Source of the DNA: Nitrososphaerota archaeon
GTDB lineage: Archaea > Thermoproteota > EX4484-205 > JAAOZP01
Direction of reading: 5' to 3'
Length of the DNA: 64,000 nucleotides
Assembly (NCBI GenBank): GCA_011605725.1
Contig: JAAOZP010000012.1
Location: 74,238 to 138,237 of the forward strand
Shown here: positions 1 through 64,000 of the stretch, one piece after another
How the letters are laid out: each line of letters opens with the position of its first letter
Numbering within the stretch: position 1 is the first letter of the stretch
Notes under the pieces: model-generated
Database searches by the model: none
The model's input: the letters and a program-made list of their open reading frames with translations, nothing else
What the model was told of the DNA's origin: nothing
Position numbers and translations under genes: made by a program

Positions 1-340
1 TACTAACCGGAACGAATCCAACAAAGTTCGCAGAAAAATTCATCTTAAATCCATCCGGACCCTCAAGGAATCCAGTTTTAAGATGAACCTTTAGATCTTC
101 TCTTCCTACGGTTATGGCGAATTGCGCTGCAGCATACTCATTTCTTACAGCCTCGACATACAAAGAAGTTTTTCCACTCGGCTTTGTATCTTTAAAGATC
201 TTTTCAAGCGGATCTGCAGCCCAAACTAAGAATTCCCCCTCTATTTGATATTCCTCCTTCATTTGATTAATCGATAATAGTGAAACTAGACATAAAAATA
301 TTGCTGAAACTGTCAGTATAATAATCTTCAGTTTTCTCAT
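1..340 (-). CDS. Hypothetical secreted or membrane-anchored protein, N-terminal fragment; gene continues past the window edge
   Basis: Minus-strand ATG at 340 opens a frame that runs to position 1 without a stop (absent from the ORF track for that reason). N-terminus MRKLKIIILTVSAIFLCLVSLLS looks like a signal peptide or TM anchor. Confidence 0.4.
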   Translation of the reverse strand, partial: MRKLKIIILTVSAIFLCLVSLLSINQMKEEYQIEGEFLVWAADPLEKIFKDTKPSGKTSLYVEAVRNEYAAAQFAITVGREDLKVHLKTGFLEGPDGFKMNFSANFVGFVPVS

Positions 341-525
341 TCTTCTATGTTTGTCAGCAGCCCATTCTATTATTAAACTTTTTTACTAATACCCCTAACG
401 CTAACCAGCACATACCGTTCGATTTCAGAACCAATTCTGGTGATTTACCCATAATCGCAATAGCGTTTAGCGAGCCCTGCGGGAAGACGATTATTCGTAA
501 AGTGGAAGCCGCTGTTCCCGAGGGG

Positions 526-1491
526 TTAAACAACAAGCTCCCCCCTCTCCAAGAGGTGTTCTATGCATTCCCGGTAAATATCTTCCGTAGTGTAGCGCGG
601 CCGGTAGCCGAGCAGACGTTGGGCCTTCTCTATGCTGACGCAGGGAGAATGAATAACGTGATCCCTAGTAATGGCAAACGCCTCCTCACCAAGGACATCC
701 GACATTTTCTGCAGCGGGATAAACCTGAGGTTCGGCTTCCTCCCGAAAAGAGACGCTACAAACTCGCAGCAGTATGAGAGGGTTACAGCGTAAGGCGCTG
801 CAACGCTGAACGATTCTCCCAAGGCTGCTTTACGGTTTAGGATCGCCAGTTCAAAAACCTGTGCCACATCATCAGCATGAACATGATGAAGAGTTGCCAG
901 TCCATTATCAGGCAGGTATACAACGTCTCCGCGAGCCAGGCTTCTGTACACATTAACACCGTTTCTAGTCCCCTGAGGATCTATGGGAAGCCATTTCCTA
1001 CCGCAAATGTGGCCCGGATGAATCACTGTTGCCGGAAAACCCTCCCTATCGTATTTCTTAAGGAGGTTGGCTTCAATCATTGCCTTGTTTATACCGTACT
1101 CTGTGATAGGCCTTCTGGGATAGTTCTCCCTGTAGGGTACTCGAGTGCTAGGCCCATATGCCCATATGGTACCACAATGGATAAAATGGCTTACATGACC
1201 CTCAAGGTTCTCAACCATAATCCTGTTCTGCTCAGGAGTAAAACAAATAAGGTCTATCACGACATCAGCCTCAACCTCAGCCATACGCTTCCCCCAGGAG
1301 CCGTTCTCCTCCTCCCTAATCCTGTCAGCAAGGATCCATTCAACCTGACTCCACAAGGCTTCGGTGCCGGCAGAACCATAATATGGCTTAGGGTTTCGCG
1401 CCAGAACCTGCACCTCATATCCATGCAACACTAAGCGTGGCACAAGGTAGCTTCCGATATGCCCGGTTCCACCGATTATTAGGACCTTCAT
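526..1491 (-). CDS. NAD-dependent epimerase/dehydratase family protein (extended SDR)
   Basis: 321 aa ORF; N-terminal Rossmann motif MKVLIIGGTGHIGSYLV, size typical of the family. Confidence 0.7.
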   Translation of the reverse strand: MKVLIIGGTGHIGSYLVPRLVLHGYEVQVLARNPKPYYGSAGTEALWSQVEWILADRIREEENGSWGKRMAEVEADVVIDLICFTPEQNRIMVENLEGHVSHFIHCGTIWAYGPSTRVPYRENYPRRPITEYGINKAMIEANLLKKYDREGFPATVIHPGHICGRKWLPIDPQGTRNGVNVYRSLARGDVVYLPDNGLATLHHVHADDVAQVFELAILNRKAALGESFSVAAPYAVTLSYCCEFVASLFGRKPNLRFIPLQKMSDVLGEEAFAITRDHVIHSPCVSIEKAQRLLGYRPRYTTEDIYRECIEHLLERGELVV

Positions 1492-1569
1492 CCCTAGACC
1501 AGCTGTTGATAAAGATCCCCTACATATAAAGATTTATATTTCCTTCCAAGAATTCGCAACAAGTGTTTA

Positions 1570-3147
1570 ATGAGCGAAAGAGTTGTGATGAGCATCGACC
1601 AGGGGACCACGGGCTCCCGAGTCTCACTGTATAAGCATGATGGAACACCTTATCCCAACGGCTGGTGTTACGTTGAGCATTCGCAATCCTACCCTAAACC
1701 CGGCTGGGTTGAACATGATCCTGTTAAAATATGGCTGAACGTTAAGCACTGCATCAGGAACGTTCTGGATAAGACTGGCGTTAAACCAGGAGAAATTGTT
1801 GCGATAGGCGTCACGAATCAGCGTGAAACAGTCGTGGCTTGGAACCCTAAGACAGGAAGGCCTGTTTCAAACGCCATCGTGTGGCAGGATCGCCGGACAG
1901 CTAAGCTGGTTGACTATCTCCGGGAGAACTTTTTAAAAGACATTGTCGAGAAAACCGGTTTGATTCCAGATAGCTATTTCTCAAGCACAAAGATATGGTG
2001 GATGCTTGAAAACATCAAGGGTCTACGTGAAAAGGCTTTGAAAGGAGAAGTCGTTTTCGGAACGGTAGACACATGGATCATATGGAACCTGACGAATGGT
2101 TCTCGAGATATTCAAACCCCGGAGTACAAGGGTGCATTCGTAACCGATTACAGCAACGCGTCTAGAACAATGCTCTTCAATATTCACGGGCTCATGTGGG
2201 ATGAGGGCCTTGCTGAAATACAGGGTAAAATACCTGTCGAGGCGCTTGCAATACCAAGGCCTAGTAGTGATAAAGAGGTTTACGGATGGACTGGCCCAGA
2301 GGTTTCAAGCCTTTTTGAAGGCTTAAGCAAGCCGGTGACCGGCGACGCTGGAGACCAGCAGGCTGCTTTACTTGGCCAAGCAGGGTTTGAACCCTACGAT
2401 GTGAAATGCACCTATGGCACAGGTAACTTCATACTGATGAATACCGCAGGGAACAAGGTGCACTCCAAGTCCGGGCTGCTGACCACAATACTCTACAGTG
2501 TTGAACCGGGTAAAGCAGTCTATGCTCTCGAGGGAAGCGTTTTCATCACCGGTGCAGCAATCCAATGGCTTCGCGACGGTTTGAAGATAATCGAGGTCTC
2601 GGGGGAAGTGAATCCTCTCGCTGAAGCTGCTGAAGACACAGGCGGTACTTATTTCGTACCGGCCTTCACAGGGCTTGGAGCACCCTACTGGGATCCGTAT
2701 GCGAGGGGCATGATTATAGGTTTAACTAGGGGGACAGGCAGGAGGCATATTGCTAGGGCGGTTTTAGAATCCATCGCATACTTGACTTGCGACGTGGTTG
2801 AAGCAATGAGCAACGATACTGGCAGAAGGGTGGAAAAACTTAAAGCAGACGGCGGCGCATCACGGAGTGACTTCCTGCTTCAATTCCAGTCTGACATACT
2901 TAATGCAACTGTCGTCAGGCCTTTTGTGCAGGAGACAACCAGCCTGGGAGTAGCTTATCTTGCTGGCCTCGCCGTGGGTTTCTGGAGAAGCATAAGCGAA
3001 GCTAGGAAAAACTGGAGGATAGAGAAAGAGTTTTCCCCTAGGATGAGCCGGGAAGTTAGAGAGAGACTGTATGATGGTTGGAAGGCGGCTGTTAAAAGAT
3101 CATTAGGATGGGCTATGGAAGTACCTTGGGCCTATGGCTACGAGTAG
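1570..3147 (+). CDS. glpK: Glycerol kinase
   Basis: 525 aa FGGY kinase; N-terminus SIDQGTTGSRVSLY...YPKPGWVEHDPVKIW is a close match to the GlpK signature; start may be the internal Met at 1588. Confidence 0.9.
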   Translation: MSERVVMSIDQGTTGSRVSLYKHDGTPYPNGWCYVEHSQSYPKPGWVEHDPVKIWLNVKHCIRNVLDKTGVKPGEIVAIGVTNQRETVVAWNPKTGRPVSNAIVWQDRRTAKLVDYLRENFLKDIVEKTGLIPDSYFSSTKIWWMLENIKGLREKALKGEVVFGTVDTWIIWNLTNGSRDIQTPEYKGAFVTDYSNASRTMLFNIHGLMWDEGLAEIQGKIPVEALAIPRPSSDKEVYGWTGPEVSSLFEGLSKPVTGDAGDQQAALLGQAGFEPYDVKCTYGTGNFILMNTAGNKVHSKSGLLTTILYSVEPGKAVYALEGSVFITGAAIQWLRDGLKIIEVSGEVNPLAEAAEDTGGTYFVPAFTGLGAPYWDPYARGMIIGLTRGTGRRHIARAVLESIAYLTCDVVEAMSNDTGRRVEKLKADGGASRSDFLLQFQSDILNATVVRPFVQETTSLGVAYLAGLAVGFWRSISEARKNWRIEKEFSPRMSREVRERLYDGWKAAVKRSLGWAMEVPWAYGYE

Positions 3148-3175
3148 ACAGGGATAGGTTAGCAGGTGGCTCACA

Positions 3176-4687
3176 ATGGTCGGCGAGACCCGTGTCGCGA
3201 TAATAGGTGCCGGAGTCATAGGGGCCTCTATAGCAAGGGTTTTAAGCAGGTTTGAAAACCTGCAGGTCTACGTTTTAGACGAGAACTATGATGTCGGCGG
3301 GGAAGCGAGCAGGGCGAATTCTTCAGTAATACACCCAGGTCACGAAGAGGATCCTGACAACCAGCCTTTGCGCGCGAAGCTCTGCACCGAGGGTAATGCT
3401 CTCTGGAGAAGATGGTGCATGGAGCTTGAGATCCCTGTGAAATGGGTTGGAGAGCTCATGCTTTTCGAGAGAAACGAGGATGAGAAGGAGGCTGAAAAAT
3501 ATGTGGAATGGGCTCATAAAAACAACGTGGCAGGCGTAAGGATTCTGCGAGAGGAGGAACTGTTTGAAATGGACAGCTCCATAAACAGGAATGTTAAAGG
3601 AGGTGTTTATGCTCCCACGGCAGGCCTAATTTCTCCTTTTGAAGCCGTCGTGGCCCTAGTGGAGAACGCTGTGGATAATGGGGTTAGGCTTCTCACGGAG
3701 ACGCGCGTCAAGAGAATCGTCGTCAGGAACAATGTTGTTGTAGGCGTTGAAACCAGTAAGGGGCTTATTGAAACAGATATTGTAATCAACGCGGCAGGAT
3801 TGAATGCTGACGAGGTGTCTCGCTTAGCAGGAGTTGAACCCTGGTTCAGAATAAAGCCTAGGAAGGGGGAATACATTATTTTCGATAAAGAAGCCGAGCC
3901 TAAGCCAAGCCTTGTGCTACACACGATGCCCACACCCATCACTAAAGGAGTTTACGCATCGACGACTGTACATGGTAACCTTATGATAGGGCCGACCGCC
4001 GAGGACCTTCCTTACGAGAAGAAGAAAGACACGTCTACAAGCCTGGAAGGCTTGGAACACTTGGTTAAGGAGGCTGGGAGAATACTTTGCAAAGTACCGC
4101 CGCGCTCGAGAATCATAAAGTTTTTCGCAGGGTTGAGACCTGAACCACCCGATGGGAAATGGTTGATAAAAGCCTATTCTCAACCATACGGGTTCATCAA
4201 CGTCGCAGGCATAAGGTCTCCAGGCTTAACGGCTGCGCCTGCAATAGCAAACCATGTTTTAAGCCTTATTACGGAGACATATGGGCTTAGACTAGTTGAG
4301 AAAAAAGGATGGAGACCATTCAGAAGGCAAATAGCCTGTGTCAGCGAGATGGATTACGACATCCTTGAAAAGCATATCTCAGAGAATCCGGATTACGGTG
4401 AGATAATCTGCTTCTGCAACAATGTTTCTAGGGCAGAGGTTTCAGAAGCCATTGAAAGAATGCGGAGGATCGGTGTGAAGACCATTACTTTCGACGGAGT
4501 GAAGCTTAGGACTACCGCAGGATTCGGAAAATGCCAGGCTTCAAGATGCAAGATACGGATGGCCCTTTTAATATCTGAGGCAACAGGAACACCTCTCTGC
4601 AACATCATCATGAAGAAGTCGAGCATCGGGGTTGGAGGAGTCAAGACACTTTGGACCCAGAACAAGGAGAGTATGAAGAATGATTGA
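3176..4687 (+). CDS. FAD-dependent glycerol-3-phosphate dehydrogenase-like oxidoreductase (GlpA-like) with BFD-type [2Fe-2S] domain
   Basis: N-terminal FAD fold VAIIGAGVIGASIA; C-terminal Cys cluster ICFCNN...GKCQASRC typical of the BFD-like domain; directly downstream of glpK. Confidence 0.7.
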   Translation: MVGETRVAIIGAGVIGASIARVLSRFENLQVYVLDENYDVGGEASRANSSVIHPGHEEDPDNQPLRAKLCTEGNALWRRWCMELEIPVKWVGELMLFERNEDEKEAEKYVEWAHKNNVAGVRILREEELFEMDSSINRNVKGGVYAPTAGLISPFEAVVALVENAVDNGVRLLTETRVKRIVVRNNVVVGVETSKGLIETDIVINAAGLNADEVSRLAGVEPWFRIKPRKGEYIIFDKEAEPKPSLVLHTMPTPITKGVYASTTVHGNLMIGPTAEDLPYEKKKDTSTSLEGLEHLVKEAGRILCKVPPRSRIIKFFAGLRPEPPDGKWLIKAYSQPYGFINVAGIRSPGLTAAPAIANHVLSLITETYGLRLVEKKGWRPFRRQIACVSEMDYDILEKHISENPDYGEIICFCNNVSRAEVSEAIERMRRIGVKTITFDGVKLRTTAGFGKCQASRCKIRMALLISEATGTPLCNIIMKKSSIGVGGVKTLWTQNKESMKND

Positions 4688-5930
4688 GCAGAAGTATGAC
4701 GTTATCATCATAGGTGGAGGCCCAGCCGGATTATCAGCTGCAGCCAAGGCTGTTGAAAACGGCTTGAAAACCCTGCTGCTTGAAAACAGGGAAATGCTGG
4801 GCGGCATCCCGTTTCAATGCGTTCACACAGGCTTCGGAATTCATTGTTTTAAGGAAGACTTAACCGGCGGCGAGTTTATTGCTAGACTCATAGATAGGGC
4901 GGTTGAAAAAGGCGTGGAAACCATGGTTAAAACACATGTTTTAAAGATTCAAGTCTACTCAGCGCTGGAGAAGACTGTTTACGCAGCCAGTCCAAAAGGC
5001 TTTTTAAAAATCCAGGCTAAAGCAATAATTTACGCTGCCGGTGCGCGTGAGAGACACCAGTATGAGATTGGCCTAGCTGGGGATAGGCCTGACGGTGTTT
5101 ACACGGCTGGCGAGGCCCAGGCCTTAATGGATGTTTACGGCGTCCTACCGGGTAAGAAGATAGTTATCATAGGCTCTGGAGACGTGGGACTCATAATGGC
5201 GAGAAGGCTTGCAATGGAGAGGGCTGAGGTTAAGGCTGTGATAGAAGTTTTACCATATCCAGGTGGCTTAACGCGAAACATCGTTCAGTGTTTAAACGAT
5301 TTCAACATTCCGCTTTACCTGAGCCACATGGTTCGCGAGGTTAAGGGGAGTGAAAGGGTTGAAAAAGTAATTGTAACAAGGGTTGGTGAAGACATGAAGC
5401 CGGACGGTAGCTTTGAATTCGAGCTTGAATGCGACACAGTCATTGTTTCAGCCGGGTTAAAGCCAGATGTTGATATTCTCGAGAAGATTGGTGTTGAAAC
5501 TGATCCTGCAACCGGGGGACCGGTTGTGAACGAGTTTTACGAAACCAGTGTGCCACTTGTCTTCACAGCGGGTAACGCGCTTGTCGTAAACGATCTTGTA
5601 GACTACGACGTGGAGCAGGGTGAGGCTGCAGCAACCCATGCTTTAAAACTCCTGGGAGACTACCTATCTCCACGGTTAGAATGGAGGCGGGTCGAAAGGG
5701 GGAGGAACATAAGGCTCATAGTGCCTCAGCTAGTAAGCGGCTCTAAGGACGTCGTGTTTTACAGTAGGGTTCAGTATCCTGAAGACAATGTGCGGCTCAC
5801 AATTCGGGAGACAGGGTTTGAAAAAAGGTTTTTCAAGGTTAAGCCAGCGGAGATGATTAGAATCATGATTCCGGCTGAAGAGCTGGCTAAAGCTCGTAGG
5901 GGAAAGATCACTTTCGAGGTGGTTCGATGA
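4680..5930 (+). CDS. FAD/NAD(P)-binding oxidoreductase (pyridine nucleotide-disulfide oxidoreductase-like partner of GlpA-like protein)
   Basis: N-terminal YDVIIIGGGPAGLSAA and second dinucleotide motif KIVIIGSGDVG; start overlaps the preceding stop by 8 nt. Confidence 0.6.
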   Translation: MIEQKYDVIIIGGGPAGLSAAAKAVENGLKTLLLENREMLGGIPFQCVHTGFGIHCFKEDLTGGEFIARLIDRAVEKGVETMVKTHVLKIQVYSALEKTVYAASPKGFLKIQAKAIIYAAGARERHQYEIGLAGDRPDGVYTAGEAQALMDVYGVLPGKKIVIIGSGDVGLIMARRLAMERAEVKAVIEVLPYPGGLTRNIVQCLNDFNIPLYLSHMVREVKGSERVEKVIVTRVGEDMKPDGSFEFELECDTVIVSAGLKPDVDILEKIGVETDPATGGPVVNEFYETSVPLVFTAGNALVVNDLVDYDVEQGEAAATHALKLLGDYLSPRLEWRRVERGRNIRLIVPQLVSGSKDVVFYSRVQYPEDNVRLTIRETGFEKRFFKVKPAEMIRIMIPAEELAKARRGKITFEVVR

Positions 5931-6304
5931 GTAGAATCGTAGAATATACTTGCATAATCTGCCCTTCCGGATGCTTGTTGAGAGTTGAAGCAGAAGAAAA
6001 CCGTGTGGTGAAGGTAGAGGGCGCGGGTTGTCCAAGGGGCGTTGAATACGCTAAGCAGGAGTTTTCAGACCCAATGAGAATTGTTTTTACGGTGGTTAGA
6101 GTGAGAAACGGAGAGCTGCCTACAGTTTCCGTGAAGACAACTAGACCGATACCTAAGAATAAGGTTTTCAACCTTATGAAGATGCTCGCGTCAATAGAGC
6201 TTGAGGCCCCGGTTGAGATAGGGGAGATTATAGTTGGCGACGCGTATGGCGCCGAAGTGGTTGCTACTAGAAGAGTGGGAAGACGAGAACCTGTAGCCGG
6301 TTGA
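5927..6304 (+). CDS. DUF1667-like small Cys-rich protein
   Basis: 125 aa; CIICPSGC...GAGCPRG motif; start overlaps upstream stop by 4 nt, the usual position of DUF1667 genes next to GlpA-like flavoproteins. Confidence 0.55.
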   Translation: MSRIVEYTCIICPSGCLLRVEAEENRVVKVEGAGCPRGVEYAKQEFSDPMRIVFTVVRVRNGELPTVSVKTTRPIPKNKVFNLMKMLASIELEAPVEIGEIIVGDAYGAEVVATRRVGRREPVAG

Positions 6305-6356
6305 CATACTAGGCTTAACAGTTTAAACAATAAGGCTTATTAGGAAAACGAACAGG

Positions 6357-7469
6357 TTGCCCCCTATGGATTTGGATGAAGCTTTAAAGAGGATTTTCGA
6401 AGAAGCTGGAAAGCTTATACGCAAATGCTTGTTGAAGGCTTCAGACGGGACAACTCTTTTCAGGCCAGACGGTGGAGGAAACTATAACGCGCTCTGGACA
6501 AGAGACTTCTGCTACATGCTTGAAGGTCTTCCAAACCTTATTCCGCACGACGATGCTGTCAAAGCCTATCTCTACATACTTAACCGTCAGAGGAGGGACG
6601 GGGCTATTCCAGATAGAGTTGACCCTGATGGGAAACCATATTACAATGTTTTAGGCTCAAGCCCTCCAACTGATAATCCCCAGTTCGCTGTCAAAATAGC
6701 GTGGAAAATATGGCGTGCTTATGGAGATGTCCACCCCTTCATCCTAACTGCCGACAGGCTTGAGAAAGCCTTAAGCTCACTTCCGTTGAGCAAGGAGGCT
6801 GATTTAATCTGGATCAGCCCCGGCAGCCCGCATTCATCCTACGGTTTTACAGACTGCGTTGCTAAAACCGGTGAAGAACTTTTTTCATCACTACTCCTTT
6901 ACGAGGCGCATGTTAAAATGGCGGAGCTCTATGGTGCTGCGGGAAGAATAGAGGAGGCGAGGATGCATGAGGCTAAAGCGGTAAGAGTAAAAAGCTCGCT
7001 GGGAAAACTGTGGTCTGGGGAAGGCTATTTCTTCGCAGCCTCCGTAGACTGTAGGCAACCTGACGTATGGGGGTCAGCCTATTCCGTATGGGTAGAGGCG
7101 GTTGACAGCAGGAGAGCCCTGGAGATTTCAAAGTGGCTTTCAAACAGCTTCGAAAAGACAGTTAAATGGGGGCAGGTTAGGCATTTGCCTGAGCCCTTTG
7201 TCTGGGAGAAAACCCTCACGGAAATCAAGCCCGGCACCTATCAAAACGGGGCCTATTGGGGGACGGCAGCAGGATGGGTTGCCCACGCTATATCGCTTAC
7301 CAATCGTCAACTGGCTGAGCGAATGTTGATAGACCTGATTGAATTCTGCGAGGCAGAAGGGAAAGCGTGGGAATGTGTCAACCTGGATTACAGGAAGTGC
7401 CCGGACTACGTGGCTACTTTAGCCTGTCCCTCAGCAATAATTGAGAAGCTTAGGAATGACCGGATGTAG
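6357..7469 (+). CDS. Hypothetical protein, possible (alpha/alpha)6-barrel glycosidase-like
   Basis: 370 aa ORF; LWTRDFCYMLEG resembles the W-x-RD motif of six-hairpin glycosidases; weak assignment. Confidence 0.3.
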   Translation: MPPMDLDEALKRIFEEAGKLIRKCLLKASDGTTLFRPDGGGNYNALWTRDFCYMLEGLPNLIPHDDAVKAYLYILNRQRRDGAIPDRVDPDGKPYYNVLGSSPPTDNPQFAVKIAWKIWRAYGDVHPFILTADRLEKALSSLPLSKEADLIWISPGSPHSSYGFTDCVAKTGEELFSSLLLYEAHVKMAELYGAAGRIEEARMHEAKAVRVKSSLGKLWSGEGYFFAASVDCRQPDVWGSAYSVWVEAVDSRRALEISKWLSNSFEKTVKWGQVRHLPEPFVWEKTLTEIKPGTYQNGAYWGTAAGWVAHAISLTNRQLAERMLIDLIEFCEAEGKAWECVNLDYRKCPDYVATLACPSAIIEKLRNDRM

Positions 7470-7487
7470 ACATGGGGGCGACTATTC

Positions 7488-8561
7488 ATGGAGCCGCGTG
7501 AAAGGGTTTACAGTGTTCTTAAAGGAAGAATGCCCGACAAGATCCCTTGGCTAATATATTCAAACCATCTTCCGAGAGGAAGCTTTGAACGTAGGATGAG
7601 AGAAATGGGGCTTGGACTTGATGAAAGATGCAGCATATACAGAGTATCCATGCCGAACGTCAAGATAGAGAGCAGAACAGTGGGCGACTACGTTTACACT
7701 ATTTACCGTACTCCGGTTGGTGAGCTGAAATCAACTACACGAATCGGAATGAGGTTTCAGTTTCCAGGCGGCTCGTGGACTGTTGAGCATCCTGTGAAAA
7801 ACGCGAGCGACATCAATGCTTTAATGTTCATGATAGAGGACACGGTCTACGAGCCGGATTACGAGAACTATGTCAGGATCAGGGAAGAACTTGAGGGAGA
7901 CGGGATTGTCACTGTTTGGGCTGACTACACGCCTCTTATGAAGATAATCATCAGATACATGGGTTTCAAAAACTTTTCAATCATGTATCGGAGAAACAGG
8001 GAGGTAATTGAGGAGCTGGTGGAAGCTCTGGATAAGAGTTTTCTAAAAATGTATAGGATAATAGCCGACTCGCCTGCTGAGATAGTTAGGATCGGTGATA
8101 ACATTGACTCGATGCTCATATCTCCAAGCCTCTTCGAGAAATACTGTTTACCATACTACAATAAGTATGTTGACATTCTTCACGAGAAAGGCAAGATTGT
8201 TATTTCACATATGGACGGTAGGCTTAAAGCACTTAAAAACCTCATCGGAGAAACAAGGCTGGACGCTATAGAGGCTTTCACACCCCCGCCTGGAGGAGAC
8301 CTTTCCCCGAAGGAGGCTAGGGAAGCCTGGAGAAATAAAGTGGTTTGGATGAATTTTCCCGAGGAAGTGTTTCTGAGAACACCGGAAGAAATAAGGAGCT
8401 TCACATTAAGACTACTGGAGGAAATTGCTCCTGGAAAAGGCTTTGTAATAAGTGTTACTGAAGATGCTCATCCAGACCACTATAGAAAAGGGATTGAAAC
8501 AGTTACTGAAACACTTTACAAACACGGCGGCCTGCCGATAAAACCACCGCTAACCAGGTGA
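7488..8561 (+). CDS. Uroporphyrinogen decarboxylase (URO-D) family protein, methyltransferase-like
   Basis: 357 aa; N-terminal PRERVYSVLKGRMPDKIPW pattern and overall length typical of URO-D/MtaA-like TIM-barrel proteins. Confidence 0.5.
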   Translation: MEPRERVYSVLKGRMPDKIPWLIYSNHLPRGSFERRMREMGLGLDERCSIYRVSMPNVKIESRTVGDYVYTIYRTPVGELKSTTRIGMRFQFPGGSWTVEHPVKNASDINALMFMIEDTVYEPDYENYVRIREELEGDGIVTVWADYTPLMKIIIRYMGFKNFSIMYRRNREVIEELVEALDKSFLKMYRIIADSPAEIVRIGDNIDSMLISPSLFEKYCLPYYNKYVDILHEKGKIVISHMDGRLKALKNLIGETRLDAIEAFTPPPGGDLSPKEAREAWRNKVVWMNFPEEVFLRTPEEIRSFTLRLLEEIAPGKGFVISVTEDAHPDHYRKGIETVTETLYKHGGLPIKPPLTR

Positions 8562-8736
8562 CTAGAAGCCTAAGACTTGAAAAACTTTTTGTCAAAGCCG
8601 TTTTTAAAGCGAAGTTTGCTTGAAAAATACACCCGACTCATACGTGTCTAGCCCGGCTTACCCCTATGGGCAGAAACAGGACTACGGTAACCAAAAAGTT
8701 AAAATATTTTCAGTATTCTCGTGTGGATGAGGAGAA

Positions 8737-9492
8737 ATGGGAATAGCGTTGCAGCTCTACTCAGTACGCGAAGACTGCGCTAAGGATTTTGAGGGAACTC
8801 TTAAGGCAGTTGCAGAAATGGGTTACGAGGGGGTTGAGTTCGCAGGATATTACGAGAGAAGCGCTGAAAGCCTTAGAGCAATCCTTGACGATCTTGGTTT
8901 AAAAGTTGCTGGAACACATATAAGTATAGATACTCTGCTCGGCGAAAAGCTTGGTAAGACTGTTGAGTTTAACCGTGTCTTGGAGAACAAGTTTCTAATA
9001 GTTCCAGGCCTGCCTGCTGAAATGCTGAGTTCGAAAAAAAGTTGTCTTGAGACAGCCAATCTTTTCAACGAAATCGCTAGAAAGCTCAGGAAGGAAGGGA
9101 TGAGGGTCGGCTATCACAACCATATGATGGAGTTCAAAACTGTTAACGGTGAGAGAATATGGGACTTGTTCTTCGGCTCCACCATCCCCGAGGTAGTGAT
9201 GCAGCTCGACACGGGGAACGCGATGCATGGAGGAGTTGATGCAGAGGGCATTTTGGAGATAATTCGGAAATACCCAGGCAGGGCATTAACCGTGCACGTT
9301 AAAGAGTATTCCTCTAAAAATCCAAAGGCAGTGGTTGGAGAAGGAGAAATGAAGTGGCGTGAATTCTTCGAGCTGTGTAAAACAACGGGTGGAACCGAAT
9401 GGTATATTGTTGAGCAGGAGAGCTACGCCTATCCGCCTCTAGAATGCGTGAAGCGCTGCCTGGAGAACCTTAGAAGAATGAGGCTCGTGTAA
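8737..9492 (+). CDS. Sugar phosphate isomerase/epimerase (xylose isomerase-like TIM barrel)
   Basis: 251 aa; LQLYSVRED...GYEGVEFAGY and later HNH/E-rich metal-site pattern typical of the family. Confidence 0.7.
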   Translation: MGIALQLYSVREDCAKDFEGTLKAVAEMGYEGVEFAGYYERSAESLRAILDDLGLKVAGTHISIDTLLGEKLGKTVEFNRVLENKFLIVPGLPAEMLSSKKSCLETANLFNEIARKLRKEGMRVGYHNHMMEFKTVNGERIWDLFFGSTIPEVVMQLDTGNAMHGGVDAEGILEIIRKYPGRALTVHVKEYSSKNPKAVVGEGEMKWREFFELCKTTGGTEWYIVEQESYAYPPLECVKRCLENLRRMRLV

Positions 9493-9623
9493 GACTGTCT
9501 TAGATACCAGTTTTCAAATCATTTTTAAAAGACTAAATCAACCGTCTTAGTATATTAAAAGAAACAATTAAAATGCTAAAATTTAAAAAGACACGATTAA
9601 CTTAAAACCTTAGAAAATTGGAA

Positions 9624-9628
9624 GGAGG
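9624..9628 (+). promoter_or_regulatory. Shine-Dalgarno-like ribosome-binding site (GGAGG) 9 nt upstream of the ATG at 9638; AT-rich putative promoter region 9493-9620
   Basis: Sequence gaaGGAGGagtgaacagATG read directly. Confidence 0.4.
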
Positions 9629-9637
9629 AGTGAACAG

Positions 9638-10426
9638 ATGAAAATAATGTACGAATTTATTCCTAAAGCAAACTTTTTAGATTTAGCTGAAGAAATAAAG
9701 GATTTAGTAGATGGCTTTAACATCACGGATAGTGCAGGAGGAATACCTGCCCCCAGTGCTACTGCAGTAGCCTGTGCGATTAAGATAAAATATCCTCAAA
9801 AAATAATAATCCCCATGCTAATTACTAATTATAAGGGACCTGTTGAAATTGCCGCTGCAGCAAGTGCTTGTGAAGCCTTAGATATTTATGGAATGGTGCC
9901 TGATCCGGGAGATGCTCCTAAATACGGATATCCGATAAGGACAAGAAGAGACGGAACCTGTGAAATGCTTTCCGATAAAGAGGAGATTGAAAGATTTAGA
10001 CGTGCAACTGGTCCTGCAGAGGAAGTTAGAGATTTCCTTCGTAATATCGTAAAGATAAAAAAGCTAAAATTAGGCTGTCTTTTAACTAGCCGTAGACCAA
10101 CTGAAGAGGCGGTTGCACGCATAAGAGATGCTTGGGATTTCTGTCTCTTCTTACGCTTAGAAAAGGCTTCTCTACCAAAGTTAAAGGAATTGGCTTTGGA
10201 GTGTAGAAATCTAGGAAAACCCATATATCCCTATTTTGTGGTCGAGACACCTAGAAATAAAAAGATTCTGGAAAGAATCGGATGGCCTTCTACAACAACC
10301 CTGGAAAAAGCAGAAGAATTTTTAGCAGAGCTTCAAGGCGTTGTAGACGGTATAATTTCAACTTGCCTTGGAGACATCGAGGCGGATAAAAAGCTGCTTG
10401 ATAAACTGCAGAAATTTAGGGAATAA
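9638..10426 (+). CDS. Methylenetetrahydrofolate reductase-like protein (short MetF-like)
   Basis: 262 aa; YEFIPKA...FNITDSAGG...MVPDPGD parallels the SFEFFPP / VTDGAGG / LALRGDPP blocks of MTHFR; sits in a folate gene cluster. Confidence 0.55.
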   Translation: MKIMYEFIPKANFLDLAEEIKDLVDGFNITDSAGGIPAPSATAVACAIKIKYPQKIIIPMLITNYKGPVEIAAAASACEALDIYGMVPDPGDAPKYGYPIRTRRDGTCEMLSDKEEIERFRRATGPAEEVRDFLRNIVKIKKLKLGCLLTSRRPTEEAVARIRDAWDFCLFLRLEKASLPKLKELALECRNLGKPIYPYFVVETPRNKKILERIGWPSTTTLEKAEEFLAELQGVVDGIISTCLGDIEADKKLLDKLQKFRE

Positions 10427-10706
10427 AAGGAGAACTTATTTCGTTTACAAGGCGCTTTGAAAGATGAAGCCATACTATTACAATCGAGCGAATAAAAAAT
10501 GCTATAATATTTAATGATTTGATATAGTATGGATACGTGAAAACAATGGTCGATAAGGCTGTTAAAACGCTTAATGCCGGATTTCCATACGTGTGGATGG
10601 AAAGGAACTTGAAGAAGACATATAGAAGTCATTAAAAGACTGATGGCGTAGGGCGTTAATAGCCTCAGAAAGCCTTAAATGTCGGCTATTTGTCATGCAT
10701 GAGAAA

Positions 10707-10711
10707 GGAGG
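10707..10711 (+). promoter_or_regulatory. Shine-Dalgarno-like site (GGAGG) 9 nt upstream of the fhs ATG; TTAAAT TATA-like element at 10675-10680
   Basis: Sequence ccTTAAATgtcggctatttgtcatgcatgagaaaGGAGGcgttgaacaATG read directly. Confidence 0.35.
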
Positions 10712-10720
10712 CGTTGAACA

Positions 10721-12457
10721 ATGCCTGTGAAAAAAAGCTGGCCTGTGCCGAGCGACATTGAAATAGCTTATAAAGCCGAGCTTCATCCAATTAATAAGGT
10801 TGCGGAGGACATTGGGATTCTGGATGAAGAACTTGAGAATTATGGCAAGTATATAGCTAAGGTAGACTATAGGAGCATTCTAAATAGGCTGAAGAATAGG
10901 CCTCGCGGCAAATTGATCATAGTAACTGCAATCACACCTACACCCCTAGGCGAGGGGAAAACAACTGTTTCAATAGGTTTAGGTCAAGCATTCTACGAAA
11001 GGGGTTTTAAAGTTATTAACACTCTGCGCGAACCATCGAAAGGCGTCACCTTCGGAATAAAAGGAGGTGCAACCGGCGGCGGCTACTCTCAAGCCTTACC
11101 TATGGACAGGATTAATCTTAATTTCACTGGAGACATACCAGCAGTAGAAATTGCCCATAACCTTTGTGCAGCAGCTGTAGACGCCAGCATACTTCACGGA
11201 AATCCTTTAAGCATCGACCCCTTATCAATCGAATGGCCCTATTGCATGGATGTTGAAGCTAGGGCTTTAAGACGAGCCGTCATAGGATTGGGGGGAAGGT
11301 CAAACGGCTATCCTAGAGAAGCGCGCTGGAGCATAACTGTAGCGACGGAAACAGCGGCCATTCACGCATTGGCAACTGGGTTGGAAGACTTGAGGAAGAG
11401 GCTGGGAAGAGCCGTCGTCGCCTACACCTATGATAGGAAACCGGTAACGTGTGAAGAGCTTGGAGTAGCAGGAGCAATGGCCGCCCTGCTCGTGGAAGCC
11501 ATTAAACCTAATCTAGTTCAATCTACAGAGGGTCACCCGGTTTTAATCCACGGATTCCCGTTTGCCAACATAGCACACGGAACCAACTCGATCATAGCCG
11601 ATCTAGTAGCTTTGAAGCTTGCGGATTACGTTATCTGCGAAACCGGGTTTGGCTCTGAATGCGGCTTTTCAAAGTTCTGCGACATTGTATGCCGCCAGTC
11701 CCCAGAGATAAGGCCTGACTGCGCCGTCATCGTCTGCACTGTTAGAGCCCTTAAAGAACACGGTGGCGCCTTCATGCTTCGTCCAGGAATGCCCTATAAG
11801 AAAGTTAAGAGGGCTGCGGAAACAGAAAACCTCCAGGCGGTTGAAAAAGGTTGTGAGAATTTAGCTAAACACATAGAAATAGTCCATAAATACGGTATTC
11901 CAGCCGTAGTAGCCATTAACAGGTTTATCACAGACAGCGAGAGGGAGATAAGGCTTGTGTGCGAAAAAGCCGTCGAGGCTGGTGCTGATGAGGTTGCAGT
12001 TGTAGACCCCTGGTCTAAAGGAGGAGAGGGCTGCCAAGAACTTGTTGACAAGGTTCTCGAAGTAATGAAGAAGCCTCGTGAACTGAAGTTTCTTTACCCC
12101 GATAAAGCCACCATCAAGGAGAAGATAGAGAAAATAGCTACTGAGCTCTATGGAGCCGGCGACGTGAAATATTCTCCTGAAGCAGAGGAAAAGATAGAGT
12201 TTTACACCAGCCTAGGGTACGATGGGCTTCCGGTAAACATGGCTAAAACACCCCTCTCCCTTTCGCACGACCCTCTCTTGAAAAACGTGCCTAAGAACTA
12301 TACGTTTCCAGTCAACGATATTTTCGTCTTCGTTGGAGCCGGCTTCCTCATACCGATATGCGGCGAAATACAGCTTATGCCCGGCCTCCCGAGAAAACCG
12401 GCTTTCCTAGGAATTGACGTGGACACGGAAACTGGAAGGATAAGAGGCCTCTTCTAA
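10721..12457 (+). CDS. fhs: Formate--tetrahydrofolate ligase (formyltetrahydrofolate synthetase)
   Basis: 578 aa; diagnostic PTPLGEGKTTVSIGL nucleotide-binding motif and full-length similarity pattern. Confidence 0.95.
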   Translation: MPVKKSWPVPSDIEIAYKAELHPINKVAEDIGILDEELENYGKYIAKVDYRSILNRLKNRPRGKLIIVTAITPTPLGEGKTTVSIGLGQAFYERGFKVINTLREPSKGVTFGIKGGATGGGYSQALPMDRINLNFTGDIPAVEIAHNLCAAAVDASILHGNPLSIDPLSIEWPYCMDVEARALRRAVIGLGGRSNGYPREARWSITVATETAAIHALATGLEDLRKRLGRAVVAYTYDRKPVTCEELGVAGAMAALLVEAIKPNLVQSTEGHPVLIHGFPFANIAHGTNSIIADLVALKLADYVICETGFGSECGFSKFCDIVCRQSPEIRPDCAVIVCTVRALKEHGGAFMLRPGMPYKKVKRAAETENLQAVEKGCENLAKHIEIVHKYGIPAVVAINRFITDSEREIRLVCEKAVEAGADEVAVVDPWSKGGEGCQELVDKVLEVMKKPRELKFLYPDKATIKEKIEKIATELYGAGDVKYSPEAEEKIEFYTSLGYDGLPVNMAKTPLSLSHDPLLKNVPKNYTFPVNDIFVFVGAGFLIPICGEIQLMPGLPRKPAFLGIDVDTETGRIRGLF

Positions 12458-12647
12458 GCGCACCGGTATCTGCTCACTGTTCTTCAAAATATTCTGAGCT
12501 GCTATGGTGAAGCGTCTGGAGAGAACTGTGTAGAAAGTAACACTCTTAGACAGGGAGACTGCTTAAACAACTGCTGCGAGAACAGTCTCCCCTAACCATT
12601 ATAGGGTGAAGCTTTACGAACCTTCTAAAAGTATAAAAAGGGGATAG

Positions 12648-13571
12648 GTGAAATGGATGAGGATGTTCAGGTTTAAGCAGGAACAGAAAATTTTTGATAT
12701 TGCCGGCGTGAAGATTGGCGGCCAGCCTGGTCAACTACCTACTGTCATGATGGGAAGCATATTCTACAGTAAACAGAAAATATTTGAGGATGAGAAGGCG
12801 GGAGTATTCTCTAAAGAGAAGGCTGAAGACTTACTGAATAAGGAGAGGGAGATATCGGACAAAACCGGTAATCCGAGGATTGTAGACGTATGCTGCACAT
12901 GGCCCCAGGCTTTTGGAAAACTCATCGAGTTCGTGGCTGACAAGATCGATGGGCCCCTAGCTATAGATGGAACCACTGAGGAGGCGAGGATTGCTGGAGC
13001 CAAGTATGTCGGCGAAGTCGGGTTGTCTGAACGCGTCGTATACAACTCGATAATGCCGCATATTAAAGAGGTGGAGATAAACGCGATTAGGGAGGCGAGG
13101 ATCAAATCCGCCGTCTTACTTACATATAACGCTAAAAACCCTACGATAACAGGAAGGATGCAGGTGCTTGACGAGCTTTTAGCATTAGCCTCGAAAGCGG
13201 GAGTTGAGAAAACACTGGTGGATACGACTGTCCTCGACATCCCTGATCCAGGACCAGTCAGCAAAGCCGTATACTTGGTGAAGGAGAAATACGGGTTGCC
13301 AGCTGGAGCGGGAACGCATAACGCAGTCCAGAGGTGGAACAAGATGCGTAGAATGGATAAAACACTTTTCTCAATCGCAAGCAGCGTAGCCGACGTGCTT
13401 CCAATATTCATGGGGGCGAACTTTGTAATATACGGGCCGATAGATAATGCCTCAAACGCGTATTTCCACTGTGCACTGGCTGACGCTTACGTAGCCTATA
13501 GCGTGCGGCAGGAGTTTGGAACAAGACCGTTAACCAGTAACCATCCATTGTTCAAAATATTCAAAACATAG
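12648..13571 (+). CDS. MtrH-family pterin methyltransferase (tetrahydromethanopterin S-methyltransferase subunit H-like)
   Basis: 307 aa; N-terminal FRFKQEQKIFDIAGVKIGGQPGQLPTVMMGSIFY resembles the conserved MtrH N-terminus; length fits. Confidence 0.6.
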   Translation: MKWMRMFRFKQEQKIFDIAGVKIGGQPGQLPTVMMGSIFYSKQKIFEDEKAGVFSKEKAEDLLNKEREISDKTGNPRIVDVCCTWPQAFGKLIEFVADKIDGPLAIDGTTEEARIAGAKYVGEVGLSERVVYNSIMPHIKEVEINAIREARIKSAVLLTYNAKNPTITGRMQVLDELLALASKAGVEKTLVDTTVLDIPDPGPVSKAVYLVKEKYGLPAGAGTHNAVQRWNKMRRMDKTLFSIASSVADVLPIFMGANFVIYGPIDNASNAYFHCALADAYVAYSVRQEFGTRPLTSNHPLFKIFKT

Positions 13572-13615
13572 AGGTACGAGCAGTATAGACTCTTTAATTT
13601 GATTTTCATCCCCGT

Positions 13616-14224
13616 TTAACGAAGTATCCTAACCTTCCCATGCTCGACTACGATTCTTCCTTCCTCGAAGAGACGGATACCCTCAACTAAGGCTTCACCC
13701 TCAGCCTCTTGAACCCTCTTCTTCAAAGTCTCCTCATCATCATCCTCCCTGACTTCAACAGCCTTCTGTATTATTATTGGCCCAGCATCCATCTTCTCGT
13801 CAACAAAGTGGAGAGTACAACCTGTAATCTTCACACCGGATTTAAGCACCGCACGGTGTACGTTCAGGTCCCATCCTGGAAAGGCTGGGAGAAGCGAGGG
13901 ATGAATGTTCATAATCCTATTCCTAAACTTTTCCACAAACTTGGAGCTCAGGATCCTGTTGTAACCTATGAGCAGAACTAGGTCAACCCTCCTACGCTCA
14001 AGCTCTGAAGCGACCTGCATATCGTAATCCACGGGATCCTTACCCTTAGGGTCTATGAATATTGCTTCTATACCGTTCCGTCTCGCCCTCTCCAGTGCAT
14101 ACGCGTCCTTCCTATTGCTTATGAGGCAGACTATTTCAGCATTCAACTTCTTGTTTCTAATCGCCTCTAGAATGGGTTCCATGACGGTGGCACGGGTTGA
14201 TGCAAGCACCCCTATTCTCAGCAT
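13616..14224 (-). CDS. purN: Phosphoribosylglycinamide formyltransferase
   Basis: 202 aa; MLRIGVLASTRATVMEPIL and NIHPSLLPAFPG motifs typical of PurN. Confidence 0.8.
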   Translation of the reverse strand: MLRIGVLASTRATVMEPILEAIRNKKLNAEIVCLISNRKDAYALERARRNGIEAIFIDPKGKDPVDYDMQVASELERRRVDLVLLIGYNRILSSKFVEKFRNRIMNIHPSLLPAFPGWDLNVHRAVLKSGVKITGCTLHFVDEKMDAGPIIIQKAVEVREDDDEETLKKRVQEAEGEALVEGIRLFEEGRIVVEHGKVRILR

Positions 14225-14230
14225 TTCAGA

Positions 14231-15064
14231 CTACGAGACCTCTGAGGCACATTCCACCAGATTGCGTATTATGGTTGCAACCGTCACCGGACCCACTCCA
14301 CCTGGAACCGGGGTTATCGCAGACGCTTTTTGAGAGACGCTTTGAAAATCAACATCCCCAACGAGAGTGCCTTCAACGAAGCTGGTTCCAGCATCGATTA
14401 CTACAGCGCCTTCAGCAACCATCTCGTCTGTTATGAGCCTTGGGACACCGGTTGCGGAGATTAAAACATCTGCCTTCAAAGTCTTCTCGCTCAAGTTTTT
14501 AGTCTTGACATGGCAAACAGTGACTGTTGCCATTCGCGAAGTTAGCATTGCGAACAATGGTCTTCCGACGAGAATACTGTTGTTCACAATAACAACGTCA
14601 GCACCCTCTACGTTAATTCCATACCACTCCAAAATCCTGATCACAGCGTTCGCCGTCGCCGTGGGCCTGGCCTCCCGACCAGATAACAATCTTCCCAGAT
14701 TTATCGGATGCAGACCGTCAACATCCTTCTTAACGTCTAAGGCTTCTAATACGTTTAGGGTTGACACGTTTTTCGGAAGCGGTAGTTGGACCACTATTCC
14801 ATGAACACCCGTATCCTCGTTCAACTTCTTTATGAGTGAAATGAGCTCGGCCTCGGAAGGATTGTTAAGCTCATGCACCACTGCTTTCCCCCCTACAGAG
14901 TTGCAGGCTTTAGCCTTCATCTTAACGAAAGAATCTTGGGCCTTTGAGTCCGAGGCCTTTATAATGTGTAGTGACGGCGTGAAACCCAGTTTCTCAATCC
15001 TTGTCTTAGCCTCAGCCAGCATCGCTTCAGCCACTGGCTTGCCGCTCAATATCTTACCCGCCAT
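14231..15064 (-). CDS. folD: Bifunctional methylenetetrahydrofolate dehydrogenase / methenyltetrahydrofolate cyclohydrolase
   Basis: 277 aa; N-terminal ILSGKPVAEAMLAEAK and overall FolD layout. Confidence 0.9.
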   Translation of the reverse strand: MAGKILSGKPVAEAMLAEAKTRIEKLGFTPSLHIIKASDSKAQDSFVKMKAKACNSVGGKAVVHELNNPSEAELISLIKKLNEDTGVHGIVVQLPLPKNVSTLNVLEALDVKKDVDGLHPINLGRLLSGREARPTATANAVIRILEWYGINVEGADVVIVNNSILVGRPLFAMLTSRMATVTVCHVKTKNLSEKTLKADVLISATGVPRLITDEMVAEGAVVIDAGTSFVEGTLVGDVDFQSVSQKASAITPVPGGVGPVTVATIIRNLVECASEVS

Positions 15065-15370
15065 TGGGAATCACCTTGGCTCATTGTAAACCGTAAATCC
15101 CGGCACAAGACCTCTTAAAACAGCGCGCACTCCACGTGCTCTGCTGAGTCTTGCTCTCCAACCCTGGGGGTTACGCCCAACCCTAGTTTCAGCCTCATCA
15201 ACCTTAACCAGTTCCCCGATCAAACGAAGCATCGTGTCCTTCTTCAGACAGAAGCATCCTTATAAATGCTTCGATCCCGTTGCCCTCATCATCCGAAATT
15301 TTAATGAACCGTTTTTCAAGTTCAAATCCAGAATGAGCATGCGCCTTTAAAGCATAGATTCCTATTATTC

Positions 15371-16759
15371 ATGAAATGTTTTTATAGGGAACTTCTTTTG
15401 CAGTTGAGAATGAATAAAGGATCCGGCAACGCTAAGAATGAATTCAGGAAACTAGCAAGGGAAAGGATCTTAGCAATGCCTGATCAGCAGAGGAGGGAGA
15501 AGAGCTCAAGGGTGGTCTCGAATCTTAAAAGTCTAGAGGAGTTTTCGAGAGCGAAGTGCGTCATGGTTTACGTTTCTAAAGAGGATGAAGTTGACACGAT
15601 CAGGCTCATTACTGATATGTTGAAATCAGGTAAAAGAGTTGTGGTGCCCCTTGTTGATGAAGGAAGCGGGGAGCTGGTTCCATGCGAGATATCAGCTCTC
15701 GAAGAGCTGGTTGCCGGAACATTCGGCGTGATGGAGCCGGATCAGAAGAACATGAGAATCGTTAGCATGGATGAAATAGACCTTGTGGTGGTTCCTGGAA
15801 GAGCTTTCGACAGAAATTGCAACAGGCTTGGCAGAGGAAAGGGTTATTTCGACAGGTTTTTAAAGAGGTTTGGTAAAGGGAAGAAGGTAATTGGTTTAGC
15901 CTTTTCTGAACAGGTTTTCGAAAAAATACCGGTTGACGAGAACGATGTGAAGGTTGACATCGTGGTTACTGAATCCAGCATTATACGGCGCGACTCAGGA
16001 GAAACGAGAACAAGCATAAATAGAAAAAAGTTCGACGTACATAAGCTTGCTACCACCTCCCTGTTCACAGCGCTCTTCATCGTGCTAAGGGCAATCCCAG
16101 CATTCCCTATCATAGGTGTACCTGGAGGAAGCTTCCCGGTTTCAGATGCCATTCAGCCGCTTTACGGCGTCTTGCTAGACCCAGTTCACGGTGCAACCGT
16201 AATCCTCCTTGGGACAATTCTCGGTTTCTCAATAAAGCCTCCTAGGTTCCTCTATCTAGACTTCCTACCACCGCTCGTCAACACTTTGACTGTGAGTTTA
16301 CTCTGGAGGGGGAAAACATGGTTAGCACTCCTTATTTATTTTTCCGTATTAACCGCTTTCATGACAAGCCCGTTTAGCCTACTCCTTCTACGCCTCAACC
16401 TTTTTGGCTTAGAGGTGGAACTGCCGTTTCACTGGCTGCACCTAACCGCAATACCCCTATCTCTGATTCTCATCAGACTTAGCAGTTTTAAGCTTAAGGT
16501 TGATCGAATTGTATTGAAGTTTTCAGGATGCGCCCTACTCGGAACCATGGCGCAACACTCTATGGGTAGTTCTCTTTTCGAATACGTGTACGGCTTAACC
16601 GGAATGATAAACAGAGAAGGGTTTGAAAAAATCTGGTATATGGTCTTCTGGATATATCCCATAGAGAGGATGCTTCTAGTCCTAGCCAGCACGCTGGTTG
16701 GAGTACCTGCTACACGAGTATTGACCAAGATAATATGGAGGTCTCAGAATCCATCGTAA
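15371..16759 (+). CDS. 5-formyltetrahydrofolate cyclo-ligase fused to a C-terminal polytopic membrane domain
   Basis: First ~210 aa carry PGRAFDRNCNRLGRGKGYFDRF typical of 5-FCL; the remaining ~245 aa form about six hydrophobic helices in the same uninterrupted frame. Confidence 0.65.
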   Translation: MKCFYRELLLQLRMNKGSGNAKNEFRKLARERILAMPDQQRREKSSRVVSNLKSLEEFSRAKCVMVYVSKEDEVDTIRLITDMLKSGKRVVVPLVDEGSGELVPCEISALEELVAGTFGVMEPDQKNMRIVSMDEIDLVVVPGRAFDRNCNRLGRGKGYFDRFLKRFGKGKKVIGLAFSEQVFEKIPVDENDVKVDIVVTESSIIRRDSGETRTSINRKKFDVHKLATTSLFTALFIVLRAIPAFPIIGVPGGSFPVSDAIQPLYGVLLDPVHGATVILLGTILGFSIKPPRFLYLDFLPPLVNTLTVSLLWRGKTWLALLIYFSVLTAFMTSPFSLLLLRLNLFGLEVELPFHWLHLTAIPLSLILIRLSSFKLKVDRIVLKFSGCALLGTMAQHSMGSSLFEYVYGLTGMINREGFEKIWYMVFWIYPIERMLLVLASTLVGVPATRVLTKIIWRSQNPS

Positions 16760-18072
16760 GGCTCACCTGACCATATTGGTCTTGCTTCCCCAACGGTGAA
16801 AACCGAGCCCGTAACCAGTATTCTACCTTCTTCCCCAGCACGCGATAATGCTAGAGCCACTGCCTCTCTAACAGTCGGCTCAGAACAGTATTTAGCATTC
16901 ATACTCTTCAAAACATCTGCCATGCTCTCAATCGGAAGAGCTCTTCCCATGACGCCATGCTGAGTCAGGATGAACTCGTCCGTGATCCTTGCGACAGACC
17001 TGAGAATCTTATCATACTCTTTATCTGAAGAAATACTAACAACTGTTTTAAACCTGGCTCCCGGCAACATCTCCTCTATGCTCGAAGCTAATGCTTCAGC
17101 AGCCGCCGGATCCTTTGCACAATCCAATATGACTAAAGGGTGTTTGCTAATGGGCTCCAGCCTCCCTGGCCAAACAACGTTAGCAAGACCCCTTCTCACG
17201 GCTTCCTCATTGAAGTTTGATTCACCCCTTAGCTCTGAGAACTTCAGATAGCTAGCTATGGCCGTCGACACGTTTACTGCCTGAAAACTCCCCCTGAGCG
17301 AAACCTTAAGGTTCTCTAACAGTGTTCCCGCAAGTTCAACATTCAAAGTTATCCCGGTCAAGTCAGACTTTAAAACCCTGTGCTTAACATCCCTAGGTAC
17401 TAAGGTGAGCTCTGAGCCCAATTCCCTGCAGCGTTCCTCCACGACCTTAAGCGCTGGGCCTGAACAAGCCGATACAGTTGGGCGTCCACGCCTTATTATG
17501 CCTGCTTTCTCAAAAGCTATTTTCTCAACAGTATCACCCAGGTGCTTCATATGCTCTAAAGAAACATTGGTTATGACTGAGAGCACTGGGTCACACGCGT
17601 TTGTCGCATCAAGCCTGCCTCCCATACCAACCTCGACGACAGCTACATCAACATGCTTCATCGAGAAATATTTATACGCCATGGAGACGTTGCACTCGAA
17701 AAAAGTTGGGAAACGTCCTAACCTTTGCGAAACTTTTTCACCAGCCTTTTTAACCTCCTCATAGGTCTCCACGACTTCTCTCCTAGTTATTTCCCGGCCA
17801 TCTACAACTATTCTCTCTGTGAACCGGCAGAGGTGCGGCTTCGTGAACGTTCCAACCTTAAGACCTTCCTCGCGTAGGATTGAGCTGATCATGCTGACGG
17901 TAGAGCCCTTCCCATTAGTACCTCCTACTAGGATTACAGGATAATCCTGCTCCGGGTTTCCAAGCTCGTTTAAAAGCCCCTTAACGACGTCCAAGCCTAG
18001 TTTTATCCCCCTCAGCTCATAGAGCTCCTTTAGAACCCGCAGGTACTCAAGGTCATCGGTCCAAGCGCTCAA
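16744..18072 (-). CDS. folC: Folylpolyglutamate synthase / dihydrofolate synthase
   Basis: 442 aa; Mur-ligase P-loop ILVGGTNGKGSTVSMI and FolC-like length. Confidence 0.85.
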   Translation of the reverse strand: MSAWTDDLEYLRVLKELYELRGIKLGLDVVKGLLNELGNPEQDYPVILVGGTNGKGSTVSMISSILREEGLKVGTFTKPHLCRFTERIVVDGREITRREVVETYEEVKKAGEKVSQRLGRFPTFFECNVSMAYKYFSMKHVDVAVVEVGMGGRLDATNACDPVLSVITNVSLEHMKHLGDTVEKIAFEKAGIIRRGRPTVSACSGPALKVVEERCRELGSELTLVPRDVKHRVLKSDLTGITLNVELAGTLLENLKVSLRGSFQAVNVSTAIASYLKFSELRGESNFNEEAVRRGLANVVWPGRLEPISKHPLVILDCAKDPAAAEALASSIEEMLPGARFKTVVSISSDKEYDKILRSVARITDEFILTQHGVMGRALPIESMADVLKSMNAKYCSEPTVREAVALALSRAGEEGRILVTGSVFTVGEARPIWSGEPYDGF

Positions 18073-18358
18073 TTATTGGAACACCCCCTTCAGCGCACCG
18101 AGGGAAACGCATCCTCACCATCATTTCGTATCGTTGGAAATCGCCTTGTTTAAATGTCTTACTGAGATGTGTTGAACATTGAAAATATGCTGGTTTCATC
18201 ATTCCCCGCTGGATGGAAGCACGGCTTAAGCCAGGATGAGCTTTGAACAATTCTAAAAGAGTAAACCGTTCACTATTTCGCGGTGAGCAACCGGCATGTG
18301 CCGGTGAAGAAGCATCTGATGAAAATCTTTAAAAAAGCAGGATGAGGAAGGGTTCATC

Positions 18359-19216
18359 ATGGAGTATAGAGTTCTAGGCAGAACAGGCTTCAAGGTAAGC
18401 ATTCTCGCAATAGGGGGCTGCGGCCCTGGGATGGCTCCGAACACGGAGGAGGGTGTTAAGGCGTTTGAAAACGCTGTTGAGAACGGTCTTAACATGGTTG
18501 ACGTAGCACCAAGCTACGGAGACGCGGAGACCAGGCTTGGGCAAGTAATAAGGAGGAACCGTAGCAGGCTGGTCATAACAGAGAAAACGCTTGAGAGAAC
18601 CAGGGAGGGTGCATGGAGGGAACTGCGGCAAACCCTGTCTCGTTTCAACGTTGAAAACCTAGATGTATACCAGTTTCACGCAGTCAGCACGCTGGAGGAG
18701 CTTGAAAAGATTTTCAGCGAAGACGGTGCTATGAAAGCTTTCCTAGAGGCCCGTGAACAGGGATTAATAAGGTACATAGGGATAACAGCCCATTCCGACA
18801 TGAGGATTGTCGTTAAAGCCCTTGAAAAATTCGACTTCGACACCGTGCTGATACCCGTAAACGTTGGAAGCATGATTGCCCCTGCTCCGGAGAACGGTTT
18901 CAACCCGGTTTTAAAAATCGCGAGGGATAGGGATATAGGGGTTATCGCTATAAAGGCGGTTTCAAAAGGAAGGTGGACCGGCGAGAGGAAATACCAGACA
19001 TGGTACGAACCCATGGATGAGCAGGAGGATATTGACAAGGCTGTTTGGTTCACGCTTTCCCAAGAGCCGGTTTCAACCTACTCCATGGCATGCGACGTAA
19101 GGCTTTGGCCGAAGATAATAAGCGCGGGCAAAAGGTTTAGAAGACTCTCTGGAGAAGAGCAGGAAGCAGTTGTAAACTATTTCAAGGCTAAGGGAGTGAA
19201 GCCTCTTTTCCCATAG
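18359..19216 (+). CDS. Aldo/keto reductase
   Basis: 285 aa; MEYRVLGRTGFKVSILAIGG N-terminus typical of AKR family. Confidence 0.75.
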   Translation: MEYRVLGRTGFKVSILAIGGCGPGMAPNTEEGVKAFENAVENGLNMVDVAPSYGDAETRLGQVIRRNRSRLVITEKTLERTREGAWRELRQTLSRFNVENLDVYQFHAVSTLEELEKIFSEDGAMKAFLEAREQGLIRYIGITAHSDMRIVVKALEKFDFDTVLIPVNVGSMIAPAPENGFNPVLKIARDRDIGVIAIKAVSKGRWTGERKYQTWYEPMDEQEDIDKAVWFTLSQEPVSTYSMACDVRLWPKIISAGKRFRRLSGEEQEAVVNYFKAKGVKPLFP

Positions 19217-19270
19217 GGTTTAGCAAGCCAGCACCGCGAACAGCCTTAACCTATCTGCCTTATTTTCAAG

Positions 19271-19948
19271 CTATTTTAAAACCATTTTAGCATCTACAAC
19301 AGTCGCGCTAGTCTGATTCAAAACAACCGGGTTTGCATCTAAGCCAAGAATATGCTTCCCATATTCCTCCCCTATTGCTGAAAACCTTAAAACCAGATTC
19401 ACGAATGCGGCCTTGTTAACCCGTATATTCCTGAAGCCCTCCAGCAGTCCCCTGCCTTTCAACTCGCTTATCATTTCAAGCACGTCCACCCTTGAAACGG
19501 GAACCACTCTGGTCGAAATATCCTTATAGATTTCAGTATATATTCCTCCGATTCCAATCATTATACACATTCCGAAGTAATCGTCGTGAATCAGGCCGCA
19601 GATCATATCTACGTTTCCACTCACCATCTCCTCAACCAGCAGAGTTTCCCCTCCAAACTTCTCTCTGAAAACCTTGACGGAACGCTTGAGCTCAGACATA
19701 CTCCTTATGTTCAGTAAAACTCCACCCACATCCGTCTTATGGATAAACCTGTTGGAAGAAACCTTAAGGACAACGGGGAATCGTAAAACTCCTGCTTTAC
19801 TTAAATCCGAAATTTTCTCGACCACCACAAAACGGGGAACAGTTATTCCTTGGCTTTTCAGAAACGGCTTAACCAGATGCTCCGGTATATTCTTGCTTCC
19901 GGTCTCGGAAGCATAGTTCAAAATCCTTTTAAAAAATTTCTCGCTCAT
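19271..19948 (-). CDS. Acetyl-CoA synthetase (ADP-forming), beta subunit (ATP-grasp)
   Basis: 225 aa ATP-grasp-like ORF whose start overlaps the stop of the alpha-subunit gene by 4 nt. Confidence 0.7.
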   Translation of the reverse strand: MSEKFFKRILNYASETGSKNIPEHLVKPFLKSQGITVPRFVVVEKISDLSKAGVLRFPVVLKVSSNRFIHKTDVGGVLLNIRSMSELKRSVKVFREKFGGETLLVEEMVSGNVDMICGLIHDDYFGMCIMIGIGGIYTEIYKDISTRVVPVSRVDVLEMISELKGRGLLEGFRNIRVNKAAFVNLVLRFSAIGEEYGKHILGLDANPVVLNQTSATVVDAKMVLK

Positions 19949-21444
19949 CCTGCTCCACTTCTGTTCTTCCCTATTTTTAATAAATACTTTCCCCTCTCGT
20001 AAAGAACACGGAGAGAGAGAACTGCACGCCTTATGTCTGGGAAAACAGGCATGCCTCTGGACTCAAGCATCCTTATCACCTCCTCTGAATGCAGCCCTCC
20101 GATGATGCATGGAACCATCGGTTTCTTACCGTTTTTAAACCACCACCATGCAATCTCAACCAGCCTGTCCGTAGTGTAAGGAGTTTGAAGCAGTAGAAAA
20201 GCAAGTATGCCGTCAGTATTCTCATCCTCGTTCACAATCCTGAAAACATGGTCAAACATCTCGTCAGTAACGTTCCCAGTAAGGTCGACGGGATTATTCA
20301 CTGAAGCGAAGCTCGGCAGTTTTTCCCTAAGCCTCTTCTTCGAGTCATGAGAGAGTTCAGCCATTCTCAACTCTCCCCCGACGTTTCTATCCTCAATGTA
20401 ATCAGCCGCGATTACCCCATAGCCTCCACCTGACGTCACCACGACGATGTTTGGACCAAAAATCGGCTTCTGGTAGGCAAGAATACGTGAATAGTCGAAG
20501 AGTTCCAGAAGATCATTCGCCCTGATCACCCCGACTTGCTTTAAGGCTCCATCCATAGCTTGACTCGGCTTAGCCATAGAGCCGGTGTGCAACATAGCTG
20601 CCCTCGCACCCGTCTCGGTTCTTCCGGCTTTAAGTATCACTACAGGTTTGTAGGGAGTAATTTTCCTGCAAAGCTCGAGTAAGCGTCTCCCGTCTGCGAA
20701 GCTTTCAATATGCATGCATAACACCTTAGTTTTATCATCCTTGGAAAAGAATTCGAGCATATCGTTCTCGTTAACGTCCAGCTTGTTGCCCAGGCCGACG
20801 AAGGCGGAAATACCATATTGATGGTACTCAGCCATATCCATGAAGCCACTTGCAGAAGCCCCGCTTTGAGAGATGTAGGCTATTGGACCGTCAGGCGGCC
20901 TCCTAGACTTCTCCCTTAGTACAAACATCGTGTCCAGGCTTTCGCTAGGAACATAAACACCCAGCGTGTTTGGCCCAAGCAACACCATGTTTGTATTAGC
21001 GATCCTATTTTTAATCTCTTCCTCCAGTTTACGCCCCTCCTCCCCCGTTTCGCCGAAGCCTGCGGAGATAACTATAACCGCCTTAACGCTCTTTCTAATG
21101 CAATCATCAATCACGCTTGGAACACTTCTAGCAGGCACAGCAATGACCGCGAGATCAACATCCTCAGGAATATCGCTAACTCTCCCATATGCTTTCACAC
21201 CGTCAATAGTCTCCTGCTTAATGTTGACAGGATATTTCCTACCGGGAAAACTCTGCAGGTAGCTCCACATTATCCCGCCTATTTTAAGCCTGTTTGAAGA
21301 AGCCCCGATTAAAGCAACGCTTCTAGGATGAATTAAATAGTTTAAGTTAGAATACCTCTCTTTTACACGCCTACGAGAGGACATTTCTAATCCGTAAGCC
21401 GGTTGAACCTGGCTTCGCCGACGCTTGCTGTAGCTCACACTCAA
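19945..21444 (-). CDS. Acetyl-CoA synthetase (ADP-forming), alpha subunit (CoA-binding plus succinyl-CoA synthetase-like domains)
   Basis: 499 aa; CoA-binding N-terminus HPRSVALIGASSNRLKIGG; true start may be an internal Met. Confidence 0.75.
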   Translation of the reverse strand: MSVSYSKRRRSQVQPAYGLEMSSRRRVKERYSNLNYLIHPRSVALIGASSNRLKIGGIMWSYLQSFPGRKYPVNIKQETIDGVKAYGRVSDIPEDVDLAVIAVPARSVPSVIDDCIRKSVKAVIVISAGFGETGEEGRKLEEEIKNRIANTNMVLLGPNTLGVYVPSESLDTMFVLREKSRRPPDGPIAYISQSGASASGFMDMAEYHQYGISAFVGLGNKLDVNENDMLEFFSKDDKTKVLCMHIESFADGRRLLELCRKITPYKPVVILKAGRTETGARAAMLHTGSMAKPSQAMDGALKQVGVIRANDLLELFDYSRILAYQKPIFGPNIVVVTSGGGYGVIAADYIEDRNVGGELRMAELSHDSKKRLREKLPSFASVNNPVDLTGNVTDEMFDHVFRIVNEDENTDGILAFLLLQTPYTTDRLVEIAWWWFKNGKKPMVPCIIGGLHSEEVIRMLESRGMPVFPDIRRAVLSLRVLYERGKYLLKIGKNRSGAG

Positions 21445-21567
21445 ACCTGTCCCACAGCATTCCTGAATCAGACTGTTGACCGGACATTGCTATACTGCTC
21501 CTCCGAGCGAGCTAGGGTTTTAACTTTTATAACTTTTACTTAGGACCGGAAGGAAGCATGTTCCATG

Positions 21568-22455
21568 CTATAGGTGTGACGCTATCTTGCTTAAAGAGGC
21601 TCTAGCATCCCTCAAGCCTAGTTCAAAAACTATTGGCCCGGTGAACCCAGTCTCCCTTAAGGCTTTGAAAAAGCCTTCAACATTAAGGTCTCCAGCCCCC
21701 AAGGGTAAATGATCCCTGACAACCAGCCTACCATTCTCGACCCGCCTGTAAGCATCGTGCAGATGTATTTCTCCAAGCCTGCTTGAGCATTTTCTGAGAG
21801 CGTTTTCGACGCTTATCTCTCCAGAGTATCCGGCGAGAATATGGCCAGTATCTATGCAGATTGACGTGTCAAATCTTTCAGCGATTTCAAGCGTTTTTGA
21901 AAACGGGAACTCTATCGACTCTAATGCTATTCTACGCGGCTTCACGCCAGCATCAGCCAAGTATGAAACTATCTGCCCAATGCTTTTAGAAGCATTTAGA
22001 GCAAGCGTCTCGAAAAAGAGCTGCTTATAACCTGGGTTAATCCTCATCCTGTTAACCTCCGCAGCCAAAGGACCTGCTACGTGAAGAACATAAGCGAGCG
22101 GTTTAAGATCCTCCAGCACTGTAACGGGCTTAATGACCGCGCTGACCGAGGCTGCCCGAATATCCTCAACCGGGGAGTCAAGCTCGATAGACCAGATGGG
22201 CAGGTGTGCGGAGAAAGTAATACCCTCCTCTCTCATGGAAACCCATTCATCCAGGTTCTTACTCGAGAATGAAGCTGGAAGAACATAGTAAAGATCGGCG
22301 CTGAGCTCAACATGCTTAAAACCGTTTTCAACAGTCTTCCTAACCAGCTTTGAATAGTCAAGGAACACTGAGCCATCTTCAAGCTCTAAACCTTCTAATA
22401 CTCCCTCCAGCGAGAGAGCTGTAGCCCCAAGCCTTAAGCCAGCCTGGTTACCCAT
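21568..22455 (-). CDS. Sugar phosphate isomerase/epimerase family protein (TIM barrel)
   Basis: 295 aa with xylose-isomerase-like TIM barrel pattern (HLHD, FELG); weak motif match. Confidence 0.5.
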   Translation of the reverse strand: MGNQAGLRLGATALSLEGVLEGLELEDGSVFLDYSKLVRKTVENGFKHVELSADLYYVLPASFSSKNLDEWVSMREEGITFSAHLPIWSIELDSPVEDIRAASVSAVIKPVTVLEDLKPLAYVLHVAGPLAAEVNRMRINPGYKQLFFETLALNASKSIGQIVSYLADAGVKPRRIALESIEFPFSKTLEIAERFDTSICIDTGHILAGYSGEISVENALRKCSSRLGEIHLHDAYRRVENGRLVVRDHLPLGAGDLNVEGFFKALRETGFTGPIVFELGLRDARASLSKIASHL

Positions 22456-22490
22456 GCTACCTCAACCAACTATATATGACGGTTATAAGA

Positions 22491-22796
22491 TTATATTATG
22501 GCCTCAGGCATCAAAACCACTCTACTAGTCTCGTTTAAAACGGTTGACTGAGCCTCATCCACCGGGACCACCCTTCCGTCCAACACTATCGTAAAGTCCT
22601 CTGAGAGTCTTTCTGTTTCCCCGGAGAAAACCCTTTCCTTAAACCTCTTCCCATATTTATCCGCCATTTTCTTAACCAGATCGTAAACAGTACTTCCTTC
22701 TTTCATATCGATAAGCGTCTCAGTAGACCCAACGATATCCCTAAACTGGCCTACGAGCTCCACGCGAATCTTCATCACTCCGTTAACCTTAGGCAC
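22491..22796 (-). CDS. Small hypothetical protein, possible MoaD/ThiS-like beta-grasp fold
   Basis: 101 aa; MKIRVELVG...VLDGRVVPV pattern; no C-terminal Gly-Gly, so assignment is weak. Confidence 0.35.
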   Translation of the reverse strand: MPKVNGVMKIRVELVGQFRDIVGSTETLIDMKEGSTVYDLVKKMADKYGKRFKERVFSGETERLSEDFTIVLDGRVVPVDEAQSTVLNETSRVVLMPEAII

Positions 22797-23226
22797 ACTG
22801 CTTTAAAATAAATGTTTTCATTTAAAGCTAGTTAGGCGCAATATTTCCGGCACATGGCTTGTCACGCATACGTCTTTCCTGCGGGTTAAAATAGCGTTCA
22901 TACCTATTAATGACATGGGGCCTGATCAACATTTTGGAGCCCACGCCAAGGAGGCTTGAACGATAAATTTCCAGGAGGAGGTTGAACGCTACATTATGGC
23001 ACTGCTTGAGGAAACCTCTCCGGAGAAGGCTTCATCACGCGAGAGAGTGGTGGACTGCCTGTAACGCCGCCTTTAGCGGCTGCCGAAGCCTCGCTAACCA
23101 AGGAGTGAAATATGGAAAAAGTAGCAATGCTAAGGGTTTGAAGACATCCGTGGAACAATGAAGCACACCGGCGCGCGGGTTTTCATGAACTATACGCATA
23201 AAAACTTTGCTGAGAGCTTGAAATCC

Positions 23227-23925
23227 CTACAATAAGTCAACTAGCTCCTTTAGGCTAGATATTTTAAGGCACTGCTCGTCCCCATACCTTCCCGTCCTGT
23301 CAATAAGAATGGCGTTCATACCGGCTGAACGCGGACCCAGATAATCCTCCTCATACTTGTCTCCAACGTGTAGAATTTTTTCCAGCGGAGTCTTGGAAAG
23401 CCTGGATGCGACGCGAAATATTTCAGGACTAGGTTTCTCAAACCCGATGTCGCCTGAAGCAATGAGCATGTCGAAATACTCTAAGAGACCTGCTTTTCTC
23501 AAGTATGTTGCTAGGTTCCTGCTGGAAGAAACGTTTGAAATAGTTATCAGCTGGAAACCACTGTTTTTAAGCTCCTTCAAAGTGTGTTCAGCATCTTCAT
23601 AGGCCCGAAAGACTGCTTCAGTCAACCAGTAGTCGCGCAAATGCTCAGCAAGACCCTGGTTAGGGATGGAAAGGTTTGAAACCATTTTTCGAAGCAGCCT
23701 AATCCAAGCATTTTCATTCCAGACTTCTCTAGTCATTGCTTTCTCCTGGCTCCACCATAAGCGAGCATCCTTCAAAGCCTCCTCAACCTCAACCGGTTTA
23801 AACTGATACCCTAGCTTGAGCAGAATCCTGTGGAAAACCATGTGGTCCTCTTCAGCCTCATAATAGAGGGTTCCACCGCAGTCGAAAGAAACCGTTCTAA
23901 CTATATTTTTAAACAATAACCGCAT
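23227..23925 (-). CDS. HAD-superfamily hydrolase
   Basis: 232 aa; motif I FDCGGTL near N-terminus and C-terminal GD motif (HVGDKYEED). Confidence 0.75.
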   Translation of the reverse strand: MRLLFKNIVRTVSFDCGGTLYYEAEEDHMVFHRILLKLGYQFKPVEVEEALKDARLWWSQEKAMTREVWNENAWIRLLRKMVSNLSIPNQGLAEHLRDYWLTEAVFRAYEDAEHTLKELKNSGFQLITISNVSSSRNLATYLRKAGLLEYFDMLIASGDIGFEKPSPEIFRVASRLSKTPLEKILHVGDKYEEDYLGPRSAGMNAILIDRTGRYGDEQCLKISSLKELVDLL

Positions 23926-23943
23926 CTCACGATGCTTGACGAC

Positions 23944-24381
23944 TCAACTTTTCCCCTTCCACCACTGGAACAGCTTTTTACTAAGCTCATGTATCTTCCT
24001 AGCGCTATCTATTGCTTTCTCAGCATCCTCCCTGGAATATAGCTCCCTAGGCGGGATGAAGGCATTCTCATCCCCGTAGAAAGCCGGACCCCTTTCTCCG
24101 GCAAGCCTTTTACTCGCAATACTGATTGTTTCCAGTTCAAATCTAAACCAGTCTGGAAGAACTCTTATGCGAGCGATTTCAGCCAATGCATCGCTGACAT
24201 CGTGCTCGCGTGGATACTCTACGCCAAGTAGTCTGAGAACAGCCTTCAGGCTTAGTTCAACGCTTTCCTGCGCCCTCCTAACAGTTCTGTGATACATCTT
24301 TTTGGCTAAGGCTTCTTCAGCCTCGTAGAGGGAATACTCAGCATCGTCAAGATAGCCTCTAGCCATAGCCTCGGTGTTCAA
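23944..24381 (-). CDS. HEPN domain protein (toxin-antitoxin partner of MNT)
   Basis: 145 aa helical protein immediately downstream of and overlapping the nucleotidyltransferase gene; R-x-x-H-like element in VEYPREHDV. Confidence 0.65.
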   Translation of the reverse strand: MNTEAMARGYLDDAEYSLYEAEEALAKKMYHRTVRRAQESVELSLKAVLRLLGVEYPREHDVSDALAEIARIRVLPDWFRFELETISIASKRLAGERGPAFYGDENAFIPPRELYSREDAEKAIDSARKIHELSKKLFQWWKGKS

Positions 24382-24917
24382 ATCTCAACGACCTCGCCAG
24401 GTTTTATATCGGGTTTCAGATCCCAGAGCCACGTTCCATTCTTAAGGTAAATGCGTCTAGCTTTGAGTTCATCCAGCCTTTTCCTAAGGTTGGTGAAAAT
24501 CGATTCCATAAAGCCATCTTTGTCAACCAAGATAACGGCATCCTCAACCATATCCAAGTATATTGGCCTATGGAACTTTGCCTCCTCCGGAGTAAGAGGG
24601 TAAAATTGCACCCATGTGTTAACACCCTTCTTTCCAAGCTCTTTATACACCGGGGTTTCTCTAAGCTTAATCAGGATCCTAGCCATAATCTCCATTTTTT
24701 CACTAATCCTTTTAGGAAGATTCTCTGCCACAAGGAGGATATCTGTGTCGCTAGTCGGCTTAGCGTCTCCCCTGGCTACGGAACCAAAGACAACTAGGCT
24801 CACCAGTTTTTCTTTAAAAAAATCATTAAGAAGATTAATAATTTCTTTAATGAATTCTCTTCTATCCGGATCTATTATACTGGTTAATCCATATCTTGGC
24901 TTCATCGATCCTTGCAT
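24378..24917 (-). CDS. Minimal nucleotidyltransferase (MNT), Pol-beta superfamily
   Basis: 179 aa; diagnostic LVVFGSVARGDAKPTSDTDILLV (GS...DxD) motif. Confidence 0.85.
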   Translation of the reverse strand: MQGSMKPRYGLTSIIDPDRREFIKEIINLLNDFFKEKLVSLVVFGSVARGDAKPTSDTDILLVAENLPKRISEKMEIMARILIKLRETPVYKELGKKGVNTWVQFYPLTPEEAKFHRPIYLDMVEDAVILVDKDGFMESIFTNLRKRLDELKARRIYLKNGTWLWDLKPDIKPGEVVEI

Positions 24918-25117
24918 TTTGAAATATCTTGACTCATTACACTTTATATACTTTTAGCATCTGAGTAGAAAAACGTAAGCATTAATACGAGATGGTCAGG
25001 TCAACATTAGCGTACTAAACAGATGGTAACCATAGTAAAGTTAATATCGCCAGAAAAAATCCTTCGGCAATATGAACTAGCGCGCGCCCATAATCATGAA
25101 GGAGAACACCATCACCG

Positions 25118-25450
25118 TCAGAGAGCCGTTATAAGCAACAGGGAGACTTTCCCGCCGAAACCCTTCCGGAGCAGGAAAACCCAGAAAACAACGTAAAGTG
25201 CTGAACCTGCAGCAGACTGTATGGGGAACAGGCCTAGAAGATTCAGATACAGCCATGCGAGGAGAAACAGTAAGCATAAGGCGTCTGCCTGAAGCTTCCC
25301 ACGGTTTTTAAAAATCTGAACAATAATGGTTGTCCTGCTGCAGAATGTTGAGCCGATAAGGTAGGAAACCATGCTGAAGAAGAGGAGGCCCCAAAGCCAT
25401 ATATCAGGGTAAGTGAACTTCGAATAAGGGATGTGGAGGATAAGCACCAC
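25118..25450 (-). CDS. Small hypothetical membrane protein
   Basis: 110 aa strongly hydrophobic ORF; no recognisable family; could be spurious. Confidence 0.25.
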   Translation of the reverse strand: MVLILHIPYSKFTYPDIWLWGLLFFSMVSYLIGSTFCSRTTIIVQIFKNRGKLQADALCLLFLLAWLYLNLLGLFPIQSAAGSALYVVFWVFLLRKGFGGKVSLLLITAL

Positions 25451-25665
25451 ATAGGGTGCGGCGTAGAATGATACTAGCGTCAGCGAAAAAATCGCCTTAT
25501 GGTTTACGAATATTCAGACGCTTTCAAGCCGTGATGCATCCTTAGGCTGGCCTTATTAACTTAGCCTGGTTATTATTGATCCATGGGAAACTAGGCCTTA
25601 ACCAGTTATTTGAAGCGCGTCTTTGAAAGGAAGTCGATAATTTCATTAAGAATGAGCAAATGCGC

Positions 25666-26196
25666 TTAACTAATGCTGGCAACCTCTGGTGGGTGAGCTA
25701 AGCTGGAAGTCGAATACTTTTGCTTTCTCCACGGGTTCTTATAAATCTCTATGACCTCCGATATTACGTTTGGCAACTCCTCTGGCCTACCGACGCCGAC
25801 CCCGGGGCATATGAAAGCATATTGATTAAAGTAAACATAGTATGTCTCACCCTTATAGTAAAACTCAGCCTCACCGCAGCTTACGGATTTTGGCTTCCTG
25901 TAAACCAGGAAGGGCCATACCTTACAAGAAAACGGTTTTAGGCCCAGCTCATGCAGACTGCACAACCCGTATTCGTCCAGAAAGACACATCTCCCACCAA
26001 TTTTTCTCAAGTATGGCTTCACATCAACAACCACGGCCTCCGGCATTAGCTCAAAAATTTTCGCATACTCGTAGGGGCTGAGGGTCACTTTAAACTTCGT
26101 GCAACACTCTCCACACCTGAGACAGGCCCAGGACCCCACTCTTCTCCAAGGTATTTCCCCAACCATTTTTTTCCCTACCAGGTGGCAGTAATGCAT
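25666..26196 (-). CDS. YkgJ-family zinc/iron-chelating (CxxCxxCC) domain protein
   Basis: 176 aa; LRCGECCTKF motif and further Cys residues typical of the YkgJ family. Confidence 0.55.
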   Translation of the reverse strand: MHYCHLVGKKMVGEIPWRRVGSWACLRCGECCTKFKVTLSPYEYAKIFELMPEAVVVDVKPYLRKIGGRCVFLDEYGLCSLHELGLKPFSCKVWPFLVYRKPKSVSCGEAEFYYKGETYYVYFNQYAFICPGVGVGRPEELPNVISEVIEIYKNPWRKQKYSTSSLAHPPEVASIS

Positions 26197-26354
26197 TTAA
26201 ATTTGGAACAGAGATATAAAATTTTAAAGTGTGCGCAGCGAATTCTTAGACGTAAATTATTAATTAACTTTAGAATGTGGCGACTCTGCCGATAACAACC
26301 CAGTTAGAAGAGCACGTGCACGGTGTTTAGAGCAACCCACAGCTCTGAGCCTCC

Positions 26355-27362
26355 TCAGAGATCCGTGTAATCAAGCACTACTGGGAGCCCGGGTAGGACC
26401 GGTATTCTAGTTAGGCTGCTCGCCATCCTCCAGGCTTCTATGCTCCACTTACGATGCGCAGGGGTTTCCGAACCCTTATCTTTTATTGAGAAGGCTTTCG
26501 CGAGCATTGGTGATGATGCTATGATTGATGAGACTATTCCGCCTAAGAGGCCCAGCGGATTATTCAGAAAGAATGTTGCTAAAAGCCCAGTTAGCAAGCC
26601 TACTGCGGCGAGGGCTGCTGAGGCGGTTAGCATTGTTGCCCGTGACCTAGTGCTTAACGGGTACTCGACAAAGAGGACCCTGCCCCCGGCCGCGTCCAGG
26701 AGAATCCTGTACGGCTTACCCTTGTAAGCGTACTCCATTAGCCAGAACGGGTAGTGGACTAGCCCAAGATAGTTAACTTCAACCCTCTCAAGCCTCTTTG
26801 AGCCTCCGCAGCTCCTGCTAGCTTCATCCATAGCCTGCCCAGATATTAACCGGTACGCGATATTATAGGCTTCCTCGTAGCTCAAGGTAGGCATGTAGAA
26901 CCTGCTTCTCTGGGCTTGACTCGGGTTGAAGAAGCTTCTCCCCCTCACCGAGAACGAGAGTTCCTTGGCATGGTTGTCGAGCCAGGTGCCTGTGTACGCT
27001 GCCAGAATAGGCGTGTTCCGCGTCTCAAGGTAGCTGGCCTGCCTGTCGCCGTAGGAGCAGGAGGAGTATGCCTTGCAGCTGAAAACATGATAGGGAACGT
27101 TGTAGAGCTCAGCTTTGCGAAGATTAGCCTCAGCGTTGAAATCGTCAGGTACGCCGTACCTCCTGGTTATGAACTGCATTGCTTTACGCCAGGCTGACGG
27201 GCTCTCCACGTAGGCTGGAAACATGTAGTATGTCCAGGTCTTCCCGGTTGAAAGCTCGAAGGTGTGGCCGCAGTAGGGGCAGACGATTATTGAGGCTGAT
27301 TGCGGCGCGTTTATAGAAGCGTTGCAGTTTAGGCACGTGACTGTCTTCATGCTCACTTCCAC
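26355..27362 (-). CDS. Uncharacterised protein: N-terminal zinc ribbon, central conserved domain, C-terminal transmembrane hairpin (paralog A)
   Basis: 335 aa; CLNC...CPYC ribbon, internal W-x3-Y-x-YKG-x2-YR motif (FWLMEYAYKGKPYR), C-terminal hydrophobic segments; start overlaps paralog B by 10 nt. Confidence 0.5.
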   Translation of the reverse strand: MEVSMKTVTCLNCNASINAPQSASIIVCPYCGHTFELSTGKTWTYYMFPAYVESPSAWRKAMQFITRRYGVPDDFNAEANLRKAELYNVPYHVFSCKAYSSCSYGDRQASYLETRNTPILAAYTGTWLDNHAKELSFSVRGRSFFNPSQAQRSRFYMPTLSYEEAYNIAYRLISGQAMDEASRSCGGSKRLERVEVNYLGLVHYPFWLMEYAYKGKPYRILLDAAGGRVLFVEYPLSTRSRATMLTASAALAAVGLLTGLLATFFLNNPLGLLGGIVSSIIASSPMLAKAFSIKDKGSETPAHRKWSIEAWRMASSLTRIPVLPGLPVVLDYTDL

Positions 27363-28315
27363 TTCTCCTCCCTAACGTCGCTAACAGCCTTACTCGCCAG
27401 GAGGGCTCCGGCTGCTGAAACAAGTATGAAGCCGAGTACTGGAAACCATTCTCTGAAAGACGGCAGGAGGGCCAGTATGAAGGCGCCTGCCGCAACTGAC
27501 AGGATGCTTCCGAGTATGTACAGTATTCTCTGGCCTAGGAAGACTGGTTCCGAAACCCTTAGGAATTGAAGGTTGTAGCCTGAGACGCTTGCCCTATACA
27601 TTCCACCCTTATACTTGTATACGAGGCTCCACATCGGAGCCAGCAGTATCCAGAGCGAGTTCACCCTGGCCTCGCAGGAATAATAGTAGAAGCCGTCTAA
27701 GCCGTTGGATGAGCGTGTGCTTTCCCTCAGCTCGTCCTCAACCATGTCCTTAAGCTCGTCCTCAGCCTCCTCAGGGAGAAGCTCAGCGTTTAAAACCTGT
27801 AGCCCAACGTTCCTCCAGTCTACCGCAGCTAGGGGTTGAGGGTCTTTAGCGGACTTCGCCTGGCTCACAAGCTCCTCCAAGCCGTACTCAGCAGCCTCCC
27901 TCCTAGCCGTGAAGGCGAGCCTCATCGAAGTGTTGAAAGACCCTTTCTTCGTCACGGTCCTGGTGACGAACGATTTACCCCTTTTCTCAGTAACCCTCCG
28001 GAAACCGGACCACTCGACGAAAGCGGAAACATCCCCCATGAGAATCGGCACGTAGAAGCCCTGAGCCTCGACAAGCTCAATGTCGCCGTAGACCCTGCTC
28101 ATATCCGGGTCGCTCCTCATCCTGCTCCAGAAGGCGTTCACCACCTCATCCCTTGTCCGAGTCGGCAGTATGAATATTTCAAACCTCCCTGTTGAGAACC
28201 AGTTAACCGTCCCACAGTATTCGCACACGCATGCTATTGTCTCAGGAGTGTAATTCAAGGGAGCACCGCAGTTTGAGCATTTGAAGACCTTTTCAGATAT
28301 GGTTGACTCTGTCAA
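27353..28315 (-). CDS. Uncharacterised protein: N-terminal zinc ribbon, central conserved domain, C-terminal transmembrane hairpin (paralog B)
   Basis: 320 aa; CSNC...CEYC ribbon, motif MWSLVYKYKGGMYR, two C-terminal hydrophobic helices; start overlaps upstream gene by 4 nt. Confidence 0.5.
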   Translation of the reverse strand: MTESTISEKVFKCSNCGAPLNYTPETIACVCEYCGTVNWFSTGRFEIFILPTRTRDEVVNAFWSRMRSDPDMSRVYGDIELVEAQGFYVPILMGDVSAFVEWSGFRRVTEKRGKSFVTRTVTKKGSFNTSMRLAFTARREAAEYGLEELVSQAKSAKDPQPLAAVDWRNVGLQVLNAELLPEEAEDELKDMVEDELRESTRSSNGLDGFYYYSCEARVNSLWILLAPMWSLVYKYKGGMYRASVSGYNLQFLRVSEPVFLGQRILYILGSILSVAAGAFILALLPSFREWFPVLGFILVSAAGALLASKAVSDVREEKWK

Positions 28316-28716
28316 CGCCTACCAATCCTTGAAACCATTACCCCGACCACGACGATTATTATGAGGGATATGCTCAGGTTCAGCGGCAGGTTTCCGGTGA
28401 GAAGTGTTAGTAAGAGTGAGAAACCGAGGCAGCACATCACTAGTCCCCAAATAAGGTAATACTTAAAGTCGGCAGCGTAAATCGAGAAGAAAATAGTGTA
28501 GAACCCAAGCATGATGAGCGGCAGTGAAACTAGAGTAAGCGGTTCACCGTAGCCTGTTGAAAACAGTATGCCGTCTACGCCTATTGAGACTAGCAGGACA
28601 GCCAGCGCGTAGCTCCCATACCCGGCTTTTCTACTCATCTCATTAGCCTCACAACCACAAGGCGAGCTTTGAATATATAACTTTTCCCTCATCTTCGTCA
28701 AGGATTGAAGGGACAT
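28312..28716 (-). CDS. Small polytopic membrane protein
   Basis: 134 aa (or ~108 aa from an internal Met) with 3-4 hydrophobic helices; start shares one nucleotide with the ATPase stop (TAATG). Confidence 0.4.
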   Translation of the reverse strand: MSLQSLTKMREKLYIQSSPCGCEANEMSRKAGYGSYALAVLLVSIGVDGILFSTGYGEPLTLVSLPLIMLGFYTIFFSIYAADFKYYLIWGLVMCCLGFSLLLTLLTGNLPLNLSISLIIIVVVGVMVSRIGRR

Positions 28717-29996
28717 TACGCACCTCGCCTCAATTTCCTCGTTATGCTTGCCAATTCTTCTGGGCCAAGCTCCTCGTGAGAACCCGACACTCTGGGAGGC
28801 TTCTCGCTGAGACTTATGAGCCCTGCCCTCGGTATTCCTTGGGAATGAATTAGTTCTATAGATCTCCTAGCTTCACTCTCGCTGATCTCCCCTATCTTAA
28901 CTTCATACCCTATCATCGGGGCCCTGCCCTTCGAATCCAAGATGACTATATCCACATCCCCCTTCCCCCCAGGCAGAATCATGTAGCTCCTCACCCCTCC
29001 TAGATACTCGGCAAGCATCTCCCCCAGGCTAAACTGTAGCTCCCTACCCAACACGCTTAGAATAATGCCTTCATCTATTTTTACGCGCGGCGATTCGCTG
29101 ATGTTCAGCTTCTGGTCAAGATAATAGACTAGCGAGAGCAGGGGAGACCTGTGCTTGAAATAGTTCCTCGAACCCCTGGTTTTCCATAGCGGGATTTTCT
29201 CTAGAATCCCCATGCAGGTAAGCCTTTCAAGCAAACCGGTTACTGTTGGAAGGCCGCCAGATATCAGGTTGTTCGCGGTTAAAACCCCTGAGATCTCCGC
29301 TGGCATCCATATGCCTCCTCCCACTATCCTGATGACCGCGTCGTAAACCCTTGTTAACATCCTCTCCTCCTCCTCAAAAACCTCTCCGACAAGCCCAGGT
29401 GCTGACGCAACGAAGTATTGAATCTTATTGCGGATTTCTGAAAAAACATCCTTTTCGAATGAGACCATAGGGATCACCCATGGGTCTCGGACAATCAGCC
29501 CCCATAGTAAGGCGTTCCTGAGGGAAGAACATATCTTACTGAGAGAGAGAACAGCGTCAGAGTAGCTTATCAAGTCCACCTTGAATGGCGAGAACAAGCC
29601 TAGGAGAGGACTCTTTCTCTCGAAAACCCTTCTCACGATGCTGAGGCTCGAACCGCTTGCAACCAGCCTTCCGTTCGGATGGTTCGCGGCAATCGAGTCC
29701 CAATACTTATCTGGCAACCTTTGAAACTCATCCAATAGGACAACCCTTCCATCCCTCAAGAGGTTTCCGATACGTCTAACCGCCTCCTCAGGATTAACAT
29801 GTGAAAAACCGTTTTCATCCCAAGCGGCAACGCTGCCAGACCTGGTCACCATAAAGTAGTTAGACTGGGTGAAAACCCTTTTTAGCAGGAAGGTCTTCCC
29901 GGTTTTCCGCCTCCCGTAAACCAGTATCCATCCTCTTAGACCTCTTAATTCGTCTTCCTCTCTCCTGCTTACTACGATATGAGGAATATTCTCCAT
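28716..29996 (-). CDS. Archaeal-type AAA+ ATPase with C-terminal DUF234-like domain
   Basis: 426 aa; Walker A GRRKTGKT, Walker B VVLLDEF; architecture resembles the PF01637 archaeal ATPase plus DUF234 C-terminus. Confidence 0.65.
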   Translation of the reverse strand: MENIPHIVVSRREEDELRGLRGWILVYGRRKTGKTFLLKRVFTQSNYFMVTRSGSVAAWDENGFSHVNPEEAVRRIGNLLRDGRVVLLDEFQRLPDKYWDSIAANHPNGRLVASGSSLSIVRRVFERKSPLLGLFSPFKVDLISYSDAVLSLSKICSSLRNALLWGLIVRDPWVIPMVSFEKDVFSEIRNKIQYFVASAPGLVGEVFEEEERMLTRVYDAVIRIVGGGIWMPAEISGVLTANNLISGGLPTVTGLLERLTCMGILEKIPLWKTRGSRNYFKHRSPLLSLVYYLDQKLNISESPRVKIDEGIILSVLGRELQFSLGEMLAEYLGGVRSYMILPGGKGDVDIVILDSKGRAPMIGYEVKIGEISESEARRSIELIHSQGIPRAGLISLSEKPPRVSGSHEELGPEELASITRKLRRGA

Positions 29997-30094
29997 AGAA
30001 TATTCCCATTAGAATATTCTTATAAACTTTTAGCTTATCCTACACACCAGTTCAGATTTGCTTCTTAACTATCGAGTCTACTTGTTTATTCAAA

Positions 30095-31249
30095 CTATTG
30101 GAGCTTTGCACCACAATTGAGGCAGAACTTTGAACCCTCAGGCACCGTGGACCCGCATTTCGGACAGTTAACACTCTGAGGCTGCAACTGAGCCCCACAG
30201 TTCATGCAGAACTTTGCGCCAGCAGGGTTCTGCGTTCCGCATTTCGGACAATTCACCGTGGCCTGCATGGGTGCACCGCAGCTCATACAGAATTTAGCTG
30301 TGCTCGGGTTCTGCGCCCCGCATTTAGGGCACGCTACTGTTCCTGCTGGAGGCGCGGCAGGTGGCTGCGCCGGCGGCGGAGGTGCTTGGATGGCTGCGCC
30401 GCAGGACGGGCAGAACTTGCTTGTAGAGGGTACTTGAGCTTTGCAGCTTGGACATATGACCATTGGTGCTGCGGCAGCCTGCTGCATTAGCTGGGGCACC
30501 AGAACTATTCCTGTTCCAGCCGCCGCCCCGGGCGACTTGCTTAGGGACTCGGCGACGCTCTTAGTCGTGTCCATCGCCATGACTTGTGTCGCAGCGCCGC
30601 CGGTCTGCTTTATCCAGAACAGCCTATCCCTGTACTCCGGCGTGGTGTCGACGCCCTCAAACTTTAGGTCTATGACGTCTACGCCGACGCGCTTAAACTC
30701 CTCGTCTATCGTTGCCTTAACCTTGAACGAAACCTCCTCAAGCTTTGTGAAGACCGTCACAAGGTCGTATTTCGAGAGCTGCGTTATCAGCCTCTCGTTC
30801 ATGAAGCCCCGTAGAAAGCTGTTTACGGATTCGGTGGTGTAGGCGCTCTGCCCTCCCACGACCTCCATTACGAACGTCTTTGGGTCTCCAACTTTAAACC
30901 AGAATGCCCCGTAGAACTTCAGGGGTGCGAGCTCAACCGTCTGCCCGCTGGCTCCGAACAATCCTTTAAACTGCTTCGTGGAGACGAATATGACTGTGGC
31001 TTTGAAAGGCGTGGTTTCGAAGCCAGCCACCCTTGTTAAGACGCCTGTGAGCAGCGGAAGGTTCATCGTTGTTAAAGTATGTCTGCCAGGCCCGAAGACA
31101 TCGTAGGCTTTGCCGTCCCTGAAGAATATTGCAGCCTCATACTCGTGGACGATCAGCTGAGCACCCCAGGTTATCTCCTCCTTAGGGTATCTCCAGACGA
31201 TGTCTTCAGCCGAGGCCCCTACCCACTCTATTATCTGAGGCATCTTCAA
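30095..31249 (-). CDS. SPFH (stomatin/prohibitin-like) domain protein with four tandem C-terminal zinc ribbons
   Basis: 384 aa; N-terminal ~250 aa SPFH-like; C-terminus carries four CPxCG-x7-KFCxxCGA units separated by a Pro-rich linker. Confidence 0.6.
   Translation of the reverse strand: MKMPQIIEWVGASAEDIVWRYPKEEITWGAQLIVHEYEAAIFFRDGKAYDVFGPGRHTLTTMNLPLLTGVLTRVAGFETTPFKATVIFVSTKQFKGLFGASGQTVELAPLKFYGAFWFKVGDPKTFVMEVVGGQSAYTTESVNSFLRGFMNERLITQLSKYDLVTVFTKLEEVSFKVKATIDEEFKRVGVDVIDLKFEGVDTTPEYRDRLFWIKQTGGAATQVMAMDTTKSVAESLSKSPGAAAGTGIVLVPQLMQQAAAAPMVICPSCKAQVPSTSKFCPSCGAAIQAPPPPAQPPAAPPAGTVACPKCGAQNPSTAKFCMSCGAPMQATVNCPKCGTQNPAGAKFCMNCGAQLQPQSVNCPKCGSTVPEGSKFCLNCGAKLQ
30098..30460 (-). repeat. 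In-frame tandem coding repeats (four ~75 nt units) encoding the zinc-ribbon modules of the SPFH protein
   Basis: Repeated ccgcatttcggaca / ccgcatttagggca-type units read on the plus strand; all inside the CDS. Confidence 0.6.
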
Positions 31250-31782
31250 ACACCTCCCTTAATGGAGACTATCTCCTCCTCCCTGGAGGCTAAGGCTGAT
31301 TCAAGCTCTCTAGCCTTGGCTTCAAGCTGCTTCAAGAGACCGGGGAGAACATCCAGGCTTCCGGCGCTTGCAGCATTTTCAGCCTCCTCAGCTGTTCTAG
31401 AGACCTCTTCACAAGCTCCTAGAAGCCTATAGTCGTGCTCCATCAGCCTGTCGAGCTCAGCCTCACGAACTTTAACAAGGTCGAAGAAGCCCGCGTAACC
31501 GTAGTCAGCATGCTCAATCTTGTTTATAACCCTGTCTAGGACCGCGGAAACCCTGTTCAGATTCTTAAACAATTCGACCGCGTTTGAGTCGGCAGCCTCT
31601 CTTGAAACTGTTTTCAAACGGAACCTGGCTGCCTCAAGCTTTTTAACCATGAAATCTCTTAGAAGCTTATCTGCTTCCCTCCTAACCTCCTTCTGCTTGT
31701 ATCCCCTGTAGCCCGGGATGTAGGAAGCTATCTTCTCAGCCAGCCCTCTTTTCTCCTCATACTCCTTTATGAATTCGCTCAT
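31246..31782 (-). CDS. Coiled-coil protein of unknown function (putative partner of the SPFH protein)
   Basis: 178 aa, highly charged Glu/Lys/Arg-rich helical sequence; stop overlaps the SPFH gene start by 4 nt. Confidence 0.4.
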   Translation of the reverse strand: MSEFIKEYEEKRGLAEKIASYIPGYRGYKQKEVRREADKLLRDFMVKKLEAARFRLKTVSREAADSNAVELFKNLNRVSAVLDRVINKIEHADYGYAGFFDLVKVREAELDRLMEHDYRLLGACEEVSRTAEEAENAASAGSLDVLPGLLKQLEAKARELESALASREEEIVSIKGGV

Positions 31783-31847
31783 GAAAAGACATGATTCATA
31801 ACTAGCTTAAAAACATTACTTATAGAAGAATTTAAAAACACGTTTTC

Positions 31848-32855
31848 TTAAAGGGGGAGTGTAACAGGCCTCCCCTGTCTGATTGACCTGTGTATCGCCA
31901 GCGCAACCTCTACAGCAGCCCTCGCATCCTCAGCTGAAACCAGTGGCTTCTCCACCCCCTTCACGCAGTTTATGAAATGGCTAATCTCGTCCCTGAGATA
32001 CCCTTTGACCTGCCCTTGAACAACTGGATTATAGTAGGACAGGGTTTCCTGCCCCTTCTCCCCCCAGAACAGGAAGCTGTCACTAGGCTGGCTTATCCAG
32101 ATGCTGCCCCTTGTCCCAACGAGTTCAAGCTTGAAGTCGAAAGACATTGTGGAAGGCAGTATCCAAATGTTTTCAAGAGCCCCTATCGTGCCGCCTTTAA
32201 ATCTGAAGACGGACCAGACTGCATCCTTCACACCATATGGCTTGAGAACCCTGCTTCCAGCCTCAGCGTAAACCCGGGTGATATTTCTCCCGATAATCCA
32301 CCTCATCACATCAATATCGTGTACTCCGAGGAATAAGAGCAGAGAGGTTTCCTTAAGCCAGGCTTTCAACCGCATGGGGGAGTTTATCGAGTTGTTTCTC
32401 CTAGCCCATATTGAGACAGGTTCGCCTAGCAGCCCCCTATCCATGTATTCCTTAGCCTTCGCATAATTGTAGTCGAACCTCACTATGTGGCCGACGAGGA
32501 AAGTTATCCCTGCTTTTTTAACAGCCTTCACAATAGCGTCCGCATCTCTCAGAGTTGTCGCGATGGGCTTCTCCAGAAGCACTGCTTTCCCAGCCTCCGC
32601 CGCAGCAATCGTAGGCTCCCGGTGGAGATGATCCGGGACAACGATGCTAACAGCATCAATATCCGGCCTCGCTAAAAGATCGTTGTAATCCGTATACCAT
32701 TTCTCCGCCCCATATTCTCTCGCAGCCTCCCTAGCTTTTTCCTCAAGAACGTCCGCGGTTGCAACAAGCTTAACCCCCGGGAGCTCCGAGTAGACGCGAG
32801 CATGGCACTTCCCCATAACGCCGCAGCCTATTACTCCCACCCTAATCAGACTCAT
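31848..32855 (-). CDS. Gfo/Idh/MocA-family NAD(P)-dependent oxidoreductase
   Basis: 335 aa; N-terminal IRVGVIGCGVMGKCHARVY Rossmann motif typical of the family. Confidence 0.8.
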   Translation of the reverse strand: MSLIRVGVIGCGVMGKCHARVYSELPGVKLVATADVLEEKAREAAREYGAEKWYTDYNDLLARPDIDAVSIVVPDHLHREPTIAAAEAGKAVLLEKPIATTLRDADAIVKAVKKAGITFLVGHIVRFDYNYAKAKEYMDRGLLGEPVSIWARRNNSINSPMRLKAWLKETSLLLFLGVHDIDVMRWIIGRNITRVYAEAGSRVLKPYGVKDAVWSVFRFKGGTIGALENIWILPSTMSFDFKLELVGTRGSIWISQPSDSFLFWGEKGQETLSYYNPVVQGQVKGYLRDEISHFINCVKGVEKPLVSAEDARAAVEVALAIHRSIRQGRPVTLPL

Positions 32856-32866
32856 CTCTCTTCAAT

Positions 32867-33919
32867 TTAAAGCATCTTAACCGTCTCTAAAGGCTTTACT
32901 CTCAAAACCTCAGGATTGAGAAGGCTTGGAGGAGCCTCCCCGCGGAGAATGCTTATAATGTTTTCAGCAGCTTTCTCAGCAAGCCGTCTCCTGGCTTCGA
33001 AAGTTGCGCTCGCTATGTGCGGGGTGAGGACAACGTTATCCATGTTTATCAAAGGATTATCAGGGTCAATAGGCTCCTTCTCGAAAACGTCGAGCGCTGC
33101 TCCAGCTATCCATCCTTCTTTTAAAGCCCTCACCAGAGCCTTCTCATCTATCACAGCCCCTCTGGAGACGTTTATCAAGTAGGAGGTGGGCTTCATGCTT
33201 CTAAGCTCCTGCTCACCAATCATCTTAACGGTTTCAGGAGTTAAAGATGTTGAGAGTACGATGAAGTCAGACTCTCTGAGAAGATCTTTAAGGGGCCTGT
33301 AGGATACGTCTAGCTTAGCTTCAACATCCGGCTTCCTTGTCCTGCTGAAGTATATAACCCTCATGCCTAGACACCTGGCTCTGCTCGCCACAGCTTTCCC
33401 AATGGCTCCAAGCCCAACAATGCCGAGCGTCCTACCGTTAATATCGGGGCCAAGCATGAACATTGGGGACCAGGCTATCCTCCAAGAGCCCTTCCTGAGA
33501 AACCTGTCCGCCTCCACAATCCTCCTGGCGACTGAGAAGAGGAGTGCTAGTGCAAACTCTGCAACAGCATCCGTTAAAACACTCGGCACATTAGTAACGT
33601 AGACTCCTCGCACAGTAGCCTCTTTCAAATCTATATGGTCGTAGCCGGCGCTCATTGTGCTTATAACCCTGAGTTTCTCAGCCTTCTCAAGAACCTCCCT
33701 ATCTATCGTGTCGCTTAGAAGTATGAGCGCAGCATCCTTGTCCTCGAGGCTCTTAACCAGAACGCTTTTAGGAGGCGGGTAGTCGGAATCGTGAAGCTCG
33801 ACGTCGCAGTGTCTCCTGAGAAGCCTTAGAGCAGACTCCTGTATCCTTCTCGAAACATAGACTCTAGGCCTAACCATGCCACGGATTAACCTCGGGGTTT
33901 TATAAGTATTGGTGTACAA
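32867..33919 (-). CDS. D-isomer-specific 2-hydroxyacid dehydrogenase (glyoxylate/hydroxypyruvate reductase-like)
   Basis: 350 aa; NAD-binding GIVGLGAIGKAVASRA and catalytic-region pattern of the family. Confidence 0.8.
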   Translation of the reverse strand: MYTNTYKTPRLIRGMVRPRVYVSRRIQESALRLLRRHCDVELHDSDYPPPKSVLVKSLEDKDAALILLSDTIDREVLEKAEKLRVISTMSAGYDHIDLKEATVRGVYVTNVPSVLTDAVAEFALALLFSVARRIVEADRFLRKGSWRIAWSPMFMLGPDINGRTLGIVGLGAIGKAVASRARCLGMRVIYFSRTRKPDVEAKLDVSYRPLKDLLRESDFIVLSTSLTPETVKMIGEQELRSMKPTSYLINVSRGAVIDEKALVRALKEGWIAGAALDVFEKEPIDPDNPLINMDNVVLTPHIASATFEARRRLAEKAAENIISILRGEAPPSLLNPEVLRVKPLETVKML

Positions 33920-33927
33920 GCCTGAGC

Positions 33928-34956
33928 TTATGAATGTTTTAAAACCATTATGCTAGGACTAGCATCGCCATGTTGAACAGTTCTCTCGTGCTCAAGGCTC
34001 AACCCTATTTTTGAAGAGATTTCCCTCACGTAGCTTGGCTTAATGGTTATGAGCACGATCCGGCCGTTCTCGTTTAGAACCTTCCTCATCTCAGGCAGGC
34101 ACCTGCTGTAGAAAACATACGGATTGATTCTTGCTATCGGCTTAGTGCCATATGGAGGATCCGTAACTATCCTATCTACTTTAAACCTTAAAGCTTTAGA
34201 AAGCCTTCTGCAATCAACCCTCTGAAACACTATTTTTTCTGAAGCACCCATGGCTTCAGCGTTAATAGCAGCACCCTCCAGAAAGTATTCTGAAACGTCG
34301 AACCCGTAGATCTTAACACCATCCGTCGAGAGGGCAGCCTCAATAGGTATGATTCCGCCCCCGCACATCGGGTCGAGAAGAGTCATCCCAGGCTTAAGGT
34401 TGGCGATCCTAATCATTCCATAAGCAATTGAAGGCCTGAGGGCAGCCGGATGAGTGAAAACCAAGTATCTGCCAGAAGCATACTCTCTTCTAGAAAGCCC
34501 GACGAAACACGTGTCTCCAACAATATCGAGGAAAACGTTAGCCTGAAAATTCTCCAAGTCCACTTTTAAACCATACTTGTCCACCAGTGCTTGACCCGCC
34601 TTCCTTTGAACATCCATGCTTGTAAACTCGTGTTCCCCACGTCTCTTGCAGGTCACCCTGAAGGAGGAGGCTTCACGAAACCAGTTGTTGAACTCCATCC
34701 CTATGATCCCGCTGTAAACATCATCTAAGCCCCTTAAACCAGTATCCAAGTTGAAAGCCCCAACATATTCTATGAACCAGTCTACGCTTCTGAGCGACAA
34801 CAGCCTCGGAGAATCGGATTCAGGAATATCTATGACGATCCTTCCCGGAACACCCTGAGGATTCTCTTCGATGATGCTTTTAACACTGATTTTCTCCTCC
34901 AGCTCAGCCTCTACAATATCCTCGAGACCGCATGGGAAGACTAGTAGAAATCTCAC
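33928..34956 (-). CDS. THUMP-domain tRNA (guanine-N2)-methyltransferase (Trm14/TrmN-like)
   Basis: 342 aa; SAM-binding DPMCGGGIIPIEAA and catalytic VTDPPYG motifs after an N-terminal THUMP-like region. Confidence 0.7.
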   Translation of the reverse strand: MRFLLVFPCGLEDIVEAELEEKISVKSIIEENPQGVPGRIVIDIPESDSPRLLSLRSVDWFIEYVGAFNLDTGLRGLDDVYSGIIGMEFNNWFREASSFRVTCKRRGEHEFTSMDVQRKAGQALVDKYGLKVDLENFQANVFLDIVGDTCFVGLSRREYASGRYLVFTHPAALRPSIAYGMIRIANLKPGMTLLDPMCGGGIIPIEAALSTDGVKIYGFDVSEYFLEGAAINAEAMGASEKIVFQRVDCRRLSKALRFKVDRIVTDPPYGTKPIARINPYVFYSRCLPEMRKVLNENGRIVLITIKPSYVREISSKIGLSLEHERTVQHGDASPSIMVLKHS

Positions 34957-34974
34957 GGCAAAGCTGTAAGCATG

Positions 34975-36813
34975 CTAGCCTATAAGATTTATCTTCTTCA
35001 GAAGCTCCAGGGAGACTTCTCGCGTTAGGCTTTCCGGCCTGGAGAGGCTTCTGAAGGCTTGTGAAACATAGAGTAGCGTTGAAACGTCTTCATCGTTTAA
35101 AACACGTATCTTAACGTTTCCAAGTGACTCCAGGGCTTTCTGGAGCTCCGGGCTGACTGGGCTTGTAGTCAGCATCACAATCCTGTCGAGCTTCCTGCTT
35201 CTCGCGAAATCTATAAGCGGCTCAATACTGCTTCTTTTAAGCCCTTCAGAAGGCTTTGGCGCTTTAATCATCACTCCAACCTGGACACCTCCGCTTGACG
35301 TATCTGTGAAAAGAAGGTCTATCTCCCTCTTCCTGGTTAAGGATACGCTTATCCTCTTCCTGCCTATGAGGCTCTGTTTACCGAGAGCTGTTTCAATAAG
35401 GCTTGAAACAGCTTTTTCCAGCAGGATCGCCCTCTCAGAGGATTTTTCAATATTGTAGAACCTTGTGATTATCTGACTTTTAACATCGCTGTCAGGTGTA
35501 ACTGGAGTCACGGCCCTGGCGGCGGGCAGACCCATTTTCATAACGGCCTCCATAGCTATCACGGTGTCAACGTAGTCTGGCTGAGTAATGCCCCTTTCAA
35601 GTCTTTCAGCAAGTATCTCGATGCATGCGAAACACTCCGACAGCAGCCTCCTGATCTCCCCACCCGAGTTCGCCCAGAGGAGTTTAACACTATTCATTGG
35701 AAACAGGTTTGAATATGCTCCCTCATCCTTACCAAGGTAGAGGGCCTTCACATACCTGTCGATTATATCCTTGGCTTCTTCCACACTTATCTTCTCAAGG
35801 CTTATCGGGGTTGAGGAGACCCTGCTTACAATGGCCGGAGCCACTCTGAACCTCTGTCCCTTCAGCTCTTCAAACATAACTGGCGTTAGAAGCAGGAGTA
35901 TGAATAATCCACCAGGACCATTATCCACAATCCTCTTCAAAGTATGGAAGAAAACGTCAATATTATCATGCACAAGCGTCTCAACCTCGTCCACAACGAT
36001 TACGAAAGGAGCGTTGCTGACAAGCTTCGACAGATTCACCAGCGTCGTCAAGAATTTTAAAGCATTCTCGTCTGACTCCTTCAAGTAATCGCTCGAATGC
36101 TTAGCACCCCAGCTCCCATAGTATGGACTCGGAAGCCACAGTATCCATTTCGCAAGGTTAGGATCGATGAACCTCCTTGTTTTCGAAGGCTCAAATCTCG
36201 TTTCAAAAATTTTCCCAAGTTCTTCAAGCTCAAGCCTTACGAGCCCAGTTATTTCAAGCATTCCTTCCTCGACAAGTTTCCTTACAGCCCTGAAATCGTT
36301 TGAAACCATGTTGAAAGCCTCCCTAGCCTTCTCAGCCTTTTTACCCAGCACCGTTGGAATCAGACCGACGCTAACAGTTCTCTGAAAAAGCTCGTAACCC
36401 ATTCTGGAAATCAACACTTGATGGAGCCTCAGGGAAAGCTCCATTAGAAATTCTTCGCTGCCGAGTGTCTCCACGACTTTTGATGCGAAGAAGATTAAGG
36501 ACGGTTTGTAAACAGAGTCTTGAATAGTCGGCATGTAGGAGAAAGGCTGACCCGGTTTCTCCTGGCTCAGAAGATATTGCAGGTGGAGGGCGAGGTGCGT
36601 CTTCCCGCTTCCAGCATCCCCTATAAGCATATCGATCTTTGGCTCTTCAAGCTTGAAAGAATAGTCGATCTCCTCCCTGATTCTTTTCAACGCCCTTATC
36701 CTGGACTCGCCGCCAAGTATCCAGATTCTACTTGGAACAGGAGTCAGTGGAAAAGGGTTGGCTTCAAGCATAAGACGGGAATACTTATTTGACGATTGCA
36801 TAATGGTAGACAC
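34975..36813 (-). CDS. P-loop NTPase with C-terminal PD-(D/E)xK-like (restriction-endonuclease-fold) domain
   Basis: 612 aa; Walker A GDAGSGKT, Walker B FVIVVDEVE; C-terminal EIDLLFTD...VQVGVMIKA resembles a D...(E/Q)xK nuclease core; likely starts at an internal Met (about 36771). Confidence 0.5.
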   Translation of the reverse strand: MSTIMQSSNKYSRLMLEANPFPLTPVPSRIWILGGESRIRALKRIREEIDYSFKLEEPKIDMLIGDAGSGKTHLALHLQYLLSQEKPGQPFSYMPTIQDSVYKPSLIFFASKVVETLGSEEFLMELSLRLHQVLISRMGYELFQRTVSVGLIPTVLGKKAEKAREAFNMVSNDFRAVRKLVEEGMLEITGLVRLELEELGKIFETRFEPSKTRRFIDPNLAKWILWLPSPYYGSWGAKHSSDYLKESDENALKFLTTLVNLSKLVSNAPFVIVVDEVETLVHDNIDVFFHTLKRIVDNGPGGLFILLLLTPVMFEELKGQRFRVAPAIVSRVSSTPISLEKISVEEAKDIIDRYVKALYLGKDEGAYSNLFPMNSVKLLWANSGGEIRRLLSECFACIEILAERLERGITQPDYVDTVIAMEAVMKMGLPAARAVTPVTPDSDVKSQIITRFYNIEKSSERAILLEKAVSSLIETALGKQSLIGRKRISVSLTRKREIDLLFTDTSSGGVQVGVMIKAPKPSEGLKRSSIEPLIDFARSRKLDRIVMLTTSPVSPELQKALESLGNVKIRVLNDEDVSTLLYVSQAFRSLSRPESLTREVSLELLKKINLIG

Positions 36814-37294
36814 CTCTAGCCGTCTTCAAACCACTATTCGATTCGCCACTACCTGCATGAAGTTGAACGACATACGGATCACTACTGTTCAACTCTATTA
36901 TCCTCCTGTCGAATTCATCACCACTTATATTTAATTCTTCAGATACTTTAAGCCGGAGATCAGTTATTCTCACATAAGGTGCTATTGGACTAGACCTTAC
37001 CAAGTCGTTATACTTCAGCCTTAAGGTTTCGAGGAAACTTTGAGGCGACAGTTGCTCAGCCTCTTTAAGCCTAGCGTATTTTAAGAAAGGAAGGTTCCAA
37101 ATGCTCTTCATGCAATAGGCCCTGCCAGCCTCAGAAGTCCTATACTTTTTAACGGTCCTAGTCCTCCCCTCAACCGGTTCAAGATACCCTTTTTTAACTA
37201 GTTCTTTAAACTCTTTTTCAGTAAGCCTGCCAGCCTTCTTAACCATTTTCTCCGTGACCCCTTTAGGAGTGTCGGCGAATACAAGTGCAAGCAA
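36785..37294 (-). CDS. Small basic protein, possible winged-helix DNA-binding protein
   Basis: 169 aa Lys/Arg-rich ORF directly upstream of and overlapping the NTPase gene; fold assignment is inference. Confidence 0.35.
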   Translation of the reverse strand: MLALVFADTPKGVTEKMVKKAGRLTEKEFKELVKKGYLEPVEGRTRTVKKYRTSEAGRAYCMKSIWNLPFLKYARLKEAEQLSPQSFLETLRLKYNDLVRSSPIAPYVRITDLRLKVSEELNISGDEFDRRIIELNSSDPYVVQLHAGSGESNSGLKTARGVYHYAIVK

Positions 37295-37459
37295 TTGAAA
37301 CTCGTTCAGCCGGTATCACCTTATTAAAATGGGCTAAAGTAGTTTTTAAAGCTTGCCTGTCGGCCACAGTAAGCCCCATCTCCAGGGTGTTCAGAGGTTT
37401 AGATAAAGTTAAATCCTAATAGGCGAGACGTTTCTACACAGGAAGGCAAACGGTTAGAG

Positions 37460-37924
37460 ATGAGGGTGAAAAGGAAGCGTAAAATGGTTTTTCCCAGAAC
37501 CATGTTTGAATGCAAAGTGTGCGGGAAATGCTGCGTTGAGGATGTTAAGCGTGGTAGACGGATAGTTCTAACCGAGATTGACGCCTTAGAAATATCTAGC
37601 GCTACCGGAATAGGTTTGAACGAGTTCGCGGAGAAAAACAGTAGTGAAGCCTATCCGTACGCTATTAGGCTTGTCAACGGAAGATGCTTCTTCCTTAATC
37701 AGGACAACAAGTGCAGTATTTACCCGGTTAGACCTCTGGTGTGCAGGTTCTACCCTTTCGTAATGCATAAGATTGGAGAGACATACGTGTTTCACGCTGA
37801 CCCTTTCTGTCCAGGACTTGGGGAAGGCACTTATCTTGACGAAGAATATTTCGAAAGGCTTGTCGAGCTGGCTGAGAAGCGTTTAAAAAAGCCTACTGGG
37901 CTGTTCGAGGCGCGCCGCAGTTAG
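37460..37924 (+). CDS. YkgJ-family zinc/iron-chelating (CxxCxxCC) domain protein
   Basis: 154 aa; CKVCGKCC motif plus downstream CRFYPF and FCPG Cys motifs. Confidence 0.55.
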   Translation: MRVKRKRKMVFPRTMFECKVCGKCCVEDVKRGRRIVLTEIDALEISSATGIGLNEFAEKNSSEAYPYAIRLVNGRCFFLNQDNKCSIYPVRPLVCRFYPFVMHKIGETYVFHADPFCPGLGEGTYLDEEYFERLVELAEKRLKKPTGLFEARRS

Positions 37925-38468
37925 GGCACCTGGTCTCACTCTGCGGGAAAACAGTTCCACAATACTTGCATGAAACAGTGGATAGCACGTGCTGAATCTG
38001 GAGAGGCGGGGAAACATGTATTTCGATTGTTTTACTTGTCGCATCAGGCCGCCCTTCTACAGCAGCAACCCCCTTCAGACTCCAGGCTACGACCCTATCT
38101 AGGCTCTTGAAAGAAGGCTGGGCTCCTGGAGGTATTAGGATTTTAAACTGGTAGCTTTGGACAAAACCCTCGGGAACGTGAAGAGGCCCAGCCAACTGTG
38201 GTCTAGCTGAAAATATGACTGCAGAATCCCAGACCTGTTGCTCAACCTCCCTTTTAAGAGAAGCATTGTAAACCCTCCTGGTTCTACGTACCCGCTCAAT
38301 ACATTCAAGCTCGCACCTTATCTCCGTGCAGTCGAACTCTTCCTGAGACTCAACCTGTACTGCGCCCTCCACAGTGTCGCCAAGATAGAAGACCTGTTTA
38401 CTCAGAAACAGAGAGATGTTTACCCTGGGCGGTGTAACCTTATCCCTGAGTTTCTTAAACAGGCTCAC
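37893..38468 (-). CDS. Hypothetical protein with beta-rich N-terminal domain (possibly arrestin/Spo0M-like) and C-terminal zinc ribbon
   Basis: 191 aa; C-terminal CKYCGTVFPQSETRCPNCG zinc ribbon; 3' end overlaps the convergent YkgJ gene by 32 nt. Confidence 0.35.
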   Translation of the reverse strand: MSLFKKLRDKVTPPRVNISLFLSKQVFYLGDTVEGAVQVESQEEFDCTEIRCELECIERVRRTRRVYNASLKREVEQQVWDSAVIFSARPQLAGPLHVPEGFVQSYQFKILIPPGAQPSFKSLDRVVAWSLKGVAAVEGRPDATSKTIEIHVSPPLQIQHVLSTVSCKYCGTVFPQSETRCPNCGAPRTAQ

Positions 38469-38528
38469 AGCAGGATTTTTTCAACGGGGGGATTTAAGTT
38501 TTAAACGGCGCTGAATTAAAACGCGTGC

Positions 38529-39686
38529 TTACAATGGTATTAGCAGAAGGCTTGACAAGATTATAACCAGCCCGCCGATTAAAAAAGGCAGATTTATACT
38601 AATGGAGCCGGAGTATCCAGCTAAGAGGGGTCCGATAATGTTCCCCAAGGAGCCTACAAAGTTGACTACATTGAAGTCCCTCGCCCTGGCTTCATCACTA
38701 CAATGTTTTTGAATCAAGTAGCTTCTAAGCGGGAGCCATACTGAAGCCCCGAGAGGATCATGCATAAGCCATAGTGCTGCAGACGTTGTGAAATCACTCG
38801 GCGCAGTGGCTAATGCTGTGAAAACCCCCTGTACGCATGTGAAAAGGATCAGGGATGATTTGTAAGAAAACTTTTTCAAGCCTGTGACAATCCTGCTGCT
38901 GAACAACATGGGTATTCCCAGACTAAGCCTGTGAACAGTCATCAGGATTGAAAGCGTCTCTGGAGATAGTGAGAATTTCTTTGAAAAGAACATTGGTGTG
39001 ATGAAGCAGTGCGTAGCTGAGCCTCCAATCGTTACAACAAGCCCTGAGGCAGCCAGAATAATAAGCCCCCTGTTTAAACCCTTGCCTCCAGCCTTTTCCA
39101 CAAGGGGCTTCTCAACATGCCGTACTCCTGCAGAATCCTGTTCGCTGAAGAATAAAGCGATCACTAGGAAGCCTATTACTTGAAGAAGCCCAGAAAAAAC
39201 GAAGGGAAGCCAGTAACCATAGATGCTTATTAATAGCCCGGAGGATGCGAGGCCCAATGCTTGAGAGATGAACTCGAGCCCCGATACTTTAGAGTAGGAG
39301 GCAATGAATCCCCGACGATCCTGCTCGTAGACCATGGTTGTGAAAACAGCGTTCCTGATCGCAACCGCGGAGTCGAAGAGAATCTTGACAACACCCATTA
39401 TAATCACCGATTTAAAGTAGGGTGTTAGAAGGTGGGAGAGCCCTCCGAGCAGTAGAGCTAACGCAATGAAAATTTTCCTACCGTACTTATCTGACGCAGC
39501 CCCTAGAAGGATGCTGAGGAAGGCGATGAATATTGCTGAGGCTGTGAAAACATACCCGATTTCCATAAGCGGAATGGAAACATAGTCCATGTAAAGGGGA
39601 AACAGGATTTCGTAAAGCCCGAAGGAGAAGCCGAAGAGCCATGTGGATGCGGTCAGCGCAGTCAGTCCTTTTTTTCTGCCTGACAT
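38529..39686 (-). CDS. Major facilitator superfamily (MFS) transporter
   Basis: 385 aa, ~12 hydrophobic helices; MFS signature GAASDKYGRK in loop 2-3. Confidence 0.75.
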   Translation of the reverse strand: MSGRKKGLTALTASTWLFGFSFGLYEILFPLYMDYVSIPLMEIGYVFTASAIFIAFLSILLGAASDKYGRKIFIALALLLGGLSHLLTPYFKSVIIMGVVKILFDSAVAIRNAVFTTMVYEQDRRGFIASYSKVSGLEFISQALGLASSGLLISIYGYWLPFVFSGLLQVIGFLVIALFFSEQDSAGVRHVEKPLVEKAGGKGLNRGLIILAASGLVVTIGGSATHCFITPMFFSKKFSLSPETLSILMTVHRLSLGIPMLFSSRIVTGLKKFSYKSSLILFTCVQGVFTALATAPSDFTTSAALWLMHDPLGASVWLPLRSYLIQKHCSDEARARDFNVVNFVGSLGNIIGPLLAGYSGSISINLPFLIGGLVIILSSLLLIPL

Positions 39687-39762
39687 GTGCTACGGGCCGT
39701 TCAGCAAGAGGCTTATAAGCATTGACAACAAAGTTTTTAAAAGGCTTTTAAGCAATAATAAC

Positions 39763-40311
39763 ATGGCCAAGTACAGTACGGGTGCGAAATATTTTGCTCA
39801 ACCAGGCCCAGGAAATACTGGTAAAGTGATTAAGGCGGTTGCGGAAAGAATAGAGAAAGGCGGTGTTACGCAGGTTGTTGTCGCAAGCACTTCCGGAAGG
39901 ACGGGAGTCAGGTTTGCCAAGGCTTTAAAGGGTAGAGCACAGGTTGTAGCCGTATCCCATGAGAAGATGGAGCCTAAGCTGAAGGAGAAGATAATTAGCC
40001 TGGGCGGAATAGCTGAGGACGGTACGCACCTGCCGCTCCACGGAAGGGGCATGGATAAGGTTAGGGATGCCTTCTACACGCTGGGACAAGGATTCAAAGT
40101 AGCTTTAGAAGTCGTTCTGATAGCTGCAGATAGGGGGCTTGTTAAACCCTATAGGGACGTCGTAGGCGTCGGTGGAAGTGGAGAGGGTGCTGACACAGCA
40201 GTAGTGGCGAGAGCAACCCCGACGAAGGAGGTTTTCAGCAGCGATAAGTCGAAGAGGCTTGAAGTAAGGGAAGTAATCTGCATGCCGCTGAAGAAGAAGT
40301 GGTGGGACTGA
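39763..40311 (+). CDS. Pyruvate-kinase C-terminal (alpha/beta) domain-like protein
   Basis: Start set at the internal ATG at 39763 (MAKYS...), because the longer ORF from 39643 overlaps the MFS gene; KYFAQPGPGNTGKV...VVASTSGRTG resembles standalone PK_C-domain proteins. Confidence 0.4.
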   Translation: MAKYSTGAKYFAQPGPGNTGKVIKAVAERIEKGGVTQVVVASTSGRTGVRFAKALKGRAQVVAVSHEKMEPKLKEKIISLGGIAEDGTHLPLHGRGMDKVRDAFYTLGQGFKVALEVVLIAADRGLVKPYRDVVGVGGSGEGADTAVVARATPTKEVFSSDKSKRLEVREVICMPLKKKWWD

Positions 40312-40447
40312 TCATCCTAGGAGCAGTTTAAACCGAACAGTTAAGCCGGCGTAGACCATTAGAAAGCTTCTAACAGCGTAAACTTTTAGAAATAATATTC
40401 TTGACTAAATCCATATATCCTGTTCATTAGCAGGTTTTTGTTTAGAA

Positions 40448-41122
40448 ATGGTCAGGAGGCTGCCGGACAGGTTTCTTAAATGGGCTTACTTCGACAGAGT
40501 CCGCTTCATCAAATCCATTCTGGACACCGGTAATCCGGATAAAGCGATGCTTCTCATAGAGTCGACAAGACACAACCCAGCGCTCTGCACAGCCCGGATT
40601 AAGAGCTCTGGGATAGAGTTGAACGCTAAGATAGTTGGCGCCGGCTTCGTGCCTAAGCAAAGCTTTCTTGAAGACGCAGTTAGAGAACTGAGGTCACATG
40701 TGGAGGCAGGCAGCTCAATGACGAGGGAGGACTATGCTGAAAAAGGACTGCAAATTCTGCTTAGACACGTGTACTTCGAAAGCGAGGATGAGGCGAATCG
40801 TAGAGTCGACTTTACGAAAATAGCAACCCTAGAAATAGGTGCAGGAATAGCGGGATCCTCCAGACACACATGGGAGAACGTTCAGAGTTACAGGCGAGCA
40901 GTCATGCTTTACTACATGCCTCCCAACACCAGCTTCGAGGTCAGGGGCATGCTCGACGTATTGACCGAGGGAAACTATTTTGAATTCGTCAATTTAGCCC
41001 ATGATGCATTCCATTACACACCCGTTGAGAAGAGGGTCTTCAAACCATGCTATATTTTGAATGTTGAAGAGGTTTATGATAACAGTGCTACGCAGGAGGG
41101 TTTTGGCCGTCTGCTTGAATAA
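40448..41122 (+). CDS. Hypothetical protein
   Basis: 224 aa ORF with no recognisable motif; gene-like composition. Confidence 0.35.
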   Translation: MVRRLPDRFLKWAYFDRVRFIKSILDTGNPDKAMLLIESTRHNPALCTARIKSSGIELNAKIVGAGFVPKQSFLEDAVRELRSHVEAGSSMTREDYAEKGLQILLRHVYFESEDEANRRVDFTKIATLEIGAGIAGSSRHTWENVQSYRRAVMLYYMPPNTSFEVRGMLDVLTEGNYFEFVNLAHDAFHYTPVEKRVFKPCYILNVEEVYDNSATQEGFGRLLE

Positions 41123-41237
41123 TTGTGAGCACGATGAAAGACTCCTGACGTTCTCATAATGGTTCATTAAGCCTATTCCCAATACCCTTTCTCCGCCAGC
41201 GCGCGATACATGTAAGCCGATTAAACGCATTAAGAGT

Positions 41238-42557
41238 CTATAGAAACATCTTGGCTTCAGAGTTCACTTTCCGCCAATAGAGTTCAAACAATAAGCCTGA
41301 AGGCTTAGGCTTCACTTCATTGATGAAGCCTTTTTCAAGCTCTAATGATTTTGCAAAGGCTTCCTCAGTAAGTCTCTTCAATTCCTCGACGGATGCTTCC
41401 CCTTCTAGAAATCTAGACCTTAATTCCTCGGCCTTCGAATGGAGATAAGCCTCTAAAGACTCTACTTGGCTACGTATCTTTAAGAAGTATTCTTTAAAGG
41501 AGCCCAGCATCCTCCTGCTCAACCTTTCATGAATCCACCAGACCGAGTCGGAATCGTAAAGCCTGTCTGGGACAAGTTTTAAATCCGGTAGACCAGCCTC
41601 CATGAAAACCGGCTTGTAGACGCTTATACACGGCGTCGAGGTAGCTGTAAACCAGTGTATCTGCACCTTTTCAAAAAGCTGCCCCACGTAGGAGGCTGCA
41701 GTCTGGGAAGGTCTTGTAAGCACTCCGGCATGCATACAGACATCTCTCATAGATCCTTTAGCTGGGGTAAAGTTCTCTCCTAGCCTGTGGCTTCTCATAA
41801 TGTTCTTGACGATATGCACATCGATCTCACCTGTTTTCTGCTCCAGAAGGCCCTGGGTATAGGCTTGTCTCTCCCTACCTCTTGCAAAATGCGTGTAAAA
41901 CTTGTCTGAATAGCAGTTCGAAAAGTCGAAGTCCCTATCATCCTTACACCACCCTTTTTCAACAGCATGTTCAACAACGTTTTTCGAGGCTAAGTCCCAT
42001 TTGTTTTTAATAGTTAAAGCGTTGGAAATACTTCTCACATTCTTCACTTTCTCAGCAACCCAGTATTTCCCAGCGGTCTCTAAAACCCACGCCTCGTTAG
42101 GGTCGGAGATTATGAACGAATTATGGTAATACGTCTTGCTTTTAAACCCGCAGTTACCACCCTGCCCAAATTCCTCCAAATATCTAACTATGAAAAGCAG
42201 GGCCTCATAGGAGTCCCTACATCTCTCCAAGGCTAGCCTCAGCAAATCCATTCCAGTGAGACCCTTCTCCAGCTTCTTTTCCCTTGTGAATACAGCTTCG
42301 TTTCCTATAGCCAAGCCGAATTCGTTAACACCCATTTCAGCACCCCACATCCAAACCGGCCTTGAAACAATTATGGCATTCGTCCTCTTTACTTGCGGAA
42401 CCTTTACATACGTGCAGTTTACAAATTCTTCGTCGTGCTCCATCCTAGGATAAAACTCTAAAGCCTGAGGCTCGTTAGGCTCCCTGTCACTATTCTTAGC
42501 GAAAATCGTAACCCTCTCTTTAGTTGAATTCTTAAGCGCTACTAGAGTGTCGCACAT
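41238..42557 (-). CDS. Ntn-hydrolase, C69-family-like peptidase (dipeptidase-like)
   Basis: 439 aa; N-terminus MCDTLVALKNSTKERVTIFAKNSDRE matches the Cys2-nucleophile start of C69 peptidases. Confidence 0.55.
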   Translation of the reverse strand: MCDTLVALKNSTKERVTIFAKNSDREPNEPQALEFYPRMEHDEEFVNCTYVKVPQVKRTNAIIVSRPVWMWGAEMGVNEFGLAIGNEAVFTREKKLEKGLTGMDLLRLALERCRDSYEALLFIVRYLEEFGQGGNCGFKSKTYYHNSFIISDPNEAWVLETAGKYWVAEKVKNVRSISNALTIKNKWDLASKNVVEHAVEKGWCKDDRDFDFSNCYSDKFYTHFARGRERQAYTQGLLEQKTGEIDVHIVKNIMRSHRLGENFTPAKGSMRDVCMHAGVLTRPSQTAASYVGQLFEKVQIHWFTATSTPCISVYKPVFMEAGLPDLKLVPDRLYDSDSVWWIHERLSRRMLGSFKEYFLKIRSQVESLEAYLHSKAEELRSRFLEGEASVEELKRLTEEAFAKSLELEKGFINEVKPKPSGLLFELYWRKVNSEAKMFL

Positions 42558-42646
42558 GCCTTAGTAGAGTCATTTAAAGAAAATAAACCTTTATGCTGGT
42601 TCAAGTGGAAACGTTTTAAAAATTTTAAAGAGAGTTATTAACACTA

Positions 42647-43645
42647 TCAGCGAGTTATTGAAGCCCCTAGAATTTTCGGGCATAACGGATCCGGATTGCT
42701 GAATGTTCCGTAAAGCCTGTATGATCTAGCGTAACATCCCCCTCTACAAGTCTCTCTCAGAGAACAATCTGGGCAAGGGTTATTCTCGACGATTTTCCTA
42801 AGGATTCTGCTTGAACGCAGCTCCCGCCATGCTTCTGAAAGACTCTTACTCCTAACGCTTGAGACAACAATGTCAAGAGTATCGCAGAGAAGAACCTCCC
42901 CTCCTGGACCTATATCCATGTTTTTCTCAATCCTGCACGAGTCCCATGAAACATAGTGGGATCTCACTATGAGGCTGGCGAACGGCATACACCACAGTAT
43001 GATGTTGAAACCAAGCCTATCCGCAGCCTCATCAGCCAAGCGTAGAGCTTTAACGCAAGAGTAGGCGTCAGCATTCCAATCCTTGTCCGCCGCCCTTCCG
43101 AAAGGCATTACGGGAAGCAGTACTGCAGAGGAGGCTCCAAGTTTCTCCGCCAGTTGCACAAACCCTCCGGCTTCACTGGCATTCAGGCGGGAAATCGAAA
43201 AGATAGGTGTGAAACTAACCCCCTCCTCCTTGAGAACCCTTATGTTCCGCATCAAAACATCCCACGTTCCTGGGCCGCGCACAGCCTCATGCGTATTCTT
43301 AACTGCGCCGTCAATGCTTGTGAAAACGCGGATACCCTGCGAACCTAGCCTCCTTGCCTTCTCCCGGCTTATTGCGGAAAGATTTGTGAAAAGAGAAACG
43401 TTTACACCTTCTTCCGCGGCCGCAAGTATTTCGAAAATACCCTCCCTTAAAAGAGGCTCGCCACCCGTTAAATGAAGGTTTTTAACACCCATTTCACAAG
43501 CCTCCTCAACCAGTTTTAAAACCCGGTTCTTGCTTAGTTCACCACTCCAAGAGCGGGAGGAAACATAGCAATGTTCGCATCTAAAGTTGCACCTTGCCGT
43601 AAGCAGCCATGTCACGTAATCTGGGGGGCTTGGAATCGGACTCAT
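42647..43645 (-). CDS. Radical SAM protein with C-terminal SPASM-like Cys cluster
   Basis: 332 aa; CNFRCEHCY (CxxxCxxC) near N-terminus; C-terminal CPDCSLRETCRGGC auxiliary-cluster motif. Confidence 0.8.
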   Translation of the reverse strand: MSPIPSPPDYVTWLLTARCNFRCEHCYVSSRSWSGELSKNRVLKLVEEACEMGVKNLHLTGGEPLLREGIFEILAAAEEGVNVSLFTNLSAISREKARRLGSQGIRVFTSIDGAVKNTHEAVRGPGTWDVLMRNIRVLKEEGVSFTPIFSISRLNASEAGGFVQLAEKLGASSAVLLPVMPFGRAADKDWNADAYSCVKALRLADEAADRLGFNIILWCMPFASLIVRSHYVSWDSCRIEKNMDIGPGGEVLLCDTLDIVVSSVRSKSLSEAWRELRSSRILRKIVENNPCPDCSLRETCRGGCYARSYRLYGTFSNPDPLCPKILGASITR

Positions 43646-43933
43646 GATCCCACCTGAGAATTATTGAAAGATTACTCGGATTGTTTGGAAACGGGTTATT
43701 AATACGTTTTTGTGAAAAGAATCCCACTTAATTCATATGGGAAGACTATGGGAATAACCTTATTAAGACACCCGTAGATCATCTAAGTTTAATAAGCTTA
43801 ACGTCGAAAAAGCAGCGCTGTAAAATCCCAGCCTCCAGCCCATAGCAGATGCGTACGCTCCTCTTCCGCAATGATCCATGCTCAAGTTTAATACATTTCT
43901 TGACGTGATGAAGCCTCAGGTTAATGAACCGGG

Positions 43934-44812
43934 TTGTGGCTTACGCGGAGTTTAAAACTTATATTGCTACAGAGTCTTCCGCCTTCCATGAACCTGGCTG
44001 AAGCCATAAGCCTCATCCTTGTCGCATTCGCATCTACAACGCTGCTTTCAGCCGTCGGGTTGGCGGGTGGCGTGGTAATAGTTCCAACATTGGTTCTGCT
44101 TTTCGGTCTGGAATCAAGGTATGCTTCAGGCACAGGTATTTTCGCAATAATCTTCGGAATATTTTCAGCAGCATTCACGTATTTCAGGCAGAGAAGAGTC
44201 GATGTTAAGCTGGCTCTGCTCTTCGACACGCTGGATGTGGTTGGGGTTGTGGCCGGAGCATACTTAGTCGTTGTTCTACCATCCCTGGTCACAGCCCTAC
44301 TCATGGGGTTTTTCCTACTGACTTCAGCATGGAGGCTCTGGGCGGGCAGTGTTAATCAACCTAGAAAAGTCGAGAAGAAAAGCCGGAGACCATGCATTAA
44401 GCGGCGTCTCACAGATAGGGATGGAAACATTTATGAGTATGAGCTTGGCGTACCTGAGCTCGTCCTATCCCAGCTTGCAAGCGTTTTAAGCGGCATTGCA
44501 ACAGGTCTGTTTGGAATAGGAGGGGGAGCAGTAGATACTACCGTGATGATGCTGATCGGAGTACCGCCTCACATCGCCGTTGCCACAGCAGTCTTCGGAA
44601 TGACAGTAACTAAGATTGCTGGAGTAATCTCGCATCTTGCATTAGGAAACGTTTTAATAGAATACGGTGTCCCCCTAGCAATTGGGACAACGGTAGGAGG
44701 ATTACTCGGCCCAAGGATTTCCAAGAGGCTGAGGCCCTTAGCGTTGAGAAGGGTTCTAAGCATACTTATTCTGATCATTGGTCTCAGGATGGTCGCGTTA
44801 TGGTTTGAATGA
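43934..44812 (+). CDS. TauE/SafE-family (sulfite exporter-like) membrane transporter
   Basis: Polytopic membrane protein with two repeated 4-helix halves and Gly-rich helices; probable start at the internal Met at 43988. Confidence 0.6.
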   Translation: MWLTRSLKLILLQSLPPSMNLAEAISLILVAFASTTLLSAVGLAGGVVIVPTLVLLFGLESRYASGTGIFAIIFGIFSAAFTYFRQRRVDVKLALLFDTLDVVGVVAGAYLVVVLPSLVTALLMGFFLLTSAWRLWAGSVNQPRKVEKKSRRPCIKRRLTDRDGNIYEYELGVPELVLSQLASVLSGIATGLFGIGGGAVDTTVMMLIGVPPHIAVATAVFGMTVTKIAGVISHLALGNVLIEYGVPLAIGTTVGGLLGPRISKRLRPLALRRVLSILILIIGLRMVALWFE

Positions 44813-44838
44813 GTCGAAAACTAGCGCTAACAATTGTT

Positions 44839-45903
44839 TTAAGCATCGCATTCACCATAATAATTCATGAGGCTTTCGAAAGCCGTGCAAACCGCGTCTA
44901 TGTTTTCAAGCGGAACATCTGCATGAATCTCTGAATACATCATTAATCCTCCTTTCTCAGAACCGAGCTTGACAACAGCCTCATGAATGTGGCTCCTGAT
45001 TTCCTCAGGATTGCCGAAGGGGACAAGGAGTTGACGGTCTATATCCAGGTCGATGCAAACCCTCCCCTTGATCTCCTCTCTAATATTGTCTAGCCCGTTA
45101 ACCCGGTCCTGAATATTTAAGACTGAAACACCCGCTTCCATAAGGGCATCAGCCACCTCCATTATGTGGCCGTCAGTATGCAGGTAAACCCTTATCCCTG
45201 AATCCCTGACTCTCCCGAATATTTTCCTGTATGAAGGATAGATAAACCTTCTGAACGTCTTAGGGCTTATTGGCATCCTGTCTTGAAGACCAAGATCGTC
45301 CCCGAAGGAAACCATGTCAACCCTGAGCCTGATGAATCTTTCAACAAGAGCAAGATTATACTCGGTCAACATCTCTATTAGTTTTTCAAGCTGACTAGTG
45401 TTTCTCACGAAGTCCATCATCAGGTTTTCAAATCCTCTCAGATAATAGAGCCTTTGGAAGAAGAAGCCGTGAGGCATACTTCCGACAATAACATCATCCA
45501 TTTTCCTAGCATTTTCTATTCTCTCCTCAATCGCATCCCACGGGTCTAACCCACCACCCTCCTGAACAATGCCTTTCTCCGGATCGGGTAGACTATAGTG
45601 CGCAAAGTCAGACCAATCCTTCAAAGGGTGCTTCACAACCTGACCCTGCAACCCGCTTATGTTAAACCTCCATAAGCATCCGAAGTCATCCAAAACCTCT
45701 CTACCCTTCAACCTGCTTCCGAAGTTGTTAAAGTCGACACTTCCCTTCTTGAACGTTGGGAAAAGCCTAGGATGCCTAGCGAGCAGGTCCTCAAGCTTAT
45801 CCCTATACTTGCTCCAAGTCGTTGGGAAAATTCCCACTCTACAAGGGATCCACCCGCAACCATTCATGTCTATGACTCTAAGCTTTTTCACTCTGATGCT
45901 CAA
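44839..45903 (-). CDS. URO-D family protein (uroporphyrinogen decarboxylase-like, putative methyltransferase)
   Basis: 354 aa; C-terminal half (YLHTDGHIMEV...) follows the URO-D TIM-barrel pattern. Confidence 0.5.
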   Translation of the reverse strand: MSIRVKKLRVIDMNGCGWIPCRVGIFPTTWSKYRDKLEDLLARHPRLFPTFKKGSVDFNNFGSRLKGREVLDDFGCLWRFNISGLQGQVVKHPLKDWSDFAHYSLPDPEKGIVQEGGGLDPWDAIEERIENARKMDDVIVGSMPHGFFFQRLYYLRGFENLMMDFVRNTSQLEKLIEMLTEYNLALVERFIRLRVDMVSFGDDLGLQDRMPISPKTFRRFIYPSYRKIFGRVRDSGIRVYLHTDGHIMEVADALMEAGVSVLNIQDRVNGLDNIREEIKGRVCIDLDIDRQLLVPFGNPEEIRSHIHEAVVKLGSEKGGLMMYSEIHADVPLENIDAVCTAFESLMNYYGECDA

Positions 45904-46012
45904 ATCGAAGGGTATGCTTCCCCCGCTAAGCTTTAAACATTTCTCGTTTAAAGCTGGAGCCTAAATCATAAGATTTAAAAGATTTAAGTATTATTGAGGA
46001 AAGCGAGGGAAA

Positions 46013-47122
46013 GTGTCAAGGAACCCGAATATAGGTAGACTGCTTAAAGTCCTTCTGAGAGAGGGAGAGCCGGATAGAGTACCTTTCTACGAGCATTTCG
46101 TCGATAACGAGGTTATTGAAGCCTTGACAGGTAAGCCTGTATCTAAGGCTTTAGCTGAAGAAGGCTTGAGCTCAGAGAAATACCTTAACACCTTGATTGA
46201 GTTCTATTCTAGGCTCGGGTACGACTATGTTCCGATGGAGGTTTCTCCTAAACTCCCCAGGACTAATGTTCTTCAGACGAACGATGTCGCTTATCTTTCC
46301 CGTGGGAAAAGAACCTGGCAGGATGAGAACAAGGGGACGATTGAAACAATTGAGGATTTTGAAAAATACCCCTGGCCCAGTCCAGATGAAGCACTGGATT
46401 TTTCAGTGTTTGAAAGACTGAGGAGAAAACTGCCTGAAGGCATGGGGGTTGTTGGGGGAGTCGCCGGAGGATTCTTCGAGCATGTGAGCTGGCTGATGGG
46501 CATTGGAAAACTCTGCAGGGCCGTGTACTTGGACAAGAGGCTTGTTGAAAAAATGTTCAGCAAAATCGCCATGCTAATAATTTCCCTAGACGAGAGGATA
46601 GTTAAGGAAGGGTATGTTGATGCCTTGAGGATGGGTGACGACTTAGGGTATAAGACGGGCACGTTTCTGCCGCCCAGAATCCTACGGGAATACGTTTTCC
46701 CAAACTACAGGAGGCTCGCCGACTTGGCGCATTCGAAAGGACTTCCATTTATAATTCATTCCTGCGGAAACCTGTATACTCCTGACGAAACAGGGAGAAC
46801 AGTGATGGATGATCTTGTGAACAGTGTTAGGATAGATGCTAAACATTCTTTTGAAGACAATATAATGCCAGTATACGAGGTTAAGGAGAAGTATGGGAAT
46901 AAGGTAGCGGTGCTGGGCGGTGTAGACATGAATAAGCTTGTTCAACTTCCTGAGAAAAGCCTGAGGGAGTACGTCAGGCTAATAATTAAGAAGTGCGCAC
47001 CAGGAGGCGCATATGCTTTAGGCTCTGGAAACACGATAGCCAACTATGTGCCCTTAGAAAACTATCTCGCGATGCTCGACGAAGGTTTTAGAAGCGGAGT
47101 ATATCCGATAAGGATTAGTTGA
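46013..47122 (+). CDS. URO-D family protein (uroporphyrinogen decarboxylase-like, putative methyltransferase)
   Basis: 369 aa; IIHSCGNLYTP and downstream pattern typical of URO-D/MtaA-like proteins. Confidence 0.55.
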   Translation: MSRNPNIGRLLKVLLREGEPDRVPFYEHFVDNEVIEALTGKPVSKALAEEGLSSEKYLNTLIEFYSRLGYDYVPMEVSPKLPRTNVLQTNDVAYLSRGKRTWQDENKGTIETIEDFEKYPWPSPDEALDFSVFERLRRKLPEGMGVVGGVAGGFFEHVSWLMGIGKLCRAVYLDKRLVEKMFSKIAMLIISLDERIVKEGYVDALRMGDDLGYKTGTFLPPRILREYVFPNYRRLADLAHSKGLPFIIHSCGNLYTPDETGRTVMDDLVNSVRIDAKHSFEDNIMPVYEVKEKYGNKVAVLGGVDMNKLVQLPEKSLREYVRLIIKKCAPGGAYALGSGNTIANYVPLENYLAMLDEGFRSGVYPIRIS

Positions 47123-47133
47123 GAAACAGGTTT

Positions 47134-48300
47134 TCAACACGCGTCAGGCTTAATCCTGTCTAAATGTTTGAAGCGCTCTCTCCTTATCGGATACCTTCCA
47201 ACCTTTTTAGCGTATTCAACCTCATACTTCAAGCGTTCAGGAGGCACTTTGGCATATGTCTCACCGCCATTGTCGAAAACATAGCCGCCGCCGGGTGCAG
47301 CATGAAAAATGCATTTCTCAACCTCAAGCTCAATGCTTTCAAAAGATCCGTCTACTAGAACCCTCCAGTCAGCGTTGCCGTTGAAGAACACTTTCCCCTT
47401 AAACGCTTCACTAATTGTTTTAATATTGTTCTCAACACCTACATCAGCCTCCTTTATCCTGTAAACGTTTACAAGTATGTCTGTTATGTGATCCATGTGT
47501 GAATCCATGTGTAAATACCGGTGGTTGGCGCCGTGCCGCTCGTAAAGCCGAAGGTTATAAGGCATCGCGAACTCCTCGTACATCCTCCTATTCAAGTAGC
47601 CTGAATGATCGTCAGCCAAGCCTAGGCTTCCTGGCCCCGACCCGGAAAGCTCATAATAGTATTCTTGGAGAACGTTGAAAGCCTCCTCCAGTTTTCGGAA
47701 AAGCCTATGCATTTCACTAGGATTCTCATAGAGCCACCGATATAGTTTTCCCGGGCCCAGTAGAGAGCCGGCTGCTGAAACCGGCGGATGTATCTGGAGC
47801 CGGCCTTCGACAGGAAGACCATCATAGTTTTTACGAACAAGCTCCCTGAACTTTTCAAGCTTCTCATAGTAGGCTTGAACCCCTTTGTGGCGATGCGGGT
47901 CCGGAACCTCCAGCTTATCAATATCCTCAAGAGTCTTAATGCGGGGAATTATCCATGGGCTGAGCCAAGGGTTTCTCTCATCAGGCATTTCAATCTTGCA
48001 GTCGAAAACAATGCCTTCAGATACGGCTCCAAGGTCTAGATGCACCCCTATACTTGTTAAATCATCTTCAAGCCATTTCAGCCTCCATTTCAATCCTTTC
48101 ACTTGAGCATCCAGCATTATACTCGTATCGTTATAGTATTCGGCGAAAGTATAGCCAAAAAGCATCGCGTAATATGGTCCTCCCAGCCCTATGATAACCG
48201 GAACCCTATCAGGCTCCTTAAACTGAGCAGCTTTCTCAACGCGCTTCCTATTCTCCTCCAGGAGACTCGAATACTTGGCTTTGTTGAAAGGCTCCATCAA
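47134..48300 (-). CDS. URO-D family protein (uroporphyrinogen decarboxylase-like, putative methyltransferase)
   Basis: 388 aa; C-terminal LHMDSHMDHITD...AAPGGGYVFDNG pattern typical of the family. Confidence 0.5.
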   Translation of the reverse strand: MMEPFNKAKYSSLLEENRKRVEKAAQFKEPDRVPVIIGLGGPYYAMLFGYTFAEYYNDTSIMLDAQVKGLKWRLKWLEDDLTSIGVHLDLGAVSEGIVFDCKIEMPDERNPWLSPWIIPRIKTLEDIDKLEVPDPHRHKGVQAYYEKLEKFRELVRKNYDGLPVEGRLQIHPPVSAAGSLLGPGKLYRWLYENPSEMHRLFRKLEEAFNVLQEYYYELSGSGPGSLGLADDHSGYLNRRMYEEFAMPYNLRLYERHGANHRYLHMDSHMDHITDILVNVYRIKEADVGVENNIKTISEAFKGKVFFNGNADWRVLVDGSFESIELEVEKCIFHAAPGGGYVFDNGGETYAKVPPERLKYEVEYAKKVGRYPIRRERFKHLDRIKPDAC

Positions 48301-48433
48301 TGATGTTGAATAAAGCGTCTTTTTAAAATTTAGCTGTTGAAGGAAAACATACTGGGAATGCGGTAGGCTTGTTTCTCAGTCGCGGCGATGCTCTTAAATA
48401 CGTCTGGAGGCGAGTGGGAACCGTGACAGGCTG

Positions 48434-50392
48434 ATGAAGGATAGGGTCTTCCCAGTTTTCAAGAAACCCGGGAAGCTCAGGGTACTTGACGTCCGGCCGT
48501 ATTCTTGGCATGAACAGATGACAATAACCTGCGCGCAAGGATTGATAAACCGTGTGAAGCCAAGGGTTTACCTAGTGTTCGACGATTATGTTGACAGACT
48601 ATGGCTGTCAATCTACGGGAAAAGATACGGAGTGAAGCATGAGGAGGTTAACAATATTTACGAGCTACTGTCATCCTTTAGAAGGGAAATAGCAGGGTTC
48701 GTGGTTTACGATGAGAACATGCTGCATTCTGCAAACGTAGCAATGACGTATGGAAGCATCCATAATGCGGTTCCAGCGTCCCCAGGGGTTGCGGAAAAGC
48801 TTTCGGAAGCAGGCTTCAGGAAGATAGCTGATTTCAGAGGCAAATGGGGAAATAGGATTGAAGCCTACGAATGGGCTTTTCAAAACCTGATGCAGCAGTG
48901 CAATAAAAGGATTGTTGGAAGCATGTGTGTAGACCCTCCTTTAACATCATTCACGAATAAGCATCATGTTAGAGACTATCTCGTTGCAGTGAAAGCATTC
49001 TCCTTCGACCTCTCCACTAAGATTAGGGACCGCCGTGAAGTAGAATTGTTCGACAGGATACTTAGCTCTTTCGACTCGCTAGGAGTGGTTTTAGGATGGC
49101 ACTGCATCAGGGACCTTGAGTCGGAGGCTGTTGCAAGAGCATCTGCAAACGGCTTCTTCGTGCTTTGCAACCTGCATTCTCCAAACCTGACTGTCCACTC
49201 AGGCGTGAAGACCAGTTTCAAGTTTAAACAGAGGCATGTTAAGAAAGTAATGCTGGAGGAAAAGGTTTACGTGGCCTTCATACAGTCTGATGGAGACGCT
49301 GTTTGGGCAATGAACAATTTTCAAAACCTTAACTGGCTTGACAGCCAGAGGGGAAGATTCCCCTACACATGGGAGATTCAACCCTTGCTGCTGGACCTAG
49401 CACCCGGGATTCTGGAACACTATTACAGGACTGCGACTTTAAACGATTATTTTATAGCTGGACCTTCGGGAGCAGGCTATACTGCACCCAGTGTTAACAA
49501 GCGTCTTGACGAGTTCCTTGAGCACACTAAGAGGTATATGGAGGCATGTGATTTAAGGTCAATATTAATCATGAACCGTAACCCCCGGGTGGCCTACCAG
49601 GAGCTTGAAGACCCTAAGGTTTCTGAGGCTTTTGCTAAAAAGCTTGAAAACTGTTACGGGTTTCTGCATGGCTACTCAGGATCGGCTTTCGAGCCAGCGT
49701 TCTTCTTTAACAGTAAGCCGTATTTTCACACAACGCTCTACGCCTCCGCTTCAACAGATATTTTGAAAGAGCTGAAGCGGCTTGTGGAAGACTGCGAAAC
49801 ACGACCATTATTCGTCTCAATCCACGTTAGAGAAGAGGTTAAAATGCCAGTCTTACGCAGCGTGATAGAGAAGCTTGACAGTGAAACATATAGGGTTGTG
49901 AAAATGGATGAGTTCATGCTTACCTTGAAAAAGGCTTATGAAAAAGGCCTGTTTAAACAGGGCTTTTCAGAATCAGCCAGGGAATCTCTTAGGGAAAACG
50001 GTAAAACAATTTGGGAAACATACCACCGAAGAGTTGAACGCTTGGAGAGGCTTGTCGAAATGGATGAGCAAAGAATGCTGGCGGAGTACAACTCGGACGG
50101 ATACGGTTTCACCGTAGAGGAGTTGCCGGATCTTCTGGCTTACGATGCGGTTGAGATAGCACTACGGCTTGTTCAGGCAGCGTTAAACATGAAGGGTGTT
50201 TACGTGAATAATGTTGAGAAGAGCGTTAAGGACTTTCTGAAGGAGTATAGCGAGCTTCCAGGCGCCCAGATTGTTGAAACAGTTTTCGAAACCTGGAGGA
50301 ACTGGGAGAGAACCAGGAGTAGCATGGAGGAAGCAAGGACACTGGCGAGAAGAGTAGTTGGGTTTGCGAAGGCTCTTGAGGAGAAAATTTAG
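48434..50392 (+). CDS. GxGYxYP-like putative glycoside hydrolase with C-terminal helical extension
   Basis: 652 aa; contains AGPSGAGYTAP, close to the family-defining GxGYxYP motif; weak assignment. Confidence 0.4.
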   Translation: MKDRVFPVFKKPGKLRVLDVRPYSWHEQMTITCAQGLINRVKPRVYLVFDDYVDRLWLSIYGKRYGVKHEEVNNIYELLSSFRREIAGFVVYDENMLHSANVAMTYGSIHNAVPASPGVAEKLSEAGFRKIADFRGKWGNRIEAYEWAFQNLMQQCNKRIVGSMCVDPPLTSFTNKHHVRDYLVAVKAFSFDLSTKIRDRREVELFDRILSSFDSLGVVLGWHCIRDLESEAVARASANGFFVLCNLHSPNLTVHSGVKTSFKFKQRHVKKVMLEEKVYVAFIQSDGDAVWAMNNFQNLNWLDSQRGRFPYTWEIQPLLLDLAPGILEHYYRTATLNDYFIAGPSGAGYTAPSVNKRLDEFLEHTKRYMEACDLRSILIMNRNPRVAYQELEDPKVSEAFAKKLENCYGFLHGYSGSAFEPAFFFNSKPYFHTTLYASASTDILKELKRLVEDCETRPLFVSIHVREEVKMPVLRSVIEKLDSETYRVVKMDEFMLTLKKAYEKGLFKQGFSESARESLRENGKTIWETYHRRVERLERLVEMDEQRMLAEYNSDGYGFTVEELPDLLAYDAVEIALRLVQAALNMKGVYVNNVEKSVKDFLKEYSELPGAQIVETVFETWRNWERTRSSMEEARTLARRVVGFAKALEEKI

Positions 50393-50397
50393 AAGCT

Positions 50398-50781
50398 TCA
50401 GCATGCTAGAAGCAAAGCGATAGCTATCGCAACGTCACTCGTCCTATCATGGCTTAAGCTGATTAAAACTCTTCTAGCACCCTTCTCGCGGAGAAGATTG
50501 AGAAGCGGTTCACTCATAACTATTCTGACCTCCGAGTTGACCGTTTCAGTCTCAACACCCCTCCACCCTAGCCGGCTTCTGCTAGCATGACCTATGGCTT
50601 TGAAAACCGCCTCTTTGGCTGCAAACCTTGCGGCTAGCTTCTCGTAGGGACAGCCCGATTGAAAACAGTATTCAATCTCCCTATCTGTGAAAACCCTTTT
50701 TAGAAAACGTTCACCGCCCTTCTCTATAGCCTTCTTAACCCTGTTTATCGAAACAGCATCAACGCCAACCCCGGTTATCAA
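50398..50781 (-). CDS. acpS: Holo-[acyl-carrier-protein] synthase (4'-phosphopantetheinyl transferase)
   Basis: 127 aa; MITGVGVDAVSINRV...KEAVFKAIG pattern typical of AcpS. Confidence 0.7.
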   Translation of the reverse strand: MITGVGVDAVSINRVKKAIEKGGERFLKRVFTDREIEYCFQSGCPYEKLAARFAAKEAVFKAIGHASRSRLGWRGVETETVNSEVRIVMSEPLLNLLREKGARRVLISLSHDRTSDVAIAIALLLAC

Positions 50782-50795
50782 GCCTATCTGAAAGT

Positions 50796-51041
50796 TCAGC
50801 AGCCTGCTTGAGCCAGCTTCCTCTTTATGTATTCAACAACCTGACCCACTGTCTGGTTTTTCTCAGCCTCCTCCTCAGGAATCTCCAGGTTGAAAGCCTC
50901 TTCGAAGGCTGCGATCAGCTCAACAGTATCTATTGACTCAGCCATAAGGTCGTCCACGAGAGAAGTGTCGTCCTTCAAGCTTTCAACACTAACACGGAAG
51001 TGTTCAGCTATAATCTTCTTAACCTTCTCCTCAACCGACAT
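50796..51041 (-). CDS. Acyl carrier protein
   Basis: 81 aa acidic four-helix protein; phosphopantetheine-attachment context DDLMAESIDTVEL. Confidence 0.65.
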   Translation of the reverse strand: MSVEEKVKKIIAEHFRVSVESLKDDTSLVDDLMAESIDTVELIAAFEEAFNLEIPEEEAEKNQTVGQVVEYIKRKLAQAGC

Positions 51042-51042
51042 T

Positions 51043-52323
51043 CTACATACCTCCTCGCTCCATTCTCATCTCCGCCTTCCTTATTAAAGTTTCCCTCTCC
51101 TCTCTAGTGTCCTGATATATTTTCTCAAGCATCCTGACGTAGCTCTCCGACATTACGACAGACCTTCTCGACATGACTCTCTTCTCCGCTTCAACAGTCC
51201 TTCTGAAGCCAGCACCCCTTCTCAACCTTCCTTCAGCATACCAAGAGAAGCTTGGAATATACTTGGGAAGAACCTCCCCGCCTAGGAGGACGCATGCTAC
51301 TCCGACAACGGTTCCAGTGTTCAGCAGGCAACCTATGCCGAACTTCGTATGGTCTCCTATGAAGCTGCCAACCTTCAGGTCACCAGTATCCATTAACCTA
51401 CCTTTCACGTAGACGTCGACATTACTGTAATCATTCTTAAGATCACTATTAGTAGTCAGGGCGCCGATGTTAACCCATTCACCAACGTAAGCATGGCCCA
51501 GGAAACCAGTGTGATACTTGTTAGAATAACCGTGGATGATGCTTGCCTCAACCTCTCCCCCAACCCTGCAGACAGGCCCTATCGTTGTCTCCTCCCTTAT
51601 GTTTCCACGGACAATCCAAGTATTCCTCCCAATGTAGCAGGGTCCTTCGACACGGCTGAACGGATATATGCGTGCATCCTCGTCAACTATTATTGGGCCG
51701 GAGCTAGTGTCTAGAACAACGAAAGGATGTATAACTGCATTTTTACTAACGTGAAGCATACTCTTTTCTCCGACGACAGCAACCTTCTCGTCTAAGGATC
51801 CAGCCCCCTCCTGCTTAGACCAGTATGCTTCAAAATCCTCCTTCAGCATTTCGTGATTATACTGGATAAGGTGCCACGGGTATTCTACCATCCGGGCGTC
51901 AACCTGCTTAACGCTCAGCTCAGACCTAAGATTCTCAACAGTCTTCTGAAAAGTATCTGAAAGTTTTCTTCTAACTGTTTCCCTCTTGACGTGAATATAT
52001 ACTATATCATCCTTGCACATCGCGATGACCTCGTCTTTCTCAAACGGGAGATGGCCGTGCTCAGGAAGCCACCTACCGTTAACCAGAATAGCATCATCCC
52101 TACTCAGATCCTGAAGGCTGTTCACAACAACGTCTCCAAGCCTTTCTCTCAGAACAGGAGCCAAATAGTCCCTTAGGAAGAAAGAGGTCTCGACACCGGG
52201 ATGAGTCCTCCTGATTCTTTCAACAAGCGTCATCGACCCGCATCTCAGCTCGAAAGTAGCTCTTGTAAGCGTCAACGGGTAGAGAAGGTCATACTTCTCA
52301 TCCTCGAACACGCAGACCTTCAA
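51043..52323 (-). CDS. Left-handed beta-helix (hexapeptide-repeat) protein with nucleotidyltransferase-like N-terminal domain
   Basis: 426 aa; N-terminus MKVCVFEDEKYDLLYPLT resembles sugar-nucleotidyltransferase-like domains; central region has hexapeptide-like repeats. Confidence 0.5.
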   Translation of the reverse strand: MKVCVFEDEKYDLLYPLTLTRATFELRCGSMTLVERIRRTHPGVETSFFLRDYLAPVLRERLGDVVVNSLQDLSRDDAILVNGRWLPEHGHLPFEKDEVIAMCKDDIVYIHVKRETVRRKLSDTFQKTVENLRSELSVKQVDARMVEYPWHLIQYNHEMLKEDFEAYWSKQEGAGSLDEKVAVVGEKSMLHVSKNAVIHPFVVLDTSSGPIIVDEDARIYPFSRVEGPCYIGRNTWIVRGNIREETTIGPVCRVGGEVEASIIHGYSNKYHTGFLGHAYVGEWVNIGALTTNSDLKNDYSNVDVYVKGRLMDTGDLKVGSFIGDHTKFGIGCLLNTGTVVGVACVLLGGEVLPKYIPSFSWYAEGRLRRGAGFRRTVEAEKRVMSRRSVVMSESYVRMLEKIYQDTREERETLIRKAEMRMERGGM

Positions 52324-52358
52324 TTCGCCTCACCACTGCCACAACATGGGATTCTTTT

Positions 52359-53570
52359 TTAATGGTTTAATAAGTGTTTCCTAGTCTCCTCAGCTATAGC
52401 AAGCTCCTCATCAGTCGGTATAACTAGAACCTTAACCCTAGACTGCCTACTGCTTATCACCCCAGTTCTGCCCACTGTCACCCTATTCGCATCCTCGTCA
52501 ATCATTAAACCTAGGAAACTCATGTTGTCACATATCATTCTCCTTATGAGAGGATCGTTCTCACCTATCCCGCCTGTGAAAACAAGTATGTCGAGCCCAC
52601 CCAACACTACGGTGTAAGCACCTATATACTTTTTAGCCCTGTAGGCAAAGATATCTAGGGCAAGCCTAGCCCTTTTGCTGCCAGCCTCAGCCTCCCTCTC
52701 CACATCCCTAATATCGTTGCTAACACCCGAGACACCAAGGAGCCCACTCTTCTTGTTAAGAATGTCTTCAACCTCCCTGGGGGAGAAGCCCTCGCCGATC
52801 AGGTAGAAAACTATCGACGGGTCTATGTCCCCGCTTCTAGTACCCATGACCAGGCCTTCCAACGGGGTGAAACCCATGCTAGTATCTATTGACCGTCCGT
52901 TTTTAATAGCGGTTATGCTGCAGCCGTTTCCGAGATGACAAGTCACCATCCTGAGCTTCTCAAGAGGCTTGCCAAGTATCTCGGCAGCCCTGTGAGCAAC
53001 ATACCTGTGGCTTGTCCCGTGAAACCCGTATCTCCTTATTCCGAACTTCTCGTAAAGCTCGTAAGGTATGGCGTAGAGATAAGCTGTCTCCGGCATAGTC
53101 TGGTGGAAAGCGGTGTCGAACACCGCTACCTGGGGGACTTTTGGAAGAAGGCTTCGCGCAGCCTCTATACCAGCTATGTTCGGAGGATTATGGAGCGGAG
53201 CCAGGTAAGCCCATTTCCTAAGGGCCTCCAGAACCTTTTCGTCGACAACCGTGGCTTCGAAGAAAGAATCCCCGCCGTGAACAACCCTGTGTCCAACTGC
53301 AACTATTTCCTCGAGTGAAGCAATAGCCTTCGGCTCAGCATCGAGGAGAACCCTGAGAATAAGCTCAAGGCCCTGCCTGTGGTTGGAAACATCAACCTCG
53401 CTTCTAGACACGATTCCACGAACCTCATGTTTTAAAACCGCCGGCCTGCTTCCGATTCTCTCCAGCAGGCCGCTGGCAACACCCGTCAATAAATCAGCGT
53501 CGAAAAGCTTGTACTTTATTGATGAGCTACCGCAGTTCACGACAAGTATTTTCCCCGGCAACCCTTTCAC
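52359..53570 (-). CDS. ackA: Acetate kinase
   Basis: 403 aa; N-terminal [16 protein letters not shown] and full-length ASKHA-fold pattern. Confidence 0.9.
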
Positions 53571-54571
53571 CCGGCTGACTGCGCTAGAACGGAGACAACA
53601 GCCATAGCTCCAACGATGTCTTCAACCTTAGCACCCCTTGAAAGATCGCTGACGGGCTTCTTGAAACCCTGGAGAATAGGACCGTAGGCTCCTGCTCCAG
53701 CCACGTGTTGAGTAAGCTTGTACGCTATGTTTCCAGCATTCAGATCGGGAAATATAAGGATGTTAGCCCTGCCGGCTACCGGGCCGAGATCTTTCATCTT
53801 CTTCCTGGCAACATCCATCACGAGCGCCGCGTCAGCCTGAAGCTCCCCGTCAACCTTGATCTCGGGCGCCCGCTTCTTAACGATCTCGGTTGCTCGAACC
53901 ACCTTATCCACAAGAGGATGTACTGCACTACCCTTGGTTGAGAATGAGAGCATCGCTACCCTCGGCTCCCAGCCTAGGAGCCTACTGACGCTTCTAGCTG
54001 TGGATACAGCTATGTCCGCAAGCTGCTCAGGAGTTGGATCCGGATTTACCGCAGCGTCAGCGTAAACCAGGACACCGTTTTCACCAATATTCTTGTTCCC
54101 GGTCTCCATTATGAAGAAGCTTGAAGGTGTTTCAACCCCCTTCTCATACCCAATTACAAGATGGCTGGCTTTAATAACGTTTGCAGTAGTGGTGGAGGCA
54201 CCGGCAACCATCGCGTCAGCCAAACCCGTCTTAACCATCATGCAGGCAAAATAAAGCGGCTTGCTGAGTATTCTTCTCGCAACAGCCTCGCTGACACTCT
54301 TCTCCTCCCGGGCCCTGCAATACTCCTTGACAAAACCGTCTAAATAGCCGGAGGCCGCTAAGTCTACGACTTCAACACCGGTTAAGGATAAGCCCAGCGA
54401 AGCAGCGTTCTTCTCCACGGTTTCTCTCGAGCCTAACAGTATTGGTTTTGCAATACCCTGCTCCACGGAGGCGGCGGCTGCCCTCAGTATCCTTTCATCC
54501 TCAGGCTCAGGTAGAATAATCCTCATAGGCTTCTCCCTAGCCCTGTTCTTTATCAGCTGGATTACTGACAA
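53567..54571 (-). CDS. pta: Phosphate acetyltransferase (short form)
   Basis: 334 aa; N-terminus [16 protein letters not shown]...KPILLG typical of Pta; stop overlaps the ackA start by 4 nt. Confidence 0.85.
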
Positions 54572-54772
54572 TCTGCGGCTGGAAACCCGGAGAATTTAAT
54601 AAACTTTTTGCGTTAAGCGTCTCATCACCTGGTGTGCAGCATTGCTGGGCGTAACACTATCTTAGGCGGAACATGGTTCATCTTTCTAATCTTCAGCTGC
54701 ATGCATCAACATTAACTCAGAAATAACTGGTTAGAAAGCCTTTTAAAAGGAGGAACCAGTAGTATTTTCGGG

Positions 54773-55837
54773 ATGAAAATAAGGTCCATAACGCTTTTCG
54801 CAGCATCCGGGGAAATGCAGAGCGTTAGAGAACGCGTCTCAAACCTGGGCTCAATGCTTTCATTCAACATAGAATCAATGTTTCTGTCGGAAAGCGTTTG
54901 GAGCACGAGGGTTGCGCTTCCACCCTTAAGCGAGCAGGAAACCCCTATGAAGAGAGCCTCTCAGCTTCTTGATCTAAACGTTGTAAACTATGCTTCAATA
55001 GGTCAGGTTGAGGATGCGCATCCGGCTTTAGAGGAGGTTGTGGAGGTTGTTGAAAACGGGCTCTACGTTTCTATAAACATGAGGAGCACAGATAGGATTA
55101 AGAGTATTGAAAAGGTTTTGAGAAAAGCATGTGAGAAAAACCCTTCTAACGGAAGCCGGATATGTGTCAACATGGGTGGAGACATATTTACACCATATTT
55201 TCCTTCAGCATGCAACCTGCATGGTGAAGAAGGATTAGCAATATCTCTACTGTATCCCAGTCTCCTCAGACACAAGCATTTAAACCAGTTTCAAGACATT
55301 CTCGCCGAAGTTTACGCTTCAACCGAAAAAGTTGGTCTAAAGCTTTCCGAAAGGCTTGGGATCAATTACTACGGGGTTGACGCCTCACTGTCACCCTGGA
55401 TGGAGGAGAGCGTCGCAGAGATCATTGAGTTCGCCTCAGGGGTTAGAATACCGCTTCCAGGAACCCTCAGCACGATTAGAGAGATAAACAGCCTTATAAG
55501 GAGTGCTGTTAAAACGGCTGGGATAAGGGCGACAGGCTACAATGAGGTCATGCTGCCGGTTGCTGAAGATAATGTTTTGAAGGAGAGGGTTGCGGCGGGA
55601 GACGTTAAGCTCAGGGACCTTGTATACTTGGCTTCAGCATGCGTCTCCGGAGTCGATATGGTTGTGGTCTCAGACAATGCTCCTAGCAGGATTATAGAGG
55701 GAGTTTTTAAAGACCTTTTTGAAATAAGCATGTTGAAAGGCAGAGCCACCGGGTTGAGAATGATTTTCGCATCAGCAGAACCGGGTGAAACAGTTAAACT
55801 TAATTTCTTCGGGTGGACACCCGTTATATCGCCCTAA
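54773..55837 (+). CDS. Hypothetical protein, possibly DUF711/UPF0210-like
   Basis: 354 aa; N-terminal KIRSITLF resembles the IRTITMG start of UPF0210 proteins; weak. Confidence 0.3.
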   Translation: MKIRSITLFAASGEMQSVRERVSNLGSMLSFNIESMFLSESVWSTRVALPPLSEQETPMKRASQLLDLNVVNYASIGQVEDAHPALEEVVEVVENGLYVSINMRSTDRIKSIEKVLRKACEKNPSNGSRICVNMGGDIFTPYFPSACNLHGEEGLAISLLYPSLLRHKHLNQFQDILAEVYASTEKVGLKLSERLGINYYGVDASLSPWMEESVAEIIEFASGVRIPLPGTLSTIREINSLIRSAVKTAGIRATGYNEVMLPVAEDNVLKERVAAGDVKLRDLVYLASACVSGVDMVVVSDNAPSRIIEGVFKDLFEISMLKGRATGLRMIFASAEPGETVKLNFFGWTPVISP

Positions 55838-55868
55838 AGCTTTATATTCAGAGCAGGAGTATTAGGAG

Positions 55869-56084
55869 GTGATGGGGATAGTTCACAGGCCGGATGATAT
55901 TCTTAACAGGAGAAGACGTGTAGAGGTTGCTTTAAGAGACCTTAACCCCGGGGTTAGAGAGCTTGTTTTAAACATAGTGAACTCCTGGAAAGGAAGCAAA
56001 TCCATGGAGGATTTGAAGCGTGCCGTCGGTGAAGAAAAAGCTGTTAGAATTGTTGAAGAGCTAAGCCTGCCTGTAGACCAGTAG
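55869..56084 (+). CDS. Small hypothetical protein
   Basis: 71 aa ORF directly downstream of the preceding gene; no motif recognised. Confidence 0.25.
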   Translation: MMGIVHRPDDILNRRRRVEVALRDLNPGVRELVLNIVNSWKGSKSMEDLKRAVGEEKAVRIVEELSLPVDQ

Positions 56085-56188
56085 GCTGCGATAAACCATT
56101 TGAAGGTTAACGCTACCCACATCCGTATCATCGATACGTGTCAACAGCTTACGGTGAGGAAAACGGTTTCTCACAGATATTCCGAGGC

Positions 56189-57703
56189 TTAGCTTTTCTC
56201 AGCCGCGGATTTTTCAATCATAGAGCAGAAACGGACATAGGCTTCTTCGACAGCGTCATCATGCTCCGGCTCGAATTCTCTCAATTCAAACGAGTCTCCA
56301 ACTATCCGCCTAATATCCTTATGTGATTTAACAAAACCCATAGCGTATGCTTGCATAAGGATGTTGCCGATAGATGTTGCCTCCACCGGTCCAGCAACCA
56401 CTTTAACCCCGGTGAAATCAGCAGTAAGCTGGTTCAGCAACCAGTTTCTAGAACCGCCTCCGATAATGTTAATCCGGTTTATTTTTCTCCCAGTCAGTTC
56501 CATTATCCTTTCCAGAACAAGCCTGTATTTGAAGGCCAGGCTTTCAAGTATTACTCTAACAAGCTCACCCTCATCCCTAGGTTTCTCTTGGCTAGTTTCC
56601 TCTAAGTAGCTCACTATCTCCTCAACCATGTTTGCCGGAGCCATGAACCTCTCGTCGTCAGGATCGATGAAGGCTATGAATCTTCTCGACTTGCTTGCAA
56701 TCCTTGTTAGCTCATCGTAAGAATACTCCCGTCCTTGGCCCGCCCAGATCCTCCTGCATTGTTGAACCAGCCACATCCCCTGAACGTTACGCAGAAACCT
56801 GAATTTTCCGAAAACACCCCCCTCATTAGTGAAGTTATACTCGAGTGATTTTCTGCTTATTATTGGCTTATCCACCTCAACGCCTACTAGGGACCATGTT
56901 CCGGAACTAATGTAGGCTGAGCCTTCATCCTCCAGAAGCGCCGCCGCGACAGCTGAAGCCGTGTCATGGCAGGCAGGGGCTACGATTGAAACCCTGCTGC
57001 TAATGCCAAGCTCGCCAGCAAGACTCGTAGAAATCCCTTCAAGCACGGTTCCCGGTTTAACAATCTCGGGCAGAAAATGGGTTGGAATCCCGAGGTTCTC
57101 TAAGAGTTCATAATCCCAGTTGTTCTTAGAAGGGTTGAGGAACTGGGTTGTCGTAGCATCTGTAAACTCAGAGACCTTGACGCCGGATAGCCAGTAGTTG
57201 AACAAGTCCGGCATCATCAGGAACCTGCTTGCAGCGTTGAGAATCGAAGACCTGCTTAAAACCAGCGAGTACAACTGGTAGAGGGTGTTCAGCCGGAGAA
57301 ACTGTATACCTGTTCTGAAGTAGATTTCCTCCCTCGAAACCTTTTTAAAGATCTCTTCAAAAGCTCGCTCCGTCCTAGGATCCCTATAATGGTGAGGGTT
57401 TCCGAGGAGCTCGCCATTGCTGTCGAGAAAAGCAAAATCAACTCCCCACGTGTCGACACCGATGGACTCAAGGCTTCCGTTAAGCTTTGAATACGCCAGT
57501 GAAGCAGCATTCTTAATTTCACCCCATATCCTTAAAACATCCCAGAAAATACTTTCCCCCACCTTCACCGGTATGTTTGGAAACCTGTAAACCTCCTCCA
57601 CCGTTATCTTTCTCTCAGCCAGTATTCCGATTAAGGCTCTACCGCTCTCGGCCCCAAGGTCGAAGGCTAGAAAGGCAGGATGCCCCATGAGTCTTAAAAA
57701 CAT
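56189..57703 (-). CDS. FGGY-family carbohydrate kinase (rhamnulokinase-like)
   Basis: 504 aa; N-terminal FLAFDLGAESGRALIG typical of rhamnulokinase-type FGGY kinases. Confidence 0.7.
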   Translation of the reverse strand: MFLRLMGHPAFLAFDLGAESGRALIGILAERKITVEEVYRFPNIPVKVGESIFWDVLRIWGEIKNAASLAYSKLNGSLESIGVDTWGVDFAFLDSNGELLGNPHHYRDPRTERAFEEIFKKVSREEIYFRTGIQFLRLNTLYQLYSLVLSRSSILNAASRFLMMPDLFNYWLSGVKVSEFTDATTTQFLNPSKNNWDYELLENLGIPTHFLPEIVKPGTVLEGISTSLAGELGISSRVSIVAPACHDTASAVAAALLEDEGSAYISSGTWSLVGVEVDKPIISRKSLEYNFTNEGGVFGKFRFLRNVQGMWLVQQCRRIWAGQGREYSYDELTRIASKSRRFIAFIDPDDERFMAPANMVEEIVSYLEETSQEKPRDEGELVRVILESLAFKYRLVLERIMELTGRKINRINIIGGGSRNWLLNQLTADFTGVKVVAGPVEATSIGNILMQAYAMGFVKSHKDIRRIVGDSFELREFEPEHDDAVEEAYVRFCSMIEKSAAEKS

Positions 57704-57712
57704 AGTTATTTT

Positions 57713-58669
57713 TTAAGCTTTTTCCCGTTTAACTTTAAAGGATTTCGAGGCGTTCACAAGGTTTTCTAGAATGAGGAAAGCCAAGTCGTGTTTAGTCCTC
57801 CTCAACCCGCAATCAGGATGAATATAAGCCACGTTATCGATACCGATTTTCGAAGACACCTTGCTCACGATCTCCGCAGCCATTTCAGGAACTGTCAGAT
57901 CATCCTTCGATAAGACGTTTACCTTCATGCATCCTACTCCAATTTTCTTCCCAACCTCCTCCATAACGCTTCTAGACAGGAGATCAATGTTTCCAGAGGA
58001 GCCTGCAAACTCTAAACTGAGAATACTCACGTTTTTCGTCGCGCTTAGAGATTTTATTGTTTTCGCACTTAGCCTTCCGCAGACATGTATACTCGTCAGC
58101 TTAGGATCCAGGCCTTCGGTCGCAATGCTAAGGGGCTCCAATATTCTATCGGGGTCAAGAAAACCCGCGCTGATCCCGGGCTCATCTATCTGCGTCAAAC
58201 CGTCGTACGATTGAATAAGCTTAGCCACCTTGTTCACAACATGCGCAACATCATTATAGAGTTCGATATTCCTCACATTACCGTATGGTCCAGCGTTCTT
58301 CATCGCCGCTGAAAAAGCGAAGGTTATAGGCCCTGTTATACCAACTTTTAAACTATTTGAATAACCTTTTTCAGCAATATGCCTCCTCGCCTCAAGGAAA
58401 TCCACAACCTTGAAAGACTCTCCGATATTCGCCACTGGCTTTATTCTTCCAGTTAAGCAAATCCTCTCACCAGCCACCGTCACACCATGCATAGAGTTCG
58501 AAAGATAGGAGAGCATGTCTGTCCTCTGCTCTCCGTCGGACACTATATCTATGCCTGTCTTAACCTGAAGGTCCACGGCAAGCCTGATCGATGTTTCAAG
58601 GTCCTGGTGGAGCCTTGGGAGGCTTCCGATAACGGTCGTGGTTAAACGCATTAGTAGGGAATTCGCCAA
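57713..58669 (-). CDS. Cobalamin-independent methionine synthase-like protein (MetE C-terminal-domain type)
   Basis: 318 aa; N-terminal TTVIGSLPR matches the MetE catalytic-domain start; Zn-ligand-like Cys/His near the C-terminus. Confidence 0.6.
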   Translation of the reverse strand: MANSLLMRLTTTVIGSLPRLHQDLETSIRLAVDLQVKTGIDIVSDGEQRTDMLSYLSNSMHGVTVAGERICLTGRIKPVANIGESFKVVDFLEARRHIAEKGYSNSLKVGITGPITFAFSAAMKNAGPYGNVRNIELYNDVAHVVNKVAKLIQSYDGLTQIDEPGISAGFLDPDRILEPLSIATEGLDPKLTSIHVCGRLSAKTIKSLSATKNVSILSLEFAGSSGNIDLLSRSVMEEVGKKIGVGCMKVNVLSKDDLTVPEMAAEIVSKVSSKIGIDNVAYIHPDCGLRRTKHDLAFLILENLVNASKSFKVKREKA

Positions 58670-58710
58670 GCTTTCTTTTAAGCGTTTCAGCCCCGTGGAT
58701 ATAAAGCGGC

Positions 58711-59769
58711 TCAGAACCTTCCGTTAACAACCTCGAAGTGAGTCGGCTTATTAAAAGTACGACCCCCTATTAGAACCCAGTGTGCAACCCATTTAATCAT
58801 CCGATCCAGCGTGACTGTTGGAGGGCCGAATATCCTGAAGCATTTTGAAGCATTGCTTAACAAAGCATTCCCCGTCTCGCTGTTTTTGAAAACCGGCTTC
58901 TTACCGAAGATAGCTCCGAATTTCTCCGCCAACCATCTGACGGAAACTGTTTCAGAACCAGTCACGTTTATCACCTCAGGAGGGGAGCTGCAGAGCTCAA
59001 GGGAGCGAACAGCTATGTTGTTAACGTCCCCTTGCCATATAACGTTGACGTACCCCATTCTCAAGTCTATAGGCAAGCCTTCGAAAACTTTCCTAGCCAC
59101 ATCCAGTAGAACACCGTATCTAAGGTCTATCGCGTAGTTAAGCCTTAAGAGCAAGGTTTTCAAACCGTATTTTCTAGAGAAGTATTCAAATATTCTTTCA
59201 CGTCCTAAACAGGATTGAGCATACTCACCCACCGGGTCTGGAGGAGTAGACTCGTCCGCGCCCCCAGAAGACACCGGGACCAATGGATAAACATTCCCCG
59301 TTGAGAACACTACTATCCTCGACTTCTTAAACCTCCTTGAAACAATAGCCGGGATATACGTGTTTACAGCCCAGGTTAGCGAGGAGTCCTCCTGCGTGCC
59401 GAACTTCCTACCAACCATGTAGATCACGTTTGAGGCCTCTGGAAGCCTCTCCACCTCTTCCTCCTCCAGCAGGTCGCATGAAAAAGTTTCCACACCTATT
59501 TTTTCCAGTTCTTCTCTTAATCCTGGTGTTGAAAACCTGGATACTCCTATAACCCTTTTATTCAAGCCGCCTTCGTCCACAGCCCTCTTAACAAGCCTCG
59601 CAAGAGTAGGGCCGATTTTACCTGAAACACCCAGGATGAGAATGTCGCCCCCAAGCCTGGAAACAGCCTTCACAGTTTCAGGCATAGGCCTCGACAAAAT
59701 TTCTTCGAGCTCAGGCTCGCTTCCAACAAGGTCTGGAAGACAGGCTGGTTTAAAGCTGCTGCAAGCCAT
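58711..59769 (-). CDS. NAD(P)-dependent epimerase/dehydratase-like oxidoreductase
   Basis: 352 aa; Rossmann motif ILILGVSGKIGPTLA; weak beyond fold level. Confidence 0.5.
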   Translation of the reverse strand: MACSSFKPACLPDLVGSEPELEEILSRPMPETVKAVSRLGGDILILGVSGKIGPTLARLVKRAVDEGGLNKRVIGVSRFSTPGLREELEKIGVETFSCDLLEEEEVERLPEASNVIYMVGRKFGTQEDSSLTWAVNTYIPAIVSRRFKKSRIVVFSTGNVYPLVPVSSGGADESTPPDPVGEYAQSCLGRERIFEYFSRKYGLKTLLLRLNYAIDLRYGVLLDVARKVFEGLPIDLRMGYVNVIWQGDVNNIAVRSLELCSSPPEVINVTGSETVSVRWLAEKFGAIFGKKPVFKNSETGNALLSNASKCFRIFGPPTVTLDRMIKWVAHWVLIGGRTFNKPTHFEVVNGRF

Positions 59770-59859
59770 TGATAGTTAAACAGTGTCTCGACGTGTAATA
59801 TAAACGATACGCGTCGAAATCGTGAGACGGGCAAAGGTTTTTTAAGGCTTTAAAGCCTT

Positions 59860-61755
59860 TTGGAAACAGTCTTGCCGACTCGCATAGTGGATACTTCAAA
59901 CAGTCCCTACGCGAAGCTACGTCCTGTGCCAATTGAAGAAGTCGAGTTGAAACACGGCTTCTGGGCGAAACGCTTGAAGAGGATTAGGGAAGTGACTGTT
60001 CCATCCCAGTATGAGCTTCTTGAAAAAACCGGCAGGATTTACAATTTCAGAAGGGCAGCTGGAAGGGAGAAAGGCGGTTTCCAAGGGCTAGTTTTCAACG
60101 ATTCAGATGTTTACAAGTGGGTTGAGGCCGCCGGGTTCCTTCTCGCATCCCGGTTTGACGAGAAGCTTCACAGTCTGGTTGAGAAAGTTGTTGACGATAT
60201 ATGTGCAGCCCAGGATGAGGACGGCTATCTGAATACTTTCTTCACGTTTGGGAACAAGGCTAAACGCTGGTCGAACCTTGCGCGCGACCATGAACTGTAT
60301 TGCGCTGGACACTTGATTCAGGCCGCTATTGCTCTTCACAGAGCCACGGGAGACCAGAAGCTTTTCAACGCTGCCGTGCGTTTCGCAAACCACATATTGA
60401 GAGTCTTCGGCCCAGACGGGAAGCCGGGGGCACCGGGACATCCTGAGATAGAGATGGCGATGGTTGAACTCTACAGGGAGACGGGTGACCCTGCATACTT
60501 AAGCATGGCTAGAAAATTCATAGATAACCGTGGAAGGGGAATAGCGGGTGGAGATGTCAACAGGATAGACCATAAGCCGTTCAAGGAGCTCGAAGAGATC
60601 GTTGGACATGCCGTTAGATCGCTGTATCTGAACAGTGGAGCTACGGACCTTTACATGGAGACTGGGGACAAAGAGGTCTGGAGCGTTTTAGAACGGCTCT
60701 GGAACAACATGGTGAAGTGCAAAATGTACGTTACTGGAGGCGTAGGCTCCCGTTACGATGGGGAAGCCTTCGGCCTCAACTATGAGCTTCCCAGCGCTCA
60801 GGCCTATGCTGAAACATGCGCCTCGGTAGCGAACTTCATGTGGAACTGGAGAATGTTTCTCGCAAGCGGGGAAGCTAAATACGTAGACGTGATGGAGCTT
60901 ACTCTATATAACGGCGTGTTGGCAGGCATATCGCTCGACGGTGAGGAGTATTTCTATGTGAACCCGCTTGCGAGCCGTGGGAACCATAGGCGGAGGAAAT
61001 GGTTTGAATGCGCCTGTTGCCCACCGAACGTGGCTAGGCTTCTAGCGGGCTTACCCGGCTACTTCTACAGTATTTCTGAAGAAGGCGTATGGGTGAACCT
61101 GTATGATCAGAATGAAGCCCGCATCAGGTTTAAAGACGATGTTGTAGAGATTGCTCAGACCACTGATTATCCATGGGACGGGAAGGTTGAAATACTTCTC
61201 GGCTTAAAGCGTGAACTAGCCTTCTCAATAAATCTTCGAATACCGGCTTGGAGTAACAGAACAGAAGTGAGCCTGAACGGTAGTAGAGTTAATGGTGACG
61301 TTAAGCCAGGGTCATACTTTAGGCTGGACAGAACCTGGAGCAACGGCGATAGAATAAGGGTGAATTTTCAGATGGAGGTTAGAAAAATATCCTGCAACCC
61401 GCTTGTCTACGAGAACACTGGAAGAATATCTTTAGGCAGGGGTCCCCTAGTGTATTGCATCGAGGGTGTTGACAACCCCGGGTTTGACGTGTGGGACCTG
61501 TTGATTCCCGAGGATGCGGTGCTCAGCGTGGAGTGGATCCCATCCCTGCTTGACGGCGTAATGGTGATAAGGGGAGAGGGTTACGTGGCTGATTCGGACT
61601 GGATTCAGGACTCCCTGTATAGAGTTTTCAACCCGGCTGGGACACGGAGAACAGAGTTTTTAGCAATACCCTACTACGCCTGGGCTAACCGTGATCCAAG
61701 CCCCATGATCACCTGGGTCAGGTCAATACCCAGGCTGGAGAACATTCAGAAGTAA
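59860..61755 (+). CDS. Glycoside hydrolase family 127-like protein (DUF1680, beta-L-arabinofuranosidase-like)
   Basis: 631 aa; characteristic Cys-rich zinc/catalytic motif WFECACCPPNVARLL and six-hairpin N-terminal region. Confidence 0.8.
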   Translation: METVLPTRIVDTSNSPYAKLRPVPIEEVELKHGFWAKRLKRIREVTVPSQYELLEKTGRIYNFRRAAGREKGGFQGLVFNDSDVYKWVEAAGFLLASRFDEKLHSLVEKVVDDICAAQDEDGYLNTFFTFGNKAKRWSNLARDHELYCAGHLIQAAIALHRATGDQKLFNAAVRFANHILRVFGPDGKPGAPGHPEIEMAMVELYRETGDPAYLSMARKFIDNRGRGIAGGDVNRIDHKPFKELEEIVGHAVRSLYLNSGATDLYMETGDKEVWSVLERLWNNMVKCKMYVTGGVGSRYDGEAFGLNYELPSAQAYAETCASVANFMWNWRMFLASGEAKYVDVMELTLYNGVLAGISLDGEEYFYVNPLASRGNHRRRKWFECACCPPNVARLLAGLPGYFYSISEEGVWVNLYDQNEARIRFKDDVVEIAQTTDYPWDGKVEILLGLKRELAFSINLRIPAWSNRTEVSLNGSRVNGDVKPGSYFRLDRTWSNGDRIRVNFQMEVRKISCNPLVYENTGRISLGRGPLVYCIEGVDNPGFDVWDLLIPEDAVLSVEWIPSLLDGVMVIRGEGYVADSDWIQDSLYRVFNPAGTRRTEFLAIPYYAWANRDPSPMITWVRSIPRLENIQK

Positions 61756-62051
61756 CTTGTTATTGCCATCCATAACGAAGTTTCCTGTAGCACGCTTAGA
61801 TCAGCTGGATATAGGCAACTCATAGTGTGCATCAGGTGGACATGAGCATGAAGCCGACTGTTCAACCAACGCGAGTCTGAATCTTTCAACCGTAGCCTTG
61901 GAAACCATCTTGCTCAAGAATCTTTAACGAGGGTTGAAGGTGTTGTAAATAAGGTCCCTGCTGGGGCTCAAGCATCGTAGAGCAGTTAAGCCGCTTTTTA
62001 AACGGTTATAAAGCTGAAGAAATGTTTAAGAAAAAGCGCGGTTTTACTTGG

Positions 62052-62942
62052 TTACTCTTCTGTCCTAAGCCTCGGGTTGAATATCTCTTCTAATGCCGAG
62101 GATATTAGTACGAAGCCTGTCTGAAGCAGAACTATGCATACTATTGGGGAGAAAAGATAAATCCATGCCTTCGGATTGATCAAAGCTGCTTCACCCAGCG
62201 CGATGTTTATCATCACTCCCCAGTTTACGGATGTGAACCTGAGGATGCCGAGGGAGAACAATACGACCTGTGAATATATACCGCCGGTAAGTGCTAAGAC
62301 GAAACTCATAACCAAGTAGGGCATCAGGTTAGGTATTATTTCTCTGAAGATTATGTGCATACGCCCCAGGTTTAGACATCTAGCAGCCTCTATGAAAGGC
62401 CTCTCCCTAATCGCCAGAACCTGAGACCTGATCGCCCTAGCAGTAGCCGGCCACTGCACTATACCTATTATCAGCGAGACTTCGAACAGGTTGAGCTCCC
62501 TCGGGAGGCTGGCGGCTATAAGTATGAGAAGCGGGTACTGCGGAAGCATCAGGAATATTTCAGTAATCCTCATCATCACCTCGTCGAAAATCCCTCCAAG
62601 TATCCCTGAGGAAACACCTATGAGCGTCGCGATGGAAATAGTTACTAAACCAGTCATCGCGGCGATTAGCAGAGCCTCCCTAGAGCCGTTGATTATCTGC
62701 ATAAGCACATCCCTCCCGTAGGCATCTGTGCCCAAAGGATGCTCAAGGGAGGGTGGAAGATACCTTTTCGCCGGATAGGCCCTTATGTCGAGCGGGAAGA
62801 AGAAAGGGCCGATGAGCGCCATCAGTAGGAAGAACGTGACGATTATGAAGCCAGCCATGGTTGAAGGCTTCTTCCTAATCACGTTGAAGGCGAGCATCAG
62901 CCTTTTAGACATTCTTCGCCCCCTCTCACTCATTTCCCTCAC
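62052..62942 (-). CDS. ABC transporter permease, peptide/nickel type (DppC/OppC-like)
   Basis: 296 aa; N-terminal TM helix followed by HPLGTDAYGRDVLMQI signature and six TM helices. Confidence 0.8.
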   Translation of the reverse strand: MREMSERGRRMSKRLMLAFNVIRKKPSTMAGFIIVTFFLLMALIGPFFFPLDIRAYPAKRYLPPSLEHPLGTDAYGRDVLMQIINGSREALLIAAMTGLVTISIATLIGVSSGILGGIFDEVMMRITEIFLMLPQYPLLILIAASLPRELNLFEVSLIIGIVQWPATARAIRSQVLAIRERPFIEAARCLNLGRMHIIFREIIPNLMPYLVMSFVLALTGGIYSQVVLFSLGILRFTSVNWGVMINIALGEAALINPKAWIYLFSPIVCIVLLQTGFVLISSALEEIFNPRLRTEE

Positions 62943-62945
62943 CTA

Positions 62946-63929
62946 TTACTCAAACCTTATTCTCGGGTCAAGCCTACTGTAGAGCAGGTCCGCCATGAAG
63001 TTAGCAGCCACGACGGCGACAGCAGTTATCAAGAACAGTCCAGATATCAGCGGGTAGTCCCTAGCATAGACAGCCTGGTTGAGAAACCTGCCTATACCCG
63101 GGTAGAGGAAAAGATTCTCGATTAAGAGTACTCCTCCAAACATGAAGCCTAGGGCGATGGCGAACCTGGTGAACAACGGTAGCATAGCATTCCTACCGAC
63201 GTAGGCGGTCACTATCCTCCTATCCTTCAAACCCCTTGCCTCCGCAGCAGTAACATAGTATTCTCCAAGCACAGAGATCGTGCTACTCTTCATCGTGAGA
63301 ATCCATCCTCCGACTGTTGTCAAAACATAAGTTAGGATCGGCAGGACTGCATGCCGTAGCACGCTGATCACGAAATCCAGGTTGAAAACCCGTGGGTCAA
63401 CCCCGCTGTACGGGCCTGAGGCGGGAAGCCATTTCAACTGTATTGCGAAAACCCATATCATGAAGAAACCAAGTATGTTCTGCGGCATAGCTGTTGTGAT
63501 AGAGGAGTAGAATGACAATACCTTGTCGATGATTGAACCCCTCCTGTAGGCCATGTGCATTCCTAATACGATGCCGAGCAGGAAGCTTATAACTAGGGAA
63601 ATAGATACTGAGAACACTGTCCACGGTATGCCATAGCCCAGTATCGTTGCCACGGGAGTGGCAAGCCAGATGGAGTAGCCCAGGTTACCGGTTAAAACCC
63701 CCTTTAGGAAACTTACGTATTGTTCGTGAAGCGGAGCCGTAGGGACGAAGGAGAGAGCCATGGAAACCCTCGTCAAAGCCTCCTCGTAGGAGTAGCCCAG
63801 TGCGAGAAACTGTTGAATCATCATGTCAACAGGGTTCCCGGGCATCATCCTGTAGAGGAAGAAGTTTATCGTTATCGCGCAGAATAGGGTGAACAATGAG
63901 AGAGCAGCCTTCCTGAATATCCACCTCAT
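62946..63929 (-). CDS. ABC transporter permease, peptide/nickel type (DppB/OppB-like)
   Basis: 327 aa; N-terminal LYRMMPGNPVDMM and polytopic layout typical of DppB/OppB. Confidence 0.8.
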   Translation of the reverse strand: MRWIFRKAALSLFTLFCAITINFFLYRMMPGNPVDMMIQQFLALGYSYEEALTRVSMALSFVPTAPLHEQYVSFLKGVLTGNLGYSIWLATPVATILGYGIPWTVFSVSISLVISFLLGIVLGMHMAYRRGSIIDKVLSFYSSITTAMPQNILGFFMIWVFAIQLKWLPASGPYSGVDPRVFNLDFVISVLRHAVLPILTYVLTTVGGWILTMKSSTISVLGEYYVTAAEARGLKDRRIVTAYVGRNAMLPLFTRFAIALGFMFGGVLLIENLFLYPGIGRFLNQAVYARDYPLISGLFLITAVAVVAANFMADLLYSRLDPRIRFE

Positions 63930-64000
63930 TCACAATGCACCTCGTTCACAATAGGGTCTTAAAAAGGGTGTTAAAAAAACTTTCGTATACGGGGAGAGTT

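What the first reader, a model, noticed from the sequence alone, without database searches (positions are those of the whole stretch)
44839..48300. Three adjacent URO-D-family paralogs, with a fourth at 7488-8561
Seen: three 354-388 aa ORFs in alternating orientation, each with URO-D-like C-terminal barrel motifs. Established: this family includes methylcobamide:CoM and O-demethylase-type methyltransferases as well as true uroporphyrinogen decarboxylase. Inference: the paralog expansion next to a THF island suggests substrate-specific methyltransferases, but the Zn-ligand motifs and the missing corrinoid partner need checking.
Basis: partly seen in the sequence, partly recalled or inferred. 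Interest (0 to 1): 0.5.

Follow-up and report, generated by a model that had tools for sequence, protein, structure and literature searches.

The report
Four divergent URO-D-family enzyme genes
Four real but very dissimilar genes of the uroporphyrinogen-decarboxylase/MtaA enzyme superfamily lie among sugar-degradation genes of a Brockarchaeota-like archaeon; none is a haem enzyme, one looks like a vitamin-B12-dependent methyltransferase, and the chemistry of the other three is still open.

Summary
ORFs 44839-45903(-), 46013-47122(+), 47134-48300(-) and 7488-8561(+) all match Pfam URO-D (E 1e-18 to 2e-30). They share only 20-24% identity and represent four separate, uncharacterised clades. None is HemE: the Arg-Arg and His residues are absent, and TIGR01464 scores 19-35 bits (P1, P3, P4; P2 gives no match) against a cut-off of 303. 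None is an MtaA/MtbA orthologue.

Only the middle gene (P2) keeps His-x-Cys. Its clade is the only one repeatedly found beside a corrinoid protein, a RACo activase or an MtrH-type methyltransferase (8 of 80 species-level loci, scattered across its tree). Its best structural match is MtaA.

P1, P3 and P4 carry an invariant His-x-Asp. P1 and P3 also have acidic His/Asp pockets. The P1 and P3 clades lie next to glycoside hydrolases, Gfo/Idh/MocA and xylose-isomerase-like genes, and almost never beside corrinoid proteins.

The window has no corrinoid protein. The THF island lies next to P4, about 27 kb from the trio, and contains an MtrH/MtgA-family methyl-corrinoid:THF methyltransferase.

Verdict: the methyltransferase reading is partly supported. 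It is likely for P2 and open for the other three. All loci that contain a corrinoid protein are also carbohydrate loci, which leaves corrinoid-dependent demethylation of methylated sugars as an untested possibility.

The parts
44839..45903 (-). P1: URO-D-superfamily protein of a His-x-Asp clade (public gene call 44839-45891, 350 aa)
46013..47122 (+). P2: URO-D-superfamily protein of a His-x-Cys clade; probable corrinoid-dependent methyltransferase
   Evidence: Pfam URO-D 67.6 bits. The clade has 3440 homologues in archaea and bacteria. Invariant residues: H249-S-C251, D275, H278, D209/D210, E156. MtaA (4ay7) is the only PDB sequence hit, with HSCGN aligned to HICGN, and it is the best Foldseek hit. 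Clade members lie beside a corrinoid protein, RACo or MtrH in 8 of 80 loci.
47134..48300 (-). P3: URO-D-superfamily protein of a His-x-Asp clade that is closest in sequence to HemE but lacks its catalytic residues
   Evidence: Pfam URO-D 106.2 bits over the full length. 191 homologues, nearly all Thermoproteota. Invariant residues: H171, D230/D231/H232, H264-x-D266, H271, D286, E347. The clade profile hits HemE at 5.5e-16 and CdmB at 6e-10. HemE R27, R31, Y154 and H327 are not conserved.
7488..8561 (+). P4: fourth URO-D-superfamily protein, a loosely conserved His-x-Asp clade
   Evidence: Pfam URO-D 65.4 bits. 229 representative clusters at E<=1e-30. Only T75, G78, H241 and D243 are invariant. 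It starts 19 bp after ORF 6357-7469 and is followed by a xylose-isomerase-like TIM-barrel gene.
12648..13571 (+). MtrH/MtgA-family protein: candidate methyl-corrinoid:tetrahydrofolate methyltransferase (MT2) inside the THF island
   Evidence: Pfam MtrH 293.5 bits. NCBIfam NF002142 scores 298.9 bits against a cut-off of 287, and there is a full-length MtgA match of 268 bits. Homologues MtoA and D. hafniense MtrH transfer methyl from a corrinoid protein to H4F/H4MPT (PMC8630106).
10721..18072 (.). THF island: FTHFS, MtrH-like, PurN, FolD, 5-FTHF cyclo-ligase fused to an ECF-S-like domain, FolC-like ligase
   Evidence: Pfam hits.
48434..50392 (+). GxGYxYP-family putative glycoside hydrolase, transcribed divergently from P3 across a 133-bp spacer
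   Evidence: All four GxGYxYP Pfam domains are matched, E 1.7e-46. The gene is syntenic in close relatives.
6357..9492 (+). P4 neighbourhood: unknown 370-aa ORF (6357-7469), P4, and a xylose-isomerase-like TIM-barrel protein (8737-9492)
   Evidence: AP_endonuc_2 at 1.1e-17. ORF 6357-7469 has no Pfam family, and its weak PDB/NCBIfam hits (glucoamylase-like) are not significant.

Best explanation
The four ORFs are functional genes for four anciently diverged, uncharacterised clades of the URO-D/MtaA TIM-barrel superfamily in a Brockarchaeota-like archaeon. None decarboxylates uroporphyrinogen. P2 (46013-47122) is most likely a metal-dependent (probably zinc; His249, Cys251, His278), corrinoid-dependent methyltransferase. 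It would exchange a methyl group with a corrinoid protein encoded elsewhere in the genome. By analogy with a Kosmotogaceae operon (P2-type, corrinoid protein, RACo, canonical MtaA-like), it is probably the substrate-side enzyme (MT1). The MtrH/MtgA-like protein in the THF island would then pass the methyl group to tetrahydrofolate. P1, P3 and P4 have replaced the Cys by Asp; P1 and P3 also have an acidic, His-rich pocket, and their clades travel with glycoside hydrolases and sugar oxidoreductases. I tentatively place all three in the same scheme, as substrate-specific partners that act on sugar-derived compounds, for example by removing methyl ethers. Shown: the fold, the motifs, the gene neighbourhoods and the corrinoid linkage of the P2 clade. 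Inferred: the metal, the direction of methyl transfer, the substrates, and any corrinoid dependence of P1, P3 and P4.
For: Superfamily membership and fold. Not HemE or MtaA orthologues. P2 motif HSCGN aligns with MtaA HICGN; H249/C251, H278 and D209/D210 sit at strand C-termini in a pLDDT 94.5 model. In 80 species-level P2-clade loci, a corrinoid protein with DxHxxG occurs in L017, L036, L037, L050 and L056. A RACo activase (confirmed by Pfam RACo domains) occurs in L017, L036, L037, L071 and L083. An MtrH-like gene occurs in L022. Six of these lie within 1.3 kb of the P2-type gene, against 0 of 80 for the P3 control set (Fisher p=0.03). The linked members are scattered across the P2 tree, including close relatives of the window's copy (L017 59%, L022 54% identity). 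L037 reads P2-type, corrinoid protein, RACo, canonical HxC...C MtaA-like. L036 has two His-x-Asp paralogues 65 and 308 bp from the corrinoid protein. All five loci with a corrinoid protein also carry sugar genes: GH38, AXE1, GH13, SBP_bac_1 ABC transporter, DUF2961, PfkB. An MT2 of the MtrH/MtgA family lies in the window's THF island (PMC8630106). Hot-spring Brockarchaeota are reported to encode MtaB with corrinoid proteins and to lack a recognised MT2 (PMC8065059). URO-D-fold MT1 enzymes need not bind zinc (CdmB, PMC13222342).
Against: No corrinoid protein, RACo or B12-binding domain is present in the 64-kb window (six-frame search). About 90% of P2-clade loci show no corrinoid gene within 8 kb, and immediate neighbours are very heterogeneous (141 Pfam families among 138 proteins). 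The statistics are modest (p=0.03 for tight adjacency, p=0.10 for any linkage). P2 has Asn where MtaA has its second zinc Cys, and the invariant C328 lies at the bottom of the barrel in the model. For P1 there is no corrinoid gene in 5 independent contexts (8 loci fetched). For P3 there are only 2 of 80, both 6.5 kb away and paired with a different CdmB-like gene. P4 contexts could not be examined. The His-x-Asp paralogues beside the corrinoid protein in L036 are not orthologues of P1, P3 or P4 (HMM scores <=170 bits). Strongly acidic pockets are unlike the aromatic pocket described for the MT1 CdmB (PMC13222342) or the thiolate-zinc site of MtaA. From my own knowledge, corrinoid-dependent cleavage of alkyl (sugar) methyl ethers has no precedent.
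Confidence: 0.45

Rival explanations
1. Only P2 is a corrinoid methyltransferase. P1, P3 and P4 are not methyltransferases. They are metal-dependent (His/Asp/Glu site) enzymes of glycan catabolism, for example a decarboxylase, isomerase/epimerase, dehydratase or hydrolase. They would act on sugars or keto-sugars produced by the neighbouring Gfo/Idh/MocA and xylose-isomerase-like enzymes.
For: His-x-Asp is invariant, with clusters of invariant Asp, His, Arg, Gln and Asn at strand ends. P1 contexts: AKR, Gfo/Idh/MocA and URO-D in an operon next to GH29; also GH78, GH1, GH42-like, GH4, GH38/GH36. P3 contexts: GH2 adjacent in 5-8 loci, plus GH127, GHL6, GH3, GH116, GxGYxYP, AP_endonuc_2 (9 loci) and Gfo/Idh/MocA (8 loci). 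Corrinoid genes are essentially absent from these contexts. The superfamily already includes a cofactor-free decarboxylase (HemE), and P3 is closest in sequence to HemE.
Against: From my own knowledge, no PF01208 member is known to act on carbohydrates. Every characterised member other than HemE is a corrinoid methyltransferase (listed in PMC10418091, and PMC13222342). His-x-Asp paralogues do flank a corrinoid protein in L036. No single neighbour is conserved across the clades, so the sugar link is associative. No specific reaction can be derived.
Confidence: 0.35
2. One or more copies are MtaA/MtbA-type MT2 enzymes (methylcobamide:thiol methyltransferases). They would supply the 'missing MtaA' of the Brockarchaeota methanol and trimethylamine systems.
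For: MtaA is the nearest solved structure for P1 and P2. P2 keeps His-x-Cys. mtaA genes are typically unlinked from mtaBC in methanogens (own knowledge). Brockarchaeota are reported to lack MtaA (PMC8065059).
Against: NCBIfam MtaA, MtbA and MtaA/CmuA models score 18-51 bits against cut-offs of 235-600. Identity to MtaA is 16-19%. The second zinc Cys is absent in all four. Brockarchaeota are described as non-methanogenic methylotrophs whose methyl groups are proposed to go to tetrahydrofolate rather than coenzyme M (PMC8065059). A better MT2 candidate, the MtrH/MtgA-family gene, sits in the THF island. In L037 a canonical MtaA-like gene coexists with the P2-type gene, so the two are not equivalent.
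Confidence: 0.08
3. One of the copies, most plausibly P3, is the organism's true uroporphyrinogen decarboxylase (HemE).
For: The P3 clade profile hits HemE structures at 5.5e-16, and hhalign gives 98% probability over residues 115-366. An AhbD/NirJ-like radical-SAM gene lies 1.2 kb from P1.
Against: TIGR01464 scores 34.5 bits against a cut-off of 303. The N-terminal 114 residues, which in HemE carry the RQAGR arginines, do not align. HemE R27, R31, Y154 and H327 are replaced (gap, Pro, Ser, Gly) throughout the clade. The radical-SAM match is far below its cut-off (139 against 500). No other tetrapyrrole genes are in the window, and the neighbours are glycoside hydrolases.
Confidence: 0.02

Closest known systems
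MtaA / MtbA / MtsA, soluble methylcobamide:coenzyme M methyltransferases (PF01208; M. mazei MtaA, PDB 4AY7)
   Different: Identity is 16-19%, and the HMM scores are 5-10 times below family cut-offs. The second zinc Cys is Asn in P2 and absent in the others. P1, P3 and P4 have His-x-Asp. The host is described as non-methanogenic, with methyl groups proposed to go to THF rather than coenzyme M. The genes are embedded in sugar-catabolic rather than methanogenic contexts.
URO-D-fold MT1 enzymes of acetogens and archaea: CdmB (PDB 9RUI), OdmB, VdmB, MtvB, MtoB
   Same: Same fold. These are substrate-specific paralogue families that hand methyl to a corrinoid protein, and zinc is not obligatory. P3 and P1 give weak but real sequence matches to CdmB (6e-10 and 1e-3).
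   Different: CdmB has Ser-x-Gln at the motif position and an aromatic, metal-free pocket. The window proteins have His-x-Asp or His-x-Cys, and P1 and P3 have polar, acidic pockets. Known MT1 genes are clustered with their corrinoid protein, which is not the case here. Known substrates are aryl methyl ethers or halomethanes.
HemE / UROD, uroporphyrinogen III decarboxylase
   Same: Same fold and Pfam family. P3 aligns over about 250 C-terminal residues. The superfamily-wide Asp (E. coli D77) and the Asp after strand 5 are kept.
   Different: The Arg-Arg motif, Tyr154 and His327 are not conserved. HemE has Phe-x-Lys where these proteins have His-x-Asp or His-x-Cys. The window contains no haem-pathway genes.
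Type 1 mlp gene clusters (MtaA-like proteins with corrinoid protein and activase; Kountz and Balskus, PMC10418091)
   Same: Several URO-D-family paralogues cluster together with a corrinoid protein and an activase in non-methanogens, as in loci L036 and L037.
   Different: Mlps are defined by more than 25% identity to a characterised coenzyme M methyltransferase and are linked to methyl-sulfur and methyl-selenide metabolism. The clades here are more remote, and their loci carry sugar transporters and glycoside hydrolases.
Cobalamin-independent methionine synthase MetE and short 'core-MetE' proteins
   Same: Same UROD/MetE-like barrel superfamily. The metal ligands lie on strands 6, 7 and 8 (His-x-Cys, Glu, Cys). 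P2 has ligand candidates on strands 6 and 7 in the same topology.

Membership tests
Pfam PF01208 URO-D superfamily | Score above the gathering threshold of 23.9 bits | tested here: met
   71.3, 67.6, 106.2 and 65.4 bits for P1 to P4.
Pfam PF01208 URO-D superfamily | URO-D-type (beta/alpha)8 barrel fold | tested here: met
HemE (uroporphyrinogen decarboxylase) | Equivalog HMM TIGR01464 at or above 302.95 bits | tested here: not met
   19.3, 34.5 and 19.3 bits for P1, P3 and P4; no hit at E<=0.01 for P2.
HemE (uroporphyrinogen decarboxylase) | Substrate-binding and catalytic residues (E. coli R27, R31, D77, Y154, H327; human R37, R41, D86, Y164, H339) | tested here: not met
   R27 and R31 are a gap or Asp/Glu/Pro/Gly. 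H327 becomes a gap, Asn, Gly or Glu. Y154 is kept only in P1. Only the Asp is retained. The N-terminal alignment is of low reliability.
MtaA/MtbA soluble coenzyme M methyltransferases (MT2) | NCBIfam MtaA_Meth, MtbA or mtaA_cmuA models above cut-off (235-600 bits) | tested here: not met
   Best scores are 18-51 bits.
MtaA/MtbA soluble coenzyme M methyltransferases (MT2) | Zinc motif His-x-Cys ... Cys | tested here: not met
   P2 has His-Ser-Cys, but Asn340 aligns with the second Cys of MtaA. P1, P3 and P4 have His-x-Asp and no aligned Cys.
MtaA/MtbA soluble coenzyme M methyltransferases (MT2) | Methyl transfer from a methyl-corrinoid protein to coenzyme M | not testable with these tools
   Needs an enzyme assay. 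Brockarchaeota are described as non-methanogenic methylotrophs that transfer methyl groups to THF rather than coenzyme M (PMC8065059).
Corrinoid-dependent methyltransferase systems (MT1, CP, MT2, AE) in general | Genomic association with a B12-binding corrinoid protein and/or a RACo/RamA activase | tested here: inconclusive
   None in the window. P2 clade: 8 of 80 loci, 6 within 1.3 kb. P3 clade: 2 of 80, not adjacent. P1 clade: none in 5 independent contexts (8 loci fetched). P4 clade: not examined.
Corrinoid-dependent methyltransferase systems (MT1, CP, MT2, AE) in general | Presence of a methyl acceptor-side enzyme (MT2) for THF or H4MPT in the genome | tested here: met
   The MtrH/MtgA-family gene at 12648-13571 scores NF002142 298.9 against a cut-off of 287.
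URO-D-fold MT1 (CdmB/OdmB/MtvB/MtoB type) | Sequence relationship to characterised MT1 enzymes | tested here: inconclusive
   Profile against CdmB (9rui): P3 6e-10, P1 1e-3, P2 and P4 no hit at <=0.01. The motif position differs (Ser-x-Gln in CdmB). No OdmB, MtvB or MtoB sequences were available for comparison.

The most novel reading that the evidence does not exclude
The URO-D paralogues are the substrate-specific arms of a corrinoid-dependent system that strips methyl ethers from methylated sugars or glycan fragments released by the neighbouring glycoside hydrolases. The P2-type and the His-x-Asp types would both belong to it. The methyl group would pass through a shared corrinoid protein to the MtrH/MtgA-like enzyme and into the THF pathway. 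This would be an anaerobic counterpart of the P450 sugar demethylases. It would also add a new methyl source for non-methanogenic methylotrophy in Brockarchaeota, Bathyarchaeia and several bacterial phyla.
Probability: 0.2. Interest if true: 0.8.

Novelty: new variant of a known kind. Interest (0 to 1): 0.5.

Why it matters
PF01208 proteins outside HemE are routinely annotated 'uroporphyrinogen decarboxylase' or over-read as MtaA. This analysis shows that at least four large clades, each with hundreds to thousands of members in Thermoproteota and many bacterial phyla, fit neither label. Three of them carry an invariant His-x-Asp signature that has no characterised representative. Their steady association with glycoside hydrolases is not explained by current knowledge of the superfamily. 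In five loci that association is joined by a corrinoid protein (three of them also a RACo activase). If the methyltransferase reading is right, it points to an unrecognised anaerobic route for removing methyl groups from carbohydrates. Together with the MtrH/MtgA-like gene in the THF island, it would also fill the 'undescribed methyltransferase' gap left open in the published Brockarchaeota methylotrophy model. If it is wrong, the His-x-Asp clades are a new catalytic function in a well-studied fold. Either result can be tested with recombinant protein.

Tried and rejected
1. HemE identity: rejected on HMM scores and missing catalytic residues.

2. MtaA/MtbA orthology: rejected on HMM scores and an incomplete or absent zinc motif.

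3. Identity with the Bathyarchaeia-specific O-demethylase MtgB (PMC10989822): that protein is about 300 aa and described as having no homology to known MT1 enzymes. It cannot be equated with these PF01208 proteins, and no sequence was available for comparison.

4. Type 1 Mlp clusters (PMC10418091): the definition requires more than 25% identity to a coenzyme M methyltransferase, which is not met.

5. A conserved operon for the trio: the order P1-P2-P3 is kept only in close relatives (85-91% identity: L010-L014, L092-L094; plus L091, a 99%-identical copy of the same region). Beyond that only occasional pairs recur: P3+P1 in L003/L120 and L100, P2+P1-like in L057.

6. Neighbour clustering by BLAST gave almost no conserved neighbour family for P2 or P3. 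Pfam censuses were equally diffuse.

7. C328 of P2 as the missing third zinc ligand: in the model it lies at the helix end below strand 8, on the wrong face of the barrel.

8. Literature searches for URO-D-family proteins in polysaccharide loci or for corrinoid-dependent sugar demethylation found nothing relevant. That library is incomplete.

9. Exact-sequence look-up of P4 failed, and the afdb50 fold library was unavailable. P3 and P4 were not modelled, and P4 contexts elsewhere were not seen.


Full report
**1. Observation**

The four ORFs are present exactly as described: 44839-45903(-), 46013-47122(+), 47134-48300(-) and 7488-8561(+). I call them P1 to P4.

- Each passes the Pfam URO-D (PF01208) gathering score: 71, 68, 106 and 65 bits, E 1e-18 to 2e-30.
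- Public gene calls on an essentially identical metagenome contig (ENA ERZ27247226 k141_166733, 296 kb) give 350, 369 and 387 aa for the trio.
- The four share only 20-24% identity. They are four old lineages, not a recent local duplication.
- The genes alternate in orientation. P1 and P2 diverge from a 110-bp spacer, P2 and P3 converge 11 bp apart, and P3 diverges from a GxGYxYP glycoside hydrolase gene.

**2. Organism and window**

- Homologues of all three trio genes come from Thermoproteota, Bathyarchaeia and Thermofilaceae MAGs.
- The same P1-P2-P3 arrangement occurs at 87-91% identity in five species-level genomes. One is Candidatus Brockarchaeota archaeon DRTY-6.bins.80 (L014).
- The window encodes a fermentative sugar degrader: GH127, a GxGYxYP hydrolase, FGGY kinases, Gfo/Idh/MocA, xylose-isomerase-like barrels, Ack/Pta and ADP-forming acetyl-CoA synthetase.
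- The THF island runs from 10721 to about 18072. It holds FTHFS, an MtrH-like gene, PurN, FolD, 5-FTHF cyclo-ligase and a FolC-like ligase. It begins 2.2 kb after P4 but lies about 27 kb from the trio.

**3. What the proteins are not**

- HemE: the equivalog model scores 19-35 bits for P1, P3 and P4 against a cut-off of 303, and gives no match for P2 at E<=0.01.
- MtaA, MtbA and MtaA/CmuA models score 18-51 bits against cut-offs of 235-600.
- P3 is the most HemE-like. Its clade profile hits HemE structures at 5.5e-16, and hhalign gives 98% probability, but only over residues 115-366.
- The HemE residues R27, R31, Y154 and H327 (E. coli numbering) are replaced throughout the P3 clade. All four proteins lack the RQAGR arginines.
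- Clade profiles against the PDB are otherwise remote. P2 hits only MtaA (2.8e-4). P1 hits MtaA (1.3e-4) and CdmB (1e-3). P4 hits only a 77-residue C-terminal stretch of HemE.

**4. Active-site signatures**

I aligned 31-35 diverse homologues per clade (alignments A2-A5).

- P2 has an invariant H249-S-C251, aligned residue for residue with the His-x-Cys of MtaA. It also has invariant D275, H278, D209/D210 and E156. Where MtaA has its second zinc cysteine, P2 has a near-invariant Asn340.
- In the AlphaFold model of P2 (pLDDT 94.5), H249/C251, H278 and D209/D210 lie at the C-terminal ends of strands 6, 7 and 5. The invariant C328 lies below strand 8 and is probably not a ligand.
- P1, P3 and P4 have an invariant His-x-Asp at the same position.
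- In the P1 model (pLDDT 95.5), H141, D198/D199, H238/D240, Q261/D262 and D283/D285 line the catalytic face.
- P3 similarly conserves H171, D230/D231/H232, H264/D266, H271, D286 and E347.
- Across 228 URO-D ORFs in the fetched loci, 121 are His-x-Asp and 94 are His-x-Cys. HemE has Phe-x-Lys and CdmB has Ser-x-Gln.

**5. The corrinoid partner**

I searched six-frame translations with the E. coli MetH B12 domain, and with HMMs built from the hits.

*The window*
- The window contains no corrinoid protein and no activase.

*The P2 clade (80 species-level loci)*
- A DxHxxG corrinoid protein is present in L017, L036, L037, L050 and L056.
- A RACo-type activase is present in L017, L036, L037, L071 and L083. 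Pfam RACo domains confirm this.
- An MtrH-like gene is present in L022.
- Six of these genes lie within 1.3 kb of the P2-type gene.
- The linked members are scattered over the whole P2 tree. They come from Kosmotogaceae, Chloroflexota, Poribacteria, Hadarchaeota and Bathyarchaeia, and include near relatives of the window's copy.

*The P3 clade (80 loci, used as a control)*
- Tight adjacency occurs in 0 of 80 loci (p=0.03).
- A corrinoid protein appears in two near-identical loci, 6.5 kb away, beside a 410-aa CdmB-like gene.

*The P1 clade*
- Five independent contexts (8 loci fetched) contain no corrinoid gene.

*Two informative loci*
- L037 reads P2-type, corrinoid protein, RACo, then a canonical MtaA-like gene with both cysteines. 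This suggests the P2-type enzyme is the donor-side (MT1) component there.
- L036 has a P2-type gene followed by a His-x-Asp paralogue, the corrinoid protein, a small ORF and a second His-x-Asp paralogue. His-x-Asp enzymes can therefore sit in corrinoid operons, although these two are not orthologues of P1, P3 or P4.

**6. The carbohydrate link**

- P1-clade genes follow aldo-keto reductase and Gfo/Idh/MocA next to a GH29 fucosidase. Others lie beside GH78, GH1, GH42-like, GH4, or GH38/GH36 genes.
- P3-clade genes abut GH2 beta-galactosidases (5-8 loci) and isochorismatase-like genes (8 loci). They recur with AP_endonuc_2 (9 loci) and Gfo/Idh/MocA (8 loci). They also lie near GH127, GHL6, GH3 and GH116 genes.
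- In the window, P3 is paired with a GxGYxYP hydrolase and P4 with a xylose-isomerase-like barrel.
- Every P2-clade locus that contains a corrinoid protein is also a sugar locus:
  - L056: GHMP kinase, corrinoid protein, acetyl-xylan esterase, GH38, P2.
  - L037: a sugar ABC transporter and GH13.
  - L036: an SBP_bac_1 ABC transporter.
  - L050: DUF2961.
  - L017: a PfkB kinase.
- No single neighbour is conserved. The link is a statistical association, not an operon.

**7. Interpretation**

*Established background*
- Apart from HemE, every characterised PF01208 enzyme is a corrinoid methyltransferase. This covers both thiol-methylating MT2 and ether- or halide-cleaving MT1 (PMC10418091; PMC13222342).
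- Zinc is not obligatory, as CdmB shows.
- MtrH-family proteins outside the Mtr complex act as methyl-corrinoid:H4F/H4MPT methyltransferases (MtoA, MtgA; PMC8630106).
- The window's MtrH-like protein passes the NCBIfam subfamily cut-off and matches MtgA over its full length.
- Brockarchaeota are reported to have MtaB plus corrinoid proteins, and an 'undescribed' enzyme for transfer to THF (PMC8065059).

*Assignments*
- P2 is a probable corrinoid-dependent methyltransferase, at about 0.6.
- For P1, P3 and P4 the evidence is split. The superfamily prior and locus L036 favour methyltransferases. The missing corrinoid linkage and the acidic, sugar-like pockets favour a different, possibly new, metal-dependent reaction on carbohydrates. 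I put corrinoid dependence for these three at roughly 0.3-0.4.

**8. Novelty**

These are uncharacterised clades of a known superfamily with an altered signature and an unexpected genomic setting. I call this a new variant of a known kind. The most novel reading that the evidence does not exclude is corrinoid-dependent demethylation of methylated sugars feeding THF. I found no description of this in the searchable literature, and that library is incomplete.

**9. Limits**

- Only P1 and P2 were modelled, and coordinates could not be inspected.
- P4 contexts outside the window were not obtained.
- The rest of the source genome could not be searched for corrinoid proteins.
- Reference MT1 sequences other than a CdmB fragment were unavailable.
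- The neighbour-joining tree and my crude ORF calling are only indicative.

Noticed in passing
window 12648-13571 (+): An MtrH/MtgA-family gene lies between FTHFS and PurN/FolD (NF002142 298.9 bits against a cut-off of 287; full-length MtgA match). It is an obvious candidate for the 'undescribed' corrinoid-to-THF methyltransferase that the Brockarchaeota paper (PMC8065059) left open. That paper's main text never mentions MtrH.
   Followed up: partly
window 57713-58669 (-): A short MetE-like (Meth_synt_2) protein keeps an intact zinc motif (SIHVCG ... LSLEF ... HPDCG). It lies between an FGGY sugar kinase and an NAD-epimerase gene on the same strand, next to GH127. It is a fifth UROD/MetE-superfamily gene in a sugar setting. 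The methionine-synthase HMM is below cut-off (164 against 258).
   Followed up: partly
window 50398-52323 (-): A 4'-phosphopantetheinyl transferase (ACPS), an acyl-carrier-type PP-binding protein (81 aa) and a sugar nucleotidyltransferase/hexapeptide protein lie in a row. Carrier-protein systems are unusual in archaea.
   Followed up: no
window 15371-16759 (+): 5-formyl-THF cyclo-ligase is fused to a C-terminal ECF-transporter S-component-like membrane domain. It is followed on the opposite strand by a FolC-like Mur-ligase gene.
   Followed up: no
window 45929-45955: A perfect 10-bp inverted repeat, AGCTTTAAAC-N7-GTTTAAAGCT, lies in the 110-bp divergent spacer between P1 and P2. It overlaps TTTAAA box-like sequences and could be an operator or simply paired promoters.
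   Followed up: no
window 42647-43645 (-): A radical-SAM/SPASM protein has its best NCBIfam similarities to AhbD (haem b synthase) and NirJ2, far below cut-off (139 against 500 bits). A reader could be tempted to link it to the URO-D genes through tetrapyrrole metabolism, but nothing supports that.
   Followed up: partly
window 30095-31249, 34975-36813, 37893-38468 (-): Three unusual genes lie close together: an SPFH/Band-7 protein with four zinc ribbons, a 612-aa P-loop (AAA_22/NACHT-like) protein, and a small Arrestin_N-like protein with a zinc ribbon. This is an odd cluster for an archaeon.
   Followed up: no
L036:10958-11254, L057:1435-1725, L080:7248-7535, L043:439-888: A small ORF (96-98 aa in L036, L057 and L080; 150 aa as called in L043) with no Pfam family overlaps or directly follows P2-type URO-D genes, or the corrinoid protein in L036, in four distant lineages. 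It may be an accessory subunit. The window has no counterpart.
   Followed up: no
L126:11441-13356 and L136:14558-16427: These metagenome contigs (unnamed; fetched as P3-clade relatives) carry a 410-aa CdmB-like URO-D gene (Phe-x-Glu at the motif position) directly beside a corrinoid protein. This looks like a bacterial-type MT1/CP pair, 6.5 kb from a P3-clade gene.
   Followed up: partly
L008:11121-11999 and L009:7362-8240: A DUF2099 (PF09872) gene directly follows a P1-clade gene in two Bathyarchaeia MAGs. Its function is unknown.
   Followed up: no

Follow-up and report, generated by a model that had tools for sequence, protein, structure and literature searches.

A five-gene operon of bacterial origin with its own acyl carrier protein in a Bathyarchaeia-like archaeon, possibly an acetyl-transfer module

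Acyl carrier proteins (ACPs) and AcpS-type holo-ACP synthases are rare in archaea (PMC3533463). What, then, are neighbouring genes for both doing in a contig assigned to a Nitrososphaerota archaeon (GCA_011605725.1, contig JAAOZP010000012.1)? We analysed a stretch of 64,000 nt of this contig, hereafter the window. A sequence-only reading, which had also pointed to the rarity of the two proteins, had seen an ACP-like gene, an AcpS-like gene and a gene for a left-handed beta-helix protein (HEX) as a contiguous minus-strand block, and had suggested a dedicated acyl-transfer module, possibly acquired horizontally. The three open reading frames do form such a block at 50398-52323, with gaps, read directly from the sequence, of 1 nt between HEX and ACP and 14 nt between ACP and AcpS. 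The block had been drawn too short, however: its genes are the distal three of a five-gene operon, pta-ackA-HEX-ACP-AcpS, whose two upstream members had been missed. The features are as follows.

54595..54610, minus strand: candidate archaeal BRE/TATA element (caaaaag tttattaaa), about 28 nt 5' of the TTG start of pta
53567..54571, minus strand: pta, phosphate acetyltransferase, 334 aa, opening the operon (PF01515, TIGR00651)
52359..53570, minus strand: ackA, acetate/propionate-family kinase, 403 aa (PF00871, TIGR00016)
51043..52323, minus strand: HEX, GlmU-like two-domain protein, 426 aa (TIGR03991, PF13562, PF00132)
50796..51041, minus strand: ACP, 81 aa, Ser36 in an AES-I motif, pI 4.4 (PF00550, TIGR00517)
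50398..50781, minus strand: AcpS-type holo-ACP synthase, 127 aa, pI 9.6 (PF01648, TIGR00516)

All five genes score over curated family cutoffs in profile searches. The pta stop and the ackA start overlap by 4 nt, and a GGAGG lies 8 nt 5' of the ACP start, itself 1 nt past the HEX stop. To judge by the known layout of archaeal promoters, the candidate BRE/TATA element would yield a leaderless operon transcript. A two-subunit acetyl-CoA synthetase of the ADP-forming type (ACD) is also encoded in the window (19271-21444), so that pta-ackA is not the sole acetate/ATP route in this genome.

The carrier protein is small and acidic (81 aa, pI 4.40), and its translation contains DDLMAESIDTVEL. It matches PF00550 (49.8 bits, cutoff 20.8), TIGR00517 (82.8 bits, cutoff 70.45) and NF002148 (86.1 bits, cutoff 71). 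The conserved Ser context expected of such a protein at the start of helix II is present: when the window ACP is aligned with 46 ACPs of related loci, Ser36 (LMAES-IDTVEL) falls on Ser36 of Escherichia coli AcpP, and none of the 46 linked ACPs lacks this phosphopantetheine-accepting Ser. Position 35 is Glu instead of Asp, which keeps the charge. A single-sequence AlphaFold2 model (pLDDT 78) predicts a helical bundle with helices at residues 3-15, 39-50, 56-61 and 65-79. The HEX-linked ACPs form a subfamily of their own with the signature DLGAES[IV]QS[IV]ELVAAFEEEF. Motifs for Mg and CoA binding in AcpS proteins are a GxD near the N-terminus, KEAxxK and SxSH; the single-domain AcpS of the operon (127 aa) carries GVGVD (D8), FAAKEAVFKA and SLSHD, and exceeds the cutoffs of PF01648 (68.7 bits, cutoff 25), TIGR00516 (62.0 bits, cutoff 59.8) and TIGR00556 (67.0 bits, cutoff 45.35). 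Acidic residues of the E41 and E47/E48 type are important for AcpS recognition (bioRxiv 10.1101/2025.01.28.635281), and the window ACP has counterparts of them. The literature searched yielded no paper connecting Bathyarchaeota with an acyl carrier protein, the matches being off-topic by title and abstract.

Is the operon archaeal at all? All five genes have bacterial affinities, and the window holds no rRNA, tRNA, Rfam matches or ribosomal protein genes, two points that would suit a bacterial or chimeric (mis-binned) contig, in which case there would be no archaeal ACP here at all. We reject contamination on synteny and on ribosomal-gene context, and regard it as highly improbable. The closest homologues (89-99% identical) lie on MAG contigs labelled by NCBI as Thermoproteota archaeon and are syntenic over about 20 kb, and the window itself is syntenic with several independent assemblies bearing the Thermoproteota label. 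On a 106-kb contig of Bathyarchaeota B24, the cluster lies within 2 kb of genes for archaeal ribosomal proteins (L10/P0, L1, L11 and L12), Spt5, Rpr2 and Nep1, and an independent 72-kb ENA contig places the same cluster within 2 kb of those archaeal genes. The uniform G+C of the window and the candidate archaeal-type promoter 5' of pta also argue against a bacterial contig. The archaeal context proposed from the letters alone is thereby upheld. The five-gene set was found again in Bathyarchaeia and other Thermoproteota MAGs; its order is kept in archaeal relatives with HEX identities of 99, 89, 73, 58 and 52%, as well as in Thermofilaceae and Thermoproteales MAGs. AcpS homologues of 56-99% identity are limited to the same archaeal group, bacterial AcpS reaching at most 48%. 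Horizontal acquisition from bacteria, as first suspected, is well supported; on the explanation that we favour, the five genes entered together, in a forebear of this Bathyarchaeia-like archaeon. Base composition, proposed earlier as a check, reveals no anomaly, and a compositional signal is rejected: at 0.476, the block has the same G+C as the window as a whole. The pta/ack genes of some Bathyarchaeia have already been considered bacterial-type and horizontally acquired (PMC8407382).

One could imagine that ACP and AcpS came from an acquired bacterial fatty-acid or polyketide synthase, HEX being an LpxA/LpxD-like fatty acyltransferase, and the ACP does exceed the cutoff of the AcpP-type model TIGR00517. 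The search for fatty-acid-synthase components that had been suggested gave a clear result: a scan of the 46 larger window ORFs turned up no ketosynthase, FabD, FabG, FabZ or FabI family member, and clustering showed no such family to recur among the flanking ORFs of 80 related loci. The operon partners are acetate enzymes instead, and HEX scores far below the cutoffs of the LpxA/LpxD models (the LpxD model TIGR01853, 19.9 bits, cutoff 242.5; NF002060, 18.7 bits, cutoff 207). The fatty-acid-synthase reading is rejected on the missing Fab genes, and we give it next to no credence; a housekeeping AcpP role beside such a synthase would likewise find no partner in these 46 ORFs and 80 loci.

HEX consists of an N-terminal nucleotidyltransferase-like domain followed by a left-handed beta-helix acyltransferase domain, the two-domain fold of GlmU-type proteins, and so the description of its product as a beta-helix protein is accurate as far as it went. 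It matches TIGR03991 (alt_bact_glmU; 385.2 bits, cutoff 225.3) over residues 1-403 against model positions 1-394, PF13562 (NTP_transf_4; 86.3 bits, cutoff 27) and PF00132, and falls outside the GlmU equivalog models (TIGR01173, 23 bits, cutoff 367; Arch_glmU TIGR03992, 100.8 bits, cutoff 292). TIGR03991, named as a GlmU alternative, is a hypothetical equivalog only, and no paper on the TIGR03991 / PF13562 family was found in the literature searched. No exact match to the window protein came up in the sequence look-up; a relative with 99% identity took its place. Sugar nucleotidyltransferases bear the NTP-binding signature G-x-G-T-R together with a catalytic Lys. Across 49 HEX-family sequences, whose N-terminal consensus is MKxCIFEDxKYxxLYPLTLTRPVFELRCG, the GxGTR loop is replaced by FED-x-KY and the Lys (that of the TRPK motif in ST0452 and GlmU) by Val or Ala. 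Bifunctional GlmU activity is doubtful for want of both elements, and the N-terminal domain, deprived of the NTP-binding signature, probably serves in substrate binding or a structural role rather than in nucleotide-sugar synthesis. In the beta-helix domain, the invariant H271 aligns with the catalytic His308 of ST0452 from Sulfolobus tokodaii. Y311, N331, K337 and K340 of ST0452 are its sugar-1-phosphate-binding residues; the first two correspond to F274 and D294, both invariant in HEX, and the two Lys are not conserved, so that the acceptor may not be GlcN-1-P. The protein also has a basic, three-helix C-terminal extension (residues ~373-422). A search for docking-site residues revealed none specific to ACP-linked HEX genes when compared with an ACP-less clade: the conserved core, R386 and R387 included, is the same in both and offers no discrimination.

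Pta and AckA look canonical. AckA reaches 517 bits against PF00871 and 516.2 bits against TIGR00016 (cutoff 293.4), and Pta 371 bits against PF01515, 338.8 bits against TIGR00651 (cutoff 311.2) and about 242-266 bits against solved Ptas. In M. thermophila numbering, the window Pta keeps the catalytic S309, R310 and D316 as well as R87, which we take to be a CoA-phosphate-contacting residue, and has Lys at R133. The four kept positions recur in 24-25 of the 25 cluster Ptas; position 133 is Gln in 14, Arg in six and Lys in five. With R87 kept and R133 often Gln, this pattern is suggestive at most of a loss of CoA-nucleotide contacts.

To place the operon in a broader context, we surveyed 80 species-representative HEX loci from many bacterial phyla. 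In 41 of the 76 loci whose downstream flank reaches 500 nt or more, the gene immediately downstream of HEX, on the same strand, encodes an ACP of the DLGAES[IV]QS[IV]EL subfamily, and this immediate adjacency spans at least 10 phyla. Of the 41 loci flanked by 3 kb or more on each side, 25 have ACP, 23 NagB, 15 Pta, 14 AckA and three ACD. Pta, AckA or ACD accompany 17 of the 25 ACP loci and one of the 16 others (Fisher p ~1e-4, for loci that are not phylogenetically independent). The module (NagB, Pta/AckA or ACD, HEX and ACP) occurs in Planctomycetota, Omnitrophota, Latescibacterota, Poribacteria, Aerophobetes, Elusimicrobia, anammox bacteria, which are autotrophs, and others. Gene order is shuffled between phyla and the gene set retained, a classic signature of functional coupling. 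The cluster NagB is a true glucosamine-6-P deaminase (TIGR00502, 348 bits), which implicates amino sugars twice, but nagB is absent within 10 kb of the window operon and of those of its closest relatives. Many Planctomycetota loci combine NagB-HEX-ACP with a gene resembling homocitrate/citramalate synthase, and their flanks are devoid of Pta, AckA and ACD; Pfam scans of the additional flanking ORFs of these loci gave nothing consistent. AcpS adjoins ACP in every ACP-bearing archaeal locus, which argues that the ACP needs phosphopantetheinylation to work; in bacterial loci the neighbourhood is clear in L019 only and weak in L037 and L039. Unbiased clustering of the flanking ORFs of the 80 loci, the firmer of two checks, brought up no NagA-like or further recurrent family, and probing all loci and the window with an unvalidated E. 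coli NagA sequence gave no matches. No paper describing the module was found in the literature searched.

Since HEX and ACP stand side by side in many phyla, a dedicated carrier-dependent acyl-transfer module, as first suggested, remains the best reading; with pta and ackA in the operon, the group is more likely to be short (acetyl) than a fatty acyl chain. We tentatively propose, while granting it somewhat less than an even chance, a dedicated acetyl-ACP shuttle that links acetate and acetyl-phosphate to the N-acetylation of amino-sugar phosphates and that was acquired en bloc from bacteria. AcpS would add 4'-phosphopantetheine to Ser36 and so convert the apo-carrier into holo-ACP; as archaea normally lack AcpS, its gene travels with the module. 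AckA and Pta would link acetate and ATP reversibly to acetyl-phosphate and to an acetyl thioester, with ACD in their place in some bacteria. The dedicated ACP would carry the acetyl group, and the beta-helix domain of HEX would use acetyl-ACP as donor to acetylate the amino group on a hexosamine phosphate of the GlcN-1-P or GlcN-6-P type. Such a module would not be a fatty-acid synthase. We infer acetyl as the cargo, the charging or discharging of ACP rather than CoA by Pta or ACD, the acceptor and the flux direction. Acyl transfer from a thioester to an amine or hydroxyl is strongly exergonic, and to our knowledge all known beta-helix acyltransferases work in that direction. The annotated GlmU of Planctopirus limnophila is a protein of only 322 aa in which the nucleotidyltransferase domain alone is essential (PMC10632474); this leaves room for a separate acetyltransferase in Planctomycetota.

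Several observations nevertheless count against an acetyl-ACP shuttle. There is no obvious rationale for a dedicated carrier of plain acetyl when acetyl-CoA is abundant, NagB is normally a catabolic enzyme, and about one-third of HEX loci have no ACP nearby. Canonical Pta and AckA with a conserved R87 may act on CoA, in which case the scheme would miss its ACP-loading enzyme. Alternatively, the genes might be co-regulated without sharing a pathway, a possible but rather unlikely explanation: HEX would be an acetyl-CoA-dependent GlmU-type enzyme, Pta-AckA the fermentative acetate pathway acting on acetyl-CoA, and ACP an accessory or regulatory partner or the servant of an enzyme encoded elsewhere. 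The score of HEX over the TIGR03991 cutoff, the equivalog scores and intact catalytic residues of Pta and AckA, the acetate-forming role read into the Bathyarchaeial pair (PMC8407382) and the retention of the same conserved residues in the ACP-less HEX clade are all in its favour. However, the hypothetical status of the TIGR03991 equivalog and the degenerate nucleotidyltransferase signature weaken the GlmU assignment, while only a direct functional link would readily account for HEX-ACP adjacency in at least 10 phyla and for the joint transfer of AcpS into archaea. The presence of ACP also tracks that of Pta, AckA or ACD.

The Planctomycetota clusters that lack Pta, AckA and ACD in their flanks raise a different problem for the shuttle: they contain no source of acetyl-ACP unless HEX itself is that source. 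The flux could run in reverse, HEX taking the N-acetyl group off GlcNAc-6-P or GlcNAc-1-P and loading it on holo-ACP, in place of the hydrolytic deacetylase NagA. NagB would remove the glucosamine-6-P, and acetyl-ACP would be turned into acetate and ATP by Pta/AckA or ACD in anaerobes, Bathyarchaeia among them, or, in Planctomycetota, be joined to a 2-oxoacid in a Claisen condensation by the homocitrate-synthase-like enzyme. This would supply the missing rationale for a dedicated carrier, which would keep these thioesters apart, thermodynamically insulated, from CoA, whose pool is highly acetylated. The usual operon partner of nagB is nagA; here nagB stands beside HEX-ACP in 23 of 41 well-flanked loci and no NagA-like family recurs. 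All variable partners (Pta-AckA, ACD, the homocitrate/citramalate-synthase-like protein) consume an acetyl thioester, clusters of NagB, HEX, ACP and the condensing enzyme close a load/unload cycle only if HEX loads ACP, and the distribution fits, with an ATP-yielding version in anaerobic fermenters and a condensing version in Planctomycetota. We still judge this direction improbable. Moving an acetyl group from an amide to a thioester costs ~20-30 kJ/mol and ATP coupling would be feasible only at extreme substrate/product ratios (our own estimates), and no beta-helix acyltransferase is known to us to work this way. The absence of nagB near the window operon and its closest relatives, and the presence of the cluster in anammox autotrophs, speak against it as well.

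These findings bear on how archaeal genomes are interpreted. ACP and AcpS, nearly absent from archaea, belong here to a recurrent operon unrelated to fatty-acid synthesis in Bathyarchaeia and other Thermoproteota; given this context, they should not count as evidence for bacterial-type lipid synthesis in these archaea. Bathyarchaeial pta-ackA, used to infer acetate formation or acetogenesis, is bound up, both physically and in its evolution, with a carrier-protein/acyltransferase module, and with ACD also in the genome its metabolic role in MAG studies may need revisiting. The annotation of TIGR03991 as an alternative GlmU is called into question. The module is a testable and probably widespread part of amino-sugar and acetate metabolism. 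Were the reverse direction true, it would represent an acetyl-conserving amino-sugar catabolism without precedent, and the pta-ackA markers of archaeal 'acetogenesis' would belong to an amino-sugar route.

The system is reminiscent of several known ones, albeit never in all its parts. The Pta-Ack pathway described in Bathyarchaeia involves the same two genes; it is generally interpreted as forming acetate from acetyl-CoA, and the term 'acyl carrier' is absent from the main text of that study (PMC8407382). A bacterial serine palmitoyltransferase works with a specialised ACP and an acyl-CoA-synthetase-like enzyme (PMC9386255). The likeness lies in a transferase gene accompanied by its own ACP and an ATP-dependent acid-activating enzyme, and the difference in the loader, an adenylate-forming ligase acting on long-chain acyl groups there, whereas here AckA and Pta or the ADP-forming ACD are candidate loaders and the group is probably acetyl. 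For the interconversion of acyl-phosphate and acyl-ACP there is a precedent in PlsX, an acyl-ACP:phosphate transacylase of the Pta superfamily; in contrast, the operon Pta is a canonical PTA_PTB member and its use of ACP is putative. Among proteins resembling HEX, ST0452 (PDB 2GGO/5Z09) is an archaeal GlmU-type sugar-1-phosphate nucleotidylyltransferase and GlcN-1-P/GalN-1-P acetyltransferase; bacterial GlmU is another. Unlike either, HEX has a basic C-terminal extension and is genomically tied to an ACP, as no known GlmU is; ST0452 uses acetyl-CoA. LpxA and LpxD, beta-helix acyltransferases acting on amino-sugar or UDP-sugar substrates, bind ACP on a C-terminal helical domain, and HEX shares with them the helical extension and a neighbouring ACP. 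Its acyl group may likewise come from ACP, as the genomic association in 41 of 76 loci suggests, but LpxA and LpxD draw long 3-hydroxyacyl chains from the housekeeping AcpP, whereas HEX is accompanied by acetate enzymes and a dedicated carrier.

Profile searches confirm the identities proposed by the sequence-only reading for an acyl carrier protein (ACP), a holo-ACP synthase (AcpS) and a hexapeptide-repeat protein, here called HEX, with scores far above chance for all three. The three genes are present and tightly packed on the minus strand between 50398 and 52323 (gaps of 14 and 1 nt), but the real unit is bigger than the block originally described. As ackA and pta lie directly upstream on the same strand, the operon is pta-ackA-HEX-ACP-AcpS:

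50398-50781, minus strand: AcpS, 127 aa (PF01648, 68.7 bits; TIGR00516, 62.0 bits, cutoff 59.8)
50796-51041, minus strand: ACP, 81 aa (PF00550, 49.8 bits; TIGR00517, 82.8 bits, cutoff 70.45)
51043-52323, minus strand: HEX, 426 aa (TIGR03991, 385 bits, cutoff 225; PF13562 over residues 3-167; hexapeptide repeats)
52359-53570, minus strand: ackA (TIGR00016, 516 bits; stop 35 nt ahead of the HEX start)
53567-54571, minus strand: pta (TIGR00651, 339 bits; 4-nt overlap with ackA)

The ACP start is preceded, 8 nt ahead, by GGAGG. About 28 nt ahead of the TTG start, the 200-nt divergent intergenic region 5' of pta holds caaaaag-tttattaaa, which looks like a candidate archaeal BRE/TATA element and would give a leaderless transcript. 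A putative GxGYxYP glycoside hydrolase gene (48434-50392, plus strand; convergent with AcpS, 5 nt between stops) and a DUF711 gene (54773-55837, plus strand; divergent from pta) border the operon in all close relatives. Four URO-D family paralogues (MtaA/CmuA-like methyltransferase fold) are located at 7488-8561, 44839-45903, 46013-47122 and 47134-48300; three of them form a group just 3' of the operon, an arrangement kept in the relatives at 73-99% identity.

The conserved serine of the ACP, whose loss the sequence-only reading had named as one refuting observation, is retained: Ser36, within LMAES-IDTVEL, aligns with Ser36 of the E. coli protein. The pI is 4.4. In a helical-bundle model, helix II comes right after the serine. 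The ACPs linked to HEX can be recognised as a subfamily (DLGAES[IV]QS[IV]ELVAAFEEEF), with Glu, not Asp, before the serine.

An AlphaFold2 model of HEX built from 49 homologues (pLDDT 86, pTM 0.87) shows an N-terminal alpha/beta domain followed by a left-handed beta-helix (residues ~182-347) and a strongly basic C-terminal extension (pI 10.8) of three helices (373-385, 393-405 and 407-422). In a profile search of PDB sequences, the beta-helix domain aligns with residues 242-385 of ST0452, the GlmU-type enzyme of Sulfolobus tokodaii (82 bits). His308 of ST0452 falls opposite the invariant H271 of HEX, Y311 opposite the invariant F274 and N331 opposite the invariant D294. Sugar nucleotidyltransferases are marked by a Gly-rich GxGTR loop and a Lys after TR; the HEX family consensus, N-terminally MKxCIFEDxKYxxLYPLTLTRPVFELRCG, has neither. 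From alignment and model, we conclude that HEX is a predicted GlmU-architecture protein whose acyltransferase centre appears intact. The nucleotidyltransferase domain of HEX has probably degenerated or taken on another role. In NCBIfam the family is called 'UDP-GlcNAc diphosphorylase/GlcN-1-P acetyltransferase', a name that rests on a hypothetical equivalog, and the first of these activities is not supported for HEX.

A HEX alignment run against a single genome for each GTDB species yielded 80 loci, 5 of them archaeal. The others belong to Planctomycetota (including anammox Brocadiaceae), Omnitrophota, Latescibacterota, Poribacteria, Aerophobetes, Elusimicrobia, Desantisbacteria, TA06, Ratteibacteria, Bacteroidota and further groups. 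When six-frame ORFs of these loci were queried with proteins of the window and of an Elusimicrobia locus, the arrangements fell into three types. Type A, [NagB] Pta AckA HEX ACP [NagB] [AcpS], occurs in many phyla, with a gene order shuffled from phylum to phylum, and in all ACP-bearing archaea. Type B, [NagB] HEX ACP HMGL-like [ACD], is found in many Planctomycetota. HEX stands by itself (type C) in Planctomycetaceae, Gemmataceae, Isosphaeraceae and a single Nitrososphaeria MAG. In one archaeal locus (L013, Bathyarchaeota B26-2), positions 198-700 hold only two short AckA-like fragments of ~60 aa each, with a pta-HEX gap of ~500 nt; ackA may be a remnant in this lineage, with HEX-ACP-AcpS-NagB intact.

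Of the 76 loci whose sequence extends 500 nt or more past the 3' end of HEX, 41 have a co-oriented ACP immediately behind it. In the 41 loci flanked by 3 kb or more on each side, ACP is present in 25, NagB in 23, Pta in 15, AckA in 14, AcpS in 5 and ACD in 3. Pta, AckA or ACD accompanies 17 of the 25 loci with ACP versus 1 of the 16 without, an association (Fisher p ~1e-4) that is only indicative as the loci are not phylogenetically independent. Unbiased clustering of all ORFs flanking HEX found no other widely recurrent family. The NagB proteins are true glucosamine-6-phosphate deaminases (TIGR00502, 348 bits) and ACD is an ADP-forming acetyl-CoA-synthetase-type enzyme. The HMGL-like protein (~465 aa, divergent, with a DTTFRDGQQ motif) directly follows HEX-ACP or HEX, sometimes with ACD, in planctomycetotal loci (L028, L044, L048, L051, L052, L055, L056, L061, L065, L071, L072, L081, L087-L091); it is distant kin of homocitrate, citramalate and isopropylmalate synthases, scoring only 110-116 bits against isopropylmalate/homocitrate synthase models, far under their cutoffs.

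No rRNA, tRNA or ribosomal protein genes were found in the window. The top HEX homologues (99, 89, 86... 73% identity) come from MAGs labelled Thermoproteota archaeon or Thermofilum sp. at NCBI, on contigs of up to 236 kb that are syntenic with the window over ~20 kb. Candidatus Bathyarchaeota B24, whose HEX is 58% identical, carries the same five genes within 2 kb of those for Nep1, Rpr2, P1/L12, P0/L10, L1, L11 and Spt5, and so does an independent ENA assembly. The operon block also has the G+C content of the window. These syntenic relatives, ribosomal neighbours and uniform composition uphold the archaeal context and speak against a bacterial contig; contamination or mis-binning is thus highly improbable.

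The suspected horizontal acquisition is borne out as well. In a neighbour-joining tree of HEX, rough and without support values, the Bathyarchaeia form one clade nested in bacterial sequences beside Poribacteria and Aerophobetes, Thermofilaceae and Thermoproteales a second clade, and the Nitrososphaeria sequence falls with the ACP-less clade. The closest non-archaeal relatives of Pta, AckA, HEX and ACP each come from the same few phyla, which points to transfer of the whole operon at once. Homologues of AcpS at 56-99% identity occur only within the same archaeal group, followed by bacterial AcpS at no more than 48%. In every archaeal locus having ACP, AcpS is adjacent (convergent in two), but among the bacterial loci this is clear in only one and weak in two. 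The simplest reading is that bacteria use their housekeeping AcpS and that archaea had none, so that the module needed an accompanying AcpS to function; this implies that the ACP works only when phosphopantetheinylated.

Other features of the window include a two-subunit ACD, which gives this genome a second acetate-ATP route besides pta-ackA, and a tetrahydrofolate-type C1 cluster (10721-18072), a bacterial-style methyl branch on an archaeal contig:

19271-19948, minus strand: ACD beta subunit (ATP-grasp_5)
19945-21444, minus strand: ACD alpha subunit (CoA_binding/Succ_CoA_lig)
10721-12457: formate-THF ligase
12648-13571: MtrH-like methyltransferase
within 10721-18072: PurN-like formyltransferase, FolD, 5-formyl-THF cyclo-ligase fusion, FolC-like ligase
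30095-31249, minus strand: SPFH/Band-7 domain protein with several zinc ribbons fused at its C-terminus
37893-38468, minus strand: 191-aa ORF with an Arrestin_N/Rgp1-like match (E 1.7e-9), unusual in an archaeon

In outline, the module combines Pta and AckA, or ACD, as a system interconverting acetate + ATP and an acetyl thioester, with a thiol carrier of its own, a beta-helix acyltransferase of the kind that acetylates amino-sugar 1-phosphates and, often, a glucosamine-6-phosphate deaminase. Our leading, still tentative proposal is that AcpS would make holo-ACP, AckA and Pta would produce first acetyl-phosphate and next an ACP-bound acetyl thioester, and HEX would pass the acetyl group to a hexosamine phosphate. 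We favour this chain because all beta-helix acyltransferases known to us run from thioester to amine or hydroxyl, a direction strongly favoured thermodynamically, and because other transferases are known to be teamed with their own ACP and an activating enzyme. PlsX, a Pta-superfamily enzyme able to interconvert acyl-phosphate and acyl-ACP, is another precedent. Furthermore, in Planctopirus limnophila, from a phylum rich in HEX, only the nucleotidyltransferase domain of the annotated GlmU (Plim_3650, 322 aa) is essential, transposon insertions being tolerated in the hexapeptide part (PMC10632474). This leaves room for a separate acetyltransferase, and the step may be supplied by another enzyme, e.g. 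a HEX homologue. Nevertheless, Pta looks wholly canonical, retaining R87 and the catalytic S309, R310 and D316, so that ACP loading stays a proposal. At the position of M. thermophila Arg133, a CoA-phosphate contact, the window Pta has Lys. Of the 25 cluster Ptas, from loci such as L012, L019 and L036, 14 have Gln there, and the three other solved Ptas of the alignments have Arg. In addition, a carrier for plain acetyl alone has no obvious rationale, NagB is usually catabolic, and type B clusters often lack any candidate loader.

The chain could also run in reverse, HEX moving the N-acetyl of GlcNAc-phosphate onto holo-ACP in place of the hydrolytic deacetylase NagA, with NagB pulling the reaction and acetyl-ACP feeding ATP synthesis (Pta-AckA or ACD) or a Claisen condensation by the HMGL-like enzyme. 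This would explain why nagB, and never a nagA-like gene, accompanies HEX-ACP in these loci, why all variable partners consume acetyl thioesters and what need there would be for a carrier kept apart from the CoA pool. However, the step from amide to thioester is uphill by 20-30 kJ/mol (our estimate), ATP formation could be coupled to it only if metabolite ratios were extreme, and no nagB lies near the window operon; we consider this whole scheme distinctly unlikely. Mere co-regulation of an ordinary GlmU-like enzyme and an ordinary Pta-AckA, with ACP as an accessory, has a somewhat better, although still small, chance of being correct. A fatty-acid or polyketide role of ACP and AcpS is very improbable, as Fab genes were not found among the scanned ORFs of the window or in related loci.

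This well-defined and widespread conserved module bears on how pta-ackA is read in uncultured archaea. Literature searches for the HEX family, by identifier and by name, turned up no publication. Some Bathyarchaeia are known to have acquired pta-ack horizontally, in a study whose main text does not contain 'acyl carrier' (PMC8407382), and only a few unrelated archaea are reported to possess ACP and ACP synthase, gained by transfer from bacteria (PMC3533463). The present operon is a clear case of archaeal ACP and AcpS with a role outside fatty-acid synthesis. The individual families were already known; what is new is a proposed dedicated-carrier acyl-transfer system on a GlmU-like scaffold wired to acetate metabolism.

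Follow-up and report, generated by a model that had tools for sequence, protein, structure and literature searches.

The locus raises the question of why an archaeon would encode two enzyme systems for acetate and acetyl-CoA. The first is a phosphate acetyltransferase (Pta) and an acetate kinase (Ack), which interconvert acetyl-CoA, acetyl phosphate and acetate with one ATP gained or spent. The second, in the same 64,000-nucleotide stretch of DNA (the window), is a two-subunit NDP-forming acyl-CoA synthetase of the ACD type. A sequence-only reading of the window listed both pairs, with ack and pta at exactly the coordinates recovered here, and proposed either acetogenic or acetate-activating flexibility from two acetate/ATP routes or a horizontal transfer of ack-pta. 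Family scores and catalytic residues bear out the presence of both pairs. The features are listed in Table 1.

Table 1. Positions in the window of the pta-ack operon, its upstream element and the ACD-type pair.
Feature	Position	Strand	Remarks
A/T-rich AAAGTTTATTAAAT element	54594..54607	-	~27-29 nt upstream of pta start codon; read from sequence
pta, class-I phosphate acetyltransferase, 334 aa	53567..54571	-	first operon gene; PF01515, TIGR00651
ack, acetate kinase, 403 aa	52359..53570	-	PF00871, TIGR00016
GlmU-like two-domain protein, 426 aa	51043..52323	-	TIGR03991 alt_bact_glmU, PF13562 + Hexapep
Acyl carrier protein (ACP), 81 aa	50796..51041	-	PF00550, TIGR00517
AcpS, holo-ACP synthase, 127 aa	50398..50781	-	last operon gene; PF01648, TIGR00516
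ACD-type alpha subunit (NDP-forming acyl-CoA synthetase, two-subunit)	19945..21444	-	CoA_binding_2 + Succ_CoA_lig + Ligase_CoA_2
ACD-type beta subunit (ATP-grasp)	19271..19948	-	ATP-grasp_5, PF13549 E=2.4e-43

The translated ack sequence matches PF00871 over profile positions 1-392 of 392 (E=2.9e-155, 517 bits, cutoff 22) and TIGR00016 with 516 bits (cutoff 293). In alignments to 2iir and 1g99/1tuu, the catalytic residues N12, R95, H127, D152, H184, N215, R245 and E388 are all kept. We take the catalytic list of Methanosarcina thermophila Ack, from Ferry-lab work, to be N7, R91, H123, D148, H180, N211, R241 and E384, and its acetate pocket to be V93, L122, F179 and P232. The pocket is kept in the window as V97, L126, F183 and P236 (aligned with Thermotoga 2iir and Methanosarcina 1g99). 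The translated pta sequence matches PF01515 (E=6e-111, 371 bits) and the TIGR00651 equivalog (338.8 bits, cutoff 311.2). It is full-length without the N-terminal regulatory domain, and aligns with 8fir, 6iow and 1qzt. In the 1qzt alignment, the catalytic S311-R312 (in DLSRG) and D318 (in VEDIV) correspond to Ser309-Arg310 and Asp316 of M. thermophila, and the CoA-phosphate-binding Arg87 is kept as R88. Arg133 of M. thermophila is K134 in the window, with the positive charge retained; Bathyarchaeia-type sequences have Arg at position 133 and one Poribacteria sequence has Thr. The window Pta is identical to NCBI NHV99132.1. The two genes share the 4-nt overlap that had been described, a GTGA stop/start. 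Both are intact genes under purifying selection (dN/dS ~0.03-0.18 across all five genes of the operon). They are already correctly annotated in public records.

The substrate of the pair is most probably acetate. The NCBIfam name of the kinase is given at subfamily level only ("acetate/propionate family kinase"), and its matches to propionate-kinase models are strong, though below their cutoffs. This would be compatible with a pair that serves mainly propionate or another short-chain acid. Such a substrate is very unlikely, given that the acetate-pocket residues of M. thermophila are all conserved in Ack and that Pta lies above its equivalog cutoff, with the butyryl-transferase and branched-chain models far below theirs. 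The butyrate-kinase models likewise reach 96-111 bits against cutoffs of 222-289.

The ACD alpha and beta genes are adjacent and share a 4-nt ATGA overlap. The five-domain content is split, with domains 1, 2 and 5 in alpha and the ATP-grasp domains 3 and 4 in beta. Aligned to 2csu and 4xyl, the phospho-His is H286 of alpha (in LHTGS) and the second His is H70 of beta (in HKTDVGGV). The best PDB matches of alpha are these same archaeal ACDs (2csu, E=2e-82; 4xyl, E=1e-74). Both align from residue 33-34, and translation of alpha probably begins ~20-33 codons after the TTG that is listed. Beta matches 4xyl_B (E=4.5e-36) and is identical to NCBI NHV99096.1, "acetyl-CoA synthetase". Alpha scores 446 bits against TIGR02717, under the equivalog cutoff of 567, so family membership stands and acetate is a presumptive substrate. 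Members of the ACD family also act on other acyl-CoAs, and 3-hydroxypropionate and 4-hydroxybutyrate CoA ligases are comparable matches; the acetate specificity of the window ACD is therefore unproven.

The window belongs to a hot-spring archaeon of the Thermoproteota class EX4484-205, family JAAOZP01. PMC11094006 equates this class with the Brockarchaeota. The Tengchong JZ and DRTY springs harbour the lineage. No matches are found in rRNA, tRNA and Rfam scans of the window, a Pfam inventory of ~55 ORFs shows no universal marker or ribosomal-protein genes, and a search for markers 10 kb beyond the window start finds metabolic genes only. The taxonomy therefore relies on synteny and on proteins with exact matches. 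One NCBI archaeal MAG encodes seven proteins identical to those of the window, with accessions (NHV99088 to NHV99132) that follow the window order. Syntenic contigs 89-93% identical to the window are placed by GTDB in Thermoproteota class EX4484-205. Two of them (L083 and L084; Pta 93% identical) are 858-kb and 636-kb contigs of the MAGs JAWCCC and JAVZKF, classified as d__Archaea; p__Thermoproteota; c__EX4484-205; f__JAAOZP01. Both MAGs share synteny over the whole neighbourhood and are 92% complete. The sequence-only reading had observed that Ack-Pta would be unremarkable on a bacterial contig; these matches, together with the string in Bathyarchaeota B24 described below, show that the contig is archaeal.

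The genes themselves are of bacterial type, as homologue searches and neighbor-joining (NJ) trees agree. All five genes of the operon belong to bacterial-type families, and bacterial Ack homologues (58-60% identity) are just slightly more distant than those of Bathyarchaeota. These observations would suit a recently transferred segment, contamination by a bacterial contig or a chimeric assembly, an explanation to which we assign next to no probability. The codon usage of ack and pta (z of +1.05 and -0.29 against the rest of the window) and their GC3 (z ~0.5) are indistinguishable from the remaining window, so the proposed composition check gives no sign of recent transfer. The dS values of 0.53-0.76 match those of flanking genes. 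Independent assemblies from several samples recover the locus, on contigs of up to 438 kb, and its neighbourhood is syntenic in the two Brockarchaeota MAGs. In B24, the gene string abuts an archaeal ribosomal-protein/Spt5 cluster. Neither a recent transfer nor a chimera is compatible with the codon usage, dS and synteny.

The pta and ack genes are the first two of a tight five-gene string, pta-ack-altGlmU-like-ACP-AcpS, with intergenic gaps of -4, 35, 1 and 14 nt. A GGTGAGG motif precedes the GlmU-like gene, which starts 35 nt after ack. Upstream of pta, AAAGTTTATTAAAT is a putative archaeal BRE/TATA box of a leaderless operon transcript, judged by consensus resemblance and spacing. Within the operon, a TATA-like element occurs upstream of pta only. 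A scan for sigma-70 promoters and intrinsic terminators gives counts within ~1.5 sd of shuffles and is uninformative for an archaeon. The sequence-only reading does not mention the altGlmU-like, ACP and AcpS genes. This operon context changes the likely role of pta-ack.

The third gene encodes a degenerate nucleotidyltransferase-like N-terminal domain joined to a left-handed beta-helix acyltransferase domain. It matches TIGR03991 alt_bact_glmU with 385 bits (cutoff 225), a model graded only as a "hypothetical equivalog" and for which a literature search found no paper. The G-x-G-T-R-(M/L) NTP-binding loop is absent from its N-terminus, which reads MKVCVFEDEKYDLLYPLTLTRA, and from all 17 aligned family members, where the family-wide consensus is MKxCIFEDxKYDNLYPLTLTRP. 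Because the loop is missing, the protein is labelled "GlmU-like" and is not classed as GlmU; even a GlmU function is uncertain for it, and any UTP/dTTP nucleotidyltransferase activity is predicted to be weak or absent. In a Foldseek search with the AF2 model (pLDDT 79), the best matches are ST0452 (3e-11) and bacterial GlmU (1e-8), with TM ~0.45. An ACP-dependent LpxA/LpxD type was considered for this protein and set aside, as the predicted fold appears to favour GlmU and ST0452.

The ACP matches TIGR00517 (82.8 bits, cutoff 70.45). Its phosphopantetheine site is Ser36 in A-E-S36-I-D, and its cognate AcpS (TIGR00516, 62 bits, cutoff 59.8) is encoded 14 nt downstream. E-S-[IVL] in place of the canonical D-S-L is found in 39 of 43 aligned ACPs (the window ACP, 41 neighbour ACPs and one E. 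coli reference). The dN/dS of ACP against L083 is 0.028. Neither fab nor plsX genes appear in the Pfam inventory of window ORFs. The KO table for Brockarchaeota, a supplementary table of the founding paper, contains ackA; among the entries listed, acpS is confined to the two ackA-bearing contigs, and fabF, fabH, fabD and plsX do not appear. The strong purifying selection on ACP and AcpS and the lack of fatty-acid-synthase genes among the listed KOs suggest that ACP functions outside lipid synthesis. ACP and AcpS are reportedly rare in archaea.

In the Ack tree (NJ, simple distances, as are all trees here), the window Ack falls in an archaeal-only clade with 99% bootstrap support. This clade includes the Bathyarchaeota sequences, among them that of B24, and is separate from Methanosarcina Ack. 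Its bacterial sister groups are weakly supported (24-49%). The phylogeny that the sequence-only reading had suggested as a check thus places the gene among archaea. The Ack, Pta and altGlmU trees are congruent with one another. In the Pta tree, the altGlmU-linked sequences form a group apart from ordinary bacterial Pta (bootstrap 100%). L085/L086 (Pta 70% identical) and L087/L088 (Pta 65%, PCNA nearby) carry the identical string between different flanks, and AcpS ends it in L083-L090. B24 carries the five genes beside Rpr2, EMG1, P0, L1, L11, Spt5 and prefoldin. Within the window lineage, pta and ack are inherited vertically. The branching pattern agrees with a single, ancient gain of a bacterial-type module by a subset of TACK archaea (the window lineage, other Brockarchaeota and some Bathyarchaeia). 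Of the transfer that had been proposed, a recent event is contradicted by composition, dS and synteny. Any transfer is ancient and is that of a five-gene block rather than of ack-pta alone.

The neighbourhood was surveyed by unbiased clustering of neighbours around 90 altGlmU-like loci. Eighty of these are metagenome loci that represent the nearest relatives of archaeal altGlmU, which means that the association may be restricted to this subfamily. The neighbours include ACP in at least 41 loci, Ack in at least 39, Pta in at least 37, NagB in at least 29, AcpS in at least 22 and a fused ACD in at least seven; the counts are lower bounds because some ACP genes, at 81 aa, escaped the ORF caller. 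Where at least 3 kb is available on both sides, Pta, Ack or ACD is adjacent in 26 of 34 loci. Neighbour cluster 4, which consists of antisense low-complexity ORFs of GC-rich contigs, is an artefact and was excluded. Bacterial gene order is shuffled (NagB-Pta-altGlmU-ACP-Ack-AcpS). The fused ACD adjoins altGlmU and, in the fully flanked L091, replaces Pta/Ack. Some bacterial module loci also carry plsC, ispH and rpsA, and the module could represent synteny inherited from a bacterial housekeeping super-operon. The control set is the 80 ack loci listed in an Ack scan of genome contigs, whose matches are centred on the ultra-conserved DTAFHQTM motif; these are bacteria only, at 50-58% identity, and were used for neighbourhoods and trees. 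An ACP gene is near ack in eight of the 80, mostly ~2-3 kb downstream. Neither altGlmU nor AcpS is beside ack in any of the 80 bacterial loci listed.

On the conserved gene neighbourhood, pta-ack probably serves an amino-sugar/ACP acetylation module and is specialised beside a fermentative ACD. The pair would work together with the three downstream genes, a coupling read from that neighbourhood only. Pta and Ack would supply or buffer an activated acetyl group for the beta-helix acyltransferase of the GlmU-like protein. This enzyme may use it to N-acetylate amino sugars, a step that would involve the dedicated ACP. The two-subunit ACD, encoded elsewhere in the window, would be the general fermentation enzyme, converting acyl-CoA to acid and ATP, and the two "acetate routes" would be specialised rather than redundant.

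A possible, less favoured explanation is that of the sequence-only reading, in which Ack-Pta is free-standing. It would then be a second acetate route, for substrate-level phosphorylation (SLP) or uptake, redundant with ACD, and altGlmU, ACP and AcpS would be frozen donor synteny. Both enzymes look fully canonical, with the CoA-binding R88 retained, and published work on Bathyarchaeia and Thermoproteota presents pta-ack as an alternative pathway for acetate. In bacteria, pta-ack is often found close to acpP without a known biochemical reason, as in the eight control loci, and some bacterial module loci lie within the plsC-ispH-rpsA housekeeping run. Frozen synteny is nevertheless difficult to reconcile with five genes that stay together across >35% archaeal protein divergence while their flanks turn over. 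Between domains the order is rearranged and the membership kept, and beside altGlmU and ACP a non-homologous ACD can stand in for Pta/Ack. The constraint on ACP and AcpS, the distinctive E-S-x subfamily of the ACPs, and the tracking of ackA by acpS in Brockarchaeota, with no FAS II genes among the listed KOs, also argue for a working module.

A further explanation, which we regard as unlikely, is an acetyl relay that depends on ACP and not on CoA. Ack would form acetyl phosphate, Pta would load the holo-ACP made by AcpS, and the GlmU-like protein would N-acetylate an amino-sugar phosphate supplied by NagB. PlsX, a homologue of Pta, is an acyl-ACP:phosphate transacylase that links acyl phosphate to ACP, and ACP and AcpS are constant members of the module. 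The special E-S-[IVL] motif and the lack of a FAS II context for ACP among the listed Brockarchaeota KOs are consistent with such a relay. So is the separate grouping of altGlmU-linked Pta, whose bacterial members have weak matches to PF02504 (the PlsX family). R88 is kept and K134 is a conservative change, however, so there is no indication that Pta has lost CoA binding or uses ACP. We know of no Pta shown biochemically to act on ACP. The predicted fold of the GlmU-like protein also appears closer to the CoA-using GlmU and ST0452 than to the ACP-using LpxA/LpxD, and in the ACD variant Pta/Ack is replaced by a CoA ligase.

More tentatively, pta-ack may provide energy and activated acetyl groups within an undescribed module of bacteria and archaea, composed of NagB, Pta/Ack or ACD, a GlmU-like protein, an E-S-x ACP and AcpS. 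The acetyl group, possibly via acetyl-ACP, would pass to an amino-sugar or another acceptor. If this is true, ACP gains a fatty-acid-independent role in archaea that apparently have no ACP-dependent fatty-acid synthase. The operon context would give a concrete reason for two acetate/acetyl-CoA systems, namely specialisation and not redundancy. The module is conserved and apparently uncharacterised in candidate bacterial phyla, Bathyarchaeia and Brockarchaeota, and its members are amenable to expression and assay.

The co-existence of Ack-Pta and ACD is itself already documented in related archaea and is an ordinary finding. The view that Ack-Pta is uncommon in archaea is outdated here, as PMC11094006 reports pta-ack from Bathyarchaeia, Asgard, DPANN and hot-spring Thermoproteota MAGs. 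For Ca. Bathyarchaeia, PMC8407382 describes both acd and pta-ack, with Family-7.2 on both lineage lists, and cites Bathyarchaeia Ack as active in vitro. Archaeal Pta-Ack is also covered by He et al. (2016, Nat Microbiol), as cited in PMC8407382 and PMC11094006, and by PMC10321748. In the Brockarchaeota founding paper, the main text covers ACD and ACS only and ackA is confined to the supplementary table. No mention of a link between pta-ack and altGlmU, ACP or AcpS was found in the available text of the literature on archaeal pta-ack. What is apparently undescribed is the placement of pta-ack at the head of a conserved operon of five genes, which also encodes a GlmU-like acetyltransferase and a dedicated ACP.

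The window enzymes can be compared with several known systems. The ACD resembles the ADP-forming acetyl-CoA synthetases of Pyrococcus and Ca. Korarchaeum (2csu, 4xyl) in its alpha and beta architecture, both catalytic His residues and overlapping genes, and differs in its sub-cutoff equivalog score (446 vs 567). The aceticlastic Ack-Pta of Methanosarcina, which activates acetate (1g99, 1qzt), belongs to the same two families and has the same catalytic residues. Methanosarcina Ack groups with Clostridium in the NJ tree, far from the TACK clade, so its acquisition is independent of that clade; earlier work is said to agree. To our knowledge, Methanosarcina has no altGlmU/ACP/AcpS partners.

The bacterial-type pta-ack of Bathyarchaeia, other TACK, Asgard and DPANN archaea is likewise found in uncultured anaerobes that also encode acd; the window host differs in belonging to class EX4484-205 (Brockarchaeota). 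A pta-ack...plsX-acpP neighbourhood is known from Firmicutes, and several Clostridia among the 80 listed loci have an ACP gene a few kb from pta-ack. The window operon, in contrast, is without plsX or fab, and the module ACP is E-S-x, not D-S-L. GlmU and ST0452, which are bifunctional sugar-1-phosphate nucleotidylyltransferase-acetyltransferases, share the two-domain fold with the window protein. Unlike GlmU, the window protein is without the NTP loop and, unlike glmU, its gene lies among pta/ack or acd, ACP and nagB.

The pta and ack genes of the window, read from the sequence alone as an Ack-Pta pair with a 4-nt overlap, are confirmed by family scores and catalytic residues and are canonical by sequence. 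The overlap is GTGA, where the stop of pta lies over the GTG start of ack. Compared with acetate kinases of known structure from Thermotoga and Methanosarcina, Ack has all catalytic positions (N12, R95, H127, D152, H184, N215, R245 and E388) and an intact acetate pocket (V97, L126, F183 and P236). Compared with the Methanosarcina Pta (1qzt), Pta retains S311-R312, D318 and R88, and Arg133 is replaced by Lys134.

[quoted passage not shown] These five genes are intact, co-oriented, tightly packed, co-inherited and under purifying selection. The intergenic region 5' of pta is 201 nt long and contains AAAGTTTATTAAAT ~27-29 nt upstream of the start codon, the spacing expected of an archaeal BRE/TATA box with a leaderless transcript. 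By its consensus, AAAGTTTATTAAAT is a putative BRE/TATA box that would drive a leaderless operon transcript. GGTGAGG precedes the internal GlmU-like gene. The DUF711 gene keeps its position beside pta only in the window's own lineage (loci L001, L002, L083 and L084), not in L085-L090.

Features of the window and of related loci (L087, L089, L091)
Feature	Position	Strand	Remarks
pta (Pta)	53567-54571	-	334-aa ORF; PTA_PTB E=6e-111; pta equivalog TIGR00651 339 bits (cutoff 311)
ack (Ack)	52359-53570	-	403-aa ORF; Pfam Acetate_kinase E=2.9e-155, end to end; TIGR00016 516 bits (cutoff 293)
GlmU-like protein	51043-52323	as ack	426 aa; downstream of ack
ACP	50796-51041	as ack	81 aa; downstream of ack
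AcpS	50398-50781	as ack	127 aa; downstream of ack
DUF711 protein	54773-55837	+	PF05167/UPF0210; divergent from pta
ACD alpha	19945-21444	-	CoA_binding_2, Succ_CoA_lig, Ligase_CoA_2 domains
ACD beta	19271-19948		ATP-grasp_5 domain
C1 cluster	10721-18072		next six rows
Fhs	10721-12457		
MtrH-family protein	12648-13571	+	
PurN	13616-14224		
FolD	14231-15064		
5-formyl-THF cyclo-ligase	15371-16759	+	462-aa fusion
FolC-like Mur-ligase protein	16744-18072		
URO-D family paralogues	7488-8561, 44839-45903, 46013-47122, 47134-48300		MtaA/MtbA-like methyltransferases
262-aa ORF	9638-10426	+	no Pfam match; GC 0.395, GC3 0.29, z = -4.1
Arrestin-fold protein	37893-38468	-	191 aa; Arrestin_N 38 bits (Pfam cutoff 24.9); weak Rgp1 match; C-terminal zinc-ribbon
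GC-richer stretch	26355-31782		GC 0.52-0.56; AAA_14 ATPase
ORFs without family matches	26355-28716, 31246-31782		in GC-richer stretch
SPFH/Band-7 protein	30095-31249		at least 4 zinc-ribbons; DUF7575/DUF7577 domains
HEPN and minimal nucleotidyltransferase	23944-24917	-	145 and 179 aa; adjacent, overlapping genes
Glycerol module	1570-6330		FGGY kinase, DAO/BFD GlpA-like dehydrogenase, Pyr_redox_2 GlpB-like protein
140-aa ORF	5908-6330	-	codon usage z = -4.35
PIG-L de-N-acetylase	L087 11152-11829		
NagB-like	L087 9056-9865		
NagB-like	L089 8273-9067		glucosamine-6-phosphate isomerase
NagB-like	L091 851-1639		glucosamine-6-phosphate isomerase

The GlmU-like protein scores 385 bits (cutoff 225) on TIGR03991 ('alt_bact_glmU'), a 'hypothetical equivalog' in NCBIfam for which a literature search found no paper. 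The nearest folds to its AF2 model (pLDDT 79, pTM 0.82) are the Sulfolobus bifunctional enzyme ST0452 and bacterial GlmU. LpxA and LpxD are less close to the model than these two. In 17 of 17 aligned family members, the beta-helix domain is highly conserved and the N-terminus is missing the G-x-G-T-R NTP loop. The protein is therefore named GlmU-like and is not classed as GlmU.

The five-gene string is conserved in archaea where its flanks are not. In L083 and L084, the entire neighbourhood is syntenic and Pta is 93% identical. In L085/L086 and L087/L088, Pta identity is 70% and 65%, respectively, and the flanks are unrelated. The latter pair has PCNA 5 kb off, a gene for a PIG-L deacetylase that separates pta from ack, and a NagB-like gene upstream. 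In the Bathyarchaeota genome B24, the string adjoins EMG1, Rpr2, P1, P0, L1, L11, Spt5, FtsY and prefoldin (Ack identity 62%, taken from B24's cluster mate P0055). Ack, Pta and the GlmU-like protein share one distribution. Relatives of the GlmU-like protein beyond the window's lineage are in B24 and Brockarchaeota (~57%), followed by Poribacteria, Abditibacteriales, Aerophobetes and Elusimicrobia (48-51%). The Brockarchaeota supplementary KO table has ackA in MAGs JZ-2.136 and DRTY-6.80. Among the KOs listed there, acpS is present only on the two ackA contigs, three genes from ackA, and fabF, fabH, fabD, plsX and acpP are absent.

Scanning metagenome contigs with the GlmU-like family alignment yielded 80 loci, 40-59% identical. 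Every ORF lying up to 4 kb from the GlmU-like gene was clustered without prior labels, and labels were checked by Pfam. Across 90 loci, the neighbours are ACP (41), Ack (39), Pta (37), NagB-like (29), AcpS (22) and fused ACD (7). Many of these contigs are short; where at least 3 kb is present on both sides (34 loci), Pta, Ack or ACD is adjacent in 26, and 29 have one or more of ACP, Pta, Ack and ACD. The GlmU-like gene adjoins pta and nagB in a Poribacteria-like locus (L089), ack-pta in Abditibacteriales (L092), and ACP, nagB and a fused 702-aa ACD in Elusimicrobia (L091). Amino-sugar genes join the module in relatives, with NagB-like glucosamine-6-phosphate isomerases beside both its archaeal and its bacterial versions. 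Neither the GlmU-like gene nor AcpS is beside ack in the 80 ordinary bacterial ack loci listed.

The archaeal order is Pta-Ack-GlmU-like-ACP-AcpS. In clearly bacterial contigs (rpsA, ispH and plsC present), the order is NagB-Pta-GlmU-like-ACP-Ack-(AcpS), which puts the GlmU-like and ACP genes in the middle, with pta before them and ack after. A third variant has ACD instead of Pta/Ack. Functional coupling is classically recognised by a reshuffled order with constant membership and by displacement by a non-homologous enzyme that catalyses the same net reaction; both are present here. The plain alternative, that pta-ack is a second fermentative acetate route with neighbours that reflect inherited synteny, is less likely. 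The canonical ACP phosphopantetheine motif is D-S-L. At this site, 39 of 43 aligned ACP sequences, from both domains, have A-E-S-[I/V/L]; the alignment comprises the window ACP, 41 neighbour ACPs and one E. coli reference, whose sole use was to mark the motif column. This points to a subfamily of dedicated ACPs.

[quoted passage not shown] It is real by its domains, both catalytic histidines (H286 alpha, H70 beta) and its top PDB matches, the archaeal enzymes 2csu and 4xyl, and its sequence makes ACD family membership certain. Its alpha and beta genes share 4 nt. Acetate is the presumed substrate: the alpha subunit scores 446 bits on TIGR02717, under the equivalog cutoff of 567, and has comparable matches to ADP-forming 3-hydroxypropionate and 4-hydroxybutyrate CoA ligases. 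The mechanical alpha ORF begins at TTG and has ~33 extra residues unaligned to any solved homologue. The exact 499-aa product is absent from the protein collection, and the true start is probably an internal ATG.

Pta interconverts acetyl-CoA and Pi with acetyl phosphate and CoA, and Ack interconverts acetyl phosphate and ADP with acetate and ATP. We favour, with moderate confidence, a division of labour in which pta-ack works within the module and ACD is a general enzyme. The pair would supply or buffer activated acetyl for a GlmU-like acyltransferase in amino-sugar metabolism, ACD would convert acyl-CoA to acid and ATP, and the two routes would be specialised rather than redundant. Amino-sugar partners are recurrent in the module (NagB, and a PIG-L deacetylase in one lineage). 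An acetyl-ACP relay, in which Pta would do the work of its homologue PlsX, is attractive but improbable, because R88 and K134 suggest that Pta keeps CoA binding and the third protein resembles the CoA-using GlmU.

Scans of the window for tRNA, rRNA and Rfam families gave zero matches, and no ribosomal or other universal marker is among its ~55 ORFs. The host was therefore assigned by protein identity and synteny. Seven window proteins (10.7-54.6 kb) are identical to those of one NCBI MAG labelled 'Thaumarchaeota/Nitrososphaerota archaeon', with accessions in window order (NHV99088 to NHV99132). Independent assemblies from several samples contain the locus, on contigs of up to 438 kb. L083 (858-kb contig) and L084 (636-kb contig), from MAGs JAWCCC and JAVZKF, have proteins 89-93% identical to the window in a fully syntenic neighbourhood. 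Supplementary file 5 of PMC11094006 assigns both MAGs to d__Archaea; p__Thermoproteota; c__EX4484-205; o__EX4484-205; f__JAAOZP01; g__JAAOZP01. In that Tengchong hot-spring study, both are 92% complete and EX4484-205 is equated with 'Brockarchaeota'. Gene content fits the Brockarchaeota description in PMC8065059 (tetrahydrofolate C1 cluster, several URO-D/MtaA-like methyltransferases, GH127 and GxGYxYP glycosidases). A bacterial origin of the contig was considered; the contig is archaeal.

The C1 cluster is bacterial-type. Its MtrH-family protein also matches NCBIfam MtgA, a methyl-corrinoid:tetrahydrofolate methyltransferase (E=1.5e-79, below the MtgA cutoff). The cluster agrees with the H4F methyl branch of Brockarchaeota in PMC8065059, where an 'undescribed protein' must pass methyl from the corrinoid protein to H4F. 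The MtrH-family protein is an obvious candidate for this step. The cyclo-ligase (residues 22-201) is fused to a membrane region that weakly matches ECF-transporter S-components (residues ~221-362), and may couple folate salvage to uptake. Three of the four URO-D paralogues are clustered just past the operon and are conserved in L083/L084. The 262-aa ORF has a conserved counterpart on L093, a related contig, and may be a more recent acquisition. The 140-aa ORF, with aberrant codon usage, is probably a shadow of the plus-strand DUF1667 gene called in L093. The arrestin-fold protein is in a TACK archaeon, and the HEPN and nucleotidyltransferase genes have the typical HEPN-MNT toxin-antitoxin arrangement.

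The sequence-only reading overstated the rarity of Ack-Pta in archaea. In the literature, pta-ack is reported in hot-spring MAGs of DPANN, Asgard and Thermoproteota, with acdAB widespread (PMC11094006); ack, pta and ACSS are 'prevalent' in Bathyarchaeia (PMC10321748); and Ca. Bathyarchaeia Family-7.2 is in both acetate-pathway lists (acd and pta-ack) of PMC8407382, which cites a Bathyarchaeia Ack that was heterologously expressed and active in vitro. The Brockarchaeota main text treats only ACD and ACS (PMC8065059). Co-existence of pta-ack and ACD is not surprising and was previously published. What appears new is limited to the setting of the pair in an operon and to the module shared across domains, and these merit biochemical follow-up.

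Relative to the window, ack and pta are typical in leave-one-out codon-usage log-likelihood (z of +1.05 and -0.29) and GC3 (z ~+0.5). The GC of pta is mildly high (z 1.6), with the excess at codon positions 1 and 2, which reflects amino-acid composition. Measured against L083, the window has dS of 0.53-0.76 for operon genes and 0.66-0.77 for flanking genes, with dN/dS of 0.03-0.18. The operon genes have thus evolved in step with their flanks under purifying selection. Typical composition and dS equal to that of flanking genes exclude recent transfer, contamination and chimerism.

In the Ack tree (NJ, Kimura distances, 100 bootstraps, as for all trees), the window Ack is inside a clade of archaeal-labelled sequences only, with 99% support. 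This clade contains the window lineage, the Brockarchaeota/L085/L087 group and Bathyarchaeota including B24. Its neighbours are weakly supported (24-49%): another group labelled archaeal, followed by Latescibacteria, Aerophobetes and Abditibacteriales. The Pta and GlmU-like trees are congruent with the Ack tree. Ordinary bacterial Ptas are split off at 100% support from a group of the archaeal Ptas and three bacterial ones (Poribacteria, Abditibacteriales). The sequence-only interpretation is supported in part: its view of bacterial-type genes in an archaeal host holds. Horizontal transfer of ack-pta stands as an ancient, block-wise event and not a recent one. The pattern is compatible with a bacterial-type gene set acquired long ago, independently of the Methanosarcina event, which these simple NJ trees do not trace to a donor or a direction. 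The Methanosarcina Ack is placed elsewhere in the tree, with Clostridium.
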